NCBI GenBank assembly: GCA_963630775.1 | Contig: CAVGNU010000004.1 | Location: 859-64,858, forward strand | Direction of reading: 5' to 3' | Source: Bacteroides fragilis | GTDB taxonomy: Bacteria; Pseudomonadota; Alphaproteobacteria; Rs-D84 | DNA length: 64,000 nt | Shown here: piece by piece, positions 1 through 64,000 of the stretch | Layout of the letters: every line of letters starts with the position of its first letter | Numbering within the stretch: position 1 is the stretch's first letter | Program-made: the position numbers and the translations under genes | The notes under the pieces: generated by a model | Databases searched by the model: none | What the model was told of the DNA's origin: nothing | The model's input: only the letters and a program-made list of their open reading frames with translations

Positions 1-100
1 TGGCAAAATTATCAAAGTCAAACGGGTCATCGTTTGCCGCCACCGCTGGTGCGGCGCATATTGTCAACAAAGACAACAAAATTACAAAACGCATTTTCAT
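1..100 (-). CDS. Partial CDS (first 33 codons; continues past window start): exported protein with signal peptide, next gene of the VirB7/VirB8-like operon (position expected for a VirB9-type component)
   Basis: Not in ORF track because it runs off the window. ATG at 100 (minus strand) with GGGGTGA RBS ~7 nt upstream. Translation MKMRFVILLSLLTICAAPAVAANDDPFDFDNFA is a classic Sec signal peptide. It lies 23 nt downstream of the stop of 124..765. The function is positional inference only. Confidence 0.45.
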   Translation of the reverse strand, partial: MKMRFVILLSLLTICAAPAVAANDDPFDFDNFA

Positions 101-123
101 ATTTATATCACCCCAAAACGATG

Positions 124-765
124 TTATCTGATAATAACCTCGCGCACTTCGAACTTAAACAGGTTTGCGGGGTCACCCCCATTGTCCAGATACCGATGCA
201 CGCCATAATCCACAATAGAATCACGCAAACCAGATTCATATCTGATTTTCATATACATCGTGCCGTGCGTCACCGTGGGCGCAATGGACAAATCATTTGC
301 CGTGTTCCATGTGCGCAATTCATAGTCCGCCTGCCAATAATCGCTGCCGGTGGGGCGCAATATGTCGCCAATAATTGCGGCGGTGCGCATTGCGCCATGT
401 TCGGCCATATTTTGGATTTCGTCGGCAACAGTATTTTGCCATATGTGAAATACATCGCCATCCGACATGCGGGCCAACACACTGTCCGAACGGGTACGTC
501 GCGCAATGTTTTCGCGATCTGGGATTACATAGAAATATTCCGTAACATACCGATCAACCAGCATATTCAAAATGCGACTTTCGCCCATCTCAACCGGTGT
601 CTGTAATTCCCCGGGGCGATCGGCGGATAAATTATTTGGCTGGAAAAAGAACGTATCAATGCTGCGCTTTTCACCGGCGTCATAAATCGCCCCACCCAAG
701 TATAACGCCCCAAACGTCAGTACCAGCAACATTAGACCCGTCAAAAACATAATCAGTTTTTTCAT
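124..765 (-). CDS. VirB8/TrbF/DotI-like type IV secretion bitopic inner-membrane protein (second paralog)
   Basis: 213-aa ORF with a single N-terminal TM helix (LIMFLTGLMLLVLTFGALYLGG) followed by a ~180-aa periplasmic domain. The segment RILNMLVDRYVTEYFYV...SVLARMSDGDVFHIWQ resembles the VirB8 'YV..RE.Y ... s..v...w' region. The start ATG overlaps the upstream stop (ATGA at 765), suggesting translational coupling. Family assignment is by eye only. Confidence 0.5.
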   Translation of the reverse strand: MKKLIMFLTGLMLLVLTFGALYLGGAIYDAGEKRSIDTFFFQPNNLSADRPGELQTPVEMGESRILNMLVDRYVTEYFYVIPDRENIARRTRSDSVLARMSDGDVFHIWQNTVADEIQNMAEHGAMRTAAIIGDILRPTGSDYWQADYELRTWNTANDLSIAPTVTHGTMYMKIRYESGLRDSIVDYGVHRYLDNGGDPANLFKFEVREVIIR

Positions 766-1517
766 CAGTTTAATCTGTATGTGTTAAATCCCGCGATATA
801 GTACCCCAGTGTTCGTGGATACCACGATGGTTGGCGTGCAACCTTGGCAAAGGCGATAATATGCATGTCGCCGTCCAATGTATTGGACACGGTTGCCTGA
901 ATTGCCCACGTGCCACCGTTTTGTGTTATTTGCCCGACAGGCGCGATTTGCATAGTGGTTGTGTCAACCGTCATACGTTCGCCACGTGCGGCAATATCTT
1001 GCCAATTTGGAATGACGTTGTACACGAATGTGTTAAACACACTGTCCGATGTGGCGCAATACATCGCACACGTCTTGTCCGTGCGTGCCGGTGTATCATC
1101 AGAACGACATTGTTCACGTTCGCACGTTTGCCACATGGCGGTGTTATCGGCATCGCGCGATACCGTGAACCAATCGCGGGTGAAATTTGCAATCACCGAT
1201 TCCTGCATCGTGCGGGTCGCAGAATACGCCATTTGGCCATGGGGGTGACCAACAATAGACCATGCACCCGTAATTTTATCAATGGAAATAATAAACGGTT
1301 CAACTGTCGCGCCACGCGTTGTCCACATAATCAGACCGCACACGCATACAATCAAGAAAAACGCCACCGACGTTGCAATCGCCATCGCGCGGGAAACGGC
1401 AATTCGCTTGCCCGCTGGAAATGCCGGCGTTTCAAAATTGTCTGGATAATCCAATGCGCAATCCCCCCTGATGTAATGCGTGGGATTTATGCCTGATATA
1501 CCATGATACAGGCGCAC
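765..1517 (-). CDS. virB8: VirB8-like type IV secretion protein
   Basis: 250-aa ORF with a cytoplasmic N-terminus, one TM helix (AIATSVAFFLIVCVCGLIMW) and a periplasmic domain. The C-terminus TLGYYIAGFNTYRLN resembles the VirB8 NPLGF.V..YR motif. The GTG start at 1517 is uncertain and overlaps the lipoprotein gene by 31 nt. Confidence 0.6.
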   Translation of the reverse strand: MRLYHGISGINPTHYIRGDCALDYPDNFETPAFPAGKRIAVSRAMAIATSVAFFLIVCVCGLIMWTTRGATVEPFIISIDKITGAWSIVGHPHGQMAYSATRTMQESVIANFTRDWFTVSRDADNTAMWQTCEREQCRSDDTPARTDKTCAMYCATSDSVFNTFVYNVIPNWQDIAARGERMTVDTTTMQIAPVGQITQNGGTWAIQATVSNTLDGDMHIIAFAKVARQPSWYPRTLGYYIAGFNTYRLN

Positions 1518-1633
1518 GGACTCAGTTTCAATTCGTTGTTGTCATATCCAACACCAACCGGTTCGCGGTCGTAAATCTGACCACAGCCCGCCAATGCCAA
1601 TGCAACAAACAAAGCCAAAAATACTTTCTTCAT
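1487..1633 (-). CDS. Small lipoprotein (48 aa), VirB7-like by size and position
   Basis: From the internal ATG at 1633 the translation is MKKVFLALFVALALAGCGQ..., with lipobox LAGC. The mature peptide is ~31 aa with extra Cys residues. It sits immediately upstream of the VirB8-like gene. Confidence 0.5.
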   Translation of the reverse strand: MKKVFLALFVALALAGCGQIYDREPVGVGYDNNELKLSPCACIMVYQA

Positions 1634-1700
1634 GTCCTTTTTCCCCTTATGTGAATAAATTATAAGAAAATTCGCGCCCACGGGTCAAGGATAAAAGTAA

Positions 1701-1943
1701 GAGAGCAAAGCGCAGAGAGCAGAGAGCAATGAATGTGTCCGCCAATGGCGGACAATTTTTATTTACTGGATTGCTTCGTTTCACTCGCAATGACAAGGGT
1801 GCTAGTAGTTGGTAAAAACGGATTGTTTTTTATAACGAGTATTCTAGCTCTTTTGTCATTGCGAGTGAAACGAAGCAATCCAGTTGATAATGTCGCGCGC
1901 AACGCACTAACATTGCTCTCTGCTCTTTGCTCATTGCTCTCTG
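1701..1943. repeat. Nested palindromic (MITE-like) element
   Basis: Outer inverted arms are gagagcaaagcgcagagagcagagagcaatg (1701-1731) and cattgctctctgctctttgctcattgctctc (1911-1943). Inner perfect arms are ctggattgcttcgtttcactcgcaatgacaa (1766-1796) and ttgtcattgcgagtgaaacgaagcaatccag (1853-1883). There is also a hairpin tgtccgccaatggcggaca (1736-1754). Confidence 0.85.
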
Positions 1944-1964
1944 GAATAAAAAACAGGGCATTGG

Positions 1965-4250
1965 TTAAAACTGTGTTTCAAATGACAGCAAGAATCGACG
2001 TTCACGGTCGTATTCATTCATGTGCAGTGGCCAACCCCAACTGAAATTCATCGGCCCCATTGGTGTATTCCAATAAATACCGAACCCAACCGATGTGCGC
2101 AGGTCACTGTCGATAAAGTTACTGCGTGTTGCGCCATACACATTGGTGTATGTGTATTCGTCACGTGGTGGCTTGCCCAAGATACCGTAATCGGCAAACA
2201 CAAATCCCTTTATCTGGTATTCGTCTGGGATAAACACTGGGAAATTCAGTTGTGTTGAACCGTTCAATTTCCACATGCCACCCAACGAATACGATGTATA
2301 GAACCAGTTACGACTGCCAACGCCGGCGATATCAAACCCACGCAGCGATTCGCCACCCAAGAAATAGCGGTACACACGCGATACGTAATCGCCGTCCAGT
2401 GGTTGAATATACCCGAAATCCAGCGACGAACGCAACTGCCACCGGTCATCCAAGAATTTGACCATACCGGTAATGTCCGCACTGTAACGCATGAATGTTT
2501 CGCTGCCACCGAATCCGGTATATGCCAGCCCTAAATTTGCAACAACACCAGTGTGCGTGTTCTGTTGGAAATTGGTGTTCAGGTTATAGTATTTCAAATA
2601 TGTGGCCAACGTGTATAATGTGGAATCGCGCCACCCACCCACGGTTTGCAGGTCATAGTTTTGGTCAAATGCCGCCGACAGGCGCACCGTCTGTGACCAG
2701 TTGTCGGTCAATTTCCAACCCATACGCCCCGCGATTGTCAGCGAGTCGCGATCATACCCCAAACCGCCCAATGACGAATAGTTATACATTGTGTACGATA
2801 CATCAAAACCGCCCGACAGTGCGCGTCCAAACAAATAAGGTTCGGTGAAACTGAACAACGCCTGTTTTTGATACTGGGCGATTGACCCGCGCAGTTGAAC
2901 AATTTGGCCACGTCCCATAAAGTTGTTCTCGGTAATGCCCGCATCAACCATAAACCCATTGATGTTCGACCACCCAAAACCACCCGACAGTTCGCCCGTC
3001 GGTTGTTCTTCGACCTTGATATCCAGATTCATCATATTTGCATCGGCCAAGCGTGTTGGCACCATCTGAACATCTTTGAAATAACGGGTACGCATCAGAT
3101 TCTGGCGACCCTGTTCAATGGTTTGTAGTGAAAACGGATCGCCCGCGCGCATCGGCAGCAACTGTTGAATAACGGTATCAAACGTGCGAACGTTGCCCAA
3201 AATATTGATAGAATTCAGGTAAATACGATTGGTCTTTTGAATTTTGAACGTAATATCAATCGTGTGCGCATCGCTGTTTTTGGTTGGCACGGGTTCAACA
3301 TTGATAAATGCATAGCCATGATCGGCAACCGCCCCGCGCAGGGCCGATATCGTTTCATCAACCAGATCAATATTGTACGTGTCGCCCGCCGACATTTTGA
3401 CCACTTTGCGCAGTTCGTCCGTTGATACGTCTGGGAATGGATTGTCTATGTCCAGTTTGCCGAATTTATATTGCTGCCCTTCGTCCACGTTGAATGTTAC
3501 CGAATAATACTGGCGATCGGGCGTGAAAACACCGGTTGCATCAGTCACGGCAAAATCCGCATAACCGTTGCGCAGATAGAATTGACGCAACATCTGTTGA
3601 TCGTATTGAATACGGTCTTCGTCAAAAACATCAAACTGGGTCATGAACCGCCACCACGCGTGTTCACGCGACAGAATTTCACCACGCAGCGTGCGGGCAC
3701 TGAATTTCTTGTTTCCCGCAAAGTCAATGTCGGTGATGTATGTTGGGTGCCCCTCTGTAATTTCATAGACAACGTTCACGCGATTGTCATCCAATTCAAT
3801 GCGTTTCGGTTCTATTTTTGTGCCAAAAAACCCCTTGCGCTGGTATATGGTCAGCATGCGTTGGACGTCCGCGCCAATGGTCGATTCATCAAATGCCGCA
3901 CGTTCTTTCAGGCGAATTTCTTTCTTCAAATCATCGGTGGAAATTTCATCGTTCCCTTCGACCGTTACCATATTGACAGTTGGGGCTTCGACCAGGTCAA
4001 TTTTCAACACATTGCCGGACATGCGAACGTTGATTTTCGAAAAGTACCCACTTTCCTGTAACCTTTTTGCAATTTGGTTGGCGCGGGCCTCGCCCACGGT
4101 GTCGCCGATTTTAACATCGGACAGAATACGCACCGATTCAGCGTCCATACGGCGATTGCCCGATACGTCAATTCGCGATACGGTTGCCGCATTTGCACCC
4201 GTCGCCGCGACGGTCAGTGTGATTGCCAAAAATAATTTCTTTGTATTCAT
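1965..4250 (-). CDS. bamA: Outer membrane protein assembly factor BamA (Omp85)
   Basis: 761 aa with signal peptide MNTKKLFLAITLTVAATGANA, POTRA-like N-terminal repeats and a C-terminal beta-barrel ending ...SFETQF. It lies directly downstream of rseP, as in the conserved cluster. Confidence 0.95.
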   Translation of the reverse strand: MNTKKLFLAITLTVAATGANAATVSRIDVSGNRRMDAESVRILSDVKIGDTVGEARANQIAKRLQESGYFSKINVRMSGNVLKIDLVEAPTVNMVTVEGNDEISTDDLKKEIRLKERAAFDESTIGADVQRMLTIYQRKGFFGTKIEPKRIELDDNRVNVVYEITEGHPTYITDIDFAGNKKFSARTLRGEILSREHAWWRFMTQFDVFDEDRIQYDQQMLRQFYLRNGYADFAVTDATGVFTPDRQYYSVTFNVDEGQQYKFGKLDIDNPFPDVSTDELRKVVKMSAGDTYNIDLVDETISALRGAVADHGYAFINVEPVPTKNSDAHTIDITFKIQKTNRIYLNSINILGNVRTFDTVIQQLLPMRAGDPFSLQTIEQGRQNLMRTRYFKDVQMVPTRLADANMMNLDIKVEEQPTGELSGGFGWSNINGFMVDAGITENNFMGRGQIVQLRGSIAQYQKQALFSFTEPYLFGRALSGGFDVSYTMYNYSSLGGLGYDRDSLTIAGRMGWKLTDNWSQTVRLSAAFDQNYDLQTVGGWRDSTLYTLATYLKYYNLNTNFQQNTHTGVVANLGLAYTGFGGSETFMRYSADITGMVKFLDDRWQLRSSLDFGYIQPLDGDYVSRVYRYFLGGESLRGFDIAGVGSRNWFYTSYSLGGMWKLNGSTQLNFPVFIPDEYQIKGFVFADYGILGKPPRDEYTYTNVYGATRSNFIDSDLRTSVGFGIYWNTPMGPMNFSWGWPLHMNEYDRERRFLLSFETQF

Positions 4251-4256
4251 GCTATG

Positions 4257-5309
4257 TTACCCAAATACGCGTACCAAATCGTTCCACATCGTCAGTATAA
4301 ACAGTCCGGCAATCAACAACCACCCCGCGATGATAACATATTCCATCGCGCGCCCCTGTAATTTACGACGTGTAATCCCTTCGATTACCAATATCAACAA
4401 ATAGCCACCGTCCAACACCGGCAACGGCAACAGATTTATAACAGCCAAATTCACCGACAGCAAGGCAATAATAGACAGCAATGCAAATATGCCCGCCTCC
4501 ATCGCTTTGCCGGATACCTGTGCAATGGTGATAAACGACCCCAGTTGCTTTGACGAACGTTCGCCCGTAATAATTTGTTCCAGCACCACCAACAATGTCT
4601 TGGACTGGTAATACGTTTCGCGTGCCCCCGTCAGCAATCCGCCAAAGAACCCTTTCTTGCGTAATTCGGTCTTGCTGCCGTCGGCAATCAGGCCCCAGCG
4701 TTCGGCAGGCGACAATTCAACATTTACCAATTTTTCACCGCGTATAACAATCACGTTTGCATTGCGGTTTGATGCAATTTCTTTGGCGATAATCAGTTCG
4801 CCCCAATTTGTGATTTTTTCGCCATCAATGCGAACAATGGTGTCCCCAGGTTTAATGCCTGCCTTGAACGCGACAGATTCCTGAATAACCTGACCGACAA
4901 CGGGTAATTGGACATTCTTTGGATGGAACATCGCAATCCCAGAATAAATAAACCATGCCAGAATAAAGTTCATGGTAACGCCGGCGGCAACAATTATAAA
5001 CTGTTTCCATGCGGGCACAGACAGGTAGTGCCCCACCTTTTTATCGGCGGGCAATTCTGCATATGCCTTGCGATCAAACATCATTTCTTGGCCGTAAATG
5101 GAAACGTACCCACCCAGCGGCAGGCATGCGACCTGCCATTGTGTGCCGTGTCGGTCATGCCATTTGATAATTGCCGGCCCAAATCCGATTGAAAATTTAT
5201 CAACACGGACGCCGGACGCGCGTGCGGCAAAAAAATGTCCCAATTCGTGAATAAACACGACCACGCCCAACACAACCATCAATGCAATCACAGCCACAAT
5301 AGTATGCAT
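4257..5309 (-). CDS. rseP: RIP zinc metalloprotease RseP
   Basis: 350 aa with the HELGHF motif in the first TM helix, a central PDZ-like region and an LPLPVLDGG motif. Confidence 0.93.
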   Translation of the reverse strand: MHTIVAVIALMVVLGVVVFIHELGHFFAARASGVRVDKFSIGFGPAIIKWHDRHGTQWQVACLPLGGYVSIYGQEMMFDRKAYAELPADKKVGHYLSVPAWKQFIIVAAGVTMNFILAWFIYSGIAMFHPKNVQLPVVGQVIQESVAFKAGIKPGDTIVRIDGEKITNWGELIIAKEIASNRNANVIVIRGEKLVNVELSPAERWGLIADGSKTELRKKGFFGGLLTGARETYYQSKTLLVVLEQIITGERSSKQLGSFITIAQVSGKAMEAGIFALLSIIALLSVNLAVINLLPLPVLDGGYLLILVIEGITRRKLQGRAMEYVIIAGWLLIAGLFILTMWNDLVRVFG

Positions 5310-5342
5310 TACTTTCCGTTCCTTTACATTTACAAATCTGCG

Positions 5343-5993
5343 TTACAACATAATCAGCCAAACCAAGGGCAGGGCATAAATCCAGCCATCGAACCGATCC
5401 AGCATTCCGCCGTGCCCTGGTAAAATATGACCAAAATCTTTGATGCCCATACGACGTTTTATCCAACTGGCGGTCAGGTCACCATATTGGCTCAGTAACG
5501 CGATACTAATCCCAATCCACATCAGTTGTGGCATAAATGTATCAGTGCCCAACAACCCATACAGCAACGCCATAAATGTCCCACATATAATACCAGCAAT
5601 CTGGCCCGCCCATGTCTTGTTCGCGGACAAGCGTTCCCACATCTTGTCCCCGCCCAACATACGGCCAAAGAACCATGCGCCAATGTCCGCGCCACTGATT
5701 GTCACCAGCAGCAACAGAACAATCCATGGACGCGTTGCCACGGTATTTATCGCCGCCAACATCACAAATAACCACACCAAGAACCCGCCATAGACCAGCC
5801 AATTTTTATTTTGGCACAACTGTTCTTTTGGTACATGACGAATTGCCATAATCATTTCCAGAATCATACCCAGTACGACCAAAATCCCCAGATAGCGTAC
5901 CGCATGGAATCCATATTGTTCCGCCACCGCGGCCGCGACCACCACCGCCGCCATAATTGTGCCAACGATAATTCTCTGTGATGTGTTTGACAT
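5343..5993 (-). CDS. cdsA: Phosphatidate cytidylyltransferase
   Basis: Multi-TM protein with C-terminal signature SQYGDLTASWIKRRMGIKDFGHILPGHGGMLDRFD. I placed the start at ATG 5993 (AAGGGG RBS), which avoids overlap with uppS; the ORF track extends to 6059. Confidence 0.88.
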   Translation of the reverse strand: MSNTSQRIIVGTIMAAVVVAAAVAEQYGFHAVRYLGILVVLGMILEMIMAIRHVPKEQLCQNKNWLVYGGFLVWLFVMLAAINTVATRPWIVLLLLVTISGADIGAWFFGRMLGGDKMWERLSANKTWAGQIAGIICGTFMALLYGLLGTDTFMPQLMWIGISIALLSQYGDLTASWIKRRMGIKDFGHILPGHGGMLDRFDGWIYALPLVWLIML

Positions 5994-6003
5994 ATCAAAC
6001 CCC

Positions 6004-6765
6004 TTATTTTTGTTTGCCAGAATAATTCGCCTTTTTTCCGCCACCAAATCTGCGGTCACGATGCGCGTATTCGTCCAGTGTGTGCTGCCACATCCGTTCG
6101 TCTTTGACCAAATCAGGCCAGTGTTCAGGTACGAACATCAGTTCGGCATACGCCAATTTCCACAGCAAGAAATTAGAGATTCTAAATTCATTGCTGGTGC
6201 GAACCATCAAATCAATCGGTAACAAATCGCCCGTATCCAAGAATGTTTCAAACGTTTCGCGGGTAACAGGTTTGCCGGCGGCAACCGCGGCATTGACCGC
6301 GTCAATAATTTCGCCCTGACCACCATAGTTCAATGCAAACACAACTGTGCCACCGGTGTTTTCAGCCGATGTTTCTTCCAGTTTATCGCACATATGTGCC
6401 AATCGTTTTGGCAAACGGTCACGCGAACCCACCACACGATAGCGCAAGTTTTTTTCAAGCGCGTGCTGCATATTCTTTTTTAATTCTGTATAGAACAAGT
6501 CCATCAGATAATCCACTTCTTCCTTGGAACGATTCCAGTTTTCGGTGGAAAATATAAAGAACGTTACCGTGGATACGCCGCGCGCAATGTACCAATCAAC
6601 CAGATTTTCAAAGTTTGCAATTCCGGCCTTGTGTCCCAACAACGGGGGCAGACCGCGGGCCTCGGCCCAGCGGCGATTACCGTCGCATATAAATGCGATA
6701 TGCTGTGGTACGCGCACAGGGGCGCTGGCGACATTATTTACCTTCTTTTTGAATATTCTAAACAT
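6004..6765 (-). CDS. uppS: Undecaprenyl diphosphate synthase
   Basis: HIAFICDGNRRWA and FLLWKLAYAELMF signatures. ATG at 6765; the track's TTG at 6777 is an alternative start. Confidence 0.93.
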   Translation of the reverse strand: MFRIFKKKVNNVASAPVRVPQHIAFICDGNRRWAEARGLPPLLGHKAGIANFENLVDWYIARGVSTVTFFIFSTENWNRSKEEVDYLMDLFYTELKKNMQHALEKNLRYRVVGSRDRLPKRLAHMCDKLEETSAENTGGTVVFALNYGGQGEIIDAVNAAVAAGKPVTRETFETFLDTGDLLPIDLMVRTSNEFRISNFLLWKLAYAELMFVPEHWPDLVKDERMWQHTLDEYAHRDRRFGGGKKANYSGKQK

Positions 6766-6822
6766 TTCTAAATCCAATATGCTGTGGGTGATAATTTGCG
6801 TGACAGATGGTCAATAAACCCA

Positions 6823-7383
6823 TTAGACGGACATAATGTCGGCTTCTTTCTGTTTGGCCTGTGCATCAACCTGTGATGCGCGCAGTTCAAACACTTTCTG
6901 CAAATCATCTTCGAATTTGCGCTGGTCATCTTCGGAAATTTCCTTGTCGGTGACGGCGCGTTTGATTTTGCCCATTGCATCTTGGCGAATGTTACGCATA
7001 GAAATCTTGGCTTCTTCGGCGTATTTGCCCGCAACCTTGGTCAGTTCGCGACGGCGTTCTTCGGTCAGTGGTGGCAGGTTCAGGCGAATAACACCGCCCG
7101 CGGTATTTGGGTTCAGACCCAAACCAGAATCACGGATTGCCTTTTCAACCGCGCCCGCATTGTTGATATCCCAAACGGTGACACTCAGTGTCTGGTTGTC
7201 AGGTGTGGCAACGGTCGCAACCTGATTCAATGGCATGTCAGAACCATAAACCGGCACGCGTACACCGTCCAACAGGTGCACAGACGCGCGTCCCGTACGC
7301 AGGCCAGCGTATTCGCTCGCCAAAACGTCCAGAGTTTGCTGGGTTTTTTGTTCAACTTCGGCTTTTAATGCTTGATAATCCAT
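6823..7383 (-). CDS. frr: Ribosome recycling factor
   Basis: 186 aa from ATG 7383 with a GGAGA RBS. The sequence is RRF-like throughout (LDGVRVPVYGSDMPLNQVATV..., NLPPLTEERRRELTK). Confidence 0.95.
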   Translation of the reverse strand: MDYQALKAEVEQKTQQTLDVLASEYAGLRTGRASVHLLDGVRVPVYGSDMPLNQVATVATPDNQTLSVTVWDINNAGAVEKAIRDSGLGLNPNTAGGVIRLNLPPLTEERRRELTKVAGKYAEEAKISMRNIRQDAMGKIKRAVTDKEISEDDQRKFEDDLQKVFELRASQVDAQAKQKEADIMSV

Positions 7384-7465
7384 ATTCAGATCTCCTTCTT
7401 GTGTAAAAAGGTTAGCAAATTGATTTGACATTTGGCAAGAAGAAATATAAAATGTGTCGGCGCAA

Positions 7466-7541
7466 GGGGTTGTAGCTCAGTTGGTAGAGCACTTGCATGG
7501 CATGCAAGGGGTCGTCGGTTCGAGTCCGATCAGCTCCACCA
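7466..7541 (+). tRNA. tRNA-Ala (anticodon GGC)
   Basis: Hand-folded cloverleaf. Acceptor GGGGTTG/CAGCTCC carries the G3:U70 Ala identity pair. Anticodon loop is ATGGCAT, T-loop is GGTTCGAGTCC, and CCA is encoded. Confidence 0.95.
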
Positions 7542-7546
7542 GTATG

Positions 7547-7623
7547 GCGGATGTAGCTCAGTTGGTTAGAGCACTGGTTTGTGGTACCAGGTGTCGCCGG
7601 TTCGAATCCGGTTATCCGCCCCA
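7547..7623 (+). tRNA. tRNA-His (anticodon GTG) with encoded G-1
   Basis: 8-bp acceptor GGCGGATG/TATCCGCC including G-1:C73. Anticodon loop is TTGTGGT, T-loop is TTCGAAT, and CCA is encoded. Confidence 0.95.
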
Positions 7624-7634
7624 TTTTAACAGAA

Positions 7635-7662
7635 AACGTCAACCGAAAGGTTGGCGTTTTTT
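7635..7662 (+). terminator. Intrinsic terminator after the tRNA-Ala/tRNA-His pair
   Basis: aacgtcaacc-gaaa-ggttggcgtt hairpin followed by a T-run. Confidence 0.7.
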
Positions 7663-7900
7663 GTTAAACCGGTTCGTCTATTCACCGGATTCGAACCGAG
7701 GTTCGCTTACGAGTAAGCGTGGCAAGTTGTATAACGCCGCCACGCGCTAACGAGTGGTGAGCGCAGCGAACAATACGCAGCTGTCCAGCATTGCTGGACA
7801 GCAAGGCACTCGGTTATCCGCCAGCCGAATTGCTGCCCGCCGTTCAGGCGGGTATTTTTAATAATTCTGGGCGGGTCGGATTCGAACCGAGGAATGGGAA
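7663..7900 (+). repeat. tRNA-3'-linked repeat element (about 1.5 units), same family as 51096-51659
   Basis: ggattcgaaccgagg occurs at 7687-7701 and again at 7878-7892, 191 bp apart. Blocks gagtaagc, gctaacg, gtgagc and acgcag are colinear with the tRNA-Arg-linked unit. There is a perfect hairpin at 7780-7802. A 12-nt copy of the tRNA-His 3' end (cggttatccgcc) lies at 7811-7822. Confidence 0.65.
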
Positions 7901-7953
7901 TGCGCCATCCGGCGCACTCATCTATTATCTGTTATCTATTCTCTATGCTCTAA

Positions 7954-7981
7954 TAAAAAATCCGCCCCAAACGGGGCGGGA
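7954..7981 (-). terminator. Intrinsic terminator of rne
   Basis: On the minus strand: cccgcccc-gttt-ggggcgga followed by tttttt. Confidence 0.7.
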
Positions 7982-7985
7982 TTCT

Positions 7986-9779
7986 TTAACCAATCAACTT
8001 CTGCCAGAATGTGGTCTTCTTTTGTTGCTTCTTGCGTTTGCGACGCGGGGCATTCATGGTCGTCTTTTTTGCGTCCATATGCTGGGCATCTTTCTTTTTC
8101 GCATCGGTTGACGGTGCGTATGCGTCCAACAAATCTTCGGTCTTGTTGGTTTCCGGGGCAACACGCTGAATAGAGTATTGGTCAATATTCATCATGCTGT
8201 CATCGCCAACAATAACGATTTCTGTTTCAAATTCGGATTCCATTGATGCCAGTTCCGCGCGCTTGTGATTCAACAGGTAAATCGCAACGTCGCTGGGGAC
8301 GGTCATAATGATTTTCTGGGCACTTTTTGCCAGCAATTTTTCCTGCAAATGGCGGAACATAATCAGTGCCGCGGTCTGGATTGATGGCACGACGCCCGCA
8401 CCCAAACAGTGTGGACACTGGACATACGATGTTTCAATGAAACTGCTGCGCAGACGCTGACGCGACAGCATCAACACACCAAACGTGTTGATTTTCGCAA
8501 CCTGTGTGCGGGCGCGGTCACGTTTCATAACCTCGCGCATTTTCATTTCCAGTTTGCGGTTGTTGCGTTCTTCTTCCATGTCGATAAAGTCAACCGCGAT
8601 AATTCCCGCCAAATCACGCAGACGCAGTTGTAAAGCGATTTCTTCGGCGGCCTCTAAATTAGTATTCAGGGCGGTTTGTTCGATATCTTTTTCCTTTATC
8701 GCGCGGGACGAATTGACGTCGATTGTAACCATGGCTTCGGTCTGGTTGATAACCAGTGACCCGCCCGATGGCAACTGAACATATGGGCCATGCAATCCTT
8801 CCAGTTGCTTTTCAACGCCGGCCTTGACCATCAATGGAACGGCGGCGTCCTTGTACTGAATCAACTGTTTGCGTGGTGCGCGGCCATACATTTGCTGGAA
8901 ATACGTTTTGGCGGCATCGTATGCCTCGTCCCCTTGGATAACCAGGATATCGTCCTTGTCCGCCAAGAAATCGCGAACGACACGGCGCAACAGGGAATCT
9001 TCGGTGTGAATGGTAACGGGCGCAACAGATTCCAACGTTGTTTTGCGGATTTCATTCCACAGATTTACCAAGTAATCATAGTCCGCCGCAATAGATGTTG
9101 CGTCTGCGCCCATTGCCGCGGTACGCAGCACAACGGTCATGCCCTTTGGAATTTTCAGGCCGTGCAAGATTTCACGCAAACGTGCGCGTTCGGATTTGTC
9201 CGAAATCTTTTTGGAAATGCCATAACTGTTGCGTTTGCGGGAATTTGGCATCAAAACCGCAAAACGACCCGCCAATGACAGATATGTTGTCATGGACGCG
9301 CCTTTTTGGCCACGTTCTTCTTTGACACCCTGAATCAACAAGATTTGCTTTGGTTTAATGACGTCCTGAATCTTGAACTCGTGCGCACGTTTAACAAATT
9401 CCTTGTTATCTTCGCCGGCACTGTGGTCGTCGTATTCGGCGACCTCATCATTTTCGTCATCTGGGTCATCGTCATCATCAACGATGTTTGCGTGTGCCAA
9501 TTCCAACAGTTTCTTTTTCTGTTCTGGCGATACCTGATAATAATCTGGGTGAATTTCAGAAAACGGCAAAAATCCATTCTTGCCCGTGCCGTAATCCACG
9601 AAAGCCGCCTGTAATGACGGTTCAACGCGTATAACTTTGGCCAAATAGATGTTGCCCTTTATCTGGGGTTTAGTTGTTGTTTCAACGTCGAAATCAGAAA
9701 CACGGTTTGTGGCAGAATCCACCACCACCACGCGGGTTTCCTCTGGGTGGACGGCGTCCACATAAATCTTTTTTGACAT
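7986..9779 (-). CDS. rne: Ribonuclease E/G family endoribonuclease (short form, no long C-terminal scaffold)
   Basis: 597 aa with an S1 domain (KGNIYLAKVIRVEPSLQAAFVDYG). An acidic insert (DDDDDPDDENDEVAEYDD) precedes the RNase E/G catalytic core. Confidence 0.9.
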   Translation of the reverse strand: MSKKIYVDAVHPEETRVVVVDSATNRVSDFDVETTTKPQIKGNIYLAKVIRVEPSLQAAFVDYGTGKNGFLPFSEIHPDYYQVSPEQKKKLLELAHANIVDDDDDPDDENDEVAEYDDHSAGEDNKEFVKRAHEFKIQDVIKPKQILLIQGVKEERGQKGASMTTYLSLAGRFAVLMPNSRKRNSYGISKKISDKSERARLREILHGLKIPKGMTVVLRTAAMGADATSIAADYDYLVNLWNEIRKTTLESVAPVTIHTEDSLLRRVVRDFLADKDDILVIQGDEAYDAAKTYFQQMYGRAPRKQLIQYKDAAVPLMVKAGVEKQLEGLHGPYVQLPSGGSLVINQTEAMVTIDVNSSRAIKEKDIEQTALNTNLEAAEEIALQLRLRDLAGIIAVDFIDMEEERNNRKLEMKMREVMKRDRARTQVAKINTFGVLMLSRQRLRSSFIETSYVQCPHCLGAGVVPSIQTAALIMFRHLQEKLLAKSAQKIIMTVPSDVAIYLLNHKRAELASMESEFETEIVIVGDDSMMNIDQYSIQRVAPETNKTEDLLDAYAPSTDAKKKDAQHMDAKKTTMNAPRRKRKKQQKKTTFWQKLIG

Positions 9780-9984
9780 TTAATAATCCTTTTGTTGTGG
9801 GTTCGTATGCAACGGATACAAACCGTCCCTGTGGGGCGTCCCAGCCCATGCCAAGGGAAAGCACCATGTAAACAAATGGCGCGCAACAGAATGTATAAAA
9901 CAGTGATAATACAAACACTTCATATACCCCTTTGTCATACGACAGGTACCAGCATAACATGCGCCCCATCGTATGGCAAGGCAT

Positions 9985-11013
9985 TTATTTTTTTGTGTGT
10001 TTGATGTTTTTTATTTTCGCAGGAATCTGGGAAATTTTCTCGCGTGCTTCGTTTGCCCAACGTTTCATGCGTGCCCGCAGCCACCGTTCGTATATAAAGA
10101 ATAATCCCCCAACGCCAATCAGCGGCAAAACATAGTAAATAATTCTGTATGCCAACAGTGCCCCGAAAATGTTCGCCTTGTCAATCCCATCGGGCAATGC
10201 CAACAAGAATACGCTTTCGAATACGCCGATGCCCCCTGGAACTTGACTGAATACGCCGGTGGTCTGGGCAATAACAAACAGGCCGATATATGTCCCAAAC
10301 GGAATGTCCACAAACGAAATCAGACAGAAATACAGAACCAAGCCAGCCAGAACACTGTCGGTAATGCCCAACAACATTTGTAACCACGCCATTTTTGTTG
10401 ATGGAATTTGAAACTTTAATTGTCCGATTTTGATATGTTTACCGTGGAACAGCAGTGTCATCGCAAAATATGCCATCAACGCCGCTGCACAGAACACAAA
10501 CAGCACATTCAGTCCGATTGCTGTTCCCGCCGATGAATTTAATATGTCATGGGGAACCAAAAAATAGCCTATCAGCACAATTGCCGTACAACCCAAGAAA
10601 TACGTAAATCCCGAAATTGTCAGCATTTTTACAATATCACTGCCGTGAATGCGCCAACGTGTGTACAGGCGATATCTGATTGCACCGCCACTGACCACCG
10701 CATGACCCGCATTATTACTGATTGCGAAGCCCAGCATACCCGCCAGCATCCATTTCCACCATACGACCTTTTTATTTTCGCCGACATAATTCAATGCCAA
10801 ATAATCGTATAGCGACAGTGCTAAATACCCTGCGAAACATGCACAGCACGCCCCAATCAGGTTTGCCATTGGAATTGCCGTGATTGCGTGGATAATATCG
10901 GAAAATGCATAATTACGTAATTGCCACCACAACATAGTTGCGGCTAAAACAAAAAAGAATATGCCCGAATAACTGATGATTTTTTTTATCAGGCGTTTTG
11001 TCTGTGCTGACAT
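9985..11013 (-). CDS. UPF0104 / lysylphosphatidylglycerol-synthase-TM-region family membrane protein
   Basis: About 8 TM helices, with a C-terminal PGGIGVFESVFLLAL motif typical of the MprF-N/YbhN flippase-like family. ATG 11013 has an AAAGGA RBS; the track gives TTG 11022. Confidence 0.65.
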   Translation of the reverse strand: MSAQTKRLIKKIISYSGIFFFVLAATMLWWQLRNYAFSDIIHAITAIPMANLIGACCACFAGYLALSLYDYLALNYVGENKKVVWWKWMLAGMLGFAISNNAGHAVVSGGAIRYRLYTRWRIHGSDIVKMLTISGFTYFLGCTAIVLIGYFLVPHDILNSSAGTAIGLNVLFVFCAAALMAYFAMTLLFHGKHIKIGQLKFQIPSTKMAWLQMLLGITDSVLAGLVLYFCLISFVDIPFGTYIGLFVIAQTTGVFSQVPGGIGVFESVFLLALPDGIDKANIFGALLAYRIIYYVLPLIGVGGLFFIYERWLRARMKRWANEAREKISQIPAKIKNIKHTKK

Positions 11014-11144
11014 ATAAATCAAATCCTTTCTGATGATTGCACAGCATAACAGTATGAATAAAAAAATGCAAACGTAAAAAAAATTGCAATAATCCTGTGG
11101 TAATATATACTTATCATATACATTTTAATATATGGGGGAATAAT

Positions 11145-11861
11145 ATGATGCGTCCGTCAATGCGCCAGCCAAATCAAATGCGTCCGGTTTCCATGGAAAC
11201 GGGTATCAACAAGTGGGCCGAGGGGTCATGTCTGATAAAAATGGGTGGAACGCAAGTCCTGTGTACCGCGTCGGTTGATTTGAACCAGCCACTGTGGAAA
11301 CGTGTTCAGAATAAAACCGGTGGTTGGGTTACGGCGGAATATTCCATGTTGCCACGCGCATGCGGCACGCGCAAGGGACGTGATGCAATAACGAAAGATC
11401 ACCGCAGTGCAGAGATTTCCCGCCTGATTGGGCGCGCATTGCGCAGTGTGGTTGATATGGATGCACTGGGGCGTCATACGATTACAATCGATTGCGATGT
11501 GATTCAGGCAGATGGCGGCACGCGATGTGCATCAATTACTGGTGGTTTTGTCGTGTTGATGTTGGCGGTGCGCTGGCTGATGCAGAATGGCCGCATATCT
11601 CAGAATCCCGTGCGGGAACACGTTGCCGCGGTTTCGGCAGGCCTGTGGAATGGTGAATTGGTCTTGGATTTGGATTATGACGAAGATTGCGCCGCCGAAT
11701 TGGACTCTAACTTTGTTGTGTCTGAATCGGGACGCTTTGTTGAAATTCAGGCAACCGGTGAACAGCATCCATTTGATGCGGCGCAAATTTCCAAACTGAT
11801 GGAAATGGCGGCGACGGGGTGTCAGAAACTGATTGATTTACAAAAACAGGTTTTGGAATAA
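11145..11861 (+). CDS. rph: Ribonuclease PH
   Basis: From ATG 11145 (GGGGGA RBS) the translation is MMRPSMRQPNQMRPV.... It carries the ADGGTRCASITGG motif. Confidence 0.93.
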   Translation: MMRPSMRQPNQMRPVSMETGINKWAEGSCLIKMGGTQVLCTASVDLNQPLWKRVQNKTGGWVTAEYSMLPRACGTRKGRDAITKDHRSAEISRLIGRALRSVVDMDALGRHTITIDCDVIQADGGTRCASITGGFVVLMLAVRWLMQNGRISQNPVREHVAAVSAGLWNGELVLDLDYDEDCAAELDSNFVVSESGRFVEIQATGEQHPFDAAQISKLMEMAATGCQKLIDLQKQVLE

Positions 11862-11869
11862 ATCGGCAA

Positions 11870-13924
11870 ATGCGCAAAGAACTGTTTGATTTTTTGAACA
11901 CAGACCTGCAATTCGTCAAGGGGGTGGGGCCGGTTCTGGCGTCACGATTTGACGATGTTTTGGGTGGGCGTCGCGTGTTGGATTTTATGTTGCACGTACC
12001 GTCTTATGTGCGGGCGCGCGGCGTTACCGAATGTGTGGCGGATGGGATCGCGGGGCAAACCCTGACAATTCCATTATTGGTTAAATCGCATCGGCGTGGC
12101 GGATTTTTCCGCGGGCGTCGTGCCCCGACACAGGTTGTTTGTGCCGATAAAACCGGTGCAACGGTTGTATTACAGTTCTTTAATACGCGATTCTTGGATT
12201 ATTGGTTGGAAAAATTGCCTATTGGCGCATGGCGCATGGTCAGTGGCAAATTAGAAAAATCCGCCCGCGCAACGATAAATCACCCCGATTTTATCGAAGA
12301 AATGCAAAACGCCGGCAAAATTCCCCAGACACAGGCAATTTACCCATCAGGCGAAGGGCTAACCCAAAAAACATTCGCCGCCGTGCGCGATCAAATTTTT
12401 GCCGCATTGCCGGACAAGATGATGGGCGAAACAGATTCTGATACGCGTGAATTTTTTGATGCATTGGCGCACGTGCATTATCCCGCAGACGATGCGGATC
12501 TGGCACCAAATTCAAAATACATTGTTAAATTGGCGTATTGGGAATTATTGGCACACCAGACGGCAATTGCAATCAGTCGTCGCAACCGCCACGACCCGCG
12601 CAACCGTCGCACGGTGCGCCCCCAGAAATATAATTTGTTGGAAAAATTCTATGCCACACTGCCATTTTATTTGACGGGCGCACAAAAACGCACGATTGAT
12701 GATATCTTTGCCGATATGTCAGCGGATGTGCCGATGATGCGTCTGGTTCAGGGTGACGTGGGCAGTGGTAAAACCATCGTCGCATTGGCGGCGGCAGTGC
12801 GCATGGCAGAATTTGGGGCACAAACGGCAATGCTGGCCCCGACGGACACGCTGGCAATGCAACATTATGCCAAATTGAAACCAATGTGCGATAAAATCGG
12901 CATTGTGTGCGATATGTTGACCGGTCGGGACAAGGGGGCATCGCGTCGCGAGAAATTGATATCTTTGCGTTCTGGGCGCACGCGTCTGGTGATTGGTACG
13001 CACGCGTTATTTTCAGACGATGTGGAATACCGCGATTTGGGTCTGGTTATTGTTGATGAACAACACCGTTTTGGCGTTACCCAGCGCGAGGCCCTGCGTG
13101 CCAAGGGCGACAATCCCGACATGTTGGCATTATCGGCAACACCAATTCCGCGTACGCTGTCCATGACAATCTATGGCGATATGGACGTATCGGTGATAAA
13201 TGAAAAGCCGGCAGGACGCCTGCCTATTATCACAACCAAATTGCCGACGTCGCGAATTGCCGATTTGGTTACGCGCCTGAAATCGCAAATTGCCGCAGGG
13301 GCCAAGGTGTTCTGGGTGTGCCCGCTGGTTGATGACAGTGATGATAACGGTGCAGCGGCGGCCACCGCGCGGTACGAATACCTGCGGGAATTTTTCCCAA
13401 CGGCGGGTCTGGTTCACGGCCAGATGGATAAAAAGCAGCGTGACGCAACCATGGCGCGATTTGCCGACAATGATTCTGATATGTCAATATTGGTCGCCAC
13501 CACGGTCATAGAGGTTGGAATTGATGTCCCGCGTGCCACAATTATCGTAATTGAAAATGCCGAACAATTCGGTCTGGCGGCATTGCACCAGTTGCGCGGT
13601 CGTGTCGGTCGCGGCAATTCGCAATCGTATTGCATATTACTGTATGGCGCAAATACCAGCGAGAACGGTATGCGTCGCCTGTCGGTGTTGTGTGAAACCG
13701 ATGATGGATTTGCAATCGCGGAACAAGATTTGATGATGCGCGGTACGGGCGAACTGATTGGAACACGTCAAAGTGGGTGGATAAATTATCACTTTGCCGA
13801 TTGGCGCGAACATCGGGATTTGTTCCGATTGGCATCGGCCGCGGCACGTGATATGGACGTACCAACGCCATGGACTCGCGATTTAATGTTCATATTTAAC
13901 CGCAGGACACAGCAGGGTGCATAA
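11870..13924 (+). CDS. recG: ATP-dependent DNA helicase RecG
   Basis: 684 aa with Walker A GDVGSGKT, DEQH box (VIVDEQHRFG) and an N-terminal wedge region. Confidence 0.95.
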   Translation: MRKELFDFLNTDLQFVKGVGPVLASRFDDVLGGRRVLDFMLHVPSYVRARGVTECVADGIAGQTLTIPLLVKSHRRGGFFRGRRAPTQVVCADKTGATVVLQFFNTRFLDYWLEKLPIGAWRMVSGKLEKSARATINHPDFIEEMQNAGKIPQTQAIYPSGEGLTQKTFAAVRDQIFAALPDKMMGETDSDTREFFDALAHVHYPADDADLAPNSKYIVKLAYWELLAHQTAIAISRRNRHDPRNRRTVRPQKYNLLEKFYATLPFYLTGAQKRTIDDIFADMSADVPMMRLVQGDVGSGKTIVALAAAVRMAEFGAQTAMLAPTDTLAMQHYAKLKPMCDKIGIVCDMLTGRDKGASRREKLISLRSGRTRLVIGTHALFSDDVEYRDLGLVIVDEQHRFGVTQREALRAKGDNPDMLALSATPIPRTLSMTIYGDMDVSVINEKPAGRLPIITTKLPTSRIADLVTRLKSQIAAGAKVFWVCPLVDDSDDNGAAAATARYEYLREFFPTAGLVHGQMDKKQRDATMARFADNDSDMSILVATTVIEVGIDVPRATIIVIENAEQFGLAALHQLRGRVGRGNSQSYCILLYGANTSENGMRRLSVLCETDDGFAIAEQDLMMRGTGELIGTRQSGWINYHFADWREHRDLFRLASAAARDMDVPTPWTRDLMFIFNRRTQQGA

Positions 13925-15218
13925 GATATTTGTCTTTTTTTTATCTGTATTTTTTGCGACCGGCGCGCATGCGGTGTCGTTGATAAATGATACAGAAATC
14001 GAACGTGTGGTAACCGAACTGGTGCGCCCCATTGCCACCGCGGCGGAAATTCCAGAAAACCGCCTGCGTGTGCATATTGTGCGTGACGATGATTTCAATG
14101 CGTTTGTTATGGGGGGCGACGATGTGTATATTTATACCGGCCTGTTGATGCAAATAAAATCCCCCGACGCATTACAGGCGGTGATTGCGCACGAATTAGG
14201 GCACACAATCGGCGGCCACATGGCCCAGATGTCGTCGCGTATGGCAGCGGAAATGCAACGTGCAATGTTGATTCAGGCACTGGGAATCGGCCTGATGGTG
14301 GCGGGTGGTAATCCATCATTGGGGGCGGGGGTGCTGGCGGGTTCCAGTGGCGTTGCCCAGCAATCTATGCTGGCATTTACCCGTGACGAGGAACGTATTG
14401 CCGATAATATGGGATTAGATTTAATGGTGCGTGCGGGACAAAACCCGAACGGTTTTATTCAGGTCTTTGAACAAATGCGCGAAATCAGTGGCGCGGCGGA
14501 ATCGCGCGTGAACCCAACGCGTGTGAATCACCCGCTGACAACCGAACGATTGAAAAATGTCCGCGACCGAATTGCAAAATTGGATTACATCGCGCCTGAT
14601 GCAGACGCCGCGCGTGATGCAAAATTCCGTTTGATTCAGGCAAAATTGGTTGGTTATCTGGACACCGCCACACGCGTGCGTGAATTGTACCCATATTCGG
14701 ACAAGTCAGATGCGGCAATATACGCCCGCGCTATTGCATCAATGCAGGCGGGCAATCTGGACGCCGCGCGCGTTGGCATGCAAACACTGATTTCGCGCCA
14801 TGCGGATAACCCATATTTCTATGAATTGTTGGGCGACATTGAATATCAATTTGGTCATTATGACGACAGCGTCACCGCATATTCGCACAGTTTGGAATTG
14901 GCGGGCACCGCCCCCCAGATTCAGACCGCATTGGCACTGGTTTTGACCGAACGTAATAAATCGGGTGATGCCGCCCGCGCCATTGAATTGTGCAAGCGTG
15001 CATTACTGTCCGCGCCCGCACCATTGACGTATTGGGTGCTGGCGCGCGCGTATGGCGATGATGACGGTCGTGGCGATTGGGCACGTGCGGAATATTACAG
15101 TATGATTGGCAACACCCAAAACGCGAAAAAGTATGCAAAAATCGCGCGTCAAAAATTAAAATCAGACGCCCCCGAATACATTAAATCGGGCGATATATTA
15201 AACAAGGCAAAACAATAA
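13917..15218 (+). CDS. Exported M48-family zinc metalloprotease with C-terminal TPR region (BepA/YfgC-like)
   Basis: GTG start; signal peptide MHKIFVFFLSVFFATGAHA; HELGHTIGGH motif; TPR-like helical C-terminal half. Confidence 0.85.
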   Translation: MHKIFVFFLSVFFATGAHAVSLINDTEIERVVTELVRPIATAAEIPENRLRVHIVRDDDFNAFVMGGDDVYIYTGLLMQIKSPDALQAVIAHELGHTIGGHMAQMSSRMAAEMQRAMLIQALGIGLMVAGGNPSLGAGVLAGSSGVAQQSMLAFTRDEERIADNMGLDLMVRAGQNPNGFIQVFEQMREISGAAESRVNPTRVNHPLTTERLKNVRDRIAKLDYIAPDADAARDAKFRLIQAKLVGYLDTATRVRELYPYSDKSDAAIYARAIASMQAGNLDAARVGMQTLISRHADNPYFYELLGDIEYQFGHYDDSVTAYSHSLELAGTAPQIQTALALVLTERNKSGDAARAIELCKRALLSAPAPLTYWVLARAYGDDDGRGDWARAEYYSMIGNTQNAKKYAKIARQKLKSDAPEYIKSGDILNKAKQ

Positions 15219-15223
15219 ATGTA

Positions 15224-15255
15224 AAAAACAAACGTCCCAAAATGGGACGTTTGTC
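15224..15255. terminator. Bidirectional terminator between convergent genes
   Basis: aaacgtccca-aaa-tgggacgttt hairpin flanked by A- and T-runs. Confidence 0.6.
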
Positions 15256-15271
15256 GCGTGCCAGAAATAAA

Positions 15272-16528
15272 TTATCTGGTCTTTTGCTGTTTCGCGAACG
15301 AATAATCCATTTTCAAATGATTTGGATTATATGTGCCCTGCATGATTGCCAATGTGTCTTCAACAATGACCAATTCTTCGTTGGTGGCAACCATAAATAC
15401 TTTAACACGGCTGTCTGGTGTGCTGATTTCTGCTTCGTCAACACCCTTGCGCGCCAATGCCGTGGCATTCTTTTCCTTGTCCAGTTTGATGCCTAAATTT
15501 TCTAGTCCGGTGCAGAAACGTTCGCGCAGGTAATCGTCGTTTTCGCCAACACCCGCGGTGAATACCAATGCGTCCGTGTGACCCAATTCAGCCATATATG
15601 CGCCAATGTATTTTTTTACATTGTGAACCTCGGTATCAATGGCCAAACGACATTTGTCGTTGGTGCCCTTGTTTTCTTCGACATCGCGGCGATCGGCATA
15701 GCATTCGGTCAGCCCCATCAGACCAGAATCCTTGTTCAAATGTTTTTGCATTTGATCCGGTGTCAGGTGCAATGTGTTCATAACATACAGAACCGCACCC
15801 GGGTCCAAATCACCTGGGCGTGTACCCATGGTCAGACCGGCGGTTGGTGTCATACCCATTGATGTATCAACGGAAATACCGTTTTTTATTGCAGTGGCCG
15901 ATGCGCCCGAACCAATATGCAGTGTAATCAGATTGCACTGGTCGGCGGGTTTGCCCAACATTGCGGCCGCACGTTTGGAAACATACAGGTGCGATGTCCC
16001 GTGAAAACCATAGCGACGCACGCCTAGTTCACTATACCATGCCGATGGCACAGCATAGCGGAATGAATAATCTGGCATTGTCTGGTGGAATGCGGTATCA
16101 AATACGGCAACCTGTTTTGCGTTTGGCAACAACTGTTTTGCAGTAATCACACCACGCAGGGCGGCAGGGTTGTGCAGTGGGGCCAACGGTGACAGTTTAT
16201 CGATTGTTTTCATAACATCATCAGTGATTTCCACAGATGACGCAAATTTATCACCACCCATAACGACACGGTGACCAACACCCTTGATTTCATTCAGGTC
16301 AATGGACGCTTCGCGTAACATAAACAGAACGACATTCAACGCCTCGTCATGATTTTTCATAACGGTGTCTTTGCGTTGTTTTGTGCCGTCTGGATATTTC
16401 TGTGTAACAAAAGAATCCGGTAAACCGATTTTTTCAACGTTACCGCCAACGATTGCTTTCTTGGACGCCGCGTCGAAAACCTGATACTTCAATGATGAAG
16501 AACCGCAGTTCAGTGCAAGTATGTACAT
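15272..16528 (-). CDS. ackA: Acetate (propionate) kinase
   Basis: From ATG 16528 the translation is MYILALNCGSSSLKYQVFD...; ASKHA-family motifs run throughout (GFHGTSH, FTAGVGEN). Confidence 0.92.
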   Translation of the reverse strand: MYILALNCGSSSLKYQVFDAASKKAIVGGNVEKIGLPDSFVTQKYPDGTKQRKDTVMKNHDEALNVVLFMLREASIDLNEIKGVGHRVVMGGDKFASSVEITDDVMKTIDKLSPLAPLHNPAALRGVITAKQLLPNAKQVAVFDTAFHQTMPDYSFRYAVPSAWYSELGVRRYGFHGTSHLYVSKRAAAMLGKPADQCNLITLHIGSGASATAIKNGISVDTSMGMTPTAGLTMGTRPGDLDPGAVLYVMNTLHLTPDQMQKHLNKDSGLMGLTECYADRRDVEENKGTNDKCRLAIDTEVHNVKKYIGAYMAELGHTDALVFTAGVGENDDYLRERFCTGLENLGIKLDKEKNATALARKGVDEAEISTPDSRVKVFMVATNEELVIVEDTLAIMQGTYNPNHLKMDYSFAKQQKTR

Positions 16529-16582
16529 TTGTTTCCTCTTTGTTTTATTGCGCCACCAGCATAGCAAAGTATTTTAGGTGTT

Positions 16583-17140
16583 TCAACAGTAAACTCTGAA
16601 TATTGCGCGCCAATTTTCAGGGGTGATTTTTGTCGTAATCCCTGTGTCGTGGTGCGAAACCCAGAATGCTTCGCCACCAACCATTTGCACACAATGCAGG
16701 CCATCCGTCGACGTATACGTCATTGGTGCTGGATTTGTGCGTGCACCAATGCCAAATGACGCGACCGTGTCGCCCGCGCTGTATCCGCATTCGGCGGATT
16801 TGCAACGCAATACGACATTTGCAAATATTGGCGTGCGTGCGGTGTCAAAAATATATTCCTGACCCGATGTGTTGGTGATTGCAATTTCGGGCGACGTCAT
16901 AATTTCGGGCGCACGCGCCGACATACGCGCAAACAGTGCCGCCCAAAATTCGTCTGATACCGATGTAATGTCAAAAACGCCGCCATCACCCGCGCGCGCC
17001 AGTGCGAAACCGCCCAGTGTTTCGCCATCGTGCACACGCAGTGTTTTTGCATCGGTGTCCATTGTGATTTCGCCCGCCATTCCTGTAAAGTTATCGTTTT
17101 GTGACGCGTTGCCACGCCGAATTTGTAAAACTCGTGCCAT
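16583..17140 (-). CDS. Orphan phage tail-fibre-like protein (Mtd-N-type N-terminal domain)
   Basis: From ATG 17140 (AAAGGAA RBS) the translation is MARVLQIRRGNASQNDNFTGMAGEITMDTDAKTLRVHDGETLGG. This matches the 'IQLRRGT...L..GE...DTD...L.VGDG.T.GG' N-terminal module common in tail fibres. The C-terminal ~130 aa is unassigned. Confidence 0.6.
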   Translation of the reverse strand: MARVLQIRRGNASQNDNFTGMAGEITMDTDAKTLRVHDGETLGGFALARAGDGGVFDITSVSDEFWAALFARMSARAPEIMTSPEIAITNTSGQEYIFDTARTPIFANVVLRCKSAECGYSAGDTVASFGIGARTNPAPMTYTSTDGLHCVQMVGGEAFWVSHHDTGITTKITPENWRAIFRVYC

Positions 17141-17172
17141 ATAAATTCCTTTTATGTTGATTGATTTTTTGC

Positions 17173-17199
17173 AATAAAAAACACCGCCATTGGCGGTGT
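17173..17199 (-). terminator. Intrinsic terminator after the 801-aa gene
   Basis: On the minus strand: acaccgcc-aatg-gcggtgt followed by ttttt. Confidence 0.6.
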
Positions 17200-17246
17200 C
17201 GTTATGCGACATACTATATCACAAATTGCCGAAAAAGGCAAGGGCG

Positions 17247-19652
17247 TTATGCCACGCGACCGTACGCGGCCAGATATTGTTGGAACAGTGCACTGCCGTT
17301 GAAATTTTTCTGTTTCTTTTTGGCACTGCCCAAACTCCATGAATACAGGTTGCCCGTGTGGGTGTTGCGGCCGGTTTCCAAGAAATCCCAATACGCCATC
17401 AGTTCTTGGAATTTGTCCTGGTGCTTGTCGTCCCAGTTGTCAATTTCGCTGTTGCGGGCATCAATCTGGCTGTTTAATTCATCAACGCGATCTTTTGCAT
17501 TTTTGAATTTGTGCACTGGATCGCCCAACTGGTCTGCCAACTGTTGCGCAGCAGTGTATGACGCTTGCGCTGTATTAAAGTCCATCTGATATGTCGGACG
17601 ATTGGCCAACGTACTTTGAATGTCTGGATTGTTTAACAACTGCTGTTGGTCCTGTTGCAACTGGGGCAGGGTCTGCTGAATATCGCGTTGCTGTTGGGTT
17701 AAATCTGTAATCTGACGCTGAATGTCAACCGCCAATGCGTTTGCCGCCTGTGGTGGCATACCGTTATATGTGTTCGGGTTGTTCAGCGCATTTTGCAACT
17801 GTTGTAAATCCTGTTGAATCTGGGGTAATGCCTGATTTGCGCTGTTTATTTGCTGCGTCAAATCATCATAAGATTCCAATTTTTTGTTGGCGTCTTTCAG
17901 GCGTTTGTCGGCATCATTCATCGCCGTCAGTTTTTGCTTTGCGTCACTTTCGGCATTGTCAAAATCCTGTTTTCGCTGATCGTATGTCGCATCGGTTATA
18001 CCCGTTTGCGCCATCACGTTTTGTTCGGCCTGAATGCGTTGTTGTGCCAACGGATTTTCTATATTGCGTTCGGCAATTTTTCTGTTTTTCTCGTCATCAT
18101 TTTTCTGAACAAAGTCATCGTGCGCCTTTTTCATACGGCCGGTGGCCTGATTAAACTTGCTGTCGTGCAGGTTATACGCATTCCCCGCAATCGTTATGCC
18201 ATACCCAACCGCCATAAATGCCCACTTGATACTCTTGTCCATGGCGTTTGTGACAAACTGAACACCCTGATTTTTGTTCCATGATAATTTCCCGTCGGAA
18301 AACACAGTCAGGTTTTCTTTGCCCAATGCATCCATAATCTTGCTGGTGGTGTAACCATAGTGGATGACCGACAAAACCTCCATCGCGGATTTTGCCTCGT
18401 CCATTTTGCCATCACGAACGGCGGTCATAATCAATTCAGATACCAACGCACGCATCTGACGCCCGTTTTGCAACGCGCCATTAAATGCCTTGGGCATGGT
18501 GGATTGCAATTCTTTTAACGTCTTGGCCATCCATTCAAAATGCTTGGTCGCGGTTGGTGATTTATACAGCAGGTTCGCCTTTATCGCATCGGTATTTTCG
18601 ACCAGTTTGCCCAACCCATCGGTTGGTTTCATTTTGACCTTTTTATCGTCCAGTGCCTTGACAATCGCCTTGGCGGAATCAGACATAAACAACTGGTCGC
18701 CACGCAGTTTGGTGTACTTGTCCATATAATCAGACCAAGTGTCACCAATATTCTTGGACAACTGTTGCCATGGGGTCAGTTCATCATCACGCTTTGGCGG
18801 AACATAGTCATCAGATTCCTTGTTGCCGTAATCGACTTTCTCTTTCGCCTCGTCCAGCGGTTTGGAAATCTTGCCCTTGTCATACGCTTTGAATACACCA
18901 TAAACTTTGGACTTTTTGTTCAGGGTATCCAACAAATCACGGTGATTGCGCTTGAAATATTCCAGTTTCAGCGGGTCAATCTGGTCGTTATCAAATCCCT
19001 TTCTAATCTTTTCAAAATCAGGCAGGTTTACCTGCGCATTTGGCCCCAGCGAATTTACAAAATCTGGCTGGCGCATATAGTACGCAACATACTGGGCAAC
19101 ATCTTTGATTTTCTGTTGGAACTTTGGCGATGTGTTATATTTCTTGTCCCGAATACCACTCATTAGGTCGGAATAAGAAAAATCACCGTCGGTCAACCCC
19201 CATTGCTTGAACGCAACCTCTAAAACCTGACGGTTGTTTTTCAGAAATGTGTTGAAATTACCCTGAATCTCTTGTTCAGCGTCATTGCTGGCAACGCCAT
19301 TTGAAAACAGACGCAAATCGCCAAAATATTCATTCAGGAAATCATTCGCGTCTTTGTTGTCCTTAAATGATTTTTTGTCCGCGTCCATCGCGCGAAACGC
19401 ATCTTGGAATGCGCGGAATAACTTTTCCCATTCGGCGTCACTCAGTTCCCACGCGCCATTTACCTCGGTCGGGTCGGGTATTGGATTGTTCGCGCCATTC
19501 GTCATCAGGTTCTTTTTCCAGTCCTTCATATGACCACGGAAATCATCGGCCTTCAGATACACGTTGAATTGGGCGCGAACCTCGGCCGGCATGTTGTTAA
19601 AACGCAACTGCATATAATATCGCAATAAAAATTCATCTATTTTGACGGCCAT
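17247..19652 (-). CDS. Large hypothetical protein (801 aa) with Q/N-rich coiled-coil C-terminal third; no family recognised
   Basis: Long uninterrupted ORF with its own terminator and a divergent promoter region. No signal peptide; one hydrophobic stretch (WAFMAVGYGITIAGNAY). The heptad-like Q-rich region includes LPQIQQDLQQLQNALNN and QQTLPQLQQDQQQLLNN. Confidence 0.75.
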   Translation of the reverse strand: MAVKIDEFLLRYYMQLRFNNMPAEVRAQFNVYLKADDFRGHMKDWKKNLMTNGANNPIPDPTEVNGAWELSDAEWEKLFRAFQDAFRAMDADKKSFKDNKDANDFLNEYFGDLRLFSNGVASNDAEQEIQGNFNTFLKNNRQVLEVAFKQWGLTDGDFSYSDLMSGIRDKKYNTSPKFQQKIKDVAQYVAYYMRQPDFVNSLGPNAQVNLPDFEKIRKGFDNDQIDPLKLEYFKRNHRDLLDTLNKKSKVYGVFKAYDKGKISKPLDEAKEKVDYGNKESDDYVPPKRDDELTPWQQLSKNIGDTWSDYMDKYTKLRGDQLFMSDSAKAIVKALDDKKVKMKPTDGLGKLVENTDAIKANLLYKSPTATKHFEWMAKTLKELQSTMPKAFNGALQNGRQMRALVSELIMTAVRDGKMDEAKSAMEVLSVIHYGYTTSKIMDALGKENLTVFSDGKLSWNKNQGVQFVTNAMDKSIKWAFMAVGYGITIAGNAYNLHDSKFNQATGRMKKAHDDFVQKNDDEKNRKIAERNIENPLAQQRIQAEQNVMAQTGITDATYDQRKQDFDNAESDAKQKLTAMNDADKRLKDANKKLESYDDLTQQINSANQALPQIQQDLQQLQNALNNPNTYNGMPPQAANALAVDIQRQITDLTQQQRDIQQTLPQLQQDQQQLLNNPDIQSTLANRPTYQMDFNTAQASYTAAQQLADQLGDPVHKFKNAKDRVDELNSQIDARNSEIDNWDDKHQDKFQELMAYWDFLETGRNTHTGNLYSWSLGSAKKKQKNFNGSALFQQYLAAYGRVA

Positions 19653-19759
19653 GTGAAAACCCCTATCTTGTTACCCATATAATTATAGTGCTTTTTTGGT
19701 AAAAAATCAATATACAGCGCGCGGATTTATATTGTATAATTGCCCACAGAGAGAATTCA

Positions 19760-20995
19760 ATGCCAGAAAAACATTCTGTCCAAGATTTTTTGATAAATAT
19801 CTATGGATACACATTTTTTAATTCGCTGATGATGTTGGCGCCGGTTTATGCCGTGTTTATGCAGTCGCGCGGTATCAGTGATTTTGGCATATCGCTGTTG
19901 TTGGTACTGTGGTCGGGTGGGGTATTGGTCACACAATTTCCGGTTGCATATTTGGCACGTATGTTTGGGGCGCAAAATGTGCTGTTTCTGGGCCAGGTGT
20001 TAAAGGCCATTGCGTTCGTTCTGTGGATTTTATGGCCGACATTTGCTGGATTTGCTGTTGGAATGGTACTGTGGGGGATGCACGGCGCGATTTACAATGT
20101 TGTGTCCGAAGATGTTTTGTACGACGAATTGCGTGCCCGTACAAATACACTGGTTTATGAACGAATACTAGGGCGTCGTAAAAACATAGCCGCAATTGCG
20201 GTCGCATTGTCATCTTTTGGATCGCTGTTGATGGTGTGGGGATATGAATTTATAACCGCAATGTCGGTTGTTGCACTGGTGCTGTCTATGCTGTTTTTGT
20301 CGCGGATGAGGTTGGTTCAGGAATATCGCGGTGTCACCAACAGTGGCGGGTCGGTAATAAAATCGGTGAAATCGGCCATTGCGGTAATGCGCGCCACCCC
20401 TGGGATTGTTGCCATGTTGGTGCTCAGTGTTTTGGTGACCAATTTTTCGTACCTGAACGATTATTTGTCGCTGATTGGATATGACATTGGCGTGCCAACC
20501 GAATACATTGGTGCGGTGCCGTTTTTCATATTAGTGTGTCAGGTAATTGGCCAAGCATTTGCCCATAAATTTGTTGGTGTGCGTTGGGGCATATTAGCGG
20601 GAATGATAATTGCAGCGGGTGTGCTGTTTGGCGTGTTTTCGGTGTGTTATTCAATTGTTGGGTTGCTGGTACTGGGCGCGGCATATATAATATGTGCTGT
20701 GATAAAGATTTTGTTATACGCCCAGTTTCAGAAAATGACCCCATCATCTCAACGGATGGAGGTTTTATCGTTTTACAGCATCGCCGACCAAGGTACATAT
20801 ATGATCATATGCCTGATAATTGGTTTGGGATCTATGATGGGCAGTTGGCGGTACAGTATCGCGATTTTGGGTGTGTTGTTATGTGCGCTGGGCGCAATAT
20901 CTGTTTGGTTTGTGCGTCATCGCGTGGGGGGTGACACGATGCCCAGTCCGGTACCAAACGCAACCGTGCGACCTTCGGGGGGCGACATGGTCTAG
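19760..20995 (+). CDS. MFS-type transporter
   Basis: 411 aa with ~12 predicted TM helices in a 6+6 layout and a central loop (ELRARTNTLVYERILGRRKN). Confidence 0.72.
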   Translation: MPEKHSVQDFLINIYGYTFFNSLMMLAPVYAVFMQSRGISDFGISLLLVLWSGGVLVTQFPVAYLARMFGAQNVLFLGQVLKAIAFVLWILWPTFAGFAVGMVLWGMHGAIYNVVSEDVLYDELRARTNTLVYERILGRRKNIAAIAVALSSFGSLLMVWGYEFITAMSVVALVLSMLFLSRMRLVQEYRGVTNSGGSVIKSVKSAIAVMRATPGIVAMLVLSVLVTNFSYLNDYLSLIGYDIGVPTEYIGAVPFFILVCQVIGQAFAHKFVGVRWGILAGMIIAAGVLFGVFSVCYSIVGLLVLGAAYIICAVIKILLYAQFQKMTPSSQRMEVLSFYSIADQGTYMIICLIIGLGSMMGSWRYSIAILGVLLCALGAISVWFVRHRVGGDTMPSPVPNATVRPSGGDMV

Positions 20996-21043
20996 ATATT
21001 TGTTCCTGTGAATTTTTTGTGGGGTTTCTGGTACGATTTGTGT

Positions 21044-21718
21044 ATGGGAATGAAACTGCGTGATGTTTTCCTGAAAAGTATTCCATACCTGTTGTCAATC
21101 GCTGGTGGGGTGGCATTGTTCACATTGACCAAAGATAACATTGCCGACAAAGAATTAGCGGACTTGGTGACTAATATCGCGGCGTCACTGTTGTCGATAC
21201 CACTGGTGTTTTTGCTGTATGATTATTCTAATTCACGGATTTCCAATAAACTCAGTACCACGTTGACGGCCAATATGACGGACAAGATAAACGTGCTGGT
21301 GCTGAACATCATAATGCTATTGCGGCGGGCAATTGGTGTGCGTGGGCGCGCGACATTGGAATCGTTGAACAGAATGGACGGTTTGACGGTGGAAATAATT
21401 GCGCGCAAAATCAATCTGGGCAAAAACACAATCGCAACATTGCGGGCATACCATACTGAATTAGAAAACCTGTTGTACAATGCGGCACAATCAAACCTGT
21501 TGTCGGTAAATCAGGTTCAGACATTGGCGGGTTTGGGACGGGAATTGCTGCATTTGGTCAATGAAACGCGGTTTCGCAACAATCGCACCATAATTGCCCG
21601 CCATGTGGGAAATATCGTAACACATGTGACAGATTGGCTGGACGCCGATGCGGGCGGTGCGATTGATTTTGAGCACCTGTTGGCGGCGGCGCAGGCACGC
21701 AAAACAAAAAATAAATAA
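21044..21718 (+). CDS. Hypothetical membrane protein (2 TM helices plus helical cytoplasmic domain)
   Basis: ORF with ATG at 21044 (the track gives GTG at 21008). TM helices are IPYLLSIAGGVALFTL and IAASLLSIPLVFLLY. No family recognised. Confidence 0.55.
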   Translation: MGMKLRDVFLKSIPYLLSIAGGVALFTLTKDNIADKELADLVTNIAASLLSIPLVFLLYDYSNSRISNKLSTTLTANMTDKINVLVLNIIMLLRRAIGVRGRATLESLNRMDGLTVEIIARKINLGKNTIATLRAYHTELENLLYNAAQSNLLSVNQVQTLAGLGRELLHLVNETRFRNNRTIIARHVGNIVTHVTDWLDADAGGAIDFEHLLAAAQARKTKNK

Positions 21719-21814
21719 AAATGCGATTTTTTCTTGATTTTTATTTCCGGTTGTGTCAAAATTTGCCCCGAACCTTGAACAGAGGGTACCTATCCCAGAT
21801 TCAGGTTCCGTTTT

Positions 21815-21890
21815 GGGGACATAGCTCAGTTGGTAGAGCAAATGACTTTTAATCATTGGGTCCAGGGTTCGAGTCCCTGTGTCCCCACCA
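21815..21890 (+). tRNA. tRNA-Lys (anticodon TTT)
   Basis: Acceptor GGGGACA/TGTCCCC, anticodon loop CTTTTAA, T-loop GGTTCGAGTCC, CCA encoded. Confidence 0.95.
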
Positions 21891-21895
21891 AGATA

Positions 21896-21919
21896 ATCCG
21901 CGGATTTCCGCGGTTTTTT
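21896..21919 (+). terminator. Intrinsic terminator after tRNA-Lys
   Basis: ccgcgg-attt-ccgcgg hairpin followed by tttttt. Confidence 0.65.
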
Positions 21920-22051
21920 GTTGCTTTGTTCCGATGTTTTTATCGTGAAACATGCCCCGTGGGTTAAAGGGTTTAACCCATCTGTCGTGGGCGGGAATGT
22001 TGGTCTGAAAATACCCATTGCAAATATGTATATATAGGGTATGTTTACGGT

Positions 22052-22762
22052 ATGCAAAAATATATTGATGCACATTGTCATTATGTTGCCGATGCCATCG
22101 GCGTGGTTGCGGGGTTTGTGTATAATTCAGCGCAGCCGTCCGATTGGGCGCGTGCCATCGCGGCATCGCGCGCCACAGGTGGGGCGGGTGCGATTGGCGT
22201 CCATCCATGGTATGTGGATGAGTTGTCGCCCGATTGGGCGACCCAGATGGTGCGTGTATTGCGTGATAATCCAACATTGATGGTTGGCGAAATTGGTCTG
22301 GACAGGGCGCGCGGCAATATTGACACGCAAATGCCCGTGTTCCTGCGCCAGCTGGAAATCGCACACGAATTAAATCGCACGGTGCATATTCACTGTGTTC
22401 GTGCGTGGGACGTGATGTTAAAGGTGTTTGCGACGCGCCGCCCACTGCCACCGGCAATAATTATTCATGGCGGTGTCCCCGGTGCCGATATCGTGCGTGC
22501 CGTGATGCAACATACAAACGCGTACTTTTCATACGCTGCGGTGCGCAGTGATAAAATTGCCGTATCAATTTCGGCAACGCCAATTGATCGTATTTTGGTT
22601 GAATCAGACGCGGCGTCGCCCGCCGTTGCGCGTGCAATTTTGCCACGGACGGTGGAACAAATAGCGACCTTGTTGGGGCAAGATGTGCATGCCATGGCGG
22701 AAACAATTTACAATAACTCATACGGGGTAATTACACATGGCGGACAGATTACACAGAATTAG
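22052..22762 (+). CDS. TatD-family metal-dependent hydrolase
   Basis: N-terminal IDAHCHY motif, a GEIGLDR motif and conserved His/Asp positions (VHIHCV, IIHGG, VESDA). Confidence 0.85.
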   Translation: MQKYIDAHCHYVADAIGVVAGFVYNSAQPSDWARAIAASRATGGAGAIGVHPWYVDELSPDWATQMVRVLRDNPTLMVGEIGLDRARGNIDTQMPVFLRQLEIAHELNRTVHIHCVRAWDVMLKVFATRRPLPPAIIIHGGVPGADIVRAVMQHTNAYFSYAAVRSDKIAVSISATPIDRILVESDAASPAVARAILPRTVEQIATLLGQDVHAMAETIYNNSYGVITHGGQITQN

Positions 22763-23420
22763 ATTTTTGCTGGGTGATGCGGCGATTGAAAAATTGCGCG
22801 CCGCAACGGTCATGGTTGTTGGCTGTGGCGCGGTGGGGTCTTTTGCTATCGAGGCCTTGGCCCGCAGTGGCGTTGGTCATATCGTCGTGGTTGATTTTGA
22901 TACGGTCGCAGAATCAAACATCAATCGTCAACTGTTCGCATTGACATCAACCATCGGTATGGCAAAGGTTGACGTTGCTGCGGCGCGTATTCATGATATA
23001 AATCCCGATACAATCGTCACGCCGTACCAGATGTGTTTTGATGCACAAAACACGCCCGACGCTCACCCCGATTTTGTGATTGACGCGATTGATTCTGTGG
23101 ATTCCAAAATTGCGCTGTATAATTGGTGCAACGTACGTAATATACCGTTTATTTCCAGTATGGGCGCAGCGCGCAAAACCGACCCATCACAAATCAGGGT
23201 GGGACGGTTGGCCAAAACAACTGTGTGCCCATTGGCGGCAAAAATTCGCCGACTGGCACGTGATGCACATATTCCGGATTTCCCAGTTGTGTATTCAACT
23301 GAACCCGCCAACCCAAACGTTGCCGCCGGTCGCATATTTGGTTCTATTGTTACAATTACGGGGGTATTTGGCCTGAATTGTGCAAACTATGCTATAAAAT
23401 ATATCGTAGAACGTGCGTAA
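22737..23420 (+). CDS. tcdA: tRNA threonylcarbamoyladenosine dehydratase (ThiF/MoeB-like, TcdA/CsdL)
   Basis: VMVVGCGAVGSFAIEALARSGVGHIVVVDFDTVAESNINRQ nucleotide-binding fold; ~227 aa, typical of TcdA. Confidence 0.82.
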   Translation: MADRLHRIRFLLGDAAIEKLRAATVMVVGCGAVGSFAIEALARSGVGHIVVVDFDTVAESNINRQLFALTSTIGMAKVDVAAARIHDINPDTIVTPYQMCFDAQNTPDAHPDFVIDAIDSVDSKIALYNWCNVRNIPFISSMGAARKTDPSQIRVGRLAKTTVCPLAAKIRRLARDAHIPDFPVVYSTEPANPNVAAGRIFGSIVTITGVFGLNCANYAIKYIVERA

Positions 23421-23581
23421 AAACGCGGCAATCCGCATCGGTATATATTCAAAAAGGTGCGTATTTGTGCGGCTAAGAACGTTTTCCCAAGTGTAATAAA
23501 CGATTTGCACGTGTTGTGTGAAACATTTATAATAACCGTGTCTTATCACAGACAAAAACAACCTGCACAAAGGAGAAAAAG

Positions 23582-23794
23582 ATGAGAGGACTGGTAAATT
23601 ATGTCTTGAAACCGTTGACCTTTATCGGAGCCCTGAACTGGGGGCTGATTGGTATTTTTGGTTTCGATTTGGTCGCATGGATTTTCGGGTCTGCCACCAT
23701 CGCCAGCAGTATCGTTTACAGCATAATCGGTATTGCCGCATTGGTTTGGTTGATTTGGATTTTCATTGACCAGCCCGTACATAATGAACGCTGA
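23582..23794 (+). CDS. DUF378-family small membrane protein
   Basis: 70 aa; the segment LTFIGALNWGLIGIFGFDLVAWIFG is characteristic of DUF378; GGAGAAAAAG RBS. Confidence 0.8.
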   Translation: MRGLVNYVLKPLTFIGALNWGLIGIFGFDLVAWIFGSATIASSIVYSIIGIAALVWLIWIFIDQPVHNER

Positions 23795-23899
23795 TTGCGT
23801 TTCACAGTTTTCATGTCATTTTTCGCCCCCAACGGGGCGTTTTTACTGTTTGTGAATGTTGCGATTGCATGCCAAAATCGCGCGGTGATGTTTGATGGC

Positions 23900-24235
23900 T
23901 TATTTGGTGTTCATATTTTTCAGTGCATTGGCAACAACCGCTTTGTCAATTCGCTTTAATTTCCATGTGTCCAATGCGCGTTGAAACATTTCAACCTTGT
24001 GTGTGTCAAATTCGGCCGGCATCATGTCGCCCTTTATAGAATTGCAAATCTGGTGCGCTGGGAACAGGTTATCACGATAATCCGTGCCACCATGCATTTT
24101 TGGGATATGGTGGTCAATGGACATCTTTTGATTTTTCAATATTGGTTGACCGCAAATACTGCAATATACATCGTCGCACAGCAACAGTTCAAATTTCAAT
24201 GTTATGGTTATTTTATGTGTTTCTGTGCGTTCCAT
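23900..24235 (-). CDS. Stand-alone HNH endonuclease
   Basis: CSICGQPI...DHHIPKMHGGTDYRDNLFPAHQICNSIKGD is an HNH/CxxC motif. ATG 24235 has a GAGGT RBS. Confidence 0.8.
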   Translation of the reverse strand: MERTETHKITITLKFELLLCDDVYCSICGQPILKNQKMSIDHHIPKMHGGTDYRDNLFPAHQICNSIKGDMMPAEFDTHKVEMFQRALDTWKLKRIDKAVVANALKNMNTK

Positions 24236-24349
24236 GTGCGACCTCAATAAAAGTATATTATGCGATAACAATAGCGTCTTTTTGCCACCAATGTCAATGG
24301 GTTTTGTGCCGACAGAATGTGTGTGTTTTCGTTGACAAACGACAGGTGT

Positions 24350-24643
24350 ATGCTATTGTTTTTTTTGGGTTGCACAGGGGACGATAGTAAATCAGCAAAG
24401 TTCATATCAATAATATCTATTCAGGCCCAGATGCAGAATTTACTTTGTCTGATTTTTATTAAACTGTGCGCAGAATTGGCCACGTTATTCAATAACTTGG
24501 TACGCACGCCCGACACGCCCGAACCAGTGGTCGCCGACCCAAATTTCAAAACGGTTCAGGCATTCCAACACGTTCCCTCCATCACTGCCCAACCCGTCGC
24601 CCTGGGCCTGTACAAAGTGATGTGTAAACAAAAGACGAAATGA
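24350..24643 (+). CDS. Possible small lipoprotein (weak call)
   Basis: MLLFFLGCTGDD... has a lipobox-like LGC; the RBS is poorly spaced and no homology is recognised. Confidence 0.3.
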   Translation: MLLFFLGCTGDDSKSAKFISIISIQAQMQNLLCLIFIKLCAELATLFNNLVRTPDTPEPVVADPNFKTVQAFQHVPSITAQPVALGLYKVMCKQKTK

Positions 24644-24651
24644 ATATCAAA

Positions 24652-24676
24652 ACAAAAACCCCGCCAACGGCGGGGC
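24652..24676 (-). terminator. Intrinsic terminator after tRNA-Asn
   Basis: On the minus strand: ccccgcc-gttg-gcgggg followed by ttttt. Confidence 0.65.
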
Positions 24677-24683
24677 GAATCTT

Positions 24684-24759
24684 TGGCTCGGGCAACTGGA
24701 CTCGAACCAGTGACATACGGATTAACAGTCCGTTGTTCTACCGACTGAACTATGCCCGA
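24684..24759 (-). tRNA. tRNA-Asn (anticodon GTT)
   Basis: The reverse complement folds as a cloverleaf with acceptor TCGGGCA/TGCCCGA, anticodon loop CTGTTAA, T-loop GGTTCGAGTCC and encoded CCA. Confidence 0.95.
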
Positions 24760-24879
24760 ACAGCCCGCACATCTTATAATTTTTTTTTATGCATTTCAAG
24801 TGTTTTTTTCATTTATTGCAAACTGCATGCGGGGGTGGTATATTGGACGTGTCCAATATCAATAACAAAAGGAAAGATT

Positions 24880-25692
24880 ATGTTATTAAAAGGAAAAAAG
24901 ATTCTGATTACTGGCGTTGCCAACGATTGGTCTATGGCGTGGGCAATCGCAAAGCGCGCGCATGACGAAGGGGCGGAAATCGCGATGCCTTACGCGATGC
25001 CGAACTTGGAACGTCGCGTGCGCCCATTGGCCGAATCAATCGGTGCTAAATTTGTCCAAGAATGCAATGTTCAAAATGACGAACAGATGGACTCTTTGTT
25101 CGCGAACATTGAACGCGAATGGGGGCATTTGGACGGTGTGTTGCACGCGATTGCGTTTTCGGACAAGAACGAACTGACCGGTCGTTATGTCGACACAACC
25201 CGCGCGAATTTCAAGAATACTATGGACATTTCCGTGTATTCGTTGGTCGATTTGACACGCCGTGCGTCACGCCTGATGACAGATGGCGGCAGCATTGTCG
25301 CACTGACATATTTCGGTGGGGAAAAATCCGTGCCAAATTACAACGTGATGGGTGTTGCCAAATCTGCACTGGACAGCAGTGTTCGCTATCTGGCGTCTGA
25401 TTTGGGGCGTGATAACATTCGTGTAAATGCCATTTCGGCGGGGCCAATTATGACACTGGCGTCATCAGGCGTTGGTGGGTTCAAGGCGATGTTGCGCCTG
25501 AACGCGGAACAGACCCCATTGCGTCGCAATATGACATTGGACGATGTGTCGGGCGCGGCGGTGTATTTGTTCAGTAACCTGTCGTCGGCCGTCACGGGCG
25601 AGGTTCACCATGTTGACTGTGGCTATTCCACAACGGGAATGTTACCGAACGAATTAAAGGATATTTTGTTAAAGGGGCTGGATGAAAAATAG
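24880..25692 (+). CDS. fabI: Enoyl-[acyl-carrier-protein] reductase (NADH) FabI
   Basis: From ATG 24880 the translation is MLLKGKKILITGVANDWSMAWAIA.... It carries the Y-x6-K catalytic motif (YNVMGVAKSAL). The upstream part of the track ORF overlaps tRNA-Asn and is spurious. Confidence 0.93.
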   Translation: MLLKGKKILITGVANDWSMAWAIAKRAHDEGAEIAMPYAMPNLERRVRPLAESIGAKFVQECNVQNDEQMDSLFANIEREWGHLDGVLHAIAFSDKNELTGRYVDTTRANFKNTMDISVYSLVDLTRRASRLMTDGGSIVALTYFGGEKSVPNYNVMGVAKSALDSSVRYLASDLGRDNIRVNAISAGPIMTLASSGVGGFKAMLRLNAEQTPLRRNMTLDDVSGAAVYLFSNLSSAVTGEVHHVDCGYSTTGMLPNELKDILLKGLDEK

Positions 25693-25712
25693 TTTTGCTC
25701 ACCGATCCACAA

Positions 25713-25736
25713 TGTCCGCCAATGGCGGACATTTTT
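25713..25736 (+). terminator. Intrinsic terminator after fabI (also a copy of the hairpin at 1736-1754)
   Basis: tgtccgcc-aatg-gcggaca followed by ttttt. Confidence 0.7.
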
Positions 25737-25852
25737 AGTTTTTTAATTTGTATGAAAAAAGTAATTGATTTTTACTAAAAATTCAATCATAATTAGAATA
25801 TAATATAAATATCTTAGGATATATAACCGTTTTTTATAAATTGGGGGCGAAT

Positions 25853-26092
25853 ATGATAGATAATGCGATGTTTTGGTCTGCGATCGACAATTTAGCGGCG
25901 GCGCATCATATATCGTGTTCGCATATGGCGCGCATCAGTGGCATTGACGCCACCGCATTGAACAAGAGCAAGCGCGCCGGTACGGGTGGTCGTCGATATT
26001 GGATGTCGGTCGGCACATTGGTCAAGATTCTGGCAGCGACGCATACAGAATGGGCAGATTTCGCGAAATATTTCCCACAAAATTCTAAATAA
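25853..26092 (+). CDS. Small helix-turn-helix DNA-binding protein (phage-repressor-N-terminal-like)
   Basis: MIDNAMFWSAIDNLAAAHHISCSHMARISGIDATALNKSKR... matches the 'IW.AID.LA...GLS.SGLAR.AGLD.T.FNKSKR' family common in alphaproteobacteria. GGGGGCGA RBS. Confidence 0.7.
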   Translation: MIDNAMFWSAIDNLAAAHHISCSHMARISGIDATALNKSKRAGTGGRRYWMSVGTLVKILAATHTEWADFAKYFPQNSK

Positions 26093-26135
26093 TTCACCGT
26101 CCTTGTGGCGGATTTTTATTGCACCAAATTGGTGA

Positions 26136-28160
<2,025 letters not shown>

Positions 28161-28182
28161 CAAATGCCCAAATGGGTATTTG

Positions 28183-28833
28183 TTATTTTAATCCAAATTT
28201 GTACGTGGCCCCGATATAGATTTCTGTCGCGTCAATCCGTGTCGTGGCGTATTCACCGCTACTGTTTTCAAATGCCAGTTTCCCATATCGGACATATTTC
28301 GCGCCCAGATTCAAATCCACACGGTCATTCAGTGCGAAATTCACACCGACCATTGCCTGTAATGATAAATCCAATGTTGAATCAGAAATATGTGGTGCTG
28401 CGCCGCTGATGTCGCCCCAAATACCGGTCAGCCCCAGTCCCAACCCCGCATATGGTTCGACCGCGCCACCAAACGTCTGGTACAGATATACGTTCAACAT
28501 ATTTGACCAAATGTCATAGTCGTGACGTGTGCCGTAGCGGGTGAACTTTGCACCGGTGTACGCGGTTTCAAATTCAATTTTTACATTGTCGGTCAGGCGA
28601 TTTCCAACGCTGATCCCGAACCCGAAATTATCGTCCTTTGGTGTTATGGTTGCACCACCAGTGATGTCGTATTTGAATGCGATATGTTCGTTTTTGTGCA
28701 GGCGAATCCCCACATAGTTATCACGACGTGCGGGCGTGCTGTATCCCATGTCGTAATCGTCATTGTACCAATCGTCCGCCATTGCCGGCATCACCGCACA
28801 GCATGCCAATAATAACGCAAATATTTTATGCAT
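28183..28833 (-). CDS. Outer-membrane beta-barrel protein (OMP_b-brl / Omp25-like)
   Basis: Signal peptide MHKIFALLLACCAVMPAMA, alternating amphipathic beta-strand pattern, and an aromatic C-terminal strand IGATYKFGLK. Confidence 0.75.
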   Translation of the reverse strand: MHKIFALLLACCAVMPAMADDWYNDDYDMGYSTPARRDNYVGIRLHKNEHIAFKYDITGGATITPKDDNFGFGISVGNRLTDNVKIEFETAYTGAKFTRYGTRHDYDIWSNMLNVYLYQTFGGAVEPYAGLGLGLTGIWGDISGAAPHISDSTLDLSLQAMVGVNFALNDRVDLNLGAKYVRYGKLAFENSSGEYATTRIDATEIYIGATYKFGLK

Positions 28834-28941
28834 AGTGTTTTTCCCTTTCCTAAAATTCCTATACGGGGATTATAATTATAAAATCTGGCATAACGCAAGT
28901 TGTTTGTGATATAATTCCATCACAGGGGCAGGGGGCATCAC

Positions 28942-30705
28942 GTGTCGCGACAACAAAACATAGATACAGCACAGGAAAAAAAGCGTCCATCATGGCGATG
29001 GCGGCTGTTTTTATTGCTGATGAATTTGATTTTGGTTGTGATGGCGGCGGTTGCAATTTACCTGACCATCATATTTTTACAGATGCCGTCATTGGACGCA
29101 ATATTGCACGAAACGCGACCTGCGGCGGTCGTTTTCTTGGACAAAGATGGCAATGAAATCCGCAGTGCAGGTCGTATTATGGGCACGCCTGTGTCGGTGG
29201 AAACACTGCCACCCCATGTATGGCAGGCGATTGTTGCAATCGAAGATAAACGCTTTTTTGAACACGGCCCGATTGATATACGGGGGATTACGCGCGCCAT
29301 GCTGTCAAACGCGATTCATGGGCGTATTGCGGCGGGCGGTTCGTCCATAACACAACAGACCGCAAAAAACATATTCCTGTCCCGCGAAAAAAAGATTTCG
29401 CGCAAGGCCCAAGAATTGATTCTGTCATATTGGCTGGAAAATCGGTTTGATAAAAATCAGGTTTTGGATTTATACATGAACCGCGTATCATTGGTTGGTG
29501 GTATGCGCGGGATTGATGCGGCGTCGCGCGTAATGTTTCAAACACCGGCCAATAAAATGACAATCGCACAATCGGCACAAATTGCCGCAATGTTGAAAGC
29601 CCCAACGTCATATAGCCCATTGAAAAATCCGCAGCGTAACATTCAACGTGCCCGTGTTGTATTACAGGAAATGGTACGGCAGGGATATATCACGCTGAAT
29701 CAGGCGCGCACCGCCGCCCGCGAATTGGCACCCGCCACGCCCGCACCCGACACAAATATATACCGCTATTGGACGGACTTTGTCTTGGACGAGGTTCGTT
29801 CCCGTATCGGCGCGCTGGATTCTGATTTGCTGGTATATACCACGATGGACATGAACTTGCAGGAACACGTTGCCGCGGTTTTGCCCGCGCATACGGATAA
29901 ATATCAGGGGGCTGTTGTCGCCATGACACCCGCTGGTGCGGTGCGCGCGATGGTTGGTGGTACGGATTATCAGACCAGCCAATTTAACCGCGCGACAACA
30001 ATGCGCCAACCCGGCAGTTCGTTCAAACCGGTCGTGTATCTGGTTGCGCTGGAACATGGTATGACACCGGATTCGTATGTCAATGATTCCCCATTCGCGA
30101 TTGGCGATTATAATCCAAAGAATTACAACGAACGCTATTATGGCGATATCACATTAGCGACCGCTTTTGCCAAGAGTGTAAATTCCGTGCCACTGAAATT
30201 GACCGAAACATACGGGATTGATTCCGTTTTGGACATGGCGGGGCGTTTGGGGGTCGGTACAAAACTGCGTCGTGAATATTCAACCGTGCTGGGCGCATCA
30301 GAAATGTCATTGCTTGATTTGACGACAATATATGCGGTGATTTGGAATAATGGTGCATCGGTGCGCCCATATTCAATTACAAAAATAACCGACCCGCGTG
30401 GCAATATTCTGTACGCACGCAATCCATCTGATGCGTTACAGGTCTTGCAGCCCCAGACGGTCGAATATATGATGGATTTGCTAGCAGACGTGGTGGTGCG
30501 CGGTACGGGGCGTCGTGCAAATACAACAGGCGTTTTGGGTGGTAAAACCGGCACAAGTAATAATAATCGTGATGCGTGGTTTGTTGGTGCGGTGCGCGAT
30601 TTGGTTATTGGCGTTTGGGTTGGTAACGATGATTTTACACCGATGTCATCTAAAATCACAGGCGGTACGGTTCCTGCTGAAATTTTCCACGATATTGTGA
30701 AATAG
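28942..30705 (+). CDS. mrcA: Class A penicillin-binding protein (transglycosylase/transpeptidase, PBP1A-like)
   Basis: GTG start and an N-terminal TM anchor. GT51 motifs are AIVAIEDKRFFEHGPID and GGSSITQQ. Transpeptidase motifs are SxxK (GSSFKP) and KTGT (GGKTGTSNN). Confidence 0.9.
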   Translation: MSRQQNIDTAQEKKRPSWRWRLFLLLMNLILVVMAAVAIYLTIIFLQMPSLDAILHETRPAAVVFLDKDGNEIRSAGRIMGTPVSVETLPPHVWQAIVAIEDKRFFEHGPIDIRGITRAMLSNAIHGRIAAGGSSITQQTAKNIFLSREKKISRKAQELILSYWLENRFDKNQVLDLYMNRVSLVGGMRGIDAASRVMFQTPANKMTIAQSAQIAAMLKAPTSYSPLKNPQRNIQRARVVLQEMVRQGYITLNQARTAARELAPATPAPDTNIYRYWTDFVLDEVRSRIGALDSDLLVYTTMDMNLQEHVAAVLPAHTDKYQGAVVAMTPAGAVRAMVGGTDYQTSQFNRATTMRQPGSSFKPVVYLVALEHGMTPDSYVNDSPFAIGDYNPKNYNERYYGDITLATAFAKSVNSVPLKLTETYGIDSVLDMAGRLGVGTKLRREYSTVLGASEMSLLDLTTIYAVIWNNGASVRPYSITKITDPRGNILYARNPSDALQVLQPQTVEYMMDLLADVVVRGTGRRANTTGVLGGKTGTSNNNRDAWFVGAVRDLVIGVWVGNDDFTPMSSKITGGTVPAEIFHDIVK

Positions 30706-30756
30706 TTCTGTAAAATCTGTTTTTATCGTTGCTGGATTTGTGATATAATACCAAGT

Positions 30757-31734
30757 ATGACAGGAAGCAAATTTTTATTTTTGTTGCCGGTTTTGTCCGT
30801 CCTGATGGGTGGCACGGCACATGCAAATTGGCAATATGACGGCACGTACATTGGCGACGGTTGGTATGCCGATGATGGCGCACGCTTTACAATATCTGTG
30901 CGTGGCGGTATGTCATATGGCACTGCGAAAATCCAGAATGATGTTGGCGCGTTATCAAATGAGTATTGGTATAATCCGACCGATGGTATGGTTATTACGG
31001 CGGCATATTACGACAGTTTGTCCACCGAACAACAGGCCGCATTCACATTTGCGGGCATTGGTGAATTGGGCGATGTTGGTGCACGGGAAAACTATTCAGA
31101 ATTTTCATTTGCAGCGGGCGCATCAATTGGCTGGGTATTGCCTAATCGTCCCCAGTGGCGTCTGGAATTGGGCTGGGATCACATCAGCGAAAGTGAATAT
31201 AACATCGCTCCGTTGTTTGAAGGGGACATGCCACTGACCGGTGGCGACGTGTCTGGTCTGGTGATACAGGTTCAGTCCGGTGCGGTTCAGTCAAAAATCA
31301 CCACTGATATTATCAGCGCGATGGTATTCTATGATTTCTTTGACGGATTGCAAAAACCGACGCATACATTGATTCCATACATCGGGTTTGGTGCGGGCTA
31401 TGTTGACAGCAAGACCACATTAAACCTGTCGGATTTGTATGGCGATTTATCGACATCGGTTGATTTACAGAATTTCGGTAAATTGGACGATTACAATGTA
31501 TTACAGTTCTATCGTTCGGAACATGATACATCAACGGTTGCGGGTGTGGTGTCGCTGGGCGCGTCGTACGGTTTATCGGAAACAATGTTTTTGGATTTTG
31601 GCGTGCGTGCGGCATATGTGCCACGTATCAAATGGACGCTGACAAATTCAGACAATTCGCGCGAACGCGATTGGTTCAGTGCCAAAGATATGGTATACAT
31701 CAACGCAATGCTGGGCCTGCGGTTTGAATTCTGA
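30757..31734 (+). CDS. Outer-membrane beta-barrel protein (porin-like)
   Basis: Signal peptide MTGSKFLFLLPVLSVLMGGTAHA, beta-strand periodicity, and a C-terminal LGLRFEF with terminal Phe. Confidence 0.7.
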   Translation: MTGSKFLFLLPVLSVLMGGTAHANWQYDGTYIGDGWYADDGARFTISVRGGMSYGTAKIQNDVGALSNEYWYNPTDGMVITAAYYDSLSTEQQAAFTFAGIGELGDVGARENYSEFSFAAGASIGWVLPNRPQWRLELGWDHISESEYNIAPLFEGDMPLTGGDVSGLVIQVQSGAVQSKITTDIISAMVFYDFFDGLQKPTHTLIPYIGFGAGYVDSKTTLNLSDLYGDLSTSVDLQNFGKLDDYNVLQFYRSEHDTSTVAGVVSLGASYGLSETMFLDFGVRAAYVPRIKWTLTNSDNSRERDWFSAKDMVYINAMLGLRFEF

Positions 31735-31742
31735 CAAACGGG

Positions 31743-31769
31743 GCGTTGCCCCGTTTGTCATACCGTGTC
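31743..31769. terminator. Bidirectional terminator hairpin
   Basis: Perfect hairpin gacaaacggggc-gtt-gccccgtttgtc between convergent genes. Confidence 0.6.
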
Positions 31770-31804
31770 CATGTTCGCTGACATCGCGCCATGTGGCGCG
31801 TTCT

Positions 31805-32059
31805 TTAATTACTGTAACAACACGGGCTGGCATATGTATACGTGCCGGTTGCGTCGCTGCCCGTTGTACCCGACGGTATACAACATTCGGTTATTGATGT
31901 TGCGCCCGCAGCGGATGTGCCGGGTGATGGGCATGCTTTACAATCACCAGATGACAAATAATACCCAGCATTACAGGATGTGTATGTTTTTGTTGTTGCA
32001 ACACAATCTGCATATGCTGTACCAACAATTAGTATTGGGAAAATCAAAAGAACTTTCAT
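31805..32059 (-). CDS. Small Cys-rich exported protein (paralog A)
   Basis: From ATG 32059 (AGGAG RBS) the translation is MKVLLIFPILIVGTAYA plus a mature ~67 aa with 9 Cys. It contains SCNAGYYLSSGDCKACPSPGTSAAGATSITEC and shares TTGSDATGTYT with its neighbour. Confidence 0.6.
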   Translation of the reverse strand: MKVLLIFPILIVGTAYADCVATTKTYTSCNAGYYLSSGDCKACPSPGTSAAGATSITECCIPSGTTGSDATGTYTYASPCCYSN

Positions 32060-32073
32060 TTTTCTGCTCCTGG

Positions 32074-32433
32074 TTATAGTTGGCAAAAACATTCGTCCGT
32101 AACATTAGAAGCGTCCATTGAATACGTCATATAACATGGGACTTTTGTGCTCGTTCCAGTACATGTTCCATATTCTTGGGTATATGTTCCCTTGGTGTCA
32201 GTGCCAGTTGTTGAATCGCGCTTACAAGTCGTGCTAGTTATGCTAGGTGTACTCCATCCACTTGGGCACCCAATAACAGTTCCCGTCCTGCCAGTTGGGC
32301 AACAACAATAGCCGCTCGGTATATCTTGTATGCAAACCTCAAACGACACGCACGCTATTGCATATGTTACAGTTGGGGATATTAGAATGGCGCATATCGG
32401 AATAAGCGCGATGTAAATATTAGGTTTTGCCAT
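32074..32433 (-). CDS. Small Cys-rich exported protein (paralog B)
   Basis: 119 aa with a hydrophobic N-terminus (IYIALIPICAILISPTVTYA), 13 Cys and a GGAG RBS. It shares the IPSG...TTGTDTKGTYT...C motif with 31805..32059. Confidence 0.6.
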   Translation of the reverse strand: MAKPNIYIALIPICAILISPTVTYAIACVSFEVCIQDIPSGYCCCPTGRTGTVIGCPSGWSTPSITSTTCKRDSTTGTDTKGTYTQEYGTCTGTSTKVPCYMTYSMDASNVTDECFCQL

Positions 32434-32440
32434 GAATCAA

Positions 32441-32566
32441 TCTCCTTTTTTGTTTTAGACAGCAAAAACCACCAAATATTTGGTGGTCAGGAGGTTGAGA
32501 ACAATTGTCAGAAATTGTGTCGTGTATTGAATATTCCACGAACCCTCCTGACCTAAAATCAGGAGA
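32441..32566 (-). promoter_or_regulatory. Candidate structured leader or small RNA ending in an intrinsic terminator, upstream of Cys-rich gene B
   Basis: Minus strand elements in order: hairpin ggagaaaaataatctcc; then a 10-bp stem ggtcaggagg...cctcctgacc enclosing ~50 nt; then ccaccaaatatttggtgg+ttttt about 25 nt before the RBS. No known riboswitch motif recognised. Confidence 0.35.
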
Positions 32567-32762
32567 TTATTTTTCTCCAAGACAATAAAAATGGCGCAAA
32601 CTGTGCACCACGACTATCCGTCTTGACGCTGACATTCGGGTTCTCACACCCCATCGTTGGAACACCCAACGACAAATTGATTTTATGATGTTTATAAAAT
32701 AATTACAAGCAGAAAAAAGTTCATCCGTATCCGCAGATGCTCCGCCACGATAAAAATAATGC

Positions 32763-32796
32763 GTCTGCCATTCGGCGGACACAATCATTGCTCTCT
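32763..32796. repeat. Inverted copy of the 1721-1754 repeat module (hairpin plus cattgctctct); probably also the comM terminator
   Basis: gtctgccattcggcggacacaatcattgctctct compared with the reverse complement of 1721-1754 (tgtccgccattggcggacacattcattgctctct): about 30/34 identical. Confidence 0.7.
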
Positions 32797-32819
32797 AACA
32801 AATGTGATATCCCCGTTTG

Positions 32820-34343
32820 TTAGAGTTTTGTAGCGTATTTCCCACGGTTGATTGGGCGATATGACAGCGCCTCTGCAATGTCTGACATTTCGATGTTAGC
32901 GCGCCCCGCCAAATCGGCGATGGTGCGCGCAATGCGGCGTACGCGATTGTATCCGCGTGCCGACATGCCCATCTTGTCCGCGGCGGTGTTCAAAAAGTTC
33001 TGTAATTCTGTCGTCAATTTTGCCGCCGCGTCCAATTCCGGTCCGTCCAGACGTGCATTCAGGCAACCTTGACGTGCGATTTGGCGATTGTATGCCGCAA
33101 CAACGCGGGCGCGAATTTGCGCACTGGTTTCGCGCGGTGCGTCCGACGCCGTATTCATTTCCCATGGATTGACCGCATCAACATCCACGTGCAGGTCGAT
33201 TCTGTCCAACAACGGCCCTGATATTTTATTCTGGTACGCTTCGGCGCATCGGGGGGCGCGCGAACAGGACAGGGCGGCATTTCCCAAATGTCCGCACGGA
33301 CATGGGTTCATTGCCGCAATCAGTTGAAAACGCGCAGGGTATGTTGCGGTGTTTTTCGCGCGCGAAATCATAATTTTGCCTGATTCCATCGGCTGGCGCA
33401 GGATTTCCAACGTTGCGCGATTAAATTCCGGCAATTCGTCCAAGAACAGCACGCCATTGTGTGCCAGCGATATTTCCCCCGGATGTGCGTTCGCGCCACC
33501 ACCCGCCAATGCCACCTGTGATGCAGTATGATGCACACTGCGGAATGGGCGAGTGCGCACCAGACCGCGCCCGTCCAGTTGTCCTGCGATTGAATAGATA
33601 ATTGACGTTTCCAAAATTTGTTCAGCGGTCATTTCTGGCATAATTCCCGACAACCGTGATGCCAGCATTGTTTTCCCCGACCCCGGTGGCCCAACCATCA
33701 GCATTGCGTGCCCGCCCGCCGCGGCGATTTCCAGCGCGCGTTTCGCAGATTCTTGGCCATGCACATCCGCCATATCGCCACATGTGGAGGCGGTCGTCAA
33801 CTGTGCTGGCGCATCTGGCACACCCAGTGTCAATTTGCCACTGAAATGGTTTATCAGTTCCAGTACATGATTCGGGGCCAATATGTCGGTGTGACCGGCC
33901 ATGCGGGCCTCGCCCCCTTGGGTGGCGGGACAAATTATGCCCATGTTGTGATTGTGTGCCCACACGCTGGCGGGTAACACCCCGTCCGTGCGCACGATGG
34001 TGCCGTTCAGTCCAACCTCGCCCAATATCAGGTAATGCGACAGTTTATCTTCGGGTAAAATCCCCAATGCGCATAAAATCCCGCACAGTATCGGCAGGTC
34101 AAAGTGCGAGCCACTCTTTTCAACGTCTGCGGGCGACAAATTCACCGTCAGACGTTTTGGCGGCAACGATATATTCAATGCGCCCAGCACGTTTTTTATG
34201 CGCTCTGCGGATTCTTTGACCGCGCGGTCGGCCAGACCAATGATGTTAAACTCTGGTTTCGACAAACCCGATGCCAACTGCACCTGAACATCAATAGGTG
34301 TCGCATCCATGCCGTTAAATATGATTGAATACAGTGAAATCAT
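32820..34343 (-). CDS. comM: YifB/ComM family Mg-chelatase-like AAA+ ATPase
   Basis: 507 aa with an N-terminal Lon-protease-like domain, Walker A GPPGSGKT, a VLFLDELPEF Walker B region and a C-terminal ChlI-like domain. Confidence 0.9.
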   Translation of the reverse strand: MISLYSIIFNGMDATPIDVQVQLASGLSKPEFNIIGLADRAVKESAERIKNVLGALNISLPPKRLTVNLSPADVEKSGSHFDLPILCGILCALGILPEDKLSHYLILGEVGLNGTIVRTDGVLPASVWAHNHNMGIICPATQGGEARMAGHTDILAPNHVLELINHFSGKLTLGVPDAPAQLTTASTCGDMADVHGQESAKRALEIAAAGGHAMLMVGPPGSGKTMLASRLSGIMPEMTAEQILETSIIYSIAGQLDGRGLVRTRPFRSVHHTASQVALAGGGANAHPGEISLAHNGVLFLDELPEFNRATLEILRQPMESGKIMISRAKNTATYPARFQLIAAMNPCPCGHLGNAALSCSRAPRCAEAYQNKISGPLLDRIDLHVDVDAVNPWEMNTASDAPRETSAQIRARVVAAYNRQIARQGCLNARLDGPELDAAAKLTTELQNFLNTAADKMGMSARGYNRVRRIARTIADLAGRANIEMSDIAEALSYRPINRGKYATKL

Positions 34344-34414
34344 ATTCGCATATTAAAACTTGCGCTGAATCAATTCAAGTTATAAAATACCCCCGACAAA
34401 AGGGGATTGCAGAT

Positions 34415-35293
34415 ATGCCATTAAAGAACACAAATGCCGCGCGCGAATGGTTTAACACCATATTCTACGGCGGTCTGATTGCCATTATTTTCCGCAGTTT
34501 ATTGCTGGAACCATTTAACATTCCGTCGGGTTCGATGATTCCGACGCTGCACGTTGGCGATCATATTTTTGTTCAAAAATGGGCATATGGTTATTCGCGC
34601 TATTCATTCCCGTTTGGTTCGTGGAAAATATGGAATGGTCGGTTCTGGGGACATGAACCCGCGGTTGGTGATGTGATTGTATTCCGTAATCCAATCGATG
34701 AATCACAGGATTATATTAAACGCCTGATTGGTATGCCAGGGGATAAAATTAAAATGACGGCGGGCCGCCTGTACATCAATGGTATTGAGGTCCCGCGTGA
34801 CAAGAAGGGTGACTATATCGTTGCAAACCTGCCAAAATCATTGCGCAGCGTTGGTTTCTATCAGGACAATATGTCAATAAAGGGCAACAAGATTTGGATT
34901 GATAACGCGCCTGCACCATTCAATTACACCATTGAATATCGGGACGACAGGTATTGCAAAATGTACGTTGGGGCATGCGGTGTGTTCAAATTGACCGAAT
35001 ATACCGAAACATTACCAAACGGTGTTCAGCACAGTATCATAGAGGTATCAGATGACGCCCCATTGGATAACACTGATGAATTTGTCGTGCCGGAAAAACA
35101 CTATTTCTTTATGGGCGACAATCGCGACAACAGTTTGGACAGTCGCGCCGATGTTGGATACGTGCCGCGTGACAATTTGCTGGGGCCAGCGTGGTTTATT
35201 TGGTATTCGCACAATTATTATTCACCAATGATTGCGGTGTGGAATTGGAACAGCAAAATGCGCTGGGACAGATTTGGCATGGGGGTAAAATAA
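34415..35293 (+). CDS. lepB: Signal peptidase I
   Basis: From ATG 34415; catalytic Ser box PSGSMIPTL; GDNRDNSLDSR box. Confidence 0.93.
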   Translation: MPLKNTNAAREWFNTIFYGGLIAIIFRSLLLEPFNIPSGSMIPTLHVGDHIFVQKWAYGYSRYSFPFGSWKIWNGRFWGHEPAVGDVIVFRNPIDESQDYIKRLIGMPGDKIKMTAGRLYINGIEVPRDKKGDYIVANLPKSLRSVGFYQDNMSIKGNKIWIDNAPAPFNYTIEYRDDRYCKMYVGACGVFKLTEYTETLPNGVQHSIIEVSDDAPLDNTDEFVVPEKHYFFMGDNRDNSLDSRADVGYVPRDNLLGPAWFIWYSHNYYSPMIAVWNWNSKMRWDRFGMGVK

Positions 35294-35294
35294 A

Positions 35295-35927
35295 TTGGAA
35301 CAACTGAACTATACTTTCAAGAATCCCCAACTGTTGGAATTAGCATTGACGCAATCTGGCGCGGACAGTGCGCATAACAACGAACGTTTGGAATTTATCG
35401 GCGATCGTGTGTTGGGGCTGACGGTGGCGGCATTGCTGTTTGAAATGTATCCCACTGAACACGAAGGGGAACTGGCACGCCGGCATGCGATGTTGGTGTC
35501 CACGGAAACGCTGGCGTCGGTGGCGGACAAATTAAATTTGGCGTCGCACATTCGTCATGGTCATATGACCGGTGGTCACATTCGTCACATTATGGCCAAC
35601 GCGATGGAGGCGATTTTTGGTGCAATCTTTATCGATGGCGGGTTCGAAGCGGCACGTGCGGTAATCTTGGCACACTGGCGTGAATTAGCGGCGGCGGATG
35701 CCACCGCACCAAAAGATGCAAAAACCACATTACAGGAATTGGTTCAGAAATCAGGCGATGGCGCATTGCCGGTATATGAATATCTGGAACAGACGGGTGC
35801 ATCGCACAGTCCGGTATTTCATGTGCGCGTATCTGCATTGGGGCGCAGTGCCACAGCCACCGGTTCGTCAAAAAAGAATGCCAGTATCAACGCCGCAGAC
35901 GAACTGTTGAAAATCCTTGCAATCTAG
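35295..35927 (+). CDS. rnc: Ribonuclease III
   Basis: TTG start; RNase III signature NERLEFIGDRVLGL; C-terminal dsRBD (GASHSPVFHVRV...GSSKKNASINAA). Confidence 0.9.
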   Translation: MEQLNYTFKNPQLLELALTQSGADSAHNNERLEFIGDRVLGLTVAALLFEMYPTEHEGELARRHAMLVSTETLASVADKLNLASHIRHGHMTGGHIRHIMANAMEAIFGAIFIDGGFEAARAVILAHWRELAAADATAPKDAKTTLQELVQKSGDGALPVYEYLEQTGASHSPVFHVRVSALGRSATATGSSKKNASINAADELLKILAI

Positions 35928-35979
35928 GGACGTTATCGCTAGAATCAGGACAGAATAAACATATAGACAGAGGTTAAAA

Positions 35980-36318
35980 ATGTTTTCGATTTTATTGGTT
36001 TTGTTGATAATCGTCGCTGTATTTATGATTGGCGTTATTTTGTTACAGAAGTCCGAGGGCAGCGGTATGTCCGGCTCGTCGGCGGCATCTATGTTTGGTG
36101 GCGCGTTGACTGGTGCGGCGGCTGGCAATTTCTTGACTAAATTGACCGCATGGTTGGCGACAATATTCTTTATCTTGTGCGCTGCGCTGGCATTGGTCGC
36201 GTCCAAAAGCGATATTGCCACACGTCAGTCCGAATTGCGTCAGGAAATTCTGATGCAGGACGGTGCACCTGTTTCCGCGCCATCGGCCAGTACCACGACC
36301 GATGTCCCAGAAAAATAA
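35980..36318 (+). CDS. secG: Preprotein translocase subunit SecG
   Basis: MFSILLVLLIIVAVFMIGVILLQKSEGSGMSG... is the typical SecG N-terminus; two TM helices. Confidence 0.9.
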   Translation: MFSILLVLLIIVAVFMIGVILLQKSEGSGMSGSSAASMFGGALTGAAAGNFLTKLTAWLATIFFILCAALALVASKSDIATRQSELRQEILMQDGAPVSAPSASTTTDVPEK

Positions 36319-36334
36319 TAGCCGACGGTGTTAT

Positions 36335-36364
36335 AAAAAAATCGCCCAAACGGGCGATTTTTTT
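36335..36364. terminator. Bidirectional terminator
   Basis: aaaaaaatcgccc-aaac-gggcgattttttt hairpin. Confidence 0.65.
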
Positions 36365-36379
36365 CAGGTTTTGGGTCTC

Positions 36380-36625
36380 TTACTTCGCTTTTTTACGGGA
36401 CGCCGGCTTTTTCGCCACGCGTGCGGTTTTTGTTGCCGGTGCTTTTGCGAATTCTTTGTACAGCATAACGATGCAGGTATATCCGATGACCGCGGACAAT
36501 GCCGTTATAAGACCAGAAATCAGGCCGTCTGAAAATACCGCAAACAATATGATTGCAATACCCAACACAACGGTGTACCCCAGATTTTTGGCCAGTACGT
36601 TCAAAATTCTTTCTGCTGTGTTCAT
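36380..36625 (-). CDS. Small hypothetical membrane protein with basic C-terminal tail
   Basis: ATG 36625 has a GAAAGGAAA RBS. Two TM helices and a KAPATKTARVAKKPASRKKAK tail. Confidence 0.5.
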   Translation of the reverse strand: MNTAERILNVLAKNLGYTVVLGIAIILFAVFSDGLISGLITALSAVIGYTCIVMLYKEFAKAPATKTARVAKKPASRKKAK

Positions 36626-36680
36626 GATTTGTTTCCTTTCGTTTGGACGCATATATTATACCACATAAAATCAGCATTGC

Positions 36681-36709
36681 AAAAAAAGACCGCAGAAAAA
36701 TCTGCGGTC
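36681..36709 (-). terminator. Intrinsic terminator of 36741..37511
   Basis: On the minus strand: gaccgcaga-tttt-tctgcggtc followed by ttttttt. Confidence 0.65.
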
Positions 36710-36740
36710 ATTGTTCAAGGGAGATAATGAACAATTCGGG

Positions 36741-37511
36741 TTACAAAACCACCTGGCCACCCAATCGCGCGGTGCGTGGAATTGGGCCAAACGATGATTT
36801 TGGGCTGACGTAAATATTACCGGTTACGGTAAATTCGCCACAGAATTGAACCATGTTCACATCGCGCAGAAACAGGTTGCCTTCGATACGGACGCCGCAG
36901 GGTAGGGTATACTTGCGCATGTTTTGCAGGTACAAATTGCCGCGAATTTTATCGCCGTTACGCAACATTGTTGCTGCACCGCGACTGTCAATAATCACAT
37001 CGCCATACATCGTGTCCGCTGTGCGGGCTGTCTGGCGTATGCATACGCCACATGGCTTAGTCGCAACCACATTTACTGGACGGGCAACATATTTGCGTGA
37101 CGCATCGCGTTTAACCGGCAATGACGCAACCTGCTTGACTGGTGTGCGACGCACAGTTGGTGTGGGGGTTGCGTGAACCGTCTGGGCCACGACCGGTTTT
37201 GGGGCAATAATGATTTTTGGTGCGCGACGGACATTTACAACATTGATGACAAACAAGACCGCCAATATGATAATAGCAAACAGCAACGTCAAATTTATCA
37301 ACCCAATCAAATCGATCGTACAAATCCACGACCATACGCTGTGCAGTGCGCGACCAATCATACGAAATGGCCATGCAATAATCACACACAGACGTGACAA
37401 AAATACACTTTTACGTGCCGCCTTGCGTGCTGGCGCACGACGCGCAGATTTCTTGGCCTTGCCGCGCTGAACGCGATGTGCGGCGATTTTCATCTTTAAT
37501 TTTTGAAACAT
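36741..37511 (-). CDS. Hypothetical membrane-anchored protein with C-terminal 20-residue G-N-[LI]-[YF] repeats
   Basis: Basic N-terminus, TM segments, a Pro/Val/Thr-rich linker, then GNLYLQNMRKYTLPCGVRIE / GNLFLRDVNMVQFCGEFTVT / GNIYVSPKSSFGPIPRTARL. Confidence 0.62.
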   Translation of the reverse strand: MFQKLKMKIAAHRVQRGKAKKSARRAPARKAARKSVFLSRLCVIIAWPFRMIGRALHSVWSWICTIDLIGLINLTLLFAIIILAVLFVINVVNVRRAPKIIIAPKPVVAQTVHATPTPTVRRTPVKQVASLPVKRDASRKYVARPVNVVATKPCGVCIRQTARTADTMYGDVIIDSRGAATMLRNGDKIRGNLYLQNMRKYTLPCGVRIEGNLFLRDVNMVQFCGEFTVTGNIYVSPKSSFGPIPRTARLGGQVVL

Positions 37512-37658
37512 TTACCGACCCTCTTGGTTGTTTTAATTTCATATTGATTATGTACTATAAATATTATTTGTCAAGTATTTTGTCAATATTGTTTGTCAAA
37601 AAATATTTGTTTTGTATATAAATTGACGTGATGTGCCAGATTGGTCTATGATACACAT

Positions 37659-38402
37659 ATGCGTATGCGATTGCTTGAAATTTTATGTGTGCTATTGGCG
37701 GGCTGTGGCAGTGCGTTTCGTGCGCCATCTGAATTTACATATGCGCCCATGCGCGCTGGCGCATACCAAATCGCCACATGGCAGAAAATCACTAATACTG
37801 ACCCCTCCGTGCCAATCTATGTTTTCGTGGAGGGGGACGGTCACGCATTTCGCGCAAATGGTCGCCCATCGTCCGACCCAACGCCCCAAGGCACGTTTGT
37901 GCGCAGTTTGGCCATGCATACAGATGCCGACAATGTTGTGTATATGGCGCGCCCGTGCCAGTTTATAATGTCATCGGCATGCACGCGGCACGATTGGACA
38001 GACGGTCGTTTTTCGCCAGCGGTGGTGGACGGTATGGCGGATGCGATATCGCAGGTTGCAACAATACACCCTGTTGTATTGGTTGGTTATTCGGGTGGGG
38101 CAATGGTGTCTGGTTTGGTAATTGAACGCCACCCAGAAATCAATGTCCGGCGTTGGATTACAATCGCAGGCGTGTTGAATCACGCGGCGTGGACAGCGCA
38201 TTTTGACGACAGCGCACTGAACAAATCGTTGGACATGACAACATTGCCAAATGTTGCACAAACACACTATGTCGCCGAAAACGATACGGTTGTGCCACCT
38301 GAATTGACACGCCAAATTGCTGCGCCATCGGACATAATCGTGGTGCAGGGCGCAACCCATGATAACTTTGGTAATTATTTATTTAATATATTGACAAAAT
38401 AA
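37659..38402 (+). CDS. Lipoprotein alpha/beta-hydrolase
   Basis: MRMRLLEILCVLLAGC has a lipobox; nucleophile elbow VGYSGGA; C-terminal GATHDNF carries a candidate catalytic His. Confidence 0.7.
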   Translation: MRMRLLEILCVLLAGCGSAFRAPSEFTYAPMRAGAYQIATWQKITNTDPSVPIYVFVEGDGHAFRANGRPSSDPTPQGTFVRSLAMHTDADNVVYMARPCQFIMSSACTRHDWTDGRFSPAVVDGMADAISQVATIHPVVLVGYSGGAMVSGLVIERHPEINVRRWITIAGVLNHAAWTAHFDDSALNKSLDMTTLPNVAQTHYVAENDTVVPPELTRQIAAPSDIIVVQGATHDNFGNYLFNILTK

Positions 38403-38429
38403 TATTTTTGTATTATACATAGAACAATC

Positions 38430-39167
38430 ATGAGTGATATAGGCATTATTCCGTTATTTAATCAAGATGCGGCCATTTGGGACGATTTTTTGTCTGTACG
38501 TTGTGCGGCGATTTGCGGTGCATATAACCAGAAATTATCACCGGATGAATGCAGGGCTGCGTTAAAAGGGCTGGAATCTGCGTGGCGTCGTCGCAAGCAT
38601 AACTTTGCATATGCCGCATACGATAATGCCGATATGATTGGCTTTGTCCAAGGGGATTGTATGTCAGGCATTGCAACGGTTCGCGGTCTGTATGTCCGCC
38701 CAGAATATCAAAAATTGGGCATTGGGCATAAATTGTTACAGAACGCCGAACGCACCGCGCGATTTGGTGCGCATTCAATGGATTTAATAGCACTGCTGGG
38801 TGCAGTTGATTTCTATAAAAAATGCGGCTATACAGCATTGTGCTTTAATGGTACTGCATCAAATCATTTTGCAAAATGTGCACCAGATTTACCGCATTGT
38901 GGGGTTTTGCCACTATTTTGCGCGACAGCGCCAGTGAAAAACGCGTGCAGCAGAATTGCGCATGATAATAACGCGATATTCAAACCCGCAGATATAAATA
39001 AAATGCATATGCCAGCATACGTGTACTTGGACGTGGCGGGTGACATACAGGCATACGGTATCAATGATAACATACTTGGGGGCGCACATCAACCTGTGGC
39101 ATTTATCGCCAAACGGATGCACCGCGTATTCCAAGAATTTAACACGAAATTGGCCAAGACCAGATAG
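38430..39167 (+). CDS. GNAT-family N-acetyltransferase with ~100-aa C-terminal extension
   Basis: Acetyl-CoA-binding motif LYVRPEYQKLGIGHKLLQNAE; the C-terminal ~100 aa is unassigned. Confidence 0.72.
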   Translation: MSDIGIIPLFNQDAAIWDDFLSVRCAAICGAYNQKLSPDECRAALKGLESAWRRRKHNFAYAAYDNADMIGFVQGDCMSGIATVRGLYVRPEYQKLGIGHKLLQNAERTARFGAHSMDLIALLGAVDFYKKCGYTALCFNGTASNHFAKCAPDLPHCGVLPLFCATAPVKNACSRIAHDNNAIFKPADINKMHMPAYVYLDVAGDIQAYGINDNILGGAHQPVAFIAKRMHRVFQEFNTKLAKTR

Positions 39168-39188
39168 CGTCGATGGGGGAATTTAATT

Positions 39189-40061
39189 ATGCCACGTGCA
39201 AAGAATACTAGTTTTGGGACATTGGATATACCGCTGTCGTGCAGTATATTCTTGGAACCAGCATTACAGAAATATGACCGCTATATCGCGCCGATTTCGC
39301 CAGCAACAAAACAGTTTGTGCATGAATGGAATCGCGCGTTGATGTCAACCGTGCGTCGTCCTGAATTTAAGTCGCTGTTAGGCGAACTGGGCCAGAAAAT
39401 TATTTCCAAAACGATTGCGTCCGAAGCGTTTCCGGCGAACTGTGTTGATCGCGCCAAAGATGTTCCACTGCAATCATTGCACTATGCAATTCGTTTTTCG
39501 GAAAGTATTAAATTCTTGTCCGAAAAAATCGGCAAATCGGCGGACGGAATAAAGTTTGTGGATTTAGGGTGTGGCCTGTCGCCGATGGCATCATCGATCC
39601 AGCATGAATATAATCTGGACACGGCATATTGCATTGATATGCCCGAAATTATCGACGTGTACGGTACTGTCGCGCATCAGGTTGGTGTTCACATTCCGCA
39701 CAGTATTGATTGGTCCGCGGCGGAACAACTGGCCCAAAATGGCAAACTGGATACAATCGTTGCCATGGGCGTATTGCCATACATCCAGATTGATGAACAG
39801 GTTCGCCGCCTGAACTTTATCAATAAGTATTTCCTGAATTTTATGTTGGAAATAAAATATAACGCCAGTGCGACATCCGCCGGTTCAAATGTCTTTACAG
39901 CCGCGCGCCTGCAAAAACTGCGCATGGAAACCGCAAACGCACACACATTGGAAACCAAGATGATTGAAAATTCATTGCGTTACCTGCGCCAATTTATGTG
40001 CGCAATGCCGGACAAGCGTTATTTCTTGGAATCAAACCGCAGTTTGTTTTTGTCACGATAA
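39189..40061 (+). CDS. Hypothetical protein, possible class I SAM-dependent methyltransferase
   Basis: Only a motif-I-like FVDLGCGLSP and a later IVAMGVLPYI were seen; the assignment is weak. Confidence 0.45.
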   Translation: MPRAKNTSFGTLDIPLSCSIFLEPALQKYDRYIAPISPATKQFVHEWNRALMSTVRRPEFKSLLGELGQKIISKTIASEAFPANCVDRAKDVPLQSLHYAIRFSESIKFLSEKIGKSADGIKFVDLGCGLSPMASSIQHEYNLDTAYCIDMPEIIDVYGTVAHQVGVHIPHSIDWSAAEQLAQNGKLDTIVAMGVLPYIQIDEQVRRLNFINKYFLNFMLEIKYNASATSAGSNVFTAARLQKLRMETANAHTLETKMIENSLRYLRQFMCAMPDKRYFLESNRSLFLSR

Positions 40062-40063
40062 TA

Positions 40064-40089
40064 AAAAACGCCCGTGTGGGCGTTTTTTT
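40064..40089. terminator. Bidirectional terminator
   Basis: aaaaaacgccc-gtgt-gggcgttttttt hairpin between convergent genes. Confidence 0.7.
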
Positions 40090-41350
40090 ATAACTGAATA
40101 AACATATCGGGCTTTTCGGCCAGACGCGTCATCGCGTCATCAACGGTCTTGCGATATTCCAAGAATTTCTTCTTGTCCGCCGCGCCCAGATTGCTGATTG
40201 CGGGCAATTTGACCGTCATAGGATTCACGTGCGCACCATTTTTGATAATTTCATAGTGCAAATGTGGGCCAGTCGACAGGCCGGTTGACCCAACATAACC
40301 AATCGTTTGCCCCTGACGCACGGTTGTGCCAACAACAACGCCCTTGGCAAATTTGGACATGTGCGCATACAGTGTTTCGTATGACCCGTTGTGACGGATT
40401 TTTACATAGTTGCCGTGCCCACGGTTGTACCCGCGTGCAACAACGCGACCCGCACCCGCGGCCGGAATTGGCGTGCCGGTTGATGCGCGGAAATCAACAC
40501 CCTTGTGCGCACGGGTGTACCCCAATACGGGGTGCTTGCGCCGACCGGAAAAACTGCTGGTGATTTTGGCATTGTTGATGGGGGTGCGCTTTAATGATTT
40601 GATTGCGCCATTGCCATCTTCGTCATAGTAACCTGATGTCCCATCGGCCTTGCGGAAACGGTACATTTTGACGTTGCCACGCAGGGCCTCGAACTGGACG
40701 GCTAAAACGCGACCATTATCGATTTTTTGCCCGTTAGAAAAGTTTTCTTCATACAAGACCGAGAATGTCTGGCCTGCGCGCACGTCACGTTCAAAGTCCA
40801 TTTCAAACGCCAACAAATCATACACATCGGCCAAAACGCCAGCCGGAATCCCCGCGCGCATACCCGCCAAATAAAAACTGTCGCCGTCGGTTATTTCACC
40901 GCGCTTGTACACGACACGTGTGTCGCGTTCAATGTCGACGGTTTTTGCAACCCATGCGCCATCATCGCCACATGTCAATTCAATCTGACGCCATGGAGAC
41001 GGAATAACAACGATTTTTGATACAGGCGCGCCTTGGGTGGTGCGGACAAATTCAATCTTGTCATTGTCGGCGCGCAGTGTTGTCAATGCCGCATCCGATT
41101 TCAACACGCGTGCGATTGCATCAACATCATTGTGGGTCAAACCCTGATTTATCAATAACTTAGACAAAGTGTCACCAGATGCAACGGCCACAACATCGCG
41201 GCATTCTGCCGGACGCGATTTGATAATTGGGCGGCCACTGATATGGCTGGCGATGACGACGATTACTGCCACAACAACCAGAATTGCAGCCAACGCCACA
41301 ATCAGTTTCGACAGCGTGTTTGGGTTCAGAATATCTTTTGCTTTTTTCAT
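40088..41350 (-). CDS. M23-family murein endopeptidase with N-terminal membrane anchor
   Basis: From ATG 41350 the translation is MKKAKDIL... followed by a TM helix. M23 motifs: HKGVDFRASTGTPI, GNYVKIRH, GSTGLSTGPHLHYEI. Confidence 0.88.
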   Translation of the reverse strand: MKKAKDILNPNTLSKLIVALAAILVVVAVIVVIASHISGRPIIKSRPAECRDVVAVASGDTLSKLLINQGLTHNDVDAIARVLKSDAALTTLRADNDKIEFVRTTQGAPVSKIVVIPSPWRQIELTCGDDGAWVAKTVDIERDTRVVYKRGEITDGDSFYLAGMRAGIPAGVLADVYDLLAFEMDFERDVRAGQTFSVLYEENFSNGQKIDNGRVLAVQFEALRGNVKMYRFRKADGTSGYYDEDGNGAIKSLKRTPINNAKITSSFSGRRKHPVLGYTRAHKGVDFRASTGTPIPAAGAGRVVARGYNRGHGNYVKIRHNGSYETLYAHMSKFAKGVVVGTTVRQGQTIGYVGSTGLSTGPHLHYEIIKNGAHVNPMTVKLPAISNLGAADKKKFLEYRKTVDDAMTRLAEKPDMFIQL

Positions 41351-41371
41351 AGATGCGATTATAATTAACTT

Positions 41372-42148
41372 ATGAAAATAAATCAAGCGTTCACAATCCT
41401 GCAAAATGCTGGCGGCATTCGGGCGGCACGCGTTCTCACTGAAAACACTAAAAATTTATCGCGTTTTCGTGTGTGGTGTTACGCGCGCGCATTACGTCGG
41501 GGGGTGCCAGTTGCCAAAATTATCAGGCAAAAATGGTTCTATGGCCTGAAATTTCACACAAATCGTTATACACTGGATCCACGTCCAGATACCGAAACGC
41601 TGGTCGCGGCGGTTGTTGCGGATTGCGGGAACGCTACTGTGCCAAACATTCTGGATTTGGGTACGGGCACGGGGTGCATTATTGGCGCATTGGTGACAAA
41701 TATTCACGGCGCACACGGCACGGCAATTGATGTATCGCGTGGTGCGGTGCGTGTGGCGCGCGGCAATATGTACACGTTGGGATTGCGCGACCGTGTGGTG
41801 GTGTTGCGTCGCAGTTTTAACAACCCACGTGCCGCGGCGGCAAATGCATTTGATATCATTGTTTCAAACCCACCATATATTGCGGTGGGTGATGCGCGTG
41901 TTGATGCGGGTGCATCGCACGATCCGCGTATTGCATTGTATGCCAAAGATAATGGATTGGCGGCGTACAGCGTGATTGCAAAAAATGCAAAAAACTGGTT
42001 GCGCCGTGGCGGCAAAATATACCTAGAAATTGGTGCAGATCAGGGCATCGCCGTCCGTGATATATTTACCCGCGCTGGTTGGGATTTTAGCCGCGCCGAA
42101 TGCGATTTGGCGGGCATTGAACGCGTATTGGTCTTTACAATCGGGTAA
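41372..42148 (+). CDS. prmC: Release-factor glutamine N5-methyltransferase (PrmC/HemK)
   Basis: SAM motif DLGTGTGCI and NPPY motif IVSNPPYI. Confidence 0.88.
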   Translation: MKINQAFTILQNAGGIRAARVLTENTKNLSRFRVWCYARALRRGVPVAKIIRQKWFYGLKFHTNRYTLDPRPDTETLVAAVVADCGNATVPNILDLGTGTGCIIGALVTNIHGAHGTAIDVSRGAVRVARGNMYTLGLRDRVVVLRRSFNNPRAAAANAFDIIVSNPPYIAVGDARVDAGASHDPRIALYAKDNGLAAYSVIAKNAKNWLRRGGKIYLEIGADQGIAVRDIFTRAGWDFSRAECDLAGIERVLVFTIG

Positions 42149-42844
42149 TTATTTGCAACCGCAATCGCCATCGCAGTGGTGACAGCAACAGTGATGCTCG
42201 CATCCACCAAAGTAAGGGTTGGACTTTTTCAAGATATCAATCGTTGAATCAATCCCGTGCCCATGCACAACATACGTTTCATCGGGCAGGTTCATATTTT
42301 TTATTTTCTCAATCGTGTCGCACAGGGCGCGTTCATCGCCCGTCGGCAAATCACAGCGTCCGCACCCATCGCGGAACAACGTATCGCCCGCCAGAAAAAC
42401 GCCAAAGTCCGGAAAATAAAACACCATGCCACCGGCGGAATGCCCTGGGGCCGATGTCGCAATCATTTTGACATCTGGTAAAACTTTATACATGCCATCG
42501 GTTAAATCCAGCGGTTGCTTGAAATCATCGGGGATTTGCGGCATATCAAAGAATTTCAGCAACATATTACCCCATGTAATCAACCCCAAATCACGGTGGT
42601 TCATGTACCACGGAATATCATAATGCATTGCCAATTCAGGCGTGGCGGAAATATGGTCACTGTGTCCGTGTGTTGCATAAATTGCGCGCAATTTTAACCC
42701 GCGCCCATCCAACAATTTTATCCAATCGTCGGCACGTCCCCATGCGTCAAAAATCACAGCATCCGTGCCACGCGCCACCAGCACAGAATTTGTGTTTTCC
42801 GGTGGCATATGAATGATTTCAAAGCGTACGTTGTTATTTTGCAT
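42149..42844 (-). CDS. MBL-fold metallo-hydrolase with Cys/His-rich C-terminal tail
   Basis: ATHGHSDH motif and later HGHG. The tail is GGCEHHCCCHHCDGDCGCK. ATG 42844 overlaps the ftsH stop by 11 nt; the track start at 42916 lies inside ftsH. Confidence 0.85.
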   Translation of the reverse strand: MQNNNVRFEIIHMPPENTNSVLVARGTDAVIFDAWGRADDWIKLLDGRGLKLRAIYATHGHSDHISATPELAMHYDIPWYMNHRDLGLITWGNMLLKFFDMPQIPDDFKQPLDLTDGMYKVLPDVKMIATSAPGHSAGGMVFYFPDFGVFLAGDTLFRDGCGRCDLPTGDERALCDTIEKIKNMNLPDETYVVHGHGIDSTIDILKKSNPYFGGCEHHCCCHHCDGDCGCK

Positions 42845-44735
42845 TCTTTTTCGCACGTGGTTTTGTAACCTTTTTCGCGGTCGCTTTTTTACCATAGATG
42901 ATTTCGCGAATTTCATCGCCCGTCAATGTTTCGCGTGTCAACAGTTCGTTTGCCAAACGTTCAACAACCTTTTTATTTTTGACCAATAATTTTGTCGCGT
43001 CTGCATGTGCTGTATCTAACCATGCTTTGATTTCATTGTCGACCAGTTCGGCGGTCTGTTCAGATGCGTTTTCCAGTGCGTTGCTGCGACCAAAGTTTGT
43101 AATTTGTTTTATTGCCACCAAACCAACACGTGATGACAGGCCCGCCGTTGTAATGGAATAGCGTGCCAACCGCGTCGCCATGGCAATATCGCTTTCTGCG
43201 CCAGTGGTGATTTTGTCCGCGCCAAAGAACACTTCTTCGGCACTGCGTCCCGCCAAGGCAATGGACAGGTTTGCGCGAACCTCTGCAATCGTCATGGACA
43301 CCTTGTCATCAATCGGCAGGTGTTGAACCATACCCAACGCGCGTCCTCGTGGCACGATTGTCGCCTTGTGAATCGGGTCAGTAATATCAGAATACATCTG
43401 GCTGACGAATGCGTGTCCGGCCTCGTGATATGCGGTCAATTTAATATCTTCGGGACGCATTTTGCGGGTTTTGCGTGGCCCCATCAGGATTTTATCGCGC
43501 GCCTCTTCAACATCGGTGTGTGCAATCGCCGTGCGACCATTGCGCACCGCGTGCAGGGCGGCCTCGTTCAACAGATTTTCCAAATCTGCGCCCGAAAAAC
43601 CGGTTGTGCCACGTGCGACATCTTGGATATTCACGTCATCGCTAATCTTTATCTTTTTCGCGTACAAATCTAATATTGCGCGACGCCCTGCCAAATCAGG
43701 CAATTCAATATATACCTGACGGTCAAAACGCCCCGGACGCAATAATGCCGAATCCAGCATATCAGGACGATTAGTCGCACCAATCACGATAATGCCAGTG
43801 TCGTTTGCAAAACCGTCCATTTCAATCAACAGTTGGTTTAACGTCTGTTCGCGATCTTGGTCATTATATGAACCAGTGCTGCGACGTTGACCGATTGCAT
43901 CAATTTCATCAATAAACAAGATGCATGGCGCGTTACGCTTTGCCATTTCAAACATTTCTTTGATTTTCGCCACGCCCAGTCCGACAATAATACCAGAAAA
44001 ATCACTGCCAGATGCGGCAAAAAATGGAACGTTTGCTTCGCCCGCGATGGCGCGCGCCAACAATGTTTTACCCGTCCCCGGTTCGCCCGACAGCAACACC
44101 CCGCGTGGCACACGTGCACCAACGGCGGTGAATTTTTCTTTGTTTTTCAGGAAATCCACAACCTCCATCAATTCCTGCTTCTCGGAATCAATGCCCGCCA
44201 CATCGGCAAAGGTTGTCTTGGGTTTGCCCGTGGTGATTTTTGTCGGATTTTGTTGCGCCAGTCCGCGCGTAATGCCGCCCGCGCCGCCACGCATACCACG
44301 GAACAGCCACCACAAGAACAGTAAACTGATTATTATCGGAAACCATGTCCCCAGATATTCCATTGTCCCCTTGGACGCATCAATGGAAATAGATGTCCCG
44401 TTTTCCGCCAATTTTGACAGTAATTCTGGGTCGTATGTAATGGTTGCGGTGTATTTCGTGCCATCTTTCATTGTGCCGGTGGCGTCCGTGCCGTGAATAG
44501 TCATGGTCTGAATATCTTTGCCCCGACGCAGAACGTCTGAAAACGACAGTTCAACCGGTCGTGTCTGGGGTGCATTCATGCCATTTGGCAATATCGTTGA
44601 TGTTGGCACAGTACCCGCGCCCATAAAACCGCGCACGCCCATTGCAATAAACAGCAGGGCGAAAATAATCGCAAATACAGATGCCCCATCACGGCGTGAT
44701 TTACTAAAACTACATTTATTTTGTTGCTTTTCCAT
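42834..44735 (-). CDS. ftsH: ATP-dependent zinc metalloprotease FtsH
   Basis: Walker A GEPGTGKT, an SRH region and the HEAGHA zinc motif. ATG 44735 is preferred over the track's GTG 44762. Confidence 0.95.
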   Translation of the reverse strand: MEKQQNKCSFSKSRRDGASVFAIIFALLFIAMGVRGFMGAGTVPTSTILPNGMNAPQTRPVELSFSDVLRRGKDIQTMTIHGTDATGTMKDGTKYTATITYDPELLSKLAENGTSISIDASKGTMEYLGTWFPIIISLLFLWWLFRGMRGGAGGITRGLAQQNPTKITTGKPKTTFADVAGIDSEKQELMEVVDFLKNKEKFTAVGARVPRGVLLSGEPGTGKTLLARAIAGEANVPFFAASGSDFSGIIVGLGVAKIKEMFEMAKRNAPCILFIDEIDAIGQRRSTGSYNDQDREQTLNQLLIEMDGFANDTGIIVIGATNRPDMLDSALLRPGRFDRQVYIELPDLAGRRAILDLYAKKIKISDDVNIQDVARGTTGFSGADLENLLNEAALHAVRNGRTAIAHTDVEEARDKILMGPRKTRKMRPEDIKLTAYHEAGHAFVSQMYSDITDPIHKATIVPRGRALGMVQHLPIDDKVSMTIAEVRANLSIALAGRSAEEVFFGADKITTGAESDIAMATRLARYSITTAGLSSRVGLVAIKQITNFGRSNALENASEQTAELVDNEIKAWLDTAHADATKLLVKNKKVVERLANELLTRETLTGDEIREIIYGKKATAKKVTKPRAKKNAK

Positions 44736-45687
44736 ATCTTGTCCTAAAACTTGTTTTTGCACCTTCGGGAACGATTAAAATCCGATTGCCCAACCGCCGT
44801 ACGGTACAGTGCCCCAGCGTAAATTTGCAATCGCCACCCAGATAACTTAGTGCGCGACGCAACGAATTCAAGCGCGGCTGATAATTGTCCCCCCCAATTT
44901 GTTGAACCAGCGTTCCGATAAACTTTAACCTAATATTATCGTCTTGGTCAAACAGAAAAGAATCAAGAAACATTGCGCGACGTCCATTTTTTACCATTGC
45001 GACCAAATCTGCGACATTTGTTTCAATCGCATCGCGCGCACGGTTCAGGTTATTGATAGCCAGCAAGATGCGTTCGTCCGAAATACCCAATGCGTCCGCC
45101 ATCAGGTGACGATTCTGGCGGATGCGCACACGGGTGTATTTGGCGTCGCTGTTCATGGCGTCAGTACAATATTTTATATTGTTATCATCACAGTATTGCT
45201 GTAATTCGCGTCGCCATACATTTAACAATGGTCGCACAATTTTTACCCCGTCGCGCATCGTTACAGGGCGCATCGCCGCCAGACCAGACAACCCACTGCC
45301 GCGCCCCAGATTCATCAAAAATGTTTCAATTTGATCATCGGCCTGATGTGCGACCAGTAATGCATCCATATTGTTTTCGCGACAGAAATCTGTCATCATT
45401 TTGTATCGGGCGGTTCGGGCGGCGGCCTCCAACCCTGTGGCGGGCTTGTCCCCCATCCATTCAAACACGTGGCATTCAATTCCGCGCGTGGTGCACAGGT
45501 CTTGGACATATTGGGCCTCGGCCCCTGCAACATCGCGTAGACCGTGGTTCACATGCAATGCGATTGGATGCAGCCCCATATCTGCCAGCCAGCACAGCAA
45601 ACACACGGAATCCACGCCACCACTGACCGCCACCGCCAGTTTTTGGCCTGAAAATTCATTCATAAATTTAATAAATTTTTGATTCAT
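44716..45687 (-). CDS. tilS: tRNA(Ile)-lysidine synthase (short form)
   Basis: PP-loop LAVAVSGGVDSVCLL. At 323 aa it lacks the long C-terminal domain of the E. coli-type enzyme. Confidence 0.85.
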   Translation of the reverse strand: MNQKFIKFMNEFSGQKLAVAVSGGVDSVCLLCWLADMGLHPIALHVNHGLRDVAGAEAQYVQDLCTTRGIECHVFEWMGDKPATGLEAAARTARYKMMTDFCRENNMDALLVAHQADDQIETFLMNLGRGSGLSGLAAMRPVTMRDGVKIVRPLLNVWRRELQQYCDDNNIKYCTDAMNSDAKYTRVRIRQNRHLMADALGISDERILLAINNLNRARDAIETNVADLVAMVKNGRRAMFLDSFLFDQDDNIRLKFIGTLVQQIGGDNYQPRLNSLRRALSYLGGDCKFTLGHCTVRRLGNRILIVPEGAKTSFRTRYGKATK

Positions 45688-45737
45688 TATGGGGACATTT
45701 TATGCTATAATTCGCAAAAATAAAGGGAAAAAGAAAC

Positions 45738-46295
45738 ATGAAACATGAATTGAAATCTATCGCGGTTTACTGCGGTCATGAATTTGGTACAGAAACGGCA
45801 TTTGCGCGTGACGCGACACTGGTTGGCGAAATGTTGGGACGTAATGGTATTCGTATGGTATTTGGTGGTGGCGATGTTGGTCTGATGGGGGCGGTTGCAA
45901 ATGGCGCACTGGCCGCTGGTGGTGATGTCATGGGTGTTTCCACACATAACGTTGTTGCAAAACAAGAACCCGTGCACGCTGGCATTCACGTCCAGGTGGT
46001 TGATGGTGTAAATGAACGCAAACAGCGCATGTATGAACTGTCCGACGCGTTTATCATTCTGCCAGGTGGAATTGGCACACTGAACGAATTGACCGACATT
46101 ATGACAATGCAGCAAATCGGCGAAACAAAAAAGCCATTGTTCTTTTTGAACACGGATAATTTCTGGGCCCCATTTGCGCGCCTGTTTGTCCATATGCAGA
46201 ATTGCGGGTTTATTGAAAACATTCACGATTACGATATTCGTATCGCCAGTACGCCTGCGGATTTGGAATCAGAAATTAAAAATTATCAGAATTGA
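45738..46295 (+). CDS. LOG / TIGR00730-family Rossmann-fold nucleotide-binding protein
   Basis: VFGGGDVGLMG and PGGIGTLNEL motifs. Confidence 0.85.
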   Translation: MKHELKSIAVYCGHEFGTETAFARDATLVGEMLGRNGIRMVFGGGDVGLMGAVANGALAAGGDVMGVSTHNVVAKQEPVHAGIHVQVVDGVNERKQRMYELSDAFIILPGGIGTLNELTDIMTMQQIGETKKPLFFLNTDNFWAPFARLFVHMQNCGFIENIHDYDIRIASTPADLESEIKNYQN

Positions 46296-46519
46296 ATTAC
46301 CTTGTCGCGGGCGGACGCACCGCGAACAATCTGAATGCTGGTTTTTGGCACGCCAAAGTGTGCAGCCAGCATTTTTATTACCGCCGCATTTGCCGCACCA
46401 TCGGCGGGTGCTGCGGTTGTGTGTACGCGCAACGTGCCATCGGGTGCAATTTCCACCCGATTTTGACGTGCACGCGGAATCACGCGAACATTAAAAATCC
46501 GTTTTGAATCGTTCATCAC
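46286..46519 (-). CDS. DUF167 (YggU) family protein
   Basis: 77 aa; the segment RVIPRARQNRVE...L.V...APADGAANAAVIKMLA..FGVPKTSIQIVRGASARDK is typical of YggU. Confidence 0.8.
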   Translation of the reverse strand: MMNDSKRIFNVRVIPRARQNRVEIAPDGTLRVHTTAAPADGAANAAVIKMLAAHFGVPKTSIQIVRGASARDKVIQF

Positions 46520-46838
46520 TCATAATATGCAAATGAAAATGGAACACAGATTGACCCGCGTCCGCGCCAGTATTTGCAATCACGCGGAAATTTCCATTCA
46601 GCCCCAGCGTATCAACGGTTTTGCGCACCGCATCCCAGAATCCGCGCTGTAATTCGGCCGGTGCATTTGCAGTAAAATCGTAAATGTCGGTATATTCACC
46701 ACGCGGAATGACCAGAACGTGTGTCTGGGCACGTGGGCTGATGTCACGGAACGCCAATGCGTATTCGTTGCCATAGACCTGTTTGCATGGGATTTGCCCG
46801 CCCAAGATTTTCGCAAAAACATTGTCTGAATTATACAT
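46491..46838 (-). CDS. HIT-family (histidine triad) protein
   Basis: HFHLHIM histidine triad; N-terminal IFAKILGGQIPC. Confidence 0.88.
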   Translation of the reverse strand: MYNSDNVFAKILGGQIPCKQVYGNEYALAFRDISPRAQTHVLVIPRGEYTDIYDFTANAPAELQRGFWDAVRKTVDTLGLNGNFRVIANTGADAGQSVFHFHLHIMSDERFKTDF

Positions 46839-46895
46839 ATTTTCCCCCTGAATTTATTCCAACAGCATATTATACGATAATTGCAAAATCAAGTA

Positions 46896-46924
46896 TTGAA
46901 ATCGCGTCCGAACGCATTATATAT
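46896..46924 (+). promoter_or_regulatory. Putative groESL promoter
   Basis: TTGAAA (46896-46901), 16 nt, then TATATAT (46918-46924), about 25 nt upstream of groES. No CIRCE inverted repeat is present. Weak, pattern-only call. Confidence 0.3.
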
Positions 46925-46947
46925 ACGTGGAACAAGGAGAATTGAAC

Positions 46948-47235
46948 ATGATGAAACCTTTACATAATTATGTTTTATTGACGCGGTTGGGCGAAGAATC
47001 CAAGACCGCAGGTGGAATAATTATTCCTGATAATGCCAAAGAAAAACCATCACGCGGTCGCGTGGTTGCGGTTGGCGATGGCGCATACGCAGATGGCGCG
47101 CGCGTGCCAATGACCGTGAAAGTTGGCGATACTGTCTTGTTTGCAAAATGGGCATCGTCCGCGAACGAGGTTAAAATTGACGGCACAGATTATGTTTTAA
47201 TCAAAGAATCTGACATTTTGGGAATTTTGGAATAA
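46948..47235 (+). CDS. groES: Co-chaperonin GroES
   Basis: [45 protein letters not shown]; GGAGAA RBS. Confidence 0.95.
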
Positions 47236-47250
47236 TCAAAGGACAGAAAT

Positions 47251-48870
47251 ATGGCAAAAAATATTGTTTTTGATACAGATAAACTGGCGGCGGGTGTTGA
47301 TAAATTGGCCAATGCCGTTAAAATCACTATGGGTCCAAAGGGGCGCACGGTAATCATTGAAAAATCATATGGTGCGCCTGTCGCGACCAAGGACGGCGTC
47401 ACCGTGGCCAAGGCCGTATCATTGCAAGACCCCGCGGAAAACATTGGTGCGCGCATGGTTCAGGAAGTTGCGAAGAAGGCCGGCGATGACGCGGGTGACG
47501 GTACAACAACCGCAACTGTTTTGGCGCAAAAGATTATTCGCGAAGGGCGTCGTGTAATCGCCGCTGGTATGAATCCAATGGATGTAAAGCGCGGTATTGA
47601 TATGGCGGTGTCGGCGGTTGTTGCCGATATTGATGCGCACGCACGTCCGGTCAAAGACAGTGCGGAAATCGCACAGGTCGCGACAATTTCTGCAAATTCT
47701 GATCGTGACATCGGCGAAAAAATCGCAAACGCCATGGAAAAGGTTGGTCGCGAAGGCGTAATTACCGTCGAAGAGGCCAAAGGTCTGGACACTGAAATCG
47801 ACGTGGTCGAAGGAATGCAGTTTGACCAAGGGTTCATGTCACCATACTTTGTCACCAACAGTGAGAAGATGCTGGCGGAATTGGACGGCGCACAAATCTT
47901 GGTTTCTGAAAAGAAAATCACCGGTTTGCAGGCCTTGTTGCCAATCCTTGAACCAATCGCACAATCGGGACGTCCATTGTTGATTATCGCCGAAGACGTT
48001 GAATCAGAAGCGTTGGCAACATTGGTGCTGAACCGTCTGCGCGGTGGCCTGAAAGTTTGCGCGGTCAAAGCCCCAGGTTTTGGTGATCGCCGCAAGGAAA
48101 TGCTGAAAGATATCGCCGCGGTCACGGGCGCAACCGTCATTTCGGACGATATGGGCATGACATTTGAAAACATTACCCCTGCGGTTCTGGGCAGTGCGAA
48201 AAAAGTTGTTGTCAGCAAGGATTCAACCCTGATTGCCCAAGGGGGGGGGGATAAATCCGCCATTGATGCACGTGCAGATGAAATCCGCAAACTGTTGACC
48301 ACAACAACATCTGAATATGACCGCGAGAAACTGTCAGAACGTTTGGCGAAATTGGTCGGCGGTGTCGCTGTTATCAAGGTTGGCGGCATGACAGAGGTCG
48401 AGGTTAAAGAAAAGAAAGACCGTGTTGACGATGCTTTGGCGGCGACACGTGCGGCAGTTGCCGACGGCATCGTTGCGGGTGGCGGTATTGCGCTGGTTCG
48501 TGCGGCGGCGGCATTGGCAAACGTCCATGGCGCAAACACAGACCAGAATGTCGGTATTGATATCGTACGTCGTGCAATCGTTGCCCCATGCGCCCAGATT
48601 GCTGAAAACGCGGGCGTATCAGGCGAAATCATCGTGGGCAAGGTTTTGGAATCGTCCGACTATAACTTTGGCTATAACGCCCAGACCGGCGAATACGTTG
48701 ATATGATGGCGGCGGGTATTATTGACCCAGCCAAGGTTGTCAAGACGGCGATTCAGGCGGCTGCATCAACCGCGGGCGCAATCCTGACCACGGGTTGCGT
48801 GATGTCTGAAATCCCCGAAGAAAAACCGGCGGCTCCCGCAATGGGTGGTGGCATGCCCGGAATGATGTAA
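47251..48870 (+). CDS. groEL: Chaperonin GroEL
   Basis: 539 aa; the sequence is canonical throughout ([16 protein letters not shown] tail GGGMPGMM). Confidence 0.97.
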
Positions 48871-48895
48871 AAAACGCCCCACACGGGGCGTTTTT
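48871..48895 (+). terminator. Intrinsic terminator of groESL
   Basis: aaaacgcccc-acac-ggggcg followed by ttttt. Confidence 0.75.
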
Positions 48896-49290
48896 AATTC
48901 CCCTCCATTGGGCCCCGCAAAATTGATAAATTTTGTGGGTGATTCCTTGGAGGGGTGTCGCACGCAAGTGCGACGGGGAGGGTTGCTGTTTAGTGATAGA
49001 GTGACATAGTTATATAGTGATGATAAAGGTTTAGAATATAGAACTTAAAGAACGTGTCGCCTGCGGACTGTGTGTTTTATGCATTATTAGCACTATTGTC
49101 ATTCCTGCGCAGGCAGGAATAGGGGCTAAGCAGTGCGAACGCAGTGAGCCAAATAAAAGAACCCTCCCCGTCGCTTTCGCGCTACCCCTCCAACGGAGGG
49201 GAATTTAGTACGTTCTAGAAAAAACTTGTCATTCCGTGGCTTGACCACGGAATCTAGGTGATATTAAAGGTGCGCCATCGGCGCACATAA
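48896..49290. repeat. Mosaic cluster of short palindromic elements (modules E/D, B-F-E', C-G)
   Basis: E is ttcccctccattgg...ccttggaggggtgtcgcacgcaagtgcgacggggagggtt, interrupted by D (ggccccgcaaaattgataaattttgtgggtg, 48911-48941). B is ttgtcattcctgcgcaggcaggaatagg (49096-49123). cccctccaacggaggggaa lies at 49185-49203. C is at 49226-49258. G is gtgcgccatcggcgcac (49270-49286). Confidence 0.8.
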
Positions 49291-49367
49291 TTTGAACTTT
49301 TTATCGCGCTTGCTATGTGAAAAGCAGGGTGCTAACGTGAATATAACAAGACAGGGGGAAAACACCA

Positions 49368-49940
49368 ATGAAATCGTTCACATTTGCCGTCGTGCTGGCA
49401 ATCGCACCAATCGCCGCCAATGCCGGCATATACAACACGGGAAATTGGTGGCCATATTTGACATCTGATTTCGGTATAACATATACCGATGCCACAATTC
49501 ACGGTTATGATATGGGCGGTTTCACCGGCGTGTTCCGCATCGGTGCGGGTGCGCGCAACGACCGCACGCGTATTGGCGTCACGTACCAGAAACGCGACAC
49601 AATCAGTGAACTGTTTTCATCATGGTTGACCCAGACGAACGCCACATTGGACGAACAGGCCGTTATGGTCAACGTGTCATACGACATTATTTCAACAAAT
49701 TGGGTCGCCGTGTACGTTGGCGCGGGGGCGGGCGCAAATTTCTATGATTTCAAATTGGAATACGACGACGACCGTCCGGATTATACAGACAGCGGCACGG
49801 GGGTCATAGGCAATCTGTCTGCGGGAATTGTTTTACGCATTTCACATCTGGGGATAACATTGGGGGCGGACTATGGCTATATATCGCACCCACGTTCAAC
49901 CACAATCACACCGCGGGTTGGCGTGAACATCAGTTTTTAA
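49368..49940 (+). CDS. Small outer-membrane beta-barrel protein (8-strand OmpW/Opa-like class)
   Basis: Signal peptide MKSFTFAVVLAIAPIAANA, alternating strands, and a C-terminal VGVNISF. Confidence 0.7.
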   Translation: MKSFTFAVVLAIAPIAANAGIYNTGNWWPYLTSDFGITYTDATIHGYDMGGFTGVFRIGAGARNDRTRIGVTYQKRDTISELFSSWLTQTNATLDEQAVMVNVSYDIISTNWVAVYVGAGAGANFYDFKLEYDDDRPDYTDSGTGVIGNLSAGIVLRISHLGITLGADYGYISHPRSTTITPRVGVNISF

Positions 49941-50718
49941 CCAAGCATTTTTCCAAGATTTTCTTTTCATCATCGGTGCGTTCGGCATCGGCGGACGCGT
50001 CGCGCCCCAGAATCCCAACGCATGATTTGAAATAGTTATCGTCCGGACACGCAAAGCATTTCTGCATCAAACTGGCGGAATATTTTGTGTATGTTTCCTT
50101 GGCCACACATCGTTTTTCTGTCTGATCCCAGAATTGCGTCCCAGAATCACACTTTACGCAAATATTGTTGGCGCTGATACCCTGATATTGGGTTGTTTCG
50201 CACGCAACACATGTGTTGGATGTGGCGGATTCAAATGCCTGAACATTACCGCACGGTTCAATACATGCGCTGTTACGTTTTATCGTCCCCGTTGGACAGT
50301 TGTCTGGCACAGTGCATTCAACCTCTGATATCGTGTTGCCACAAACGTCTGTGACAACCTCGTACGTGCATTTACCACTGGTCAACTGTTTTTCTGCGGT
50401 TGTACGTATTTCCCATGTTGTGCCTTCAACAAATTTACCCGCTTCGCTCAGTGTGCCATTACAACACCAGAATGTCCGCCCATTATGGGTAAAAGATTGG
50501 TGGTGATAGTACCAGTTTTTTTTGTTTTTTTTGATTGCCTTGTTTCCACGGCACGATTGTGTTTGTGCGCCACAGAACCAGTATTCATCGCTCTTGAACC
50601 AACTGCCGCCATCATCACACCAGCATTCGTTATTATATCCCTCATAAAACTTTGCATCGGCATTACCGGCCATAAACAAGCCAATCAGTATGGGCAGAAT
50701 GAATTTGCTTTTTGTCAT
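49930..50718 (-). CDS. Cys-rich exported protein (262 aa, 31 Cys) with C-x2-C-containing repeats
   Basis: Signal peptide MTKSKFILPILIGLFMAGNADA. The repeats include CPTGTIKRNSACIEPC, CVACETTQYQGISANNICVKCDSGTQFWDQTEKRC and CFACPDDNYFKSC. Confidence 0.65.
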   Translation of the reverse strand: MTKSKFILPILIGLFMAGNADAKFYEGYNNECWCDDGGSWFKSDEYWFCGAQTQSCRGNKAIKKNKKNWYYHHQSFTHNGRTFWCCNGTLSEAGKFVEGTTWEIRTTAEKQLTSGKCTYEVVTDVCGNTISEVECTVPDNCPTGTIKRNSACIEPCGNVQAFESATSNTCVACETTQYQGISANNICVKCDSGTQFWDQTEKRCVAKETYTKYSASLMQKCFACPDDNYFKSCVGILGRDASADAERTDDEKKILEKCLVKN

Positions 50719-50809
50719 TTTGTTTTCTCTCCATTGCAGCGCGTAGCAACGTACTTATTATCACCATAATAATACGTTAAATTACACTTTTTTGCAATCA
50801 CAATTTATG

Positions 50810-51095
50810 TTCATTGTCATTCCGTGGCGCGCCCACGGAATCTAGGTTATGGTGTTGCGCCATCGGCGCATATATTTGTCATTCCTGCTCCGGGCCCCGC
50901 AAAATCGTAAGATTTTGTGGGTGGGCAAAGGCAGGAATAGAGACTAAGCAGTGCGAACGTAGTGAGCCAACCAAAAGACCACCTCCCCGCTACGCGGTAC
51001 TCCTCCACAGGAGGAGAACTTGCTACGTTCTTGTCGCGGGCTAAGTTCCCCTCCGGTGGAGGGGTGTCCGCAGGACGGGGTGGTCTTTTTATCTT
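50810..51095. repeat. Second mosaic cluster of the same palindromic modules (C-G, B with nested D, F-E', E)
   Basis: C is at 50814-50846 and G at 50855-50870. B arms at 50876-50888 and 50931-50940 are split by D at 50892-50924. F is gactaagcagtgcgaacgtagtgagccaa. E-left-like ttcccctccggtggaggggtgtc lies at 51046-51068. Confidence 0.8.
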
Positions 51096-51659
51096 TGGGC
51101 GCGCCCAGAAGGATTCACTCGACCGTCGGATTGAAAATCCGCCGTGTCTGCGTGGCATTCGTGACGGCTCGCCTGCGTTAGCACTTGGCTTACCTACTCA
51201 TTGTCGAACCCTCTGGTCGGGTTCGAACCCACGGGCACACAACAATTTAATGAAAAACACCGCACAAGGCGGTGTCCTTCATTAAACTGGCGCGCCCAGA
51301 AGGATTCACTCGACCGTCGGATTGAAAATCCGACGTGTCTGCGTGGCATTCGTGACGGCTCGCCTGCGTTAGCACTCGGCTTGCCTACTCATTGTCGAAC
51401 CCTCTGGTCGGGTTCGAACCCACGGGCACACAACAATTTAATGAAAAACACCGCACAAGGCGGTGTCCTTCATTAAACTGGCGCGCCCAGAAGATTCACT
51501 CGGTATTTGCGCGTGTGCACAAATACCTGCGTGGCATTCGTGACGGCTCGCTTGCGCTATCGCTTGGCTTGCCTACTCATTGTCAAACCCTCTGGTCGGG
51601 TTCAAATCCTTGGACGCACAGCATAAATTAAACCGCCGACAAAGCGGCGGTTAAATTCA
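51096..51659 (-). repeat. Three tandem ~190-bp units, each ending (in tRNA orientation) with a copy of the tRNA-Arg 3' end (20 nt in units 1-2, one deletion in unit 3)
   Basis: Units are 51096-51287, 51288-51478 and 51479-51659 (the third is diverged). On the plus strand units 1-2 begin with tggcgcgcccagaaggattc, identical to 51660-51679 of tRNA-Arg; unit 3 begins tggcgcgcccagaagattc, a 19-nt copy lacking one g. Each unit also contains the hairpin cgtcggattgaaaatccgacg, the T-arm-like gggttcgaaccc and a terminator-like hairpin acaccgcacaaggcggtgt. Confidence 0.88.
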
Positions 51660-51736
51660 TGGCGCGCCCAGAAGGATTCGAACCCTCAACCTTCTGATCC
51701 GTAGTCAGATGCTCTATCCAATTGAGCCATGGGCGC
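51660..51736 (-). tRNA. tRNA-Arg (anticodon ACG)
   Basis: The reverse complement folds with acceptor GCGCCCA/TGGGCGC, anticodon loop CTACGGA, T-loop TTCGAAT and encoded CCA. Confidence 0.95.
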
Positions 51737-51792
51737 AACGGTCTTACATTCTATACAATTTTATTCCGATTGCAAGAAAAAATAACACTTTT

Positions 51793-52389
51793 TTATCGGC
51801 TGCCATGTCCGTGGTCACCCGTTCCGTGGTACAGTATGTTGAAATGCTGGCGGCAAACGGATTTATAATTACTGTCGCCGACCGCAATTTGCGCGCCCGC
51901 CCGTACGACGTTGCCGTTCGCGTCAAACCGCAAATGATGCGTCGCCAAATGCATACAGCCCTGAATCTGGCACGTGGATTCCAAGCGGTGCAGTTTCGCG
52001 CCAACCTCTATCAATCGGCGTGACGCGGGGAAAATATGTTCGTTGCTGTCCACCATCAGACCATAGCACATGACGATAATCGGGTGATTCTTGTTATCGG
52101 CAATTTTGACCAAGCGGTCAATGTCTGCGGGGCTGAAAAATTGCACCTCGTCAATCAGCACAATTTTTGTCCGTGGATTTGGCGTATAGTCCACCAAAGT
52201 TTCACGCACGGTCGCCGGTGCAGAAATTCCGATTCGCGAATCCACGTGATCTGCGCTGAAACGGTTATCTGTCTTTGGCTTTATGATTTCGGTCGGGTTG
52301 CCGTTTTTCGCCTGATTATACGCGTTGATAATCAGTTGCGCGGATTTTGAGCACCCCATCGTGCCATAGTGAAAATGCAATGTTGCCAT
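51793..52389 (-). CDS. tdk: Thymidine kinase
   Basis: P-loop GTMGCSKS, Walker B VLIDEVQFF, and a C-terminal Cys cluster (C..C...C). Confidence 0.92.
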   Translation of the reverse strand: MATLHFHYGTMGCSKSAQLIINAYNQAKNGNPTEIIKPKTDNRFSADHVDSRIGISAPATVRETLVDYTPNPRTKIVLIDEVQFFSPADIDRLVKIADNKNHPIIVMCYGLMVDSNEHIFPASRRLIEVGAKLHRLESTCQIQGCMHLATHHLRFDANGNVVRAGAQIAVGDSNYKSVCRQHFNILYHGTGDHGHGSR

Positions 52390-52420
52390 AGGTTGTTTCC
52401 CCTTTCTGATTTAATTGTTT

Positions 52421-53353
52421 TTATTTTACGCCAGCCATTTCGTTCAGGCGTTTGATGCGCAATTCAACTGGTGGGTGCGTGGCCATCAAACTGGACGCAA
52501 ATTCGCGCAACGGCCGCGGGTCTGCGATACATACCACCGCCATAGACGCCGTTTTGTCCAAGCATTCCACACGCGCATCGGTCGTGATTTTACGCAGTGC
52601 GTTCGCCAATGCCCGCGGATTGCGCGTAATCATTGCGCCGGTTGCATCGGCGGCATATTCGCGATTGCGCGACACCGCCATACGCAACAGTGGCGTGATA
52701 ATCCAGTTAAACACCATAAACGCCAGCCATACCATCACCAGTACCGCCGCGCCACCATTCTTGTTGTCGTTGTCGTTACGCACCCCGCCGTGCATAATTG
52801 TACGACCGATTACATCGGCGGCAAAGACCGTGACGCCAACCCCCGTAATCAACAACATGTCCAGACGAATATCGCGATTGCCAATGTGCGCCATTTCGTG
52901 TGCAATTACGCCCTGTAATTCCAACGGGGACAATTTTTCAATAATTCCGCGCGTCAGTGCAACCGACGCGTCACGCGGACTGCGCCCCGTGGCGAATGCG
53001 TTCATGGATGCGTCATCAATTATATATACACGTGGTGTTGGTAATCCCGCCGCCATCGCCACATTTTCAACCGCGCGGAAAATTTCACGGTTCTGGGCAT
53101 TATTATCATGGATTTCGGTGGCATTTGCCGCATTCAGCATCATGGAATCCCCAAACGCCCACGATATGCACAGCCATATTGCGCATGCGATAAATGTCGG
53201 CACGGCCACAGAAATTACGGTATTTAACGCCTGTGCGGCGGGCACGACACACCACGTGAACAAAAACACCAGCGCGATAAAAATCAGTGGAAACGCCGCG
53301 ACCAGAATTGCGGTCTTGATATTATTACTGCGAATGTGATCATAAACTGTCAT
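52421..53353 (-). CDS. htpX: Membrane zinc protease HtpX (M48)
   Basis: HEMAHIGNRD motif, 4 TM helices, and a C-terminal THPPVELRIKRL. Confidence 0.92.
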   Translation of the reverse strand: MTVYDHIRSNNIKTAILVAAFPLIFIALVFLFTWCVVPAAQALNTVISVAVPTFIACAIWLCISWAFGDSMMLNAANATEIHDNNAQNREIFRAVENVAMAAGLPTPRVYIIDDASMNAFATGRSPRDASVALTRGIIEKLSPLELQGVIAHEMAHIGNRDIRLDMLLITGVGVTVFAADVIGRTIMHGGVRNDNDNKNGGAAVLVMVWLAFMVFNWIITPLLRMAVSRNREYAADATGAMITRNPRALANALRKITTDARVECLDKTASMAVVCIADPRPLREFASSLMATHPPVELRIKRLNEMAGVK

Positions 53354-53421
53354 TTTATGCCCCGTTTGCTGTGCGCATTATAGTAAAAAATTCATCTGCG
53401 TCACCATAAAATATTTTTAGT

Positions 53422-54528
53422 ATGCGCCATGCATCAAAATATGATATAATCCACGTTGATATGAATGCAAGGTTCTGGGGATTTTTGGCGTGCTTGACGG
53501 GCTGGGTGGCGGTTGCCCACAGTGCCAGTTTATTACAGGCGCAATCATTCCCGAAAACGTTTAATAACCTGTCGTTCACCGACCGTATGGCGGTGCGGGC
53601 CGAAGGGTACGCCCCATTTGAAACCGAATACGACGAACAGGGCCGATGCATTTCGGGCTGTCCATATGCCGGCATGACCATAGAGGACGAAGAACAGGCC
53701 GTCGCGCGCCTGACCGATCAGGTGCACCGTGATTTGGCGGCATACCGTGCCCAGCGCGTGGCGGCGGCACGTGCCGCAATGGGGGCGCAGGTGACGGATG
53801 CGCAGACAGCAGACACCACGCAAAAGCCCGACACGTCAAATGTGTCAAATGCGCAATCGGACGTGTCTGTGCCATCAATTCCCAGTTTGCCGAACCTGCC
53901 GAAAATAATCGGTGGTGCGACGCAGGTTTCGCCACAGGCATTGACGCCACCAACGTACGTGCCCCAGCAACCAAGTGCACCAGATACGGAACAACAGGAC
54001 ACAGAGCAGGACGACCAAGAACCAGAGCAGGACGCGCCCGCGGCAACACGTACATGTAATCCATACGTTGCATCAACGCCAGTGGGCAATCCGTTACCGA
54101 CGGGATGTCCGTTGGGTGCAAACCCGATGATTATCACATCGCCATTTACAACATCGCGATATCACCCGACAAAACATGTGTATAAATCGCATCTGGGGGT
54201 TGATTTGCGTGCGGCAATGGGCACGGATGTATTCGCCACCGCCGCCGGCGTGGTCAGTTATGTCGGTAATGAACCCAATGGATGCGGAACGTATGTCAAG
54301 ATTCTGCACGCCAGCAATTATGCCACAACGTATTGCCACTTGAGTCAGGCATTGGTTTCCACAGGGGAACAGGTAGAGGCCGGATGTCGCATCGGACTCA
54401 GTGGTAATACGGGGGCCAGCAGCGCGCCGCACCTGCATTACGCGATTACGCCAAATGCAGCCCAAGGAAACAAGGTCGCCATTGATCCGACGACAATGAT
54501 TGAATACTGCACATTCAAAAATAAATAG
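53422..54528 (+). CDS. Exported M23-family peptidase with Pro/Gln/Asp-rich linker
   Basis: HLGVDLRAAMGTDV, GTYVKILH and GNTGASSAPHLHYAI motifs. The signal peptide starts at the internal ATG 53461 (MNARFWGFLACLTGWVAVAHSA), which is an equally plausible start. Confidence 0.85.
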   Translation: MRHASKYDIIHVDMNARFWGFLACLTGWVAVAHSASLLQAQSFPKTFNNLSFTDRMAVRAEGYAPFETEYDEQGRCISGCPYAGMTIEDEEQAVARLTDQVHRDLAAYRAQRVAAARAAMGAQVTDAQTADTTQKPDTSNVSNAQSDVSVPSIPSLPNLPKIIGGATQVSPQALTPPTYVPQQPSAPDTEQQDTEQDDQEPEQDAPAATRTCNPYVASTPVGNPLPTGCPLGANPMIITSPFTTSRYHPTKHVYKSHLGVDLRAAMGTDVFATAAGVVSYVGNEPNGCGTYVKILHASNYATTYCHLSQALVSTGEQVEAGCRIGLSGNTGASSAPHLHYAITPNAAQGNKVAIDPTTMIEYCTFKNK

Positions 54529-54903
54529 TTATTCTGATTTTTTGCGGTAAAAGCGCACGTCAAAACTGCCATTATTTATTGGCGCAAATTCCAAAATATA
54601 CGGTGTCAGAACGCTCTCGCGTGCCCAGACGGGGAACTTTTTATGCAAAATCCCACTTGCACCCGTGATAATCTGGGCGTGACGCACGCCGGATGTGGCC
54701 AAATCCATAATCGCGTGCCACGCCTGTTCTTCGGTCATGTGGTGCAAATCCAGACGCGCATACGCGGGCGCAACCGTCGGCGCGTCGGGTATCCGTTGCC
54801 CCAGTTTTAACTGGGCGCGAACCGATTTACCCACTGCGTGCGCATCGGGCGCAAATTCACGCATCGTCATTTTCTGGATATCTGATTCTGTCAGTTTTTT
54901 CAT
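54529..54903 (-). CDS. Smr-domain protein
   Basis: LDLHHMTEEQAWHAIMDLATSGVRHAQIITGASG matches the Smr motif (LDLHG...G.G). ATG 54903 avoids overlap with rlpA. Confidence 0.75.
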   Translation of the reverse strand: MKKLTESDIQKMTMREFAPDAHAVGKSVRAQLKLGQRIPDAPTVAPAYARLDLHHMTEEQAWHAIMDLATSGVRHAQIITGASGILHKKFPVWARESVLTPYILEFAPINNGSFDVRFYRKKSE

Positions 54904-54991
54904 GATACGTAAATCATACACCGCCACAAGGCATGTGCCAAGTATAAAAATACCCGCCACGGCGGGTATTTGATTTTTTGTGTATTGGTTA

Positions 54992-55873
54992 TTAAATGCT
55001 GTCCGCATTTACCCAACGACCGTTTTTCAACAGACCTGGGGCCATACCTTCGTTACTGCGCAGGGCATCAATAACCGCGCGTGCCTTTGGCGCATCCAGA
55101 TTCAAGATACGAACCTTGTACATGTCGCCTTCTTTGATAACCGATGCATCACCGTATGTGCGCATACGTGCGGCTAGGTTTTCCGCGCTGTCTTCGGCAT
55201 AAAATGCTGCAACCTGAACACTGTATTCGCCAGACGCGGCAACTGGTGCCGGTTGAGGCACTGGCTGCGCCGCAACTGGTTGCGCGACAACAGGTTCGGC
55301 CGCCGCCATCGTTGCGCCGATTGTTGCATTTTTAACCGCGGTTGATTGTTCTGGTAAAACCTGAACCTGAACCTTGGATTGGCCATTCATGCCAATTTTT
55401 GCTGCCGCTGCTGGGGACAAGTCCATGATACGTGTATTTACAAATGGCCCACGATTGTTCACGCGAACAACAACAGATTGACCATTGTCCAGATTGGTTA
55501 CGCGTGCAATTGTCGGCAATGGCAATGTTTTGCTGGTTGCCAACATCTGGTTCATATCAAAAATTTCACCGTTGCTGGTTTTTGTACCGTTCAGTTCAGC
55601 GGGGATAATGCCCGCGATACCAGTTACGTTATAAGTTAAATCTTCGGCGGGAATATACTGTACATTTTCCACCTTGTACGCACTGCCTACATAATATTTT
55701 GGTGCCGCCGCCATCAGGTACGCATCATTCAGCGATTGTTCGCCACCGGTTGTAACCAGTGTTTCTTCGCCAAAACCATCCGCACCATAACCCGCTGGTG
55801 CATTTGTCGCGCCGTTGTTTGCACAACCGGCCAGTAAAGCAGTCAGAACTGCCAAGGAAACTATTTTTTTCAT
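54992..55873 (-). CDS. rlpA: Septal ring lytic transglycosylase RlpA (lipoprotein, DPBB + SPOR)
   Basis: Lipobox LLAGC, a DPBB region (ATSKTLPLPTIARVTNLDNGQSVVVRVNNRGPF) and a C-terminal SPOR domain (YSVQVAAFYAEDSAENLAARM). Confidence 0.85.
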   Translation of the reverse strand: MKKIVSLAVLTALLAGCANNGATNAPAGYGADGFGEETLVTTGGEQSLNDAYLMAAAPKYYVGSAYKVENVQYIPAEDLTYNVTGIAGIIPAELNGTKTSNGEIFDMNQMLATSKTLPLPTIARVTNLDNGQSVVVRVNNRGPFVNTRIMDLSPAAAAKIGMNGQSKVQVQVLPEQSTAVKNATIGATMAAAEPVVAQPVAAQPVPQPAPVAASGEYSVQVAAFYAEDSAENLAARMRTYGDASVIKEGDMYKVRILNLDAPKARAVIDALRSNEGMAPGLLKNGRWVNADSI

Positions 55874-55946
55874 GATTTAGAACTCCTTACATTCTTATAA
55901 GAGTATTCTATCACATAAAAAACCGCGTTTCAACTTTATTATTACA

Positions 55947-57407
55947 CTAGATTTTTCGGTCAATCACATACGCAATCGGCAGGTAAATAATCCCGTACCC
56001 CGCAATCGCGGCAAACAATGCCCATATGCTGGTAATCGGTACAAACCATAACGCCACGCCCATAATCGCCGACAACACCGCAAAGAATGCAATCGCGCGT
56101 ATTGTGCGACCATCGTGCCGAACCAGCCCCCGCAACCGACATGCGCGCCCCAACAGATAGTTCTTCAAATACCCACTGGCCACAACGCCGATTGGAATCG
56201 CCAGATACCCCGCAAACGGGAACAGTATCAAGTACAATGCCGCCGCCACGCCCAATGAAATCATACTGGTGCGCACGGGCGTTTTTACATCTTGCGATGC
56301 ATACAGGGTTTTGCTGTAAATCTGGCTGACCATCATCGCGGGCAGGGCGAAAACCTGAATCATAATCGCCAATGCCACTGCATGGGTTGATGCCGCCGTC
56401 CATGCGCCATACTGAAACAGGTATCTGATAATTGGTTCCGCCAGCACAAACAGCCCCACAACACATGGCATAATCAGCATCATTGACCGACGTAGGGACG
56501 AATTTTGCTGAATATACACACTGCGCATATTCTTTTCAGCCAACGCGTTCGATATTGACGACATCAACACCGTGCCCACCGCCAATCCAATCATCGCAAA
56601 CGGTAATTGAACAATGCGGTCTGAATAATACAGCCACGAAACCGCACCGGACTGGAAACTGGCGACCAGTGTACCGACAATGATCGTAATTTGGTAAAAT
56701 CCGTTGCCGATAATACTGATGCCCAGCCGTCCAAACAGGTGTTTTATCCCCGGTGTCCAACGCGGCCGTATCAGGTGCAGACCGAAATGCTTTCTGCGAA
56801 TGCGCGCCCACAGGACGGCGAACTGAATCACGCCCGACGCCACAACCGTGCCCGCCATAATGTACAGAACACTGTCGCGTGCAAACATTGCCGAAAACAG
56901 CAGCGCGCCAATCAGCATAATATTCAACAGCACCGGCATAAACGCCGCCAGCAAGAAACGTGAAAACGCGTTCAATATCGCAGACAAGAACGCCGACCCG
57001 CACACAAATATCACATAGAAAAACATTATGCGCGAAATCAGCACTGTCAATTCCATTTTACCTGCATCACTGGCAAATCCGGGGGCCAATACCCACACAA
57101 CCAGTGGCATAAATATTTCAAGCAGAATCGTAATCCCCAGCAATACAACCATCAGCCATGAAAAGACATTCTTGGCAAAGTTGTCGTCCTTTTTCAAATC
57201 GGTGTACATGGGAATAAATATCGCGGACAGTGCCCCTTCGCCCAACAGGTCGCGGAATAAATTCGGTAATTTGAATGCCGCCAAAAATATGTCCGACAGG
57301 CGTCCCGCGCCCAGCACGCGCGCAATCAGCATATCGCGTACAAAGCCGAAAATACGACTGATGCCGGTCATCGCGCCGACCCCGAAAATATGTTTGCCTA
57401 GATTCAT
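55947..57407 (-). CDS. murJ: Lipid II flippase MurJ
   Basis: N-terminus GISRIFGFVRDMLIARVLGAGRLSDIFLAAFKLPNLFRDLLGEGALSAIFIP is typical of MurJ/MviN; ~14 TM helices. Confidence 0.92.
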   Translation of the reverse strand: MNLGKHIFGVGAMTGISRIFGFVRDMLIARVLGAGRLSDIFLAAFKLPNLFRDLLGEGALSAIFIPMYTDLKKDDNFAKNVFSWLMVVLLGITILLEIFMPLVVWVLAPGFASDAGKMELTVLISRIMFFYVIFVCGSAFLSAILNAFSRFLLAAFMPVLLNIMLIGALLFSAMFARDSVLYIMAGTVVASGVIQFAVLWARIRRKHFGLHLIRPRWTPGIKHLFGRLGISIIGNGFYQITIIVGTLVASFQSGAVSWLYYSDRIVQLPFAMIGLAVGTVLMSSISNALAEKNMRSVYIQQNSSLRRSMMLIMPCVVGLFVLAEPIIRYLFQYGAWTAASTHAVALAIMIQVFALPAMMVSQIYSKTLYASQDVKTPVRTSMISLGVAAALYLILFPFAGYLAIPIGVVASGYLKNYLLGRACRLRGLVRHDGRTIRAIAFFAVLSAIMGVALWFVPITSIWALFAAIAGYGIIYLPIAYVIDRKI

Positions 57408-57455
57408 GGTTTGGATTATACTGCTGTTCGTGATATAAAATCAAGGCAGGAATAA

Positions 57456-58175
57456 ATGAAAAAAATAATTGCGTTATGTATGGCGACCTTTGCGCTGGCA
57501 TCATGTGGGGGCACGACAGAAATTGACCCACAACAGACCTTGCCGGAAATATACGCCACCGCGTACGAGAAATTTAATGACAGTGATTACGAGGGGGCAG
57601 CCACCGAATTTGCACGCGCCGAAACCCAATACCCGTCCAGTCCATGGGCCGCGGACGCCCTGATTATGGCGGCATATTCCCAGTATTTGGATGATGATTT
57701 TGCTGGGGCAATTCTGTCGGTTGATCGCTTTATGCGATTTCACCCCGGCCATGCGGATGTGCCGTATATGTTATACCTGCGCGGTATGTGCTATTATCGT
57801 CAGGTCAGCGATGTTCGCCGTGAACCCGGTATGTCGGCATATGCTTTGCAGCAGTTTCAACAGTTGACCCAGCGTTTCCCAAATTCGTCATATGCGAAAA
57901 ATGCCGAAAACAAGATACTGATTTTGAAAAACTATCTGGCGGGCAAGGTTATGTATTCCGCACGCGCCGAAATGAAACAGCAGAATTGGCCGGCGGCGAT
58001 TTCGCACCTGCAATCGGTGGTGTCGGGCGCCCAAGAAACCGTCATGACGCCAGAGGCCCTGTATCGCCTGACCGAATGTTATACGGCAATCGGATTGCCA
58101 CAACAGGCGTCGGGCTATGCTGATATGTTGCGGAAAAATTTCCCAGATAATGATTGGACAAAGAAACTGAAATAA
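57456..58175 (+). CDS. bamD: Outer membrane protein assembly factor BamD
   Basis: Lipobox LASC, TPR-like repeats, ~240 aa. Confidence 0.85.
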   Translation: MKKIIALCMATFALASCGGTTEIDPQQTLPEIYATAYEKFNDSDYEGAATEFARAETQYPSSPWAADALIMAAYSQYLDDDFAGAILSVDRFMRFHPGHADVPYMLYLRGMCYYRQVSDVRREPGMSAYALQQFQQLTQRFPNSSYAKNAENKILILKNYLAGKVMYSARAEMKQQNWPAAISHLQSVVSGAQETVMTPEALYRLTECYTAIGLPQQASGYADMLRKNFPDNDWTKKLK

Positions 58176-58200
58176 AAAAACGCCCGTTTGGGCGTTTTTT
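58174..58200. terminator. Bidirectional terminator
   Basis: aaaaaaacgccc-gttt-gggcgtttttt hairpin between bamD and dcd. Confidence 0.7.
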
Positions 58201-58966
58201 AACGTTTGTGCGCGTAATATTCCGCATACATGTCGTCCATTGGCGTCACCGGTGGGCGGACATCTTCAATTGGAATCACCGCCGCGGGCGTTGGGCCCAT
58301 TTGACGATTGTAATGACTGGTGGCGTTCGCATCATATGGTTTACGTTCACCAGTAAATTCTTCGTAATAAATCTGGCCAATGCGCATATTTGGGTACACA
58401 ACCGTTGGGTATAAAACGCGGATTTCCAGTGTCCATTGCCCACAGAACCCATCGTCGCCACGACCCGCCGTGTGATGATTCAAAATAAAGTTGCGCCCAA
58501 CCGACGATTTGCCATCAATATACGGGAACAGGTTGCGTGTTTCTGTATATTCCACCGTTGCCCCCAGATAGCCGATTTCAGGTGACAAAATAACGCCCGA
58601 TTCCGGAATAACGATTTGTGTTGTATCATGCGAACGTCGGTTGCATGGGTCAAGCAAGTATTTCGGATTGCGAATATCAAATTCTTCGGGTGTATGTTTA
58701 TAAATCACACTGTATGACAGGTCATTATAGAACCAATCGCGCATTGAATAGTCGCGACGCTTTGAGTCATATATAATCACGGGCTTCATACCATGTGGAA
58801 TTGTGTGGGTGTACACCTTTAACACATTGTCCAGATGCAGGTCATAACTGTTGCTGCCCAGACATTTTTCATTAAACGGCGTGATAATGATATCTGATTT
58901 GCCCCCGGGATTGTCCATATTTGGTGTGCGCATGCGACGCAGAATTTCAGGGCCGGTAAGTTGCAT
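58199..58966 (-). CDS. dcd: dCTP deaminase family protein (long form)
   Basis: From ATG 58966 the translation is MQLTGPEILRRM.... It contains LGSNSYDLHL and GRGDDGFCGQWTLEI (the dUTPase-fold D.GF.G..TLE motif). At 255 aa it is longer than the ~190 aa typical size. The track's upstream extension is unsupported. Confidence 0.78.
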   Translation of the reverse strand: MQLTGPEILRRMRTPNMDNPGGKSDIIITPFNEKCLGSNSYDLHLDNVLKVYTHTIPHGMKPVIIYDSKRRDYSMRDWFYNDLSYSVIYKHTPEEFDIRNPKYLLDPCNRRSHDTTQIVIPESGVILSPEIGYLGATVEYTETRNLFPYIDGKSSVGRNFILNHHTAGRGDDGFCGQWTLEIRVLYPTVVYPNMRIGQIYYEEFTGERKPYDANATSHYNRQMGPTPAAVIPIEDVRPPVTPMDDMYAEYYAHKR

Positions 58967-59083
58967 TTTTGCATTGCCTTTGGTTTTGTGTTGCATTCTC
59001 TCTGATGTGCAAATTCTACAATGTGCGCGCGGATTTGCAAGATTTTTGTTTATTTTTAGATTTGGTGTGGTATTCTGCCCGAC

Positions 59084-59989
59084 ATGAATACACAAAATAC
59101 ACAAACTTATTCTGGATTCGTGGCTATTGTTGGCCCGACCAATGCTGGCAAAAGTACCTTGTTGAATCAAATTATGGGACGCAAGGTATCCATTGTTTCG
59201 CACAAGGTTCAGACCACGCGAACCAATCTGCGTGCCGTAAAAATGGTGGGCACACGCCAGTTGATTTTTGTCGATACCCCTGGGGTATTCGTGCCAAAGC
59301 GTCGATTGGATCGGGCAATGGTTGGTGCGGCAATGACGGCGATATCAGACGCGGATGCGGTCTTGCTGATTATGGACGCGAACAAGGGAATTACGCAAAC
59401 CATTCGCGATTTGGTTGAAAAAATCCATGACCATAAAAACCTGTTTGTCGCATTGAACAAGGTTGATGCAATTAAAAAGCAGGATTTGTTACCGATTGTT
59501 GCCGAATTGTCCCAGATGGCGGACTGGCGCGAAATATTCATGATTTCGGCCCTGAAAAATGACGGGGTTGATGGTATGTTGGACGCACTGGCCGCGGTAA
59601 TGCCGGCATCGCCATATATGTTTGACGCGTCTGACGCGGTGGATGTGCCCGACAACCTGTACCTGTCGGAATTGACACGGGAAAAGATTTATAAATATAT
59701 TCACCAAGAATTGCCGTATCACATCAATGTATTGACCGAACGGGTTGATGTTGACGCGGACGGGGTCTTGGATATATACCAGAAAATCGCCGTTCAGAAC
59801 GACGCGCATAAAAAGATTGTAATTGGCCGTGGTGGTGAACAATTAAAGCAAATTGGCACCGCTGCCCGCCATGATATTCAGGATCAATGGGGCGTGAATG
59901 CGCGCCTGCACTTGTTCGTGCGCGTTGAACCCGATTGGGAAAACAAGGCCGAAAATTACGCGGATCAGGGGTTGGAGTTCACAAAATAA
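59084..59989 (+). CDS. era: GTPase Era
   Basis: G1 GPTNAGKST, G3 DTPG, G4 NKVD and a C-terminal KH domain (IVIGRGGEQLKQIG). Confidence 0.95.
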   Translation: MNTQNTQTYSGFVAIVGPTNAGKSTLLNQIMGRKVSIVSHKVQTTRTNLRAVKMVGTRQLIFVDTPGVFVPKRRLDRAMVGAAMTAISDADAVLLIMDANKGITQTIRDLVEKIHDHKNLFVALNKVDAIKKQDLLPIVAELSQMADWREIFMISALKNDGVDGMLDALAAVMPASPYMFDASDAVDVPDNLYLSELTREKIYKYIHQELPYHINVLTERVDVDADGVLDIYQKIAVQNDAHKKIVIGRGGEQLKQIGTAARHDIQDQWGVNARLHLFVRVEPDWENKAENYADQGLEFTK

Positions 59990-59990
59990 A

Positions 59991-61481
59991 ATGCTGCACA
60001 CATCGGACTTTGATTTTGAATTACCAACCGAATTGATTGCATCGCACCCATTGGCGCGTCGCGATGCATCCCGTATGCTGGTGGTAAAACATTCCCCTCC
60101 GTTGGAGGGGTGTCGCGAATGCGGCGGGGGGGGCAGAGATTCCGTAAATTACAGAACATTGCCGTTTAACAGCGAATTAAAAGAAAAAGCACGCGCTTTG
60201 CGTCATGCCGGCAGTTTGCCAGAAGCACTGTTGTGGCAAGAAATCAAAAATCATCAACTGAACGGATTGGATTTTGACAGACAGAAAATCATTGGTAATT
60301 ACATTGTTGACTTTTTCTGTGCATCCAAGTTTGTCGTTATAGAAATAGATGACAAGGCAACACATGATTTGAAAGCAGAATCCGATGCCGCACGCGATGA
60401 ATATATGCGTGGTTTGAATCTGACTGTTATACGAATACCAGCGGCGGATGTGTTGAAAGATGCGCATGCGGTTTATCTGTGGCTTTCTAACCACCCCGCC
60501 TTGCAGGCACCCCTCCAACGGAGGGGAACTTGTGTTGATCTGTCGGATCGGCATATTCGGGATTTTTTGGATTATATTCGCCCAGGCGATGTGGTGGTGT
60601 TTAACAATTCGCGTGTGATTCCGGCGCGCTTTGATGCGACCGACACGGCGGGGCACGAATATGAAATCACACTGCACACCGCCGCAGGCGGCAAACTGTG
60701 GTGGGGCCTGTGCAAGAAATTCACGCGCATTGCGGTTGGCGATACATTGAGCATGACCGACGGCACGCAAATCCGCGTGGTGGATTCTGACGCCGACAGT
60801 GGTCTGAAACTGGAATTTTTATGTGATGATGTGTTCGCGGTTCTAAATAAAATCGGCAAAATGCCATTGCCACCGTACATGCATCGTGATCAGGAAGATT
60901 CCGACCGTGAACGGTATCAGACCGTTTATGCGGATCCAATCGGGTCAATGGCGGCCCCAACGGCTGGATTGCACTTTACACCCGAATTGATGGACGAAAT
61001 CGCGCGTCGTGGTGCACAGATTGTCAAGGTTACCCTGCACGTCGGCGCGGGTACATGGATGCCTGTCAAGACCGAGGATTTAACCCAGCACAAAATGCAC
61101 AGTGAATGGTGTCAGATTACGCCCGCACAGGCGGACATTATAAACAATGCAAATCGCGTTATTGCGGTTGGAACGACATCGATGCGTACACTGGAAAGTG
61201 CGGTAATACGCAACCGTGTGTTGCCGGAATCCCAGCGTTGTCGCCGTGTTGTGCCATTTTGCGATACAACCGATATATTTATTACCCCTGGGTACGCGTT
61301 TGGGGCGGTGGACGTGTTGCTGACGAATTTCCATTTGCCAAAATCGACACTGTTTATGTTGGTTTCGGCGTTTGCGGGCCTGAATGAGATGAAGACCGCA
61401 TACGCGCACGCGGTGGCGGAAAAATACAGATTCTTTTCATACGGCGATTGTTGCCTGTTATTCAAAAAGGATGCACAATGA
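59991..61481 (+). CDS. queA: S-adenosylmethionine:tRNA ribosyltransferase-isomerase QueA, interrupted in frame by a DUF559 cassette
   Basis: From ATG 59991 the translation is MLHTSDFDFELPTELIASHPLARRDASRMLVV. QueA homology resumes at ~60535 (LSDRHIRDFLDYIRPGDVVVFNNSRVIPARF ... GTTSMRTLES ... LLTNFHLPKSTLFMLVSAF). At ~496 aa it is much longer than the ~350 aa typical size. The track start at 59898 overlaps era. Confidence 0.9.
   Translation: MLHTSDFDFELPTELIASHPLARRDASRMLVVKHSPPLEGCRECGGGGRDSVNYRTLPFNSELKEKARALRHAGSLPEALLWQEIKNHQLNGLDFDRQKIIGNYIVDFFCASKFVVIEIDDKATHDLKAESDAARDEYMRGLNLTVIRIPAADVLKDAHAVYLWLSNHPALQAPLQRRGTCVDLSDRHIRDFLDYIRPGDVVVFNNSRVIPARFDATDTAGHEYEITLHTAAGGKLWWGLCKKFTRIAVGDTLSMTDGTQIRVVDSDADSGLKLEFLCDDVFAVLNKIGKMPLPPYMHRDQEDSDRERYQTVYADPIGSMAAPTAGLHFTPELMDEIARRGAQIVKVTLHVGAGTWMPVKTEDLTQHKMHSEWCQITPAQADIINNANRVIAVGTTSMRTLESAVIRNRVLPESQRCRRVVPFCDTTDIFITPGYAFGAVDVLLTNFHLPKSTLFMLVSAFAGLNEMKTAYAHAVAEKYRFFSYGDCCLLFKKDAQ
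60092..60533 (+). mobile_element. TIR-bounded DUF559 (Vsr-like/restriction-endonuclease-fold) cassette inserted in frame in queA
   Basis: Perfect 21-bp inverted repeat: ttcccctccgttggaggggtg (60092-60112) and cacccctccaacggaggggaa (60508-60528). The interior encodes SPPLEGCRECGGGG followed by LKEKARALRHAGSLPEALLWQEIKNHQLNGLDFDRQKIIGNYIVDFFCASKFVVIEIDD..H...D..RDEYMRGLNLTVIRIPA, which is the DUF559 pattern. Exact boundaries are uncertain by a few nt. Confidence 0.72.
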
Positions 61482-62752
61482 AATTTGAACCAACCTTGCA
61501 TAAAATGCCCAGTGGTATGACAGTAATCCTTGATCCGATGGATTTGGAAACCACAACGATAAGTGTATTGTTCAAAACGGGTGCGCGTGATGAAACACCT
61601 GCCGAAATGGGCATCACCCATTTTTGTGAACATATGTTGTGCAAGGGCACAACGCGTTTTCCAACCCCGCGTGCTTTTGATGATTTTATGGATTTTAACG
61701 GTGGCACGAAAAACGCGTATACCGGCAATAATGCGTTGGAATTGCGCGGTCGCATTTTAGCAGAAAATGCAAATCTGTTGTTGGACGTGTTTGCCGACCA
61801 GTTGCAAAATTCGCTGTTTGACCCAGAAAAAATTGAACTGGAACGCACCGTTATCAAGGACGAATTGCGTCGTACATCGGACAAGCCCGAACGCCAATTA
61901 AAAGAATTTATATCGGGGAAACTGTTCAATTATGCAACGGGTTCTTTGCGTACATTGGGCACGTACGAAACAATCGATTCTTTTACGCGCGACCAAATGT
62001 TGGCGTTCTTGCAACGTCGTCTGTCCGCCCAGAATTGTATAATCAGCGTGTCTGGCAAGATTATTGATGCCGACGATATGTTGGCGCATATTACGGAAAA
62101 ATTCGCGTTTTTAGGCACACATTTTGTGCCAATGAATACCAGTATCACGTACACCCCAACGGTTGCGCACAACCTGCGTCCAGACGATAAAAACATAAAA
62201 TTGCGTATATTGTTCCCTGATATATGGCCATTGAAATACGAATATCGCTTTAATAATAAATGCGTGGGTAAATTCGAACGCTTCTTGGGCCGCCAGTTAT
62301 TTGACGTCGTGCGTCGTGAAAACGGGTTGGTCTATGGATTACAGATGACGGGCTATGGTAACGAAGAATTTGGCGTCAGTGGTGTTGAAACTGAAACCGC
62401 ACCGGAAAATATTGAACGTGTGGTCGCATTGATTGCGAAAACCGCCCACCGCGTGTATACCGAAAATCCAATCACAGATGACGATTTGATACGTTTTACG
62501 CATAAGAATAAATTGGGTAATGCTGATTGGTTGGAATCTGCGTCCCAGCGCATGGCAACATTGATTGGATTTTATGCCGATTACGACCGCCTGTACGATT
62601 TTTATGAAACAAATCGTATGGTTGACAGTATTCGTCGTGACGATGTCATTAAAAATTCACGCGGTTATTTTGATGGCGCAATGTCCATTATTACCCAAGG
62701 GGCGACGTTTAGTGCCGACTTGGCGGACATCTGGCACGAAAATTTCAAATAA
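61478..62752 (+). CDS. M16-family (pitrilysin/insulinase-like) zinc peptidase
   Basis: Inverted zinc motif HFCEH; the ATG overlaps the queA stop (ATGA at 61478-61481). Confidence 0.85.
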   Translation: MKFEPTLHKMPSGMTVILDPMDLETTTISVLFKTGARDETPAEMGITHFCEHMLCKGTTRFPTPRAFDDFMDFNGGTKNAYTGNNALELRGRILAENANLLLDVFADQLQNSLFDPEKIELERTVIKDELRRTSDKPERQLKEFISGKLFNYATGSLRTLGTYETIDSFTRDQMLAFLQRRLSAQNCIISVSGKIIDADDMLAHITEKFAFLGTHFVPMNTSITYTPTVAHNLRPDDKNIKLRILFPDIWPLKYEYRFNNKCVGKFERFLGRQLFDVVRRENGLVYGLQMTGYGNEEFGVSGVETETAPENIERVVALIAKTAHRVYTENPITDDDLIRFTHKNKLGNADWLESASQRMATLIGFYADYDRLYDFYETNRMVDSIRRDDVIKNSRGYFDGAMSIITQGATFSADLADIWHENFK

Positions 62753-62790
62753 TTGATTTCGATTTGCGTACGACAAAAAATATGCTATGA

Positions 62791-64000
<1,210 letters not shown>

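Follow-up and report, generated by a model that had tools for sequence, protein, structure and literature searches.

The window analysed here, a stretch of 64,000 nucleotides in its full length, is DNA of an uncultured gut alphaproteobacterium, and it carries non-coding modules of about 150-200 bases behind its tRNA-His and tRNA-Arg genes. At the His locus, where all features lie on the plus strand, the sole promoter-like site (TTGACA-17-TAAAAT, 7425..7453) is located upstream of tRNA-Ala and tRNA-His. The tRNA-His(GTG) gene occupies 7547..7623, and its 3' half, with the T arm (7598-7612), the acceptor 3' strand and CCA, is copied into the His-linked unit that follows at 7624-7825. An intrinsic terminator within an extended palindrome lies at 7625..7668; its arms (7625-7644 and 7649-7668) are 20 nt long and 90% complementary, and it forms the centre of a larger palindrome made of the tRNA 3' half and its inverted copy. 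Then comes the 5' module (7680..7701), an inverted copy of the tRNA-His T arm that contains GGATTCGAACCGAGG. Positions 7684-7698 and 7598-7612 are 100% complementary, which gives a perfect 15-nt inverted copy of the T arm; GGATTCGAACCG is part of it and had been missed in the first-pass annotation. GGATTCGAACCGAGG is found exactly at 7687-7701 and 7878-7892, with a spacing of 191 bp. With up to two mismatches allowed, chance would give 0.07 matches and 4 were seen; besides the two exact sites they are the opposite-strand T arms of tRNA-Ala and tRNA-His.

The central part of the unit is a type-A body (7699..7808), which a profile built without the window matches at E 1e-15. Two helices are proposed in it, GTTCGC (7701-7706) with GCGAAC (7766-7771), and ACGAGT (7709-7714) with ACGAGT (7750-7755), the latter with tandem G.A; its conserved single strands include GGTGAGC and AATACGCAG. 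A variable hairpin (7780..7802) with perfect 11-bp arms (7780-7790 and 7792-7802) stands directly before the 3' module (7809..7822), whose CTCGGT pairs with ACCGAG of the 5' module. Here CGGTTATCCGCC (7811-7822) is a 12-nt direct copy of the tRNA-His 3' end, matching 7609-7620, and AGC is found at this copy in place of CCA. A second intrinsic terminator (7834..7860) is the counterpart of the one right behind tRNA-His in unit-less relatives (L003). It is followed by the stub of a next unit, CTGGGCGGGTCGGATTCGAACCGAGG (7867..7892), which retains an acceptor-5'-like strand and an inverted T loop and is broken off by a fragment of a REP/MITE-like element. The terminator, 15-nt repeat, hairpin and 12-nt end copy named in the first-pass annotation were all found in place.

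The second locus lies on the minus strand, with tRNA-Arg(ACG) at 51660..51736 and a promoter-like site at 51775-51748. Arg unit 1 (51479..51659) has a t2-type terminator, the 5' strand GCGTCCA, hairpin X and the end ...TTCTGGGCGCGCCA, and its 5' module together with the tRNA-Arg 3' half makes palindrome arms of 41 nt. Arg unit 2 (51288..51478) is 191 nt long and has the 3' end copy GAATCCTTCTGGGCGCGCCA, in which TGGGCGC pairs with the unit's 5' strand GTGCCCG. Arg unit 3 (51097..51287) is nearly identical to unit 2, with GCGCGCCC as its end. The array has a period of 191 bp with 2.7 copies at 51098-51603. A distal remnant of the tRNA-Arg 3' end, GTGGGCGCGCCA (50825..50836, minus strand), adjoins the flank CGGAATGACAATG, which is conserved among the relatives and shows where the array region has its far limit.

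The order of a unit is intrinsic terminator, 5' module, conserved body, variable hairpin and 3' module. The 5' module is an inverted T arm of the resident tRNA, with or without the acceptor strand, and the 3' module is a direct copy of the resident tRNA 3' end, mostly with CCA. Besides type A there is a body of type B, and two or three types are mixed within one array. The family was found directly 3' of tRNA-His(GTG) or tRNA-Arg(ACG), on the same strand, in metagenome-assembled genomes of gut Alphaproteobacteria (Ca. Enterousia and relatives). A body-specific pattern gave 15 matches in genomes and 12 in metagenomes, and 12 and 8 of these, respectively, were located just behind one of the two tRNA genes on the same strand. 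Two more genome matches were fragments of His arrays with the tRNA beyond the stored stretch. The five remaining matches came from outside the lineage and are probably fortuitous. One is the genome locus L013 (Acidimicrobiales), where no tRNA could be seen, and the other four are metagenome loci (L027, L029, L033 and L037) within ORF-like sequence. A weak profile match at window positions 25878-25940 was set aside as well, as coding sequence. The His locus has one unit and a stub in the window and up to four units in L012/L015, and the same body was found at two tRNA loci of one genome in two cases (L010 with L016, L028 with L031). Only 2 of the 5 tRNA loci in the window carry units; the tRNA-Lys and tRNA-Asn loci have plain terminators and no units, and the first-pass annotation had seen no clear copy there. 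Among the relatives, L003 lacks this His unit and has the terminator directly behind tRNA-His. For conspecific Arg loci we searched for the exact thymidine kinase protein, which gave one contig that stops just before the array.

Colinear blocks had been proposed between the His and Arg bodies. This did not hold with the window alone, in which the pairwise alignment gave z 0.4 against a dinucleotide shuffle, not above background, and a covariance model built on the Arg units gave the window His unit only 6.6 bits. With more sequences the relation could be recovered. A profile of His units matched three Arg units in 450 kb, two of them at E 4e-5 to 6e-5, and when the window's own His unit was left out three Arg matches remained at E 1e-3 to 2e-2. 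The His unit of L017 aligned with Arg bodies at z 5.4-6.6 and reached 33.9 bits (E 6e-6) with the Arg covariance model. The homology of His and Arg bodies stands on the profiles and on L017 as the one bridging His unit.

Unit ends matched the local tRNA allele at every related locus showing both the tRNA and a complete 3' module. GGTTATCC vs GGTCATCC is one example. A T/C allele was tracked in this way, and species-specific tRNA variants were copied in the ends, CTGGTCACCC in L058 and CCCGGTCACCC in L059, where both the inverted and the direct modules follow them. However, the terminal segment does not always equal the neighbouring tRNA, since in L034 one unit of a tRNA-Arg array ends in ATCAGCTCCACCA, which is the tRNA-Ala 3' end. 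The earlier statement that the body is conserved while the tRNA-matching end differs is borne out by the His and Arg ends here, the Ala end in L034 and the Tyr end of the analogous RtT of Escherichia coli. The 5' and 3' modules are complementary in a tRNA-specific manner. Arg 5' modules paired with Arg 3' modules at -16 to -21 kcal/mol, and for the two Tyr modules the value was -20 kcal/mol, whereas the mismatched Arg 5' with His 3' combination gave -6 to -11.5 kcal/mol. The window His unit, with the module ends alone, gave -8.8 kcal/mol; it is one of several His units whose closing helix is weak. A paired change at two positions keeps this helix, ACCGGA/UCCGGU in L005-type units vs ACCGAG/CUCGGU in the window unit.

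In folding, the His unit had a z-score of -4.4 and the Arg unit one of -3.2. In the proposed structure 90% of cells pair, against 29-40% with the partners slid. One helix is shared, as ACGAGU/ACGAGU in His units and AUGAGU/ACGAAU in Arg units. Covariation is thin: most helices are invariant, and both partners differ in only 3 of 45 pairs, all of which sit in one hairpin. No helix other than that hairpin, the variable one before the 3' module (7780..7802 in the window), shows compensatory changes between species. In type-A His units, position 1:72 is a mismatch. There were 20 G.U and 23 A.C pairs, and this balance means that the wobble test picks no strand and does not separate RNA from DNA structure. 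Promoter-like sites were predicted upstream of the tRNAs only, with none inside the units at either locus, and a good intrinsic terminator stands between the tRNA and every unit, so read-through has to be assumed. A riboswitch or T-box was ruled out by the lack of a correctly oriented gene downstream, and a protein-coding reading by indels that are not multiples of three.

The type-A units are 88-97% identical between species, while the four-fold sites of rne are just 41-58% identical. Conservation in the units far exceeds that at neutral sites, the four-fold sites being saturated, and the bodies are conserved as strongly as the tRNA gene itself. Substitutions in type A cluster in loops and hairpin stems, and long junction segments are invariant. 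The identity across species could instead mean recent horizontal spread and not selection, but the terminator stems next to the units have diverged and nevertheless pair, and this speaks for units that have long been at the site. Within species, units of the arrays were gained, lost and permuted. L002 and L003 differ by a deletion that took place between two direct repeats, each about 60-75 nt long, an A-B pair is duplicated in L012/L015, and a further array difference, between L005 and L007, is accounted for by recombination. Of the first-pass idea of a mechanism that copies or targets the adjacent tRNA end, the part that stands is that ends follow the local allele; a dedicated machine is not required, because long direct repeats and recombination explain the within-species differences.

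The layout is not new in kind, because the tyrT/RtT repeats of E. coli are built alike. Publications on RtT in E. coli go back to the late 1970s; to our knowledge its function has not been settled, and it has been treated as a peculiarity of the tyrT operon. Egan and Landy are said to have described a 178-bp repeat period in the tyrT-tyrV operon in 1978, and Rossi et al. in 1981 and Bösl and Kersten in 1991 reportedly studied RtT and these repeats. RtT is reported to be a discrete small RNA released and stabilised by tRNA processing. rttR is derived from the repeat unit (PMC3318445). Both RtT and the units here stand directly behind a same-strand tRNA gene as tandem units of about 180-190 bp. 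The E. coli unit ends in the tRNA-Tyr 3' end, from the T loop through CCA, and an inverted copy of the same tRNA segment upstream in the unit pairs with this 3' copy and closes the RNA (GGGGAAGGAU as 5' strand with AUCCUUCCCC in the Rfam consensus structure). Next to it is a hairpin of T-loop-like sequence with a GACCA-containing loop at equal offset; the loop motif CGACCA-AGGTTCGA has the same offset as CGACCAGAGGGTTCGA in the Arg unit. The motif GGATGAGAA is common to RtT and the B- and C-type 5' modules here.

The differences are also clear. The tRNA is tRNA-Tyr in E. coli and His, Arg or Ala here, and an association with tRNA-Tyr was not found. A terminator precedes each unit here, while E. 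coli has none between tRNA and RtT. The closing helix of the Arg units spans the whole acceptor strand, while the last 9 nt of RtT stay free; two or three body types occur per array, and the units carry no tpr-like ORF. There is no detectable similarity in sequence or covariance model. The Rfam RtT model (RF00391), which scores the E. coli copies at 134-138 bits, gave no RtT match, also with the cut-off relaxed to E<=10, for the His unit, the L058 units, the Arg array or one Arg unit taken singly. Other Rfam matches, at gathering threshold and at E<=10, were weak chance matches such as sX14 and miRNA families. Conversely, the Arg covariance model R1 had no match on E. coli RtT, and an E. coli RtT unit aligned with the units here at z ~1. 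Since neither the Rfam RtT model nor the Arg model scores across, homology with RtT is unproven, and the RtT-like layout could have arisen by convergence.

Several other explanations have to be weighed. The units might be integrative mini-cassettes or att remnants (CIME-like) served by a tRNA-targeting tyrosine recombinase encoded elsewhere; small circles would insert at the tRNA 3' end, regenerate it and leave a displaced copy, and the body would resemble the attP arm region. It would fit that direct tRNA 3' end repeats bound every unit, with the proximal copy restoring tRNA and terminator, that unit size is near a typical attP, that cassette order varies among genomes and presence or absence is clean between conspecific contigs (L001/L002 vs L003), and that the tRNA-His 3' flank is a hotspot of other insertions (L009, L061). 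Tandem accretion and presence varying between strains are likewise known from tRNA-gene tandem islands and CIMEs. But the units are gene-free and 150-200 bp long, carry an inverted tRNA copy inside each unit, and have strongly conserved bodies, to the same degree as the tRNA gene. Three or four tRNA ends occur on one body family, which is unexpected under an integrase of fixed specificity. The flanks of related loci with listed genes (precomputed Pfam lists) had no called integrase, a pattern scan of viral contigs gave 0 matches and blastn of the units against phages and plasmids gave none, so the earlier argument that a fixed-specificity integrase/att system fits poorly could be kept. Identity to the tRNA also starts at 12 to 20 nt depending on the unit type, which may speak against one fixed crossover, and the direct repeats of about 60-75 nt flanking the differences are enough for ordinary homologous recombination. 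We consider such cassettes improbable. We give a similarly small chance to a mobile element acting at the DNA or single-strand level, either MITE-like with terminal inverted repeats or integron-attC-like, in which recombination would take place at the palindrome (tRNA 3' half, terminator, inverted copy), with the bodies as the cassettes. Its attraction lies in the long palindrome arms (41 nt at the Arg locus), in module exchange exactly at these arms (the same B body with t1 or t2 centre, L002 vs L001), in the balance of G.U and A.C mismatches without an RNA-strand signature, in a fixed-position mismatch retained in the hairpin before the 3' module (alignment read by eye), and in larger DNA inserted within or beside units (L020, L061). 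Yet profile searches of the window and 450 kb of related DNA found no units away from the tRNA-His and tRNA-Arg loci. MITEs have many dispersed copies at unrelated sites with target-site duplications, and this was not seen; the tRNA end is the only such duplication. Sequences after CCA differ from one unit type to another, inspection revealed no conserved GTTRRRY-type core behind the unit boundary as in an integron cassette array, and neither transposase nor integron integrase was seen. Homologous recombination equally predicts breakpoints in the sole shared sequences.

The units could also be a functionless by-product, persisting junk duplications left by unequal crossing-over and palindrome extension at tRNA terminators. 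Tandem near-identical copies (Arg units 2 and 3), the common stubs and REP/MITE-like-interrupted units, and species without any units (L043-L047) would be expected then. On the other hand, type A keeps 88-97% identity despite saturated four-fold sites and its junction segments are invariant, the same body is maintained at two tRNA loci per genome (L010/L016, L028/L031), and E. coli retains an analogous element, so that we find this quite unlikely. Hardly credible to us is a functional RNA from the opposite strand with a tmRNA-like layout, which would have an acceptor-5'-like start and, at its end, an entire T arm with an acceptor-3'-like strand behind it. Read by eye in reverse complement, the 5' module is indeed a full T arm and then an acceptor-like strand, several terminators are near-symmetric palindromes, and the wobble count does not favour the tRNA strand. 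However, CCA is kept on the tRNA strand and absent on the opposite one, the G.U pairs of the Arg closing helix turn into A.C there, most terminators have a T run in the tRNA direction only, and no promoter-like site was found for it. ARAGORN and the Rfam models called neither tRNA nor tmRNA in the units and returned only the five genuine tRNAs of the window. A likeness with the tRNA-like domain of tmRNA and with mascRNA-type tRNA-like 3' ends, which serve as signals for processing or stability, is that the 5' and 3' ends form an acceptor-like stem ending in (C)CA, with the RNA bulk between the two paired ends; the difference is that the units, on the tRNA-sense strand, have no complete T arm beside the 3' strand.

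With moderate confidence, we read the units as RtT-like RNA modules of tRNA trailers, which recombination and gene conversion would keep in step with their tRNA. They would be co-transcribed as trailers of the tRNA operon through terminator read-through, and the 5' and 3' modules would pair around the body as a tRNA-like acceptor/T-type stem with (C)CA at its end. By analogy with RtT, this stem would let the tRNA-processing machinery free and stabilise a discrete small RNA, and the most natural guess for its job is to mimic an uncharged tRNA end. Both modules would be copies of the resident tRNA 3' half, which may be why the terminal segment looked swapped. Exchange with the tRNA gene, through unequal crossing-over and gene conversion, would keep the direct copy identical to the tRNA; the inverted copy would stay matched through hairpin-templated correction in the terminator-centred palindrome, selection on the closing helix, or both. 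Bodies would shift between tRNA loci through recombination in the common T-loop-derived sequences.

The RtT layout is now seen behind other tRNAs and in a distant uncultured gut lineage, and this suggests that the units and RtT may be a general class of tRNA-specific elements. It points to a hallmark of the class, a body closed by a helix of inverted and direct copies of the resident tRNA 3' half, by which any genome can be searched for members. The role of the tRNA-like end can be tested directly on the natural end-swap variants (His, Arg, Ala, Tyr). More speculatively, and with low confidence, RtT-like elements might form a broad unrecognised superfamily in Proteobacteria of functional tRNA-acceptor mimics, being exchangeable and re-targetable cassettes behind tRNA genes. 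Re-targeting would then be palindrome-directed conversion that copies the resident tRNA 3' half in both orientations. In the body one would expect a conserved, structured RNA that has its own dedicated partner, such as a factor sensing uncharged tRNA ends or one related to tRNA processing or tRNA toxins.

The second 15-nt copy 191 bp behind the one in the His unit and the 191-bp period of the Arg array, both reported in the first-pass annotation, were confirmed. The equal spacing at the two loci is probably coincidence, because unit lengths in the arrays of relatives vary, roughly 175-200 bp. The tRNA-His 3' flank also takes insertions other than these units, in L009 and L061.

That one family of non-coding units carries tRNA-specific ends is a real finding, and related loci support it more strongly than the window itself. 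ARAGORN placed tRNA-Ala at 7466-7541 (+), tRNA-His at 7547-7623 (+) and tRNA-Arg(ACG) at 51660-51736 (-). Behind tRNA-His, the terminator hairpin reported by the first-pass annotation is present as a palindrome at 7625-7668, and its perfect hairpin (7780-7802), its 12-nt copy of the tRNA-His 3' end (7811-7822) and its two exact copies of GGATTCGAACCGAGG (7687-7701 and 7878-7892) were all recovered. The only near matches to GGATTCGAACCGAGG in the window were opposite-strand T arms of tRNA-Ala and tRNA-His, and a perfect 15-nt inverted copy of the tRNA-His T arm (7598-7612), missed earlier, lies at 7684-7698. The 191-bp period described for the Arg array was confirmed with 2.7 copies of the repeat, each terminated by CTGGGCGCGCC(A). 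The same locus holds a palindrome whose arms are the tRNA 3' half plus terminator (41 nt) and the opening of the first unit.

A unit begins with a terminator, frequently an extended palindrome, and continues through a 5' module, a body and a variable hairpin to a 3' module. This last part repeats 12-20 nt of the resident tRNA 3' end in direct orientation, usually with CCA, and the 5' module is an inverted T-arm copy, to which many units add part of the acceptor 3' strand. Both modules track species-specific tRNA variants, namely T versus C at the acceptor base, the CCAG/CTGG T stem in the related locus L058 and the GTCGG...TTCGAAC T arm in L059. Because both follow the resident tRNA, complementarity between the two modules is specific to the tRNA. 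In the window His unit, the 3' module deviates from the tRNA sequence, with CUCGGU (not UCCGGU), and is matched by ACCGAG (not ACCGGA) in the 5' module. Pairing of the Arg 5' module with the Arg 3' module gave -16 to -21 kcal/mol, against -6 to -11.5 kcal/mol with the His 3' module; E. coli Tyr with Tyr gave -20 kcal/mol. One possible drawing of the Arg unit runs from the acceptor 5' strand through an 8-bp hairpin (UUCGAACC/GGUUCGAA) with a GACCAGA loop and the body to the T-stem and acceptor 3' strands, with GCCA last. In three genomes (window 7823-7833, L011, and L004 at the same position) NGCCGA(A/C)TT stands in place of CCA behind the His 3' module; it is found in units of differing body type, and is therefore a variant junction that cassettes have in common.

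From the window alone the evidence that the His- and Arg-linked units are related is marginal: His body against Arg body gave z 0.4, which is shuffle background, and a covariance model built from Arg units scored the window His unit at 6.6 bits. Once relatives were included, the relationship was upheld. A His-unit profile matched two Arg units at E 4e-5 to 6e-5 (450 kb searched), and three at E 1e-3 to 2e-2 when the window His unit was left out. The His unit of L017, another related locus, aligned to Arg bodies with z 5.4-6.6 and was matched end to end by the Arg covariance model (33.9 bits, E 6e-6). The window His unit clearly belongs to the His family (E 1e-15, profile excluding it). A body-only profile reached only E 0.13-0.34 on Arg units, so most of the His-Arg similarity falls within the unit's 5' third. 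The first-pass annotation was right to infer a single body family whose ends are specific to the tRNA.

The frr protein encoded nearby assigns the organism to an uncultured lineage of gut Alphaproteobacteria. A body-specific pattern was searched against GTDB (one genome per species) and metagenomes, and gave 15 genome loci and 12 metagenome loci. In 12 of the 15 and 8 of the 12, the match immediately followed tRNA-His(GTG) or tRNA-Arg(ACG), on the strand of the tRNA; these MAGs carry the labels Alphaproteobacteria, Ca. Enterousia or 'Rickettsiales'. A further two genome loci were pieces of His arrays with the tRNA beyond the stored stretch. The remaining five were outside the lineage and look like chance, the four metagenome ones being in ORF-like sequence. 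His and Arg loci co-occur within genomes (L010 with L016, L028 with L031). Bodies are of two main types, A and B, with L058 providing a third, and arrays mix them: the window has His-A-stub, L016 and L011 have His-B-A, L005, L017, L019 and L022 have His-A-B, L012/L015 have His-(A-B)x2 and L007 has His-B*-A-B. Some species (L043-L047) lack units altogether.

RtT of E. coli is laid out in the same way. The region downstream of tyrV holds three repeats which are Rfam RtT (134-138 bits). The E. coli unit ends in AATCCTTCCCCCACCACCA, the tRNA-Tyr 3' end; upstream, GGGGAAGGATGAGAAGC is an inverted copy, which the Rfam consensus structure pairs with the 3' copy. CGACCA-AGGTTCGAC stands at the same offset as CGACCAGAGGGTTCGAC of the Arg unit, and GGATGAGAA is found again in the present lineage, in 5' modules of types B and C. 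The Rfam RtT model scored none of the lineage's units tested, the Arg covariance model gave E. coli RtT no score, and pairwise alignment gave z of about 1. So the element is built like RtT and probably works like it, though by test it is outside the Rfam family, and the likeness may be homology or convergence. The finding gives an old and unexplained element of E. coli a wider setting, and renders it tractable.

The most probable reading, to which we give about an even chance, is that of an RtT-like trailer RNA module in which recombination and gene conversion, and probably also selection for the closing helix, keep the tRNA-derived ends matched to the resident tRNA. The descriptive findings are far surer than the proposed function of the RNA. 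Rival explanations are mini-cassettes mobilised in trans, palindrome-based DNA elements, junk duplication and an RNA read from the opposite strand. Among contigs sharing an frr protein, the differences are of entire units: L002 reads His-t1-B-t1-stub, L003 reads His-t1-stub, and direct repeats of ~60-75 nt (3' module, terminator and start of the 5' module) flank the part that differs. L001 and L004 have the same B body with a different terminator in front, unit content varies among L005, L006 and L007, and the Arg arrays of the window and L036 show terminator and hairpin types in permuted combinations. L034 has an Arg-type unit joined to the 3' half of a B unit that finishes in the tRNA-Ala 3' end, with no tRNA-Ala called within 1.5 kb of the match. 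Such changes are the expected product of homologous recombination and unequal crossing-over between shared modules, and the special machine proposed earlier for copying or targeting tRNA ends is not needed. No integrase was called in the flanks of related loci with listed genes, and no similar sequence was found in viral, phage or plasmid collections. Terminator stems adjoining the units are wholly changed in sequence with pairing kept, which argues for long residence at the site and not recent spread. Type-A units are constrained: they are 88-97% identical between species whose rne four-fold degenerate sites, at 41-58% identity, are close to saturation, and exceed the nucleotide identity of rne itself (81-86%). 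Their substitutions fall in loops and hairpin stems, with long junction segments invariant (GGTTCGCATACGAGT, AACGAGTGGTGAGC and GCGAACAATACG among them).

Single units fold more stably than their shuffled versions (z -4.4 and -3.2), and in the proposed helices 90% of cells pair, against 29-40% with slid partners. Both-sided changes occur in only three pairs, all in the hairpin preceding the 3' module; one helix, with a C-G to U-A change around tandem G.A, is common to His and Arg units. G.U pairs number 20 and A.C pairs 23, an even balance, and therefore these counts do not tell RNA from DNA, or one strand from the other. What speaks for the tRNA-sense strand is the retained CCA, the direction of most terminators and the G.U pairs in the Arg closing helix.

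Several other elements lie around these arrays. The units are repeatedly broken up or cut short by a REP/MITE-like palindromic element, …CATTGCGAGGAATGAAATGACGAAGCAATCCAGT…GCGCC-loop-GGCGC…CTGGATTGCC…CGCAATGAC (L010, L011, L016, L026, L031, L036), of which the window holds fragments at 7893-7917 and about 50852-50870. Another palindromic element, rich in GC (GGACACCCCTCCACCGGAGGGGAAC…CTCCTCCTGTGGAGGAGTACCGCGTAGCGGGGAGGTGGTC; window 50986-51079 (-), also L010, L016, L031 and L036) sits between the last Arg unit and a distal tRNA-Arg 3'-end remnant; its sole Rfam match was spurious. Heptamer-like repeats (ATCTATT x3.9, form TCTATTATCTATGCTCTA) at window 7920-7946, and in L011, L016 and L034, mark the far end of arrays, at His loci and, in L034, at the Arg locus behind the Ala-ended unit. 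In L059/L066 a 30-nt hairpin insertion splits the 3' module of a B unit downstream of tRNA-His (CCCGGTCAC | ATACATCGTGAAACGATGTGGCAATAATTG | CCCCGCCCCA).

In L061/L065 the B unit found behind tRNA-His in L059 (same frr protein) is replaced by a different sequence with a small GIY-YIG gene; this tRNA 3' flank is hypervariable within a species. In L020 a 2.2-kb insert (4268-6446) splits a type-A His unit in the apical loop, and its ORFs encode 432 aa with a weak HNH match and 208 aa without a Pfam family. A free-standing HNH endonuclease gene (123 aa, window 23900-24271 (-)) is found downstream of tRNA-Asn, at a distance of a few hundred bases. The queA ORF (527 aa, window 59898-61481 (+)) carries an in-frame DUF559 endonuclease-like domain at residues 93-192, which splits the Queuosine_synth domain into two stretches, and the residues on either side of this insert may be a translation of the GC-rich palindromic element of 50986-51079.

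Follow-up and report, generated by a model that had tools for sequence, protein, structure and literature searches.

A structured RNA leader precedes a pair of genes for exported cysteine-rich proteins in a putative recurrent cassette of gut Alphaproteobacteria

A small and a larger cysteine-rich exported protein encoded side by side are familiar from the chlamydial OmcA/OmcB pair, which belongs to bacteria that depend on other cells; OmcA is a lipoprotein. Other described systems with which exported cysteine-rich proteins can be compared include the repeats of the Pfam family Ephrin_rec_like (PF07699, formerly GCC2_GCC3) and of TNFR-type proteins, the VSPs of Giardia and other protist high-cysteine surface proteins and, at the RNA level, riboswitch- and attenuator-type leaders. 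Gut Alphaproteobacteria of the Rs-D84/Enterousia type are widespread in humans and livestock, uncultured and predicted to live off other cells. Their genomes, smaller than ~1 Mb, lack respiration and most biosynthesis, and a dependence on other cells has been proposed by the authors who described them (PMC12306168). The literature on these bacteria consists of genome-level descriptions and holds nothing on proteins or a leader RNA of the kind considered here; the locus analysed below points to a likely interface with other cells. It lies in a 64-kb stretch of DNA, referred to as the window at its full length and probably derived from a gut alphaproteobacterium of this reduced-genome clade, and, in the reading that we favour and to which we give a probability of roughly 0.55 as a whole, it would constitute a self-contained three-part cassette, composed of a structured RNA leader, gene B and gene A, whose protein products would form a surface or extracellular partner-interaction pair under the control of the leader.

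The two adjacent minus-strand genes listed in the initial annotation are present in the sequence. Gene B (32074–32433) encodes an exported Cys-rich protein of 119 aa and gene A (31805–32059) one of 84 aa, with 14 nt between the stop codon of B and the start codon of A. The start of A is set at ATG 32059; a mechanical ORF list has a 95-aa version from 32092, and the homologs all begin MK.... Each gene has an AGGAG SD sequence read from the minus strand, that of A (32067–32071) within the 14-nt spacer and that of B (32442–32446) complementary to the CCUCC strand of the leader. The intergenic region between A and a 325-aa outer-membrane-type gene, which are convergent, contains two GC-rich hairpins (31733–31800), namely, a terminator-like site at 31785–31800 and a hairpin at ~31733–31759 read from the sequence; they probably terminate transcription of the two genes. 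B and A are a real gene pair, predicted to be co-transcribed behind the leader. Non-conserved chance ORFs, a contingency for which the initial annotation had allowed, can be set aside because orthologs with identities down to 35–55% retain every core Cys and because the B-then-A order recurs at 17 places in MAGs of related gut Alphaproteobacteria (Candidatus Enterousia and relatives). The unit occurs in up to four copies per genome, and the distance from B to A is 3–15 nt in 17/17 cassettes. Genomic contexts vary and no other neighbour is conserved: inspection of the surroundings of the 17 cassettes for accessory genes (secretion, immunity, Dsb, processing) revealed no more than lineage-local synteny with housekeeping genes. 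A gene for an outer-membrane barrel is convergent downstream of the cassette in two lineages, not generally, and a radical-SAM-like gene adjoins it in two loci only (L003/L010).

The N-terminal export signals proposed for both proteins are borne out, each consisting of a K/R n-region, a hydrophobic core and an AXA-type signal-peptidase I site (AYA-DC in A and TYA-IAC in B, with the hyphen at the point of cleavage). Removal of the signal peptides (residues 1–17 of A and 1–25 of B) would leave mature chains of 67 aa with 8 Cys and 94 aa with 11 Cys, respectively, as Cys-dense as originally described. No consistent lipobox, [LVI][ASTVI][GAS]C, is found at the signal-peptide end across the orthologs of A and B, where the first Cys is preceded by YAD (A), AIA (B) and, in orthologs, ARS, SIT, MTI, LTL or TTG, and the possibility that A and B are lipoproteins was therefore ruled out. 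Given that both are Sec substrates with neither a lipobox nor a hydrophobic C-terminal or TM segment nor any known sorting signal, A and B could be periplasmic.

The description of A and B as tandem paralogs holds for a common core of ~40 residues, ending in a TTG(S/T)D..GTYT beta-hairpin, and does not extend beyond it. Within this core, A and B align in pairwise BLASTP at E=8e-4 and in profile-profile comparison by hhalign with 94% probability (E=1e-7, 37 columns). The common motif noticed in the initial annotation is real and represents the most conserved part of both families. In A, it reads TTGSDATGTYT (residues 65–75; 31835–31867, minus strand) and forms part of a family-wide C-terminal module, and in B it reads TTGTDTKGTYT (residues 75–85; 32179–32211, minus strand), where the alignment columns are invariant or nearly invariant. 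The hairpin strands are modelled at mature residues 49–52 and 55–58 of A and 50–54 and 57–61 of B, and no co-variation of the motif between cognate A and B was seen by eye in the two loci L015 and L018. The tetrapeptide IPSG, also listed as shared, is found at non-homologous positions (38–41 in B, ahead of CCC, and 61–64 in A), and its presence in both proteins is hence coincidental.

Protein A is the smallest member of a large family with a common architecture, in which a signal peptide and variable Cys-rich N-terminal domains are followed by the conserved C-terminal module C-[YC]-I-P-S-G-T-T-G-S-D-x-T-G-x-Y-T-Y-x3-C-[YC]-Y-S-N; the same cap ends dozens of larger multi-domain paralogs of A. 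Six Cys are invariant, and a lineage-specific covarying pair, C60/C81, stands in place of Y/Y. Small disulfide-rich secreted proteins, initially thought to be unusual in bacteria, are not rare in this clade, whose ~1-Mb genomes encode dozens of them each.

The eukaryote-like, GCC2_GCC3-type Cys spacing attributed to the pair is borne out for the A family, by its two-repeat members, and not by A itself or by B. The two-repeat members pass PF07699, with paralogs P0033, P0035, P0039, P0041 and P0064 scoring 28.8–36.4 bits (gathering cutoff, 23.1 bits), and 14 of the 51 family members match Ephrin_rec_like at E<=0.01. Sub-threshold matches of the two-repeat paralogs extend to Giardia VSP, TNFR_ELAPOR1 and Furin-like_2; those to Giardia VSP (PF03302) are found in 8/51 members, the best of which reaches 28.3 bits (gathering cutoff, 31.4 bits). 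By contrast, in profile searches of the kind recommended in the initial annotation (GCC2_GCC3, furin-like, TNFR_c6, VSP), A itself remains under every Pfam threshold and matches no Pfam model; PF07699 gave no match to it at E<=10 (full-length) or E<=0.01 (mature protein). Compared with the 48-position PF07699 model, which contains two C-x2-C...G-x-Y units, the Cys pattern of A is incomplete, and in alignment A3 the 18-residue unit ACAEGYYKSSAGTATSCTR of the two-repeat relatives is missing from A; it is the loss of one such repeat unit that explains why A fails Ephrin_rec_like. Judging from its alignment, A most probably consists of one contracted Ephrin-receptor/TNFR-type Cys-rich unit and the family-specific C-terminal cap. 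No NCBIfam family matched A or B at E<=10, the sole match of A and B across Pfam and NCBIfam was BRINP at E=0.06, which is unusable, and sequence-profile searches of the PDB with both families gave nothing at E<0.01, R-spondin and TNFR21 being recovered only at E>1. The structural model of A reached a pLDDT of 79 in the best of five models (~54 in the remainder), and the top Foldseek matches of A are all TNFR, Eph or ELAPOR1 cysteine-rich domains, none of them significant.

These results bear on the idea, voiced in the initial annotation, that A is a host-mimicking ligand, recently acquired from a eukaryote, whose TNFR/ephrin-receptor/furin-type module engages host or protist receptors. The fact that the family matches repeats found mostly in eukaryotes (Ephrin_rec_like, VSP, TNFR-like), the exclusively eukaryotic cysteine-rich domains among the Foldseek neighbours of A and the host-associated, partner-dependent life of the clade would all be compatible with such an origin. 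Nevertheless, all detectable homologs belong to the same bacterial clade, and recent host-derived mimicry is unsupported because no close eukaryotic homolog was found among 5.8 billion proteins. Given also the sub-threshold Pfam scores and non-significant structural matches of A, as well as the lack of a eukaryotic counterpart for the C-terminal cap and for B, we regard this scenario as quite improbable.

Gene B represents a separate, clade-restricted family of distinct all-beta proteins that are not TNFR/Ephrin-type repeat proteins. Among 1.84 billion representatives, 137 clusters belong to this family, and they are almost exclusively stand-alone single-domain proteins. The AF2 model of B is all-beta with a pLDDT of 87 (80–87 over five models), and a Foldseek search of this confident model against the PDB returned no fold match; B is thus a confidently modelled small fold without a solved relative. 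The Cys count is exactly 11, an odd number, in 22 of 25 orthologs, and the odd conserved cysteine may form an intermolecular disulfide.

B diversifies while A stays conserved, both between paralogous cassettes and between strains. Within one MAG, the copies of A are 83–91% identical and those of B 36–61%, and A is the more conserved of the two in 102/105 comparisons. Between the window and GCA_963648225.1, gene B displays a dN of 0.147 and a dS of 0.10, with 36 nonsynonymous changes; dN is 0 for the neighbouring PBP1A and OMP genes, and dN/dS is 0.13 for ComM. Between near-identical strains, the dN/dS of B ranges from 0.76 to 1.47, values that are based on few synonymous sites and, where >1, are not significant alone. 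In a 20-kb comparison, B falls within the most divergent 300-nt bin (8.3% vs a mean of 1.8%), next to a leader that is 99.5% identical, and divergent patches resulting from mosaic recombination are also found elsewhere.

Such hypervariability of B between strains and paralogs would be unusual for a lattice, and weighs against the view that A and B have a structural role in the periplasm or in association with the outer membrane, cross-linked into a disulfide lattice like chlamydial OmcA/OmcB rather than displayed for binding. This alternative accommodates the presence of Sec signals alone, without an evident path through the outer membrane, and the odd, conserved Cys count of B suits intermolecular cross-links; a single regulatory leader common to many Cys-rich exported proteins, described below, would also agree with it. 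The outer-membrane beta-barrel genes convergent beside the cassette in two lineages point in the same direction, but this neighbour is not conserved across cassettes. Furthermore, peptidoglycan synthesis genes are present (PBP1A at 28942–30705 of the window), and none of the searches brought up a sequence relationship to OmcA/OmcB. On balance, a structural lattice appears unlikely.

Directly upstream of B, on the sense (minus) strand, we identified a predicted, covariation-supported RNA leader of ~110–155 nt that has not been described previously. Its full nhmmer extent is 32445–32602, ending 11 nt ahead of the B ATG, and its core, matched by covariance model R1 with 114.7 bits (E 6e-26), spans 32461–32568. 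The modelled helices, all on the minus strand, include a P1 hairpin (32559–32565 with 32545–32551), in which the 5' CUCCUGA strand is paired with the central UCAGGAGG; an alternative helix P1' (32544–32551 with 32487–32494), which closes a three-way junction; P2 (32537–32541 with 32520–32524); P3 (32513–32518 with 32501–32506); and a terminator-like hairpin P4 (32480–32486 with 32469–32475) with a U-tract at 32464–32468. R1 has 124 matches in all, exactly one of which lies within the window, where it is the only strong one (the opposite strand scores 17.4 bits there), and in the loci collected around A-like genes nhmmer recovered the leader at 42 sites. The leader is 75–88% identical at the nucleotide level where the B protein is only 35–55% identical, and its RNAfold z-score is -3.8. 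Over the alignment of the 124 copies, pairing is seen in 94.1% of cells and compensatory changes in 22/25 pairs, values reached by 0/500 shuffles in a CM-fitted alignment, which favours the modelled structure. P1, which is absent from R1, is 94.3% paired with 43 double changes (0/500 shuffles equal); P1 and P1' are mutually exclusive and covariation supports both. In the MFE fold, CAAC-CUCCU pairs with AGGAG-AUUG, the type of SD sequence co-varies with that of the leader strand (Fisher p=1e-5 over the copies, which were counted regardless of kinship) and an extended CAGGAG is present at the ribosome-binding site in 50/82 majority-type copies. Neither a covarying anti-terminator for P4 nor a clean -35/-10 promoter upstream of P1 was found. 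Among 4227 Rfam families, only tRNAs reach the gathering score in the window, and a search of 32380–32830 at E<=10 recovered no family relevant to the leader. Compensatory changes, fixed orientation and fixed position, all of them features read from sequence, are consistent with membership in the generic class of structured cis-regulatory leader RNAs. The initial annotation had overlooked this conserved leader as well as the organisation of the locus as a cassette.

Nearly all genes that follow the leader encode exported proteins, most of them Cys-rich. An unbiased motif scan returned 119 copies; in 111 of these, an SD sequence and an ORF start follow 34–86 nt past the scanned motif, and the 111 downstream ORFs include 108 with signal peptides and 96 that are Cys-rich; leaders that were fully mapped end 8–20 nt ahead of the ATG in most cases. 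These regularities would not be expected if the element were a mobile palindrome (a repeat of the MITE, Correia or RPE type) located there by chance, with no role as a regulatory RNA. Admittedly, the element is multi-copy, dispersed and partly palindromic, nhmmer also matches its reverse strand at about half the score and the cassette is found in different genomic contexts. However, the element keeps a fixed orientation and a fixed distance from the following start codon (111/119 copies), the covariance model strongly prefers the sense strand, the frequent G-U pairs of the leader become A-C mismatches on the other strand and two mutually exclusive helices are both kept by compensatory changes, which renders a chance insertion distinctly improbable.

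That the cassette shares a large regulon with unrelated exported proteins rich in Cys is equally difficult to reconcile with the suggestion that A and B constitute a secreted two-component antimicrobial (bacteriocin-like) or toxin deployed against competitors or partner cells, as is the fact that dozens of larger multi-domain proteins end in the A module. Neighbouring genes for two small, exported and disulfide-rich peptides, with one fast-evolving component and several diverged cassettes per genome, are reminiscent of such systems, but the usual hallmarks are missing: no conserved immunity gene, ABC exporter, processing protease or double-glycine leader, nor any other conserved accessory gene, accompanies the 17 cassettes, both proteins carry ordinary Sec signals and the PDB and Pfam searches revealed no toxin similarity. 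A role of this kind is very improbable.

In the favoured reading, that of a partner-interaction pair, A and B, once exported and disulfide-bonded, would function jointly outside the cytoplasm, with A as the constant subunit and B as the variable, exposed, specificity-determining or antigenic subunit; their co-conservation suggests that they may form an A–B complex. The pair would belong to a repertoire of protease-resistant proteins, at the surface or extracellular, through which the partner-dependent bacterium would contact other cells or the host. In the putative off state of the leader, UCAGGAGG would pair with the 5' CUCCUGA strand (P1), leaving the 3' CCUCCUGA free to mask the SD sequence, and the P4 hairpin with its U-tract could stop transcription. 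In the on state, UCAGGAGG would instead pair with CCUCCUGA in the three-way junction, presumably stabilised by a ligand, protein or condition, and the ribosome-binding site would be freed. A bolder proposal, namely, that the leader is a new regulatory RNA class that switches on the whole exported Cys-rich surface repertoire of these bacteria as a single regulon upon a partner or host signal and that the leader-B-A cassette encodes a two-subunit receptor or adhesin, is possible though doubtful. If true, a constant TNFR/Ephrin-like A disulfide-linked to a diversifying, novel-fold B would amount to a bacterial constant-plus-variable recognition module.

The likely interface to which the locus points would comprise a large clade-specific set of exported disulfide-rich proteins, derived in part from repeats of a type that is elsewhere characteristic of surface proteins of eukaryotes, a conserved module of two genes with a constant and a hypervariable partner and one common structured leader that marks the genes. 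The leader would accordingly provide a simple sequence handle with which to list the whole repertoire in any MAG, as well as a testable regulatory element.

Comparison with known systems brings out both parallels and differences. Like PF07699/TNFR-type repeats, the A family uses C-x2-G-Y-Y-x(5-11)-C-x2-C-P-x-G, but it has its own C-terminal cap (CYIPSGTTGSD.TG.YTY...CYYSN) and is bacterial, Sec-exported and inclusive of tiny stand-alone proteins. With the Giardia VSPs and protist high-cysteine surface proteins it shares the large, diversified Cys-rich extracellular families of a gut dweller and the combination of a variable N-terminal part with a conserved C-terminal end, whereas a TM anchor and CRGKA tail are absent, the organism is a bacterium, no member matches VSP at the gathering score and there is no sign of one-at-a-time expression. 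As in the case of OmcA/OmcB, A and B are an adjacent pair of Cys-rich exported proteins for which disulfide cross-linking is a plausible role; unlike in that pair, there is no lipobox and B is hypervariable. Finally, the leader resembles riboswitch- and attenuator-type leaders in its two exclusive covarying helices, its junction with conserved loops and its terminator hairpin and U-tract just ahead of the ribosome-binding site, along with an SD-complementary strand, but it matches no Rfam family, and what defines its regulon is protein export and a high Cys content, not a metabolic pathway.

Two minus-strand ORFs, each with a good ribosome-binding site, occupy 31805-32433. Gene B (32433 to 32074; 119 aa) has an AGGAG 8 nt 5' of its ATG, and gene A (32059 to 31805; 84 aa) has its AGGAG within the 14-nt spacer 3' of the B stop codon; a 95-aa form of A from the mechanical ORF list was dropped, since all homologs start at MK.... 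Both N-termini comprise a basic region, a hydrophobic core and an AXA-type cleavage site, with cleavage between AYA and DC in A and between TYA and IAC in B, and no lipobox consistently precedes the first cysteine across the A and B orthologs. The mature proteins contain 8 cysteines in 67 residues (A) and 11 in 94 (B). A ComM/YifB-type gene (32820-34343, minus strand) lies upstream of the pair, and downstream, convergent with A, are a gene for a 325-aa protein of the outer-membrane barrel type without a significant Pfam match (30757-31734) and a PBP1A gene. The latter has a barrel-type gene on either side, the second of which (28183-28833, 216 aa) has matches to OMP_b-brl and to the Opacity porin family, indicating that the organism is a diderm. 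Two GC-rich hairpins (31733-31800), one of them overlapping the stop codon of the 325-aa barrel-like gene, fill the 70-nt gap between this gene and A and are likely to form a bidirectional terminator region. Elsewhere in the window, a 262-aa signal-peptide protein with 21 cysteines (49930-50718, minus strand) shows no Pfam match and no detectable kinship to A or B.

A search of 5.8 billion proteins retrieved three relatives with A alone and two with B alone. Many further relatives emerged when species-representative genomes were scanned and local HMM searches added, all of them from uncultured gut Alphaproteobacteria (labelled Candidatus Enterousia, 'uncultured Rickettsiales' or Alphaproteobacteria) of hosts including humans, chickens, deer, yak, sheep and horses. 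The order B-then-A, with a gap of 3-15 nt, recurs at 17 places, some genomes having several copies (four in BRZ_IT__bin13), and the core cysteines of both proteins are all invariant, even at 35% identity. Flanking genes vary between the 17 sites, and no accessory gene co-travels with the pair in these neighbourhoods. Judged by these sequence comparisons, A and B are real genes conserved as a pair, and the adjacent small, exported, Cys-dense proteins originally described are borne out by their ORFs, signal peptides, cysteine counts and 17 recurrences. In the near-identical assembly GCA_963648225.1, an intact B ortholog (9630-9990 of the gathered locus L043) was left uncalled, which explains why the closest database relative of B is just 90% identical and resides on a 1.4-kb metagenome contig. 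In one MAG, the cassette A gene (L014, 8001-8219) is frameshifted past residue 51 next to an intact B, representing either a pseudogene or an assembly error. Two loci (L003, 26-1009; L010, 6240-7223) carry, adjacent to the leader-B-A cassette and divergent from it, a gene that is confined to one lineage and encodes 327 aa with a CX3CX2C motif of the radical-SAM type.

A and B are related to each other. Pairwise BLAST is marginal (E=8e-4); at the profile-profile level, 37 columns align with 94% probability (E=1e-7), defining a common core, ...G.C..CPS.G...C...TTGSD..GTYT, the end of which is a tight beta-hairpin in both predicted models. The TTGSD..GTYT motif is thus genuinely shared; the 'IPSG' also listed as common to both sits at non-equivalent positions and is a chance similarity.

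Within its large family, protein A is the smallest. Members start with a signal peptide, continue with N-terminal domains that are Cys-rich and variable (absent in some, over 2,500 residues in others) and end in a conserved module of ~60 residues at the extreme C-terminus (C-x7-9-C-x2-G-Y-Y-x5-11-C-x2-C-P-x-G-x13-16-C-[Y]-I-P-S-G-T-T-G-S-D-x-T-G-x-Y-T-Y-x3-C-[Y]-Y-S-N); A consists of this module and nothing more. The eukaryote-like repeat type suggested in the initial annotation holds at the family level and not for A itself, which matches no Pfam model: relatives with one additional 18-residue unit match Ephrin_rec_like (formerly GCC2_GCC3) at 28-36 bits (gathering cutoff 23.1) and, more weakly, Giardia VSP, TNFR_ELAPOR1 and Furin-like_2. 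Ephrin_rec_like is matched by 14 of 51 family members, and the family alignment pinpoints the repeat unit missing from A. The predicted structure of A is moderately reliable only (pLDDT 79 in one model, ~54 in the other four), and its Foldseek neighbours are all TNFR, Eph-receptor, ELAPOR1 or taste-receptor cysteine-rich domains at E 1.5-6; given this reliability and these E values, the predicted fold is consistent with, rather than proof of, the family-level HMM assignment. Such resemblance might be read as recent mimicry of eukaryotic proteins, but the defining hallmarks of that scenario are missing. In the window lineage of A, the two tyrosines flanking the last two invariant cysteines are both replaced by cysteine (CY...CY to CC...CC), a substitution also present in P0074 and P0081, two larger paralogs; this covarying pair implies that the positions are in contact and would form a fourth disulfide. 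Giant exported proteins encoded by ORFs of 1,500-2,750 aa (L025, L026, L032, L035, L037) open with the signal peptide of A and the 'YTSCNAGYYL' motif, pointing to an N-terminal unit common to the small proteins and the very large repeat proteins of the clade.

For protein B, searches of Pfam, NCBIfam and PDB sequences gave no match. Its AlphaFold model, with 25 relatives aligned, is consistently all-beta (pLDDT 87; 80-87 across five models) and has no Foldseek match in the PDB. When 1.84 billion cluster representatives were searched exhaustively by profile, just 137 clusters emerged, almost all of them 95-140-aa proteins that stand alone, so that the B family is small, clade-restricted and very diverse. 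Exactly 11 mature cysteines are present in 22 of 25 orthologs, and the rare patterns of cysteine loss, from two sequences, suggest that the unpaired one is the first after the signal peptide.

The partners evolve unequally. Across cassettes, mean mature-protein identity is 61% for A and 44% for B, A being the more conserved in 102 of 105 comparisons; among the four copies within one MAG, A is 83-91% and B 36-61% identical. Compared with its counterpart in the 98%-identical assembly, B of the window shows 36 nonsynonymous and 8 synonymous differences (dN/dS 1.47), whereas the PBP1A and barrel genes have no amino-acid changes and ComM has a dN/dS of 0.13; in two comparisons including a third strain, B gives 0.76-0.88. 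The changes concentrate in mature residues 26-42 and 98-119, leaving the signal peptide, all cysteines and the hairpin untouched, and across the 20-kb comparison, divergence peaks in the 300-nt bin that holds B (8.3% versus a mean of 1.8%). Such low counts of differences fall short of proving positive selection. Mosaic divergence from L043 is also seen at 22100-25400, with bins at 7-8% (~22403-22702, 23303-23602, 24203-24502) alongside extended regions with almost no differences (28700-32000, for example); this mosaic suggests recombination between strains. In some genomes (L015, 6501-7311; L016, L019 and L021, ~7420-8330), another small Cys-rich family (MKIKI...C.G.YTT.T..F[ST][DN]..GSGY...NC.CP) takes the place of B behind the leader and ahead of a two-repeat A-type gene, indicating that the upstream partners of A-type genes are interchangeable.

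That leader, a conserved nucleotide element at ~32445-32602 (minus strand) ending 11 nt before the B ATG, was recognized through a peptide-like string common to wrongly extended ORFs 5' of the true starts in other genomes. It is 75-88% identical at loci where B proteins share just 35-55%, and 99.5% identical in the strain whose B diverged by 8%; the element has a stable fold (z -3.8) and no match in Rfam. Hairpin P1 (CUCCUGA/UCAGGAG) at the 5' end is followed by the small hairpins P2, whose loop AAUAUUCAAUA is conserved, and P3; the strand CCUCCUGA, also complementary to UCAGGAGG, forms helix P1', which closes a three-way junction; and the GC-rich hairpin P4 precedes a nearly invariant U-tract, the SD and the start codon. 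A covariance model built from 12 copies found 124 matches in 96 sequence stretches, exactly one of them in the window (with filters off, 114.7 bits sense against 17.4 antisense at the same place); the best score 5' of the 262-aa protein gene, 8.3 bits at 50790-50857, does not amount to a leader of this type. In the 124-copy alignment, which is biased toward the modelled structure because it was fitted to the model, 94.1% of cells pair, and compensatory changes are seen at 22 of the 25 pairs (322 cells); none of 500 shuffles reached the observed values, and slid controls gave at most 0.049 versus 0.341. P1, absent from the model, is 94.3% paired with 43 double changes (0/500 shuffles). Covariation in both P1 and P1' indicates maintenance of two alternative helices that share a strand and exclude one another. 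Moreover, a GGAG-type SD accompanies a CCUCC 3' strand and a GGGG/GGGA type accompanies CCCC(G) (Fisher p=1e-5, kinship ignored), even within one genome, and CAGGAG, complementary beyond the need for ribosome binding, is present at the ribosome-binding site of 50 of 82 majority-type copies. Both features support, from sequence, a two-state model in which formation of P1 and pairing of CCUCC with the SD would constitute the OFF state and the P1' junction the ON state, P4 and the U-tract possibly adding a termination checkpoint.

Scanning the genome collection by RNA pattern alone (TCAGGAGGG-N40-70-AACCTCCTGACCACC) identified at least 116 stretches. Those listed all derive from one gut Alphaproteobacteria clade, bar one MAG labelled Muribaculaceae, which is probably mis-binned; among the matches listed, MAGs hold seven or more copies each, a closed genome of 958,618 bp accounts for one stretch, and an SD and ORF starting 34-86 nt after the motif follow 111 of 119 instances. 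By a crude test, 108 of these 111 ORFs carry a signal peptide and 96 are also Cys-rich; the presumed rarity of such proteins in bacteria does not extend to this clade. The proteins span many unrelated families, with scattered Pfam matches only (Ephrin_rec_like, Trypsin, OmpA) among ten sampled. At the cassettes, the leader is detectable in 14 of 17, always ahead of B and never of A, and in a related assembly it precedes the larger A-type paralog P0081. A merely mobile repeat could also be dispersed in this manner, but its defining hallmarks are missing; the leader is a structured element associated with genes for exported proteins.

According to published genome analyses, Enterousia and its order Rs-D84 are bacteria with genomes mostly smaller than 1 Mb; they have been proposed to acquire metabolites from other cells, and their many hypothetical membrane proteins may mediate such cell contacts (PMC12306168). 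Most likely, B and A act together outside the cytoplasm as a constant/diversifying pair for contact with a partner or host: both would be exported and oxidised, A serving as the constant partner and B as the exposed, diversifying one, within a leader-controlled repertoire of protease-resistant Cys-rich proteins. They may form a complex at the cell surface, in which the odd cysteine of B could play a part. Two rival readings, an envelope lattice and a two-peptide antimicrobial, are less likely, as the characteristic features of either are missing. No relatives of B or of the leader RNA have been described, and the A/B proteins represent a novel version of a known type of Cys-rich extracellular module.

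Follow-up and report, generated by a model that had tools for sequence, protein, structure and literature searches.

A tandem array of tRNA-linked repeats with a conserved structured core behind tRNA-Arg(ACG) of an uncultured gut alphaproteobacterium

The tyrT 178-bp repeat of E. coli was reportedly described by Egan and Landy in 1978, the rtT/RttR RNA is said to have been reported by Bösl and Kersten in 1991, and the count of 22 tRNA-linked repeats (TLRs) at ten K-12 loci reportedly stems from Rudd in 1999. The first description of TLRs dates from 1978 and the catalogue of 22 copies from 1999; these are spread over ten K-12 loci, with one to five at each (PMC8144298). [quoted passage not shown] 2021, PMC8144298). 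The E. coli relatives are expressed as RNAs: rtT and RrA/B/F are read through with the upstream gene and processed to a discrete RNA (PMC8144298), RrA, RrB and RrF being situated behind 5S rRNA (Stenum et al. 2021, PMC8144298). TLRs, including those of E. coli, are still without a known function, and their conservation has been reported within the Enterobacteriales only (PMC8144298).

For comparison with the units described below, the region 1286300-1287900 of E. coli K-12 was read side by side with them. The unit at tyrT-tyrV consists of a spacer, GGGGAAGGATGAGAAGCTTC, GACCAA, GGTTCGA, a core of about 65 nt and AATCCTTCCCCCACCACCA, where GGGGAAGGATGAGAAGCTTC is a degenerate antisense copy of the tRNA-Tyr 3′ end and AATCCTTCCCCCACCACCA represents the last 19 nt of the tRNA. 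One such unit lies between the two tRNA genes and three lie after them; one is annotated as RttR. The Rfam RtT model scores all four of these units at 133-137 bits.

The window, by which is meant the whole 64,000-nt stretch of DNA analyzed here, possesses an array of this kind behind tRNA-Arg(ACG) (51660..51736, minus strand; ARAGORN and Rfam), a gene with an encoded CCA. A sequence scan reveals a promoter-like site for this tRNA, TTGCAA-16-TAGAAT, at 51748..51775 (minus strand); it is the sole promoter-like site upstream of the units on the array strand, and scanning of that strand revealed no internal promoter within the units. Three units follow head-to-tail, each closing in a copy of the tRNA-Arg 3′ end, and unit A begins at the first base past the CCA of the tRNA. 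Read in the tRNA sense, the order of parts is a terminator-like hairpin, an antisense arm, a 7-nt loop, sense GGGTTCGA, a core of about 86 nt, and AATCCTTCTGGGCGCGCCA. The antisense arm is a degenerate copy of the last ~30 nt of the tRNA (e.g., GTGCCCGTGGGTTCGAACCC), sense GGGTTCGA corresponds to the 5′ strand of the T-stem plus the T loop up to about nt 58, and the closing AATCCTTCTGGGCGCGCCA comprises the last 18-20 nt of the tRNA, from T loop nt ~58/59 through CCA.

All parts are located on the minus strand. Unit A (181 nt, tRNA-proximal, 51479..51659; 66.5 bits and E 6e-15 with the covariance model R1 introduced below) contains a terminator hairpin (51631-51652), the antisense 5′ arm (51598-51619), the loop (51591-51597), sense GGGTTTGA (51583-51590), a type-I core made up of J1, Pa, J2, Pb and J3 (51497-51582), and the 3′ arm AATCTTCTGGGCGCGCCA (51479-51496). 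The middle unit B (191 nt, 51288..51478; R1 65.6 bits, E 1e-14) starts with a long terminator-like hairpin (51437-51477), followed by the antisense 5′ arm (51410-51431), the loop (51403-51409), sense GGGTTCGA (51395-51402), the type-I core (51307-51394) and the 3′ arm AATCCTTCTGGGCGCGCCA (51288-51306), which together with the two preceding bases reproduces the 20-nt tRNA end exactly. The distal unit C (191 nt, 51097..51287; repeat search and R1) has the layout of B, with its core at 51116-51203 and a 3′ arm (51097-51115) that ends in CCC instead of CCA. Tandem Repeats Finder reports a period of 191 with 2.7 copies and 91% matches over 51098-51603, the repeat search finds four copies of the 20-nt tRNA end at spacings of 191, 191 and 181, and conserved unit pieces of 25-32 nt occur three times in the window where none is expected by chance.

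ARAGORN, Tandem Repeats Finder and the repeat search thus bear out the three head-to-tail units ending in the tRNA 3′ end that the original prediction had proposed, although its lengths of 192, 191 and 181 become 191, 191 and 181. It had also recognized two near-identical units and a third with an internal replacement, and this is what is found: B and C differ at four positions (98% identity), whereas A has a different terminator hairpin, a different Pb hairpin and a one-base deletion in its tRNA-end copy. An exact 20-nt end, claimed for two units, is present in the middle unit (20/20) and not in the distal one, which, owing to its CCC, matches at 19/20; the missing g correctly reported for the proximal unit, where the copy is 19 nt with one deletion, is on the plus strand and amounts to one C of a T-stem strand. 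The T-arm-like “gggttcgaaccc” does derive from the tRNA, as part of the antisense copy of its last ~30 nt, after which the sense GGGTTCGA follows. The supposed anticodon-arm-like hairpin has to be abandoned, being the variable Pb of the core, which gives way to unrelated hairpins in other species as well as in the proximal unit.

Within the units the only ORFs are those generated by the repeat itself, and the flanks of the array encode TK, an M48 peptidase, an M23 peptidase, an OMP and GroEL; inspection of ORFs and flanks revealed no recombinase or transposase beside or between the repeats of the window. A palindromic element of approximately 115 nt (50975..51090, minus strand; MFE -69.8 kcal/mol) abuts the distal end of the array; it lies outside the TLR units and delimits the array. 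ARAGORN and Rfam do not call the units tRNA, tmRNA or YrlA, and recognize only five true tRNAs in the window; no Rfam family matches the units at gathering thresholds or at E <= 10. Certain cues, namely GGUUCGAC and a ...UCCACCA end in two loci (L009, L013), led us to consider a piece of tmRNA. This was rejected since the real two-piece tmRNA is elsewhere, the permuted two-piece tmRNA of the clade being a separate gene (L011), and the units match neither Rfam nor ARAGORN.

The type-I cores share a single plan. One grammar accommodates all 20 cores of the first round: J1 GACAAnnAGUA, hairpin Pa, J2 GUYASGnnUGCCnCGnA, hairpin Pb, and J3 GAGYG. J2 may also be written GUYASGnnUGCCnCGCA, with Pb extended by a junction helix, Pc. 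Pa and Pb vary in sequence between cores, and Pb also varies widely in length, whereas the junction sequences are invariant; the result is about 30 near-invariant nucleotides around two freely varying hairpins. In an alignment of 36 sequences the structure derived by hand has 94.3% of its cells paired, compared with 80.2% in shuffles, none of 500 of which reached the observed value, and a covariation score of 0.446 against 0.18 in shuffles; sliding the registers lowers pairing to 28-43%, and changes on both sides are seen in 12 of the 19 pairs. The covariance model R1 was built on this alignment with the window sequences excluded, and it scores the three window units at 65.6-66.5 bits (E ~1e-14). 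A larger set of 126 unique cores reveals six Pa positions that are 95-100% canonical with three to four pair types each (shuffles, 46-91%), Pb pairing that is 67-99% canonical, and a variable base of J2 that pairs with the variable base of J3 (Pc X-Y) as C-G in 70 cores, A-U in 25 and G-C in 20. Of 20 units, 16 fold better on the tRNA-sense strand. These data show that purifying selection acts on the type-I fold, best on the tRNA-sense strand; the type-I core is a new, clade-specific structured module.

Covarying hairpins as such would also be expected of a single-stranded DNA substrate. The variable dinucleotides of J1 and J2 are correlated, yet do not fit simple base pairing. A hammerhead or other small ribozyme was rejected, as J1 and J2 do not fit the hammerhead core on inspection and Rfam gives no match.

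The arms present a less uniform picture. In the window units the ~140-nt stretch bounded by the 5′ arm and CCA yields folding z-scores of -3.9 and -4.2. A 7-bp acceptor-like helix with a GCCA overhang can form between the 5′ arm and the 3′ end copy of units A-C, using G·U pairs that are possible on the tRNA-sense strand only. Family-wide, arm pairing is weakly supported, with the S2 hairpin in 77 of 124 units and an S1 duplex ~2 kcal above controls. A long hairpin of the 5′ and 3′ arms was therefore rejected as a general feature, though it forms in the Arg(ACG) units; these have a clear tRNA-like end as well, which likewise is not general. No covariation was found between the two T-stem strands across the core in the 126 unique cores, and a closed T arm with the core in its loop was discarded on that ground.

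The same elements are found well beyond the window. Exact-pattern scans of one genome per species gave matches in gut and rumen alphaproteobacterial MAGs (Candidatus Enterousia, “uncultured Rickettsiales,” and RUG/RGIG/UBA bins), always directly 3′ of a tRNA. A gapped pattern written from the core grammar, and hence independent of tRNA context, finds the type-I core at no fewer than 120 loci (at least 120), nearly all from the gut/rumen clade of Alphaproteobacteria. A same-strand tRNA is present within 1500 nt upstream (<=1500 nt) of 104 of 146 type-I cores, the core usually starting 70-90 nt past the tRNA. That copies would abut tRNA genes and carry tRNA-end segments was the outcome that the original prediction awaited of a tRNA-linked element, and the finding favors one. 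At least 17 tRNA species precede type-I cores, and tRNAs with matching arms include Arg ACG/CCG/TCT/CCT, Met, Lys, His, Glu, Ser, Gln, Pro, Leu, Tyr and Val; behind tRNA-Arg(CCG) and tRNA-Arg(TCT) the arms copy those tRNAs instead. Up to five loci occur in a single genome among those sampled, copy number varies between arrays, and the final units are often truncated. At the syntenic locus, ordered thymidine kinase (tdk), tRNA-Arg(ACG), array, Cys-rich secreted protein, different species carry one to four units in which three interchangeable terminator types are combined with two unrelated core types, mixed arrays included.

Many of the type-I “orphans,” i.e., cores lacking a same-strand tRNA, are found beside tRNA-Pro(TGG) in the opposite orientation, each flipped unit starting with the antisense of the tRNA-Pro 3′ end; recombination between inverted arms would explain these cores. 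Other orphans follow a tRNA 3′ stub preceded by direct repeats of the island-arm type, suggesting that at those loci genuine integrative elements have entered between a tRNA and its array. One free-standing core (L211) lies in sense orientation behind an extended -10 promoter.

The scaffold is not restricted to type-I cores. A second TLR locus in the window, recognized by reading of its layout, occupies 7624..7892 (plus strand, as are its parts) behind tRNA-His(GTG) (7547-7623). It consists of a terminator (7635-7658), an antisense T-arm copy (7684-7698), a sense AGGTTCG (7699-7705), a distinct core designated “type III” (7706-7810), a copy of the tRNA-His 3′ end, CGGTTATCCGCC (7811-7822), and a second, partial antisense arm (7868-7892); the layout is that of the Arg units and the core is different. 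In other genomes a type-II core is found behind Met, Lys, His, Glu, Ser and Arg(CCT) tRNAs, set within T-loop and 3′-end copies of the local tRNA. Our first type-II pattern, of only 17 nt, was not long enough, and chance accounts for most of the 120 loci that it gave; 20 of 22 type-II cores have a same-strand tRNA within 1500 nt upstream (<=1500 nt). The type-II core has a conserved fold as well, and the same scaffold is thus used by several unrelated core families.

Sequence divergence distinguishes the history of the loci from that of the copies within them. Tandem copies have a median identity of 95%, whereas copies behind different tRNAs of the same genome are at a median of 71%, copies behind the same tRNA in different genomes at 74%, and the background at 70%. 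Because identity is high only among tandem copies, dispersal is old, with the loci inherited vertically and copy number changing locally and recently. These data show that each locus persists vertically over long time, and that copy number has changed locally and recently while terminator and core modules were shuffled between species. Amplification and shuffling are consistent with unequal homologous recombination between the repeated tRNA-derived segments.

Taken jointly, the observations are probably best explained by three TLR units built on a tRNA-end scaffold, with a new structured core, from which RNA is released out of the tRNA transcript. By analogy with E. coli rtT and RrA/B/F, transcription of the units would start at the tRNA promoter and continue past leaky terminators. 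The tRNA-end copy may then act as a maturation or stability signal for the tRNA-processing machinery, and an RNA of ~140 nt would be released by the machinery that processes tRNA and rRNA 3′ ends, as surmised from the same precedents. The conserved core junction would presumably be the working part, binding a putative partner. Two of the alternatives in the original prediction, a tRNA-like small RNA co-transcribed with tRNA-Arg and an array amplified by unequal recombination, each come close to this explanation. Transcription of the distal units may be weak, because a strong symmetric terminator-like hairpin starts each unit and internal promoters are lacking, and co-transcription with the tRNA cannot be universal, because the type-I core is reversed at the tRNA-Pro(TGG) loci.

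The main rival is a formerly mobile DNA element with single-stranded DNA hairpins. It holds that the units are, or once were, a non-autonomous element whose core inserts in the T-loop of tRNA-end copies by means of an enzyme supplied in trans, which we regard as unlikely. Its corollary, that the hairpins are recognition structures in single-stranded DNA, as in attC, REP and IS200-type ends, rather than RNA, is rated no higher. Such an element would account for cores at a constant point of the T-loop with GA on both sides (...TTCGA|CAA...GAGNG|A...), but the flanking GA is equally explicable by the T-loop sequence and the conserved ends of the core. It would also suit the occurrence behind many tRNAs, with arms made from each local tRNA, and in either orientation relative to the tRNA; yet copies of one genome are 71% identical against 70% for unrelated ones, giving no sign of recent transposition, and no transposase or recombinase lies next to the arrays. 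J1 holds GTAG and then a hairpin, as REP sequences do, and DNA hairpins tolerate G-T wobble too; the E. coli relatives, by contrast, are expressed as RNAs (PMC8144298). No terminal inverted repeats were found in the type-I core and near-identical dispersed copies are missing from the same genome, which also sets the units apart from MITEs. A split core flanking an ORF was not seen in ~1.9 Mb of loci, and the type-I grammar has no match in viral contigs.

Related candidates were set aside as well. REP/RAYT and guide RNAs (a TnpB omega-RNA-like scaffold with a 3′ guide, or an IS110 bridge RNA) appear unlikely: an associated protein gene was not seen, sizes and patterns of conservation are a poor match, and recent mobility is absent. 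A phage or plasmid origin was rejected on the viral-contig result for type I, the single type-II viral match being due to chance. The tRNA junction coincides with an 18-nt primer-binding extent; tRNA-primed reverse transcription is mentioned as a mere thought on origin.

It is in our estimate quite improbable that the units are neutral relics, that is, tandem duplications of tRNA plus terminator which lost most of the tRNA body, have no function and were kept similar only by gene conversion and unequal crossing-over. Variable copy number, truncated final units and shuffled modules are all in keeping with this, as are 3′ arms nearly identical to the tRNA, such as gene conversion would maintain, and E. 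coli TLRs that lack a known function. Neutral decay, however, does not predict invariant junctions and compensatory stem changes over at least 120 loci, at least 17 tRNA contexts and many species, nor a core that is not derived from the tRNA body, nor several unrelated core families on one scaffold.

Very improbable is the view that the repeats are decayed att sites (attL/attR, CIME-like) left by integrase-bearing islands that repeatedly entered tRNA-Arg. Integration at a tRNA gene classically leaves direct repeats of the tRNA 3′ end, and islands are probably present in three loci (L144, L178, L244), where repeats of TCCCTGTAAATWCCCTG stand beside a tRNA 3′ stub; there, however, the putative real att identity block is shorter (~8-10 nt) and parts the tRNA from its TLR array. 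No integrase is present, the same unit recurs at the syntenic locus in many species, and the identical E. coli layout has not been ascribed to integration. The DNA between the repeats is a covarying fold, with compensatory changes of a kind that att arms lack. The integration scar or tRNA-dependent miniature mobile element put forward in the original prediction finds no support: there is no recombinase flanking the array and no copy in viral contigs, the fold covaries, inter-locus identity (~71%) equals background, and the junctions of the three putative islands look different and lie between tRNA and array. An assembly artefact, in which a single unit was expanded by the assembler, is scarcely credible, for while metagenome assemblies can mis-resolve tandem repeats and B and C are 98% identical, A differs in terminator, Pb and one deletion, B and C differ at four sites, and independent MAGs carry one to four units, mixed core types included. 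Covariation, the divergence pattern and the cross-species data together disfavor the neutral relic, the att scars and the artefact.

Returning to TLR units on a tRNA-end scaffold as the preferred reading, compensatory evolution at 120 or more loci (at least 120) and behind at least 17 tRNA species argues for selection and against junk. The type-I family offers what was missing for the E. coli family, an alignment deep and diverse enough to derive structure, invariant nucleotides and mutants for testing. A further, tentative proposal, to which we give rather less than even credence, is that TLRs are an old and widespread scaffold for small structured RNAs and the type-I core a new functional RNA class; if so, the core would be a small ribozyme or an RNA that binds a protein or ligand, and gut Alphaproteobacteria would carry several to many copies of it in each genome. 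Gamma- and alphaproteobacterial units share the junction at T loop nt ~58/59, the antisense copy and, in some units, GAUGAGAA; if this reading is true, the shared features point to one generating mechanism or to a shared requirement, such as maturation by tRNA enzymes. For annotation, a tRNA 3′ end repeated ~150-200 bp downstream, beginning at the AATCC of the T loop and preceded by an antisense copy, should be taken as a TLR and not as an att site.

Among known systems, att duplications and CIMEs resemble the array in that the 3′ end of a tRNA is directly repeated past the gene, at times in tandem. They differ in that the window array has no recombination module and holds ~170 bp of conserved fold between its repeats, and in that its repeat begins within the T loop and comes with an antisense copy, the array being inherited vertically at a syntenic locus. 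The tRNA-like domain of tmRNA, YrlA and 3′ETS-leuZ have in common with the units that they are non-tRNA RNAs with acceptor-end features or an origin in a tRNA precursor, whereas the window units are recognized by neither ARAGORN nor Rfam and possess no conserved closed T arm. The Rfam family RtT (RF00391) covers this scaffold too, beginning at the 5′ antisense arm and ending at CCA, and its consensus pairs both arms, but it is a sequence family distinct from the window units and the type-II units. Its model has no match in the window at gathering (45 bits), and none at E <= 10 over 50600-52000 or on a type-II array; R1 in turn has no match in the E. coli RtT units, and a blastn search against 5,426 E. 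coli genomes found nothing. Sequence homology to E. coli RtT, being undetectable by RtT, R1 or blastn, was rejected. The motif GAUGAGRA of the E. coli RtT 5′ arm does recur in the 5′ arm of alphaproteobacterial units, 12 of 124 having it where chance would give 0.2%, which hints at a common ancestry or a common constraint.

The closest likeness is to the TLRs of E. coli, a precedent (TLRs, the tyrT 178-bp repeat, RtT) that is the match missed by the original prediction. Both are situated directly 3′ of a tRNA in one to five head-to-tail copies per locus, and in both the last 18-20 nt equal the upstream tRNA 3′ end with the same start in the T loop (AATCC...). The tyrT units follow the same order of spacer/terminator, antisense arm (some with GGATGAGAA), loop, GGTTCGA, core and AATCC...CCA, and in both groups several loci per genome are associated with different tRNAs and different cores. 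They differ in that the E. coli cores have no detectable sequence similarity to the type-I core, that the host of the window is an uncultured gut alphaproteobacterium and not an enterobacterium, and that the window units are parted by strong terminator-like hairpins and carry a larger core for which covariation is documented. The window array thus displays every structural feature of a TLR and lies outside the RtT sequence family, which places the TLR architecture, with a different core, in a class distant from the Enterobacteriales. That a tRNA end is repeated behind its tRNA has had a precedent since 1978; what is new is the second bacterial class and the structural constraint.

The scaffold of the tRNA-linked repeat (TLR) units is found in the window at a second tRNA gene and carries more than one kind of core. 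The sequence behind tRNA-His(GTG) (window 7624-7892, plus strand) is a TLR-type unit in which the terminator is followed by an antisense copy of the T-arm, a sense AGGTTCG, the core and CGGTTATCCGCC, the 3′ end of tRNA-His; a partial second antisense arm comes after it. The core of approximately 105 nt is distinct from the others, its grammar being loosely like that of type I, and was named "type III." This unit was not detected by R1, the covariance model of the type-I core.

Related loci from other genomes reveal further core types and composites built on the same scaffold: a "type IV" core (GCCGTAGGCGAAAGGGACCC...; L244, ~3740-3860), a composite unit of 251 nt (L117, 4853-5103) and a joined pair of type-I cores that lacks arms (L213, ~6500-6650, minus orientation). 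At the tRNA-Pro(TGG) loci (L142, L165, L194, L225, L236, L008 [~7467, minus orientation], L009, and L013) the type-I core is opposite in orientation to the tRNA. In each of these units TGGTCGGGGCGA, an antisense version of the 3′ end of tRNA-Pro, comes first, and an extra hairpin lies on the right side, between the antisense and sense T-loop pieces. The array of L194 includes a type-II core in tRNA-sense orientation alongside the inverted type-I core. A free-standing type-I core, lacking tRNA-derived arms, is present in L211 (4700-4870, minus strand), with an extended −10 motif, TGGTATAAT, approximately 45 nt upstream. Downstream of the core lie a long (CA)n tract and, approximately 230 nt further on, a terminator.

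A unit in L011 (1-230) is a hybrid: it is preceded by a 3′ end of the tRNA-Arg(ACG) type and has a 5′ arm of that type, while its own 3′ arm, GAATCCGCCGGGTGCGCCA, is the end of tRNA-Arg(CCG). This combination suggests that TLRs of different tRNA loci have recombined. Three arrays (L144, oriented ~5990-6060; L178, ~6100-6160; L244, ~3640-3720) start at only a tRNA 3′ stub (...CTCCGCCA) preceded by direct repeats, TCCCTGTAAATWCCCTG. These repeats resemble the arm-type sites of an integrated element, one that separated the tRNA and its TLR array.

Within type-I cores the variable dinucleotides at J1 positions 6-7 and J2 positions 7-8 are strongly correlated (UG with AA, n=55; CA with GU, n=29; GC with AU, n=18) in a pattern that does not match simple antiparallel pairing. 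Lineage structure could account for this, as could a tertiary contact.

The distal end of the tRNA-Arg(ACG) array, where the CCA of the last unit is CCC, is directly adjoined by a near-perfect palindromic element of approximately 115 nt (window 50975-51090, minus strand; MFE −69.8 kcal/mol). Partial copies recur elsewhere in the window (60490-60531, 60092-60114, and 49184-49208), and the element looks like a member of a separate family of small palindromic repeats. On the strand opposite to the array, two plus-strand ORFs of 91 (window 51201-51476) and 79 (51392-51631) amino acids run through the repeats. The repetition itself produces these ORFs, as it does the "tpr" ORF inside RttR, the small RNA annotated in one tyrT/tyrV TLR unit of E. 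coli, and they are probably not genes.
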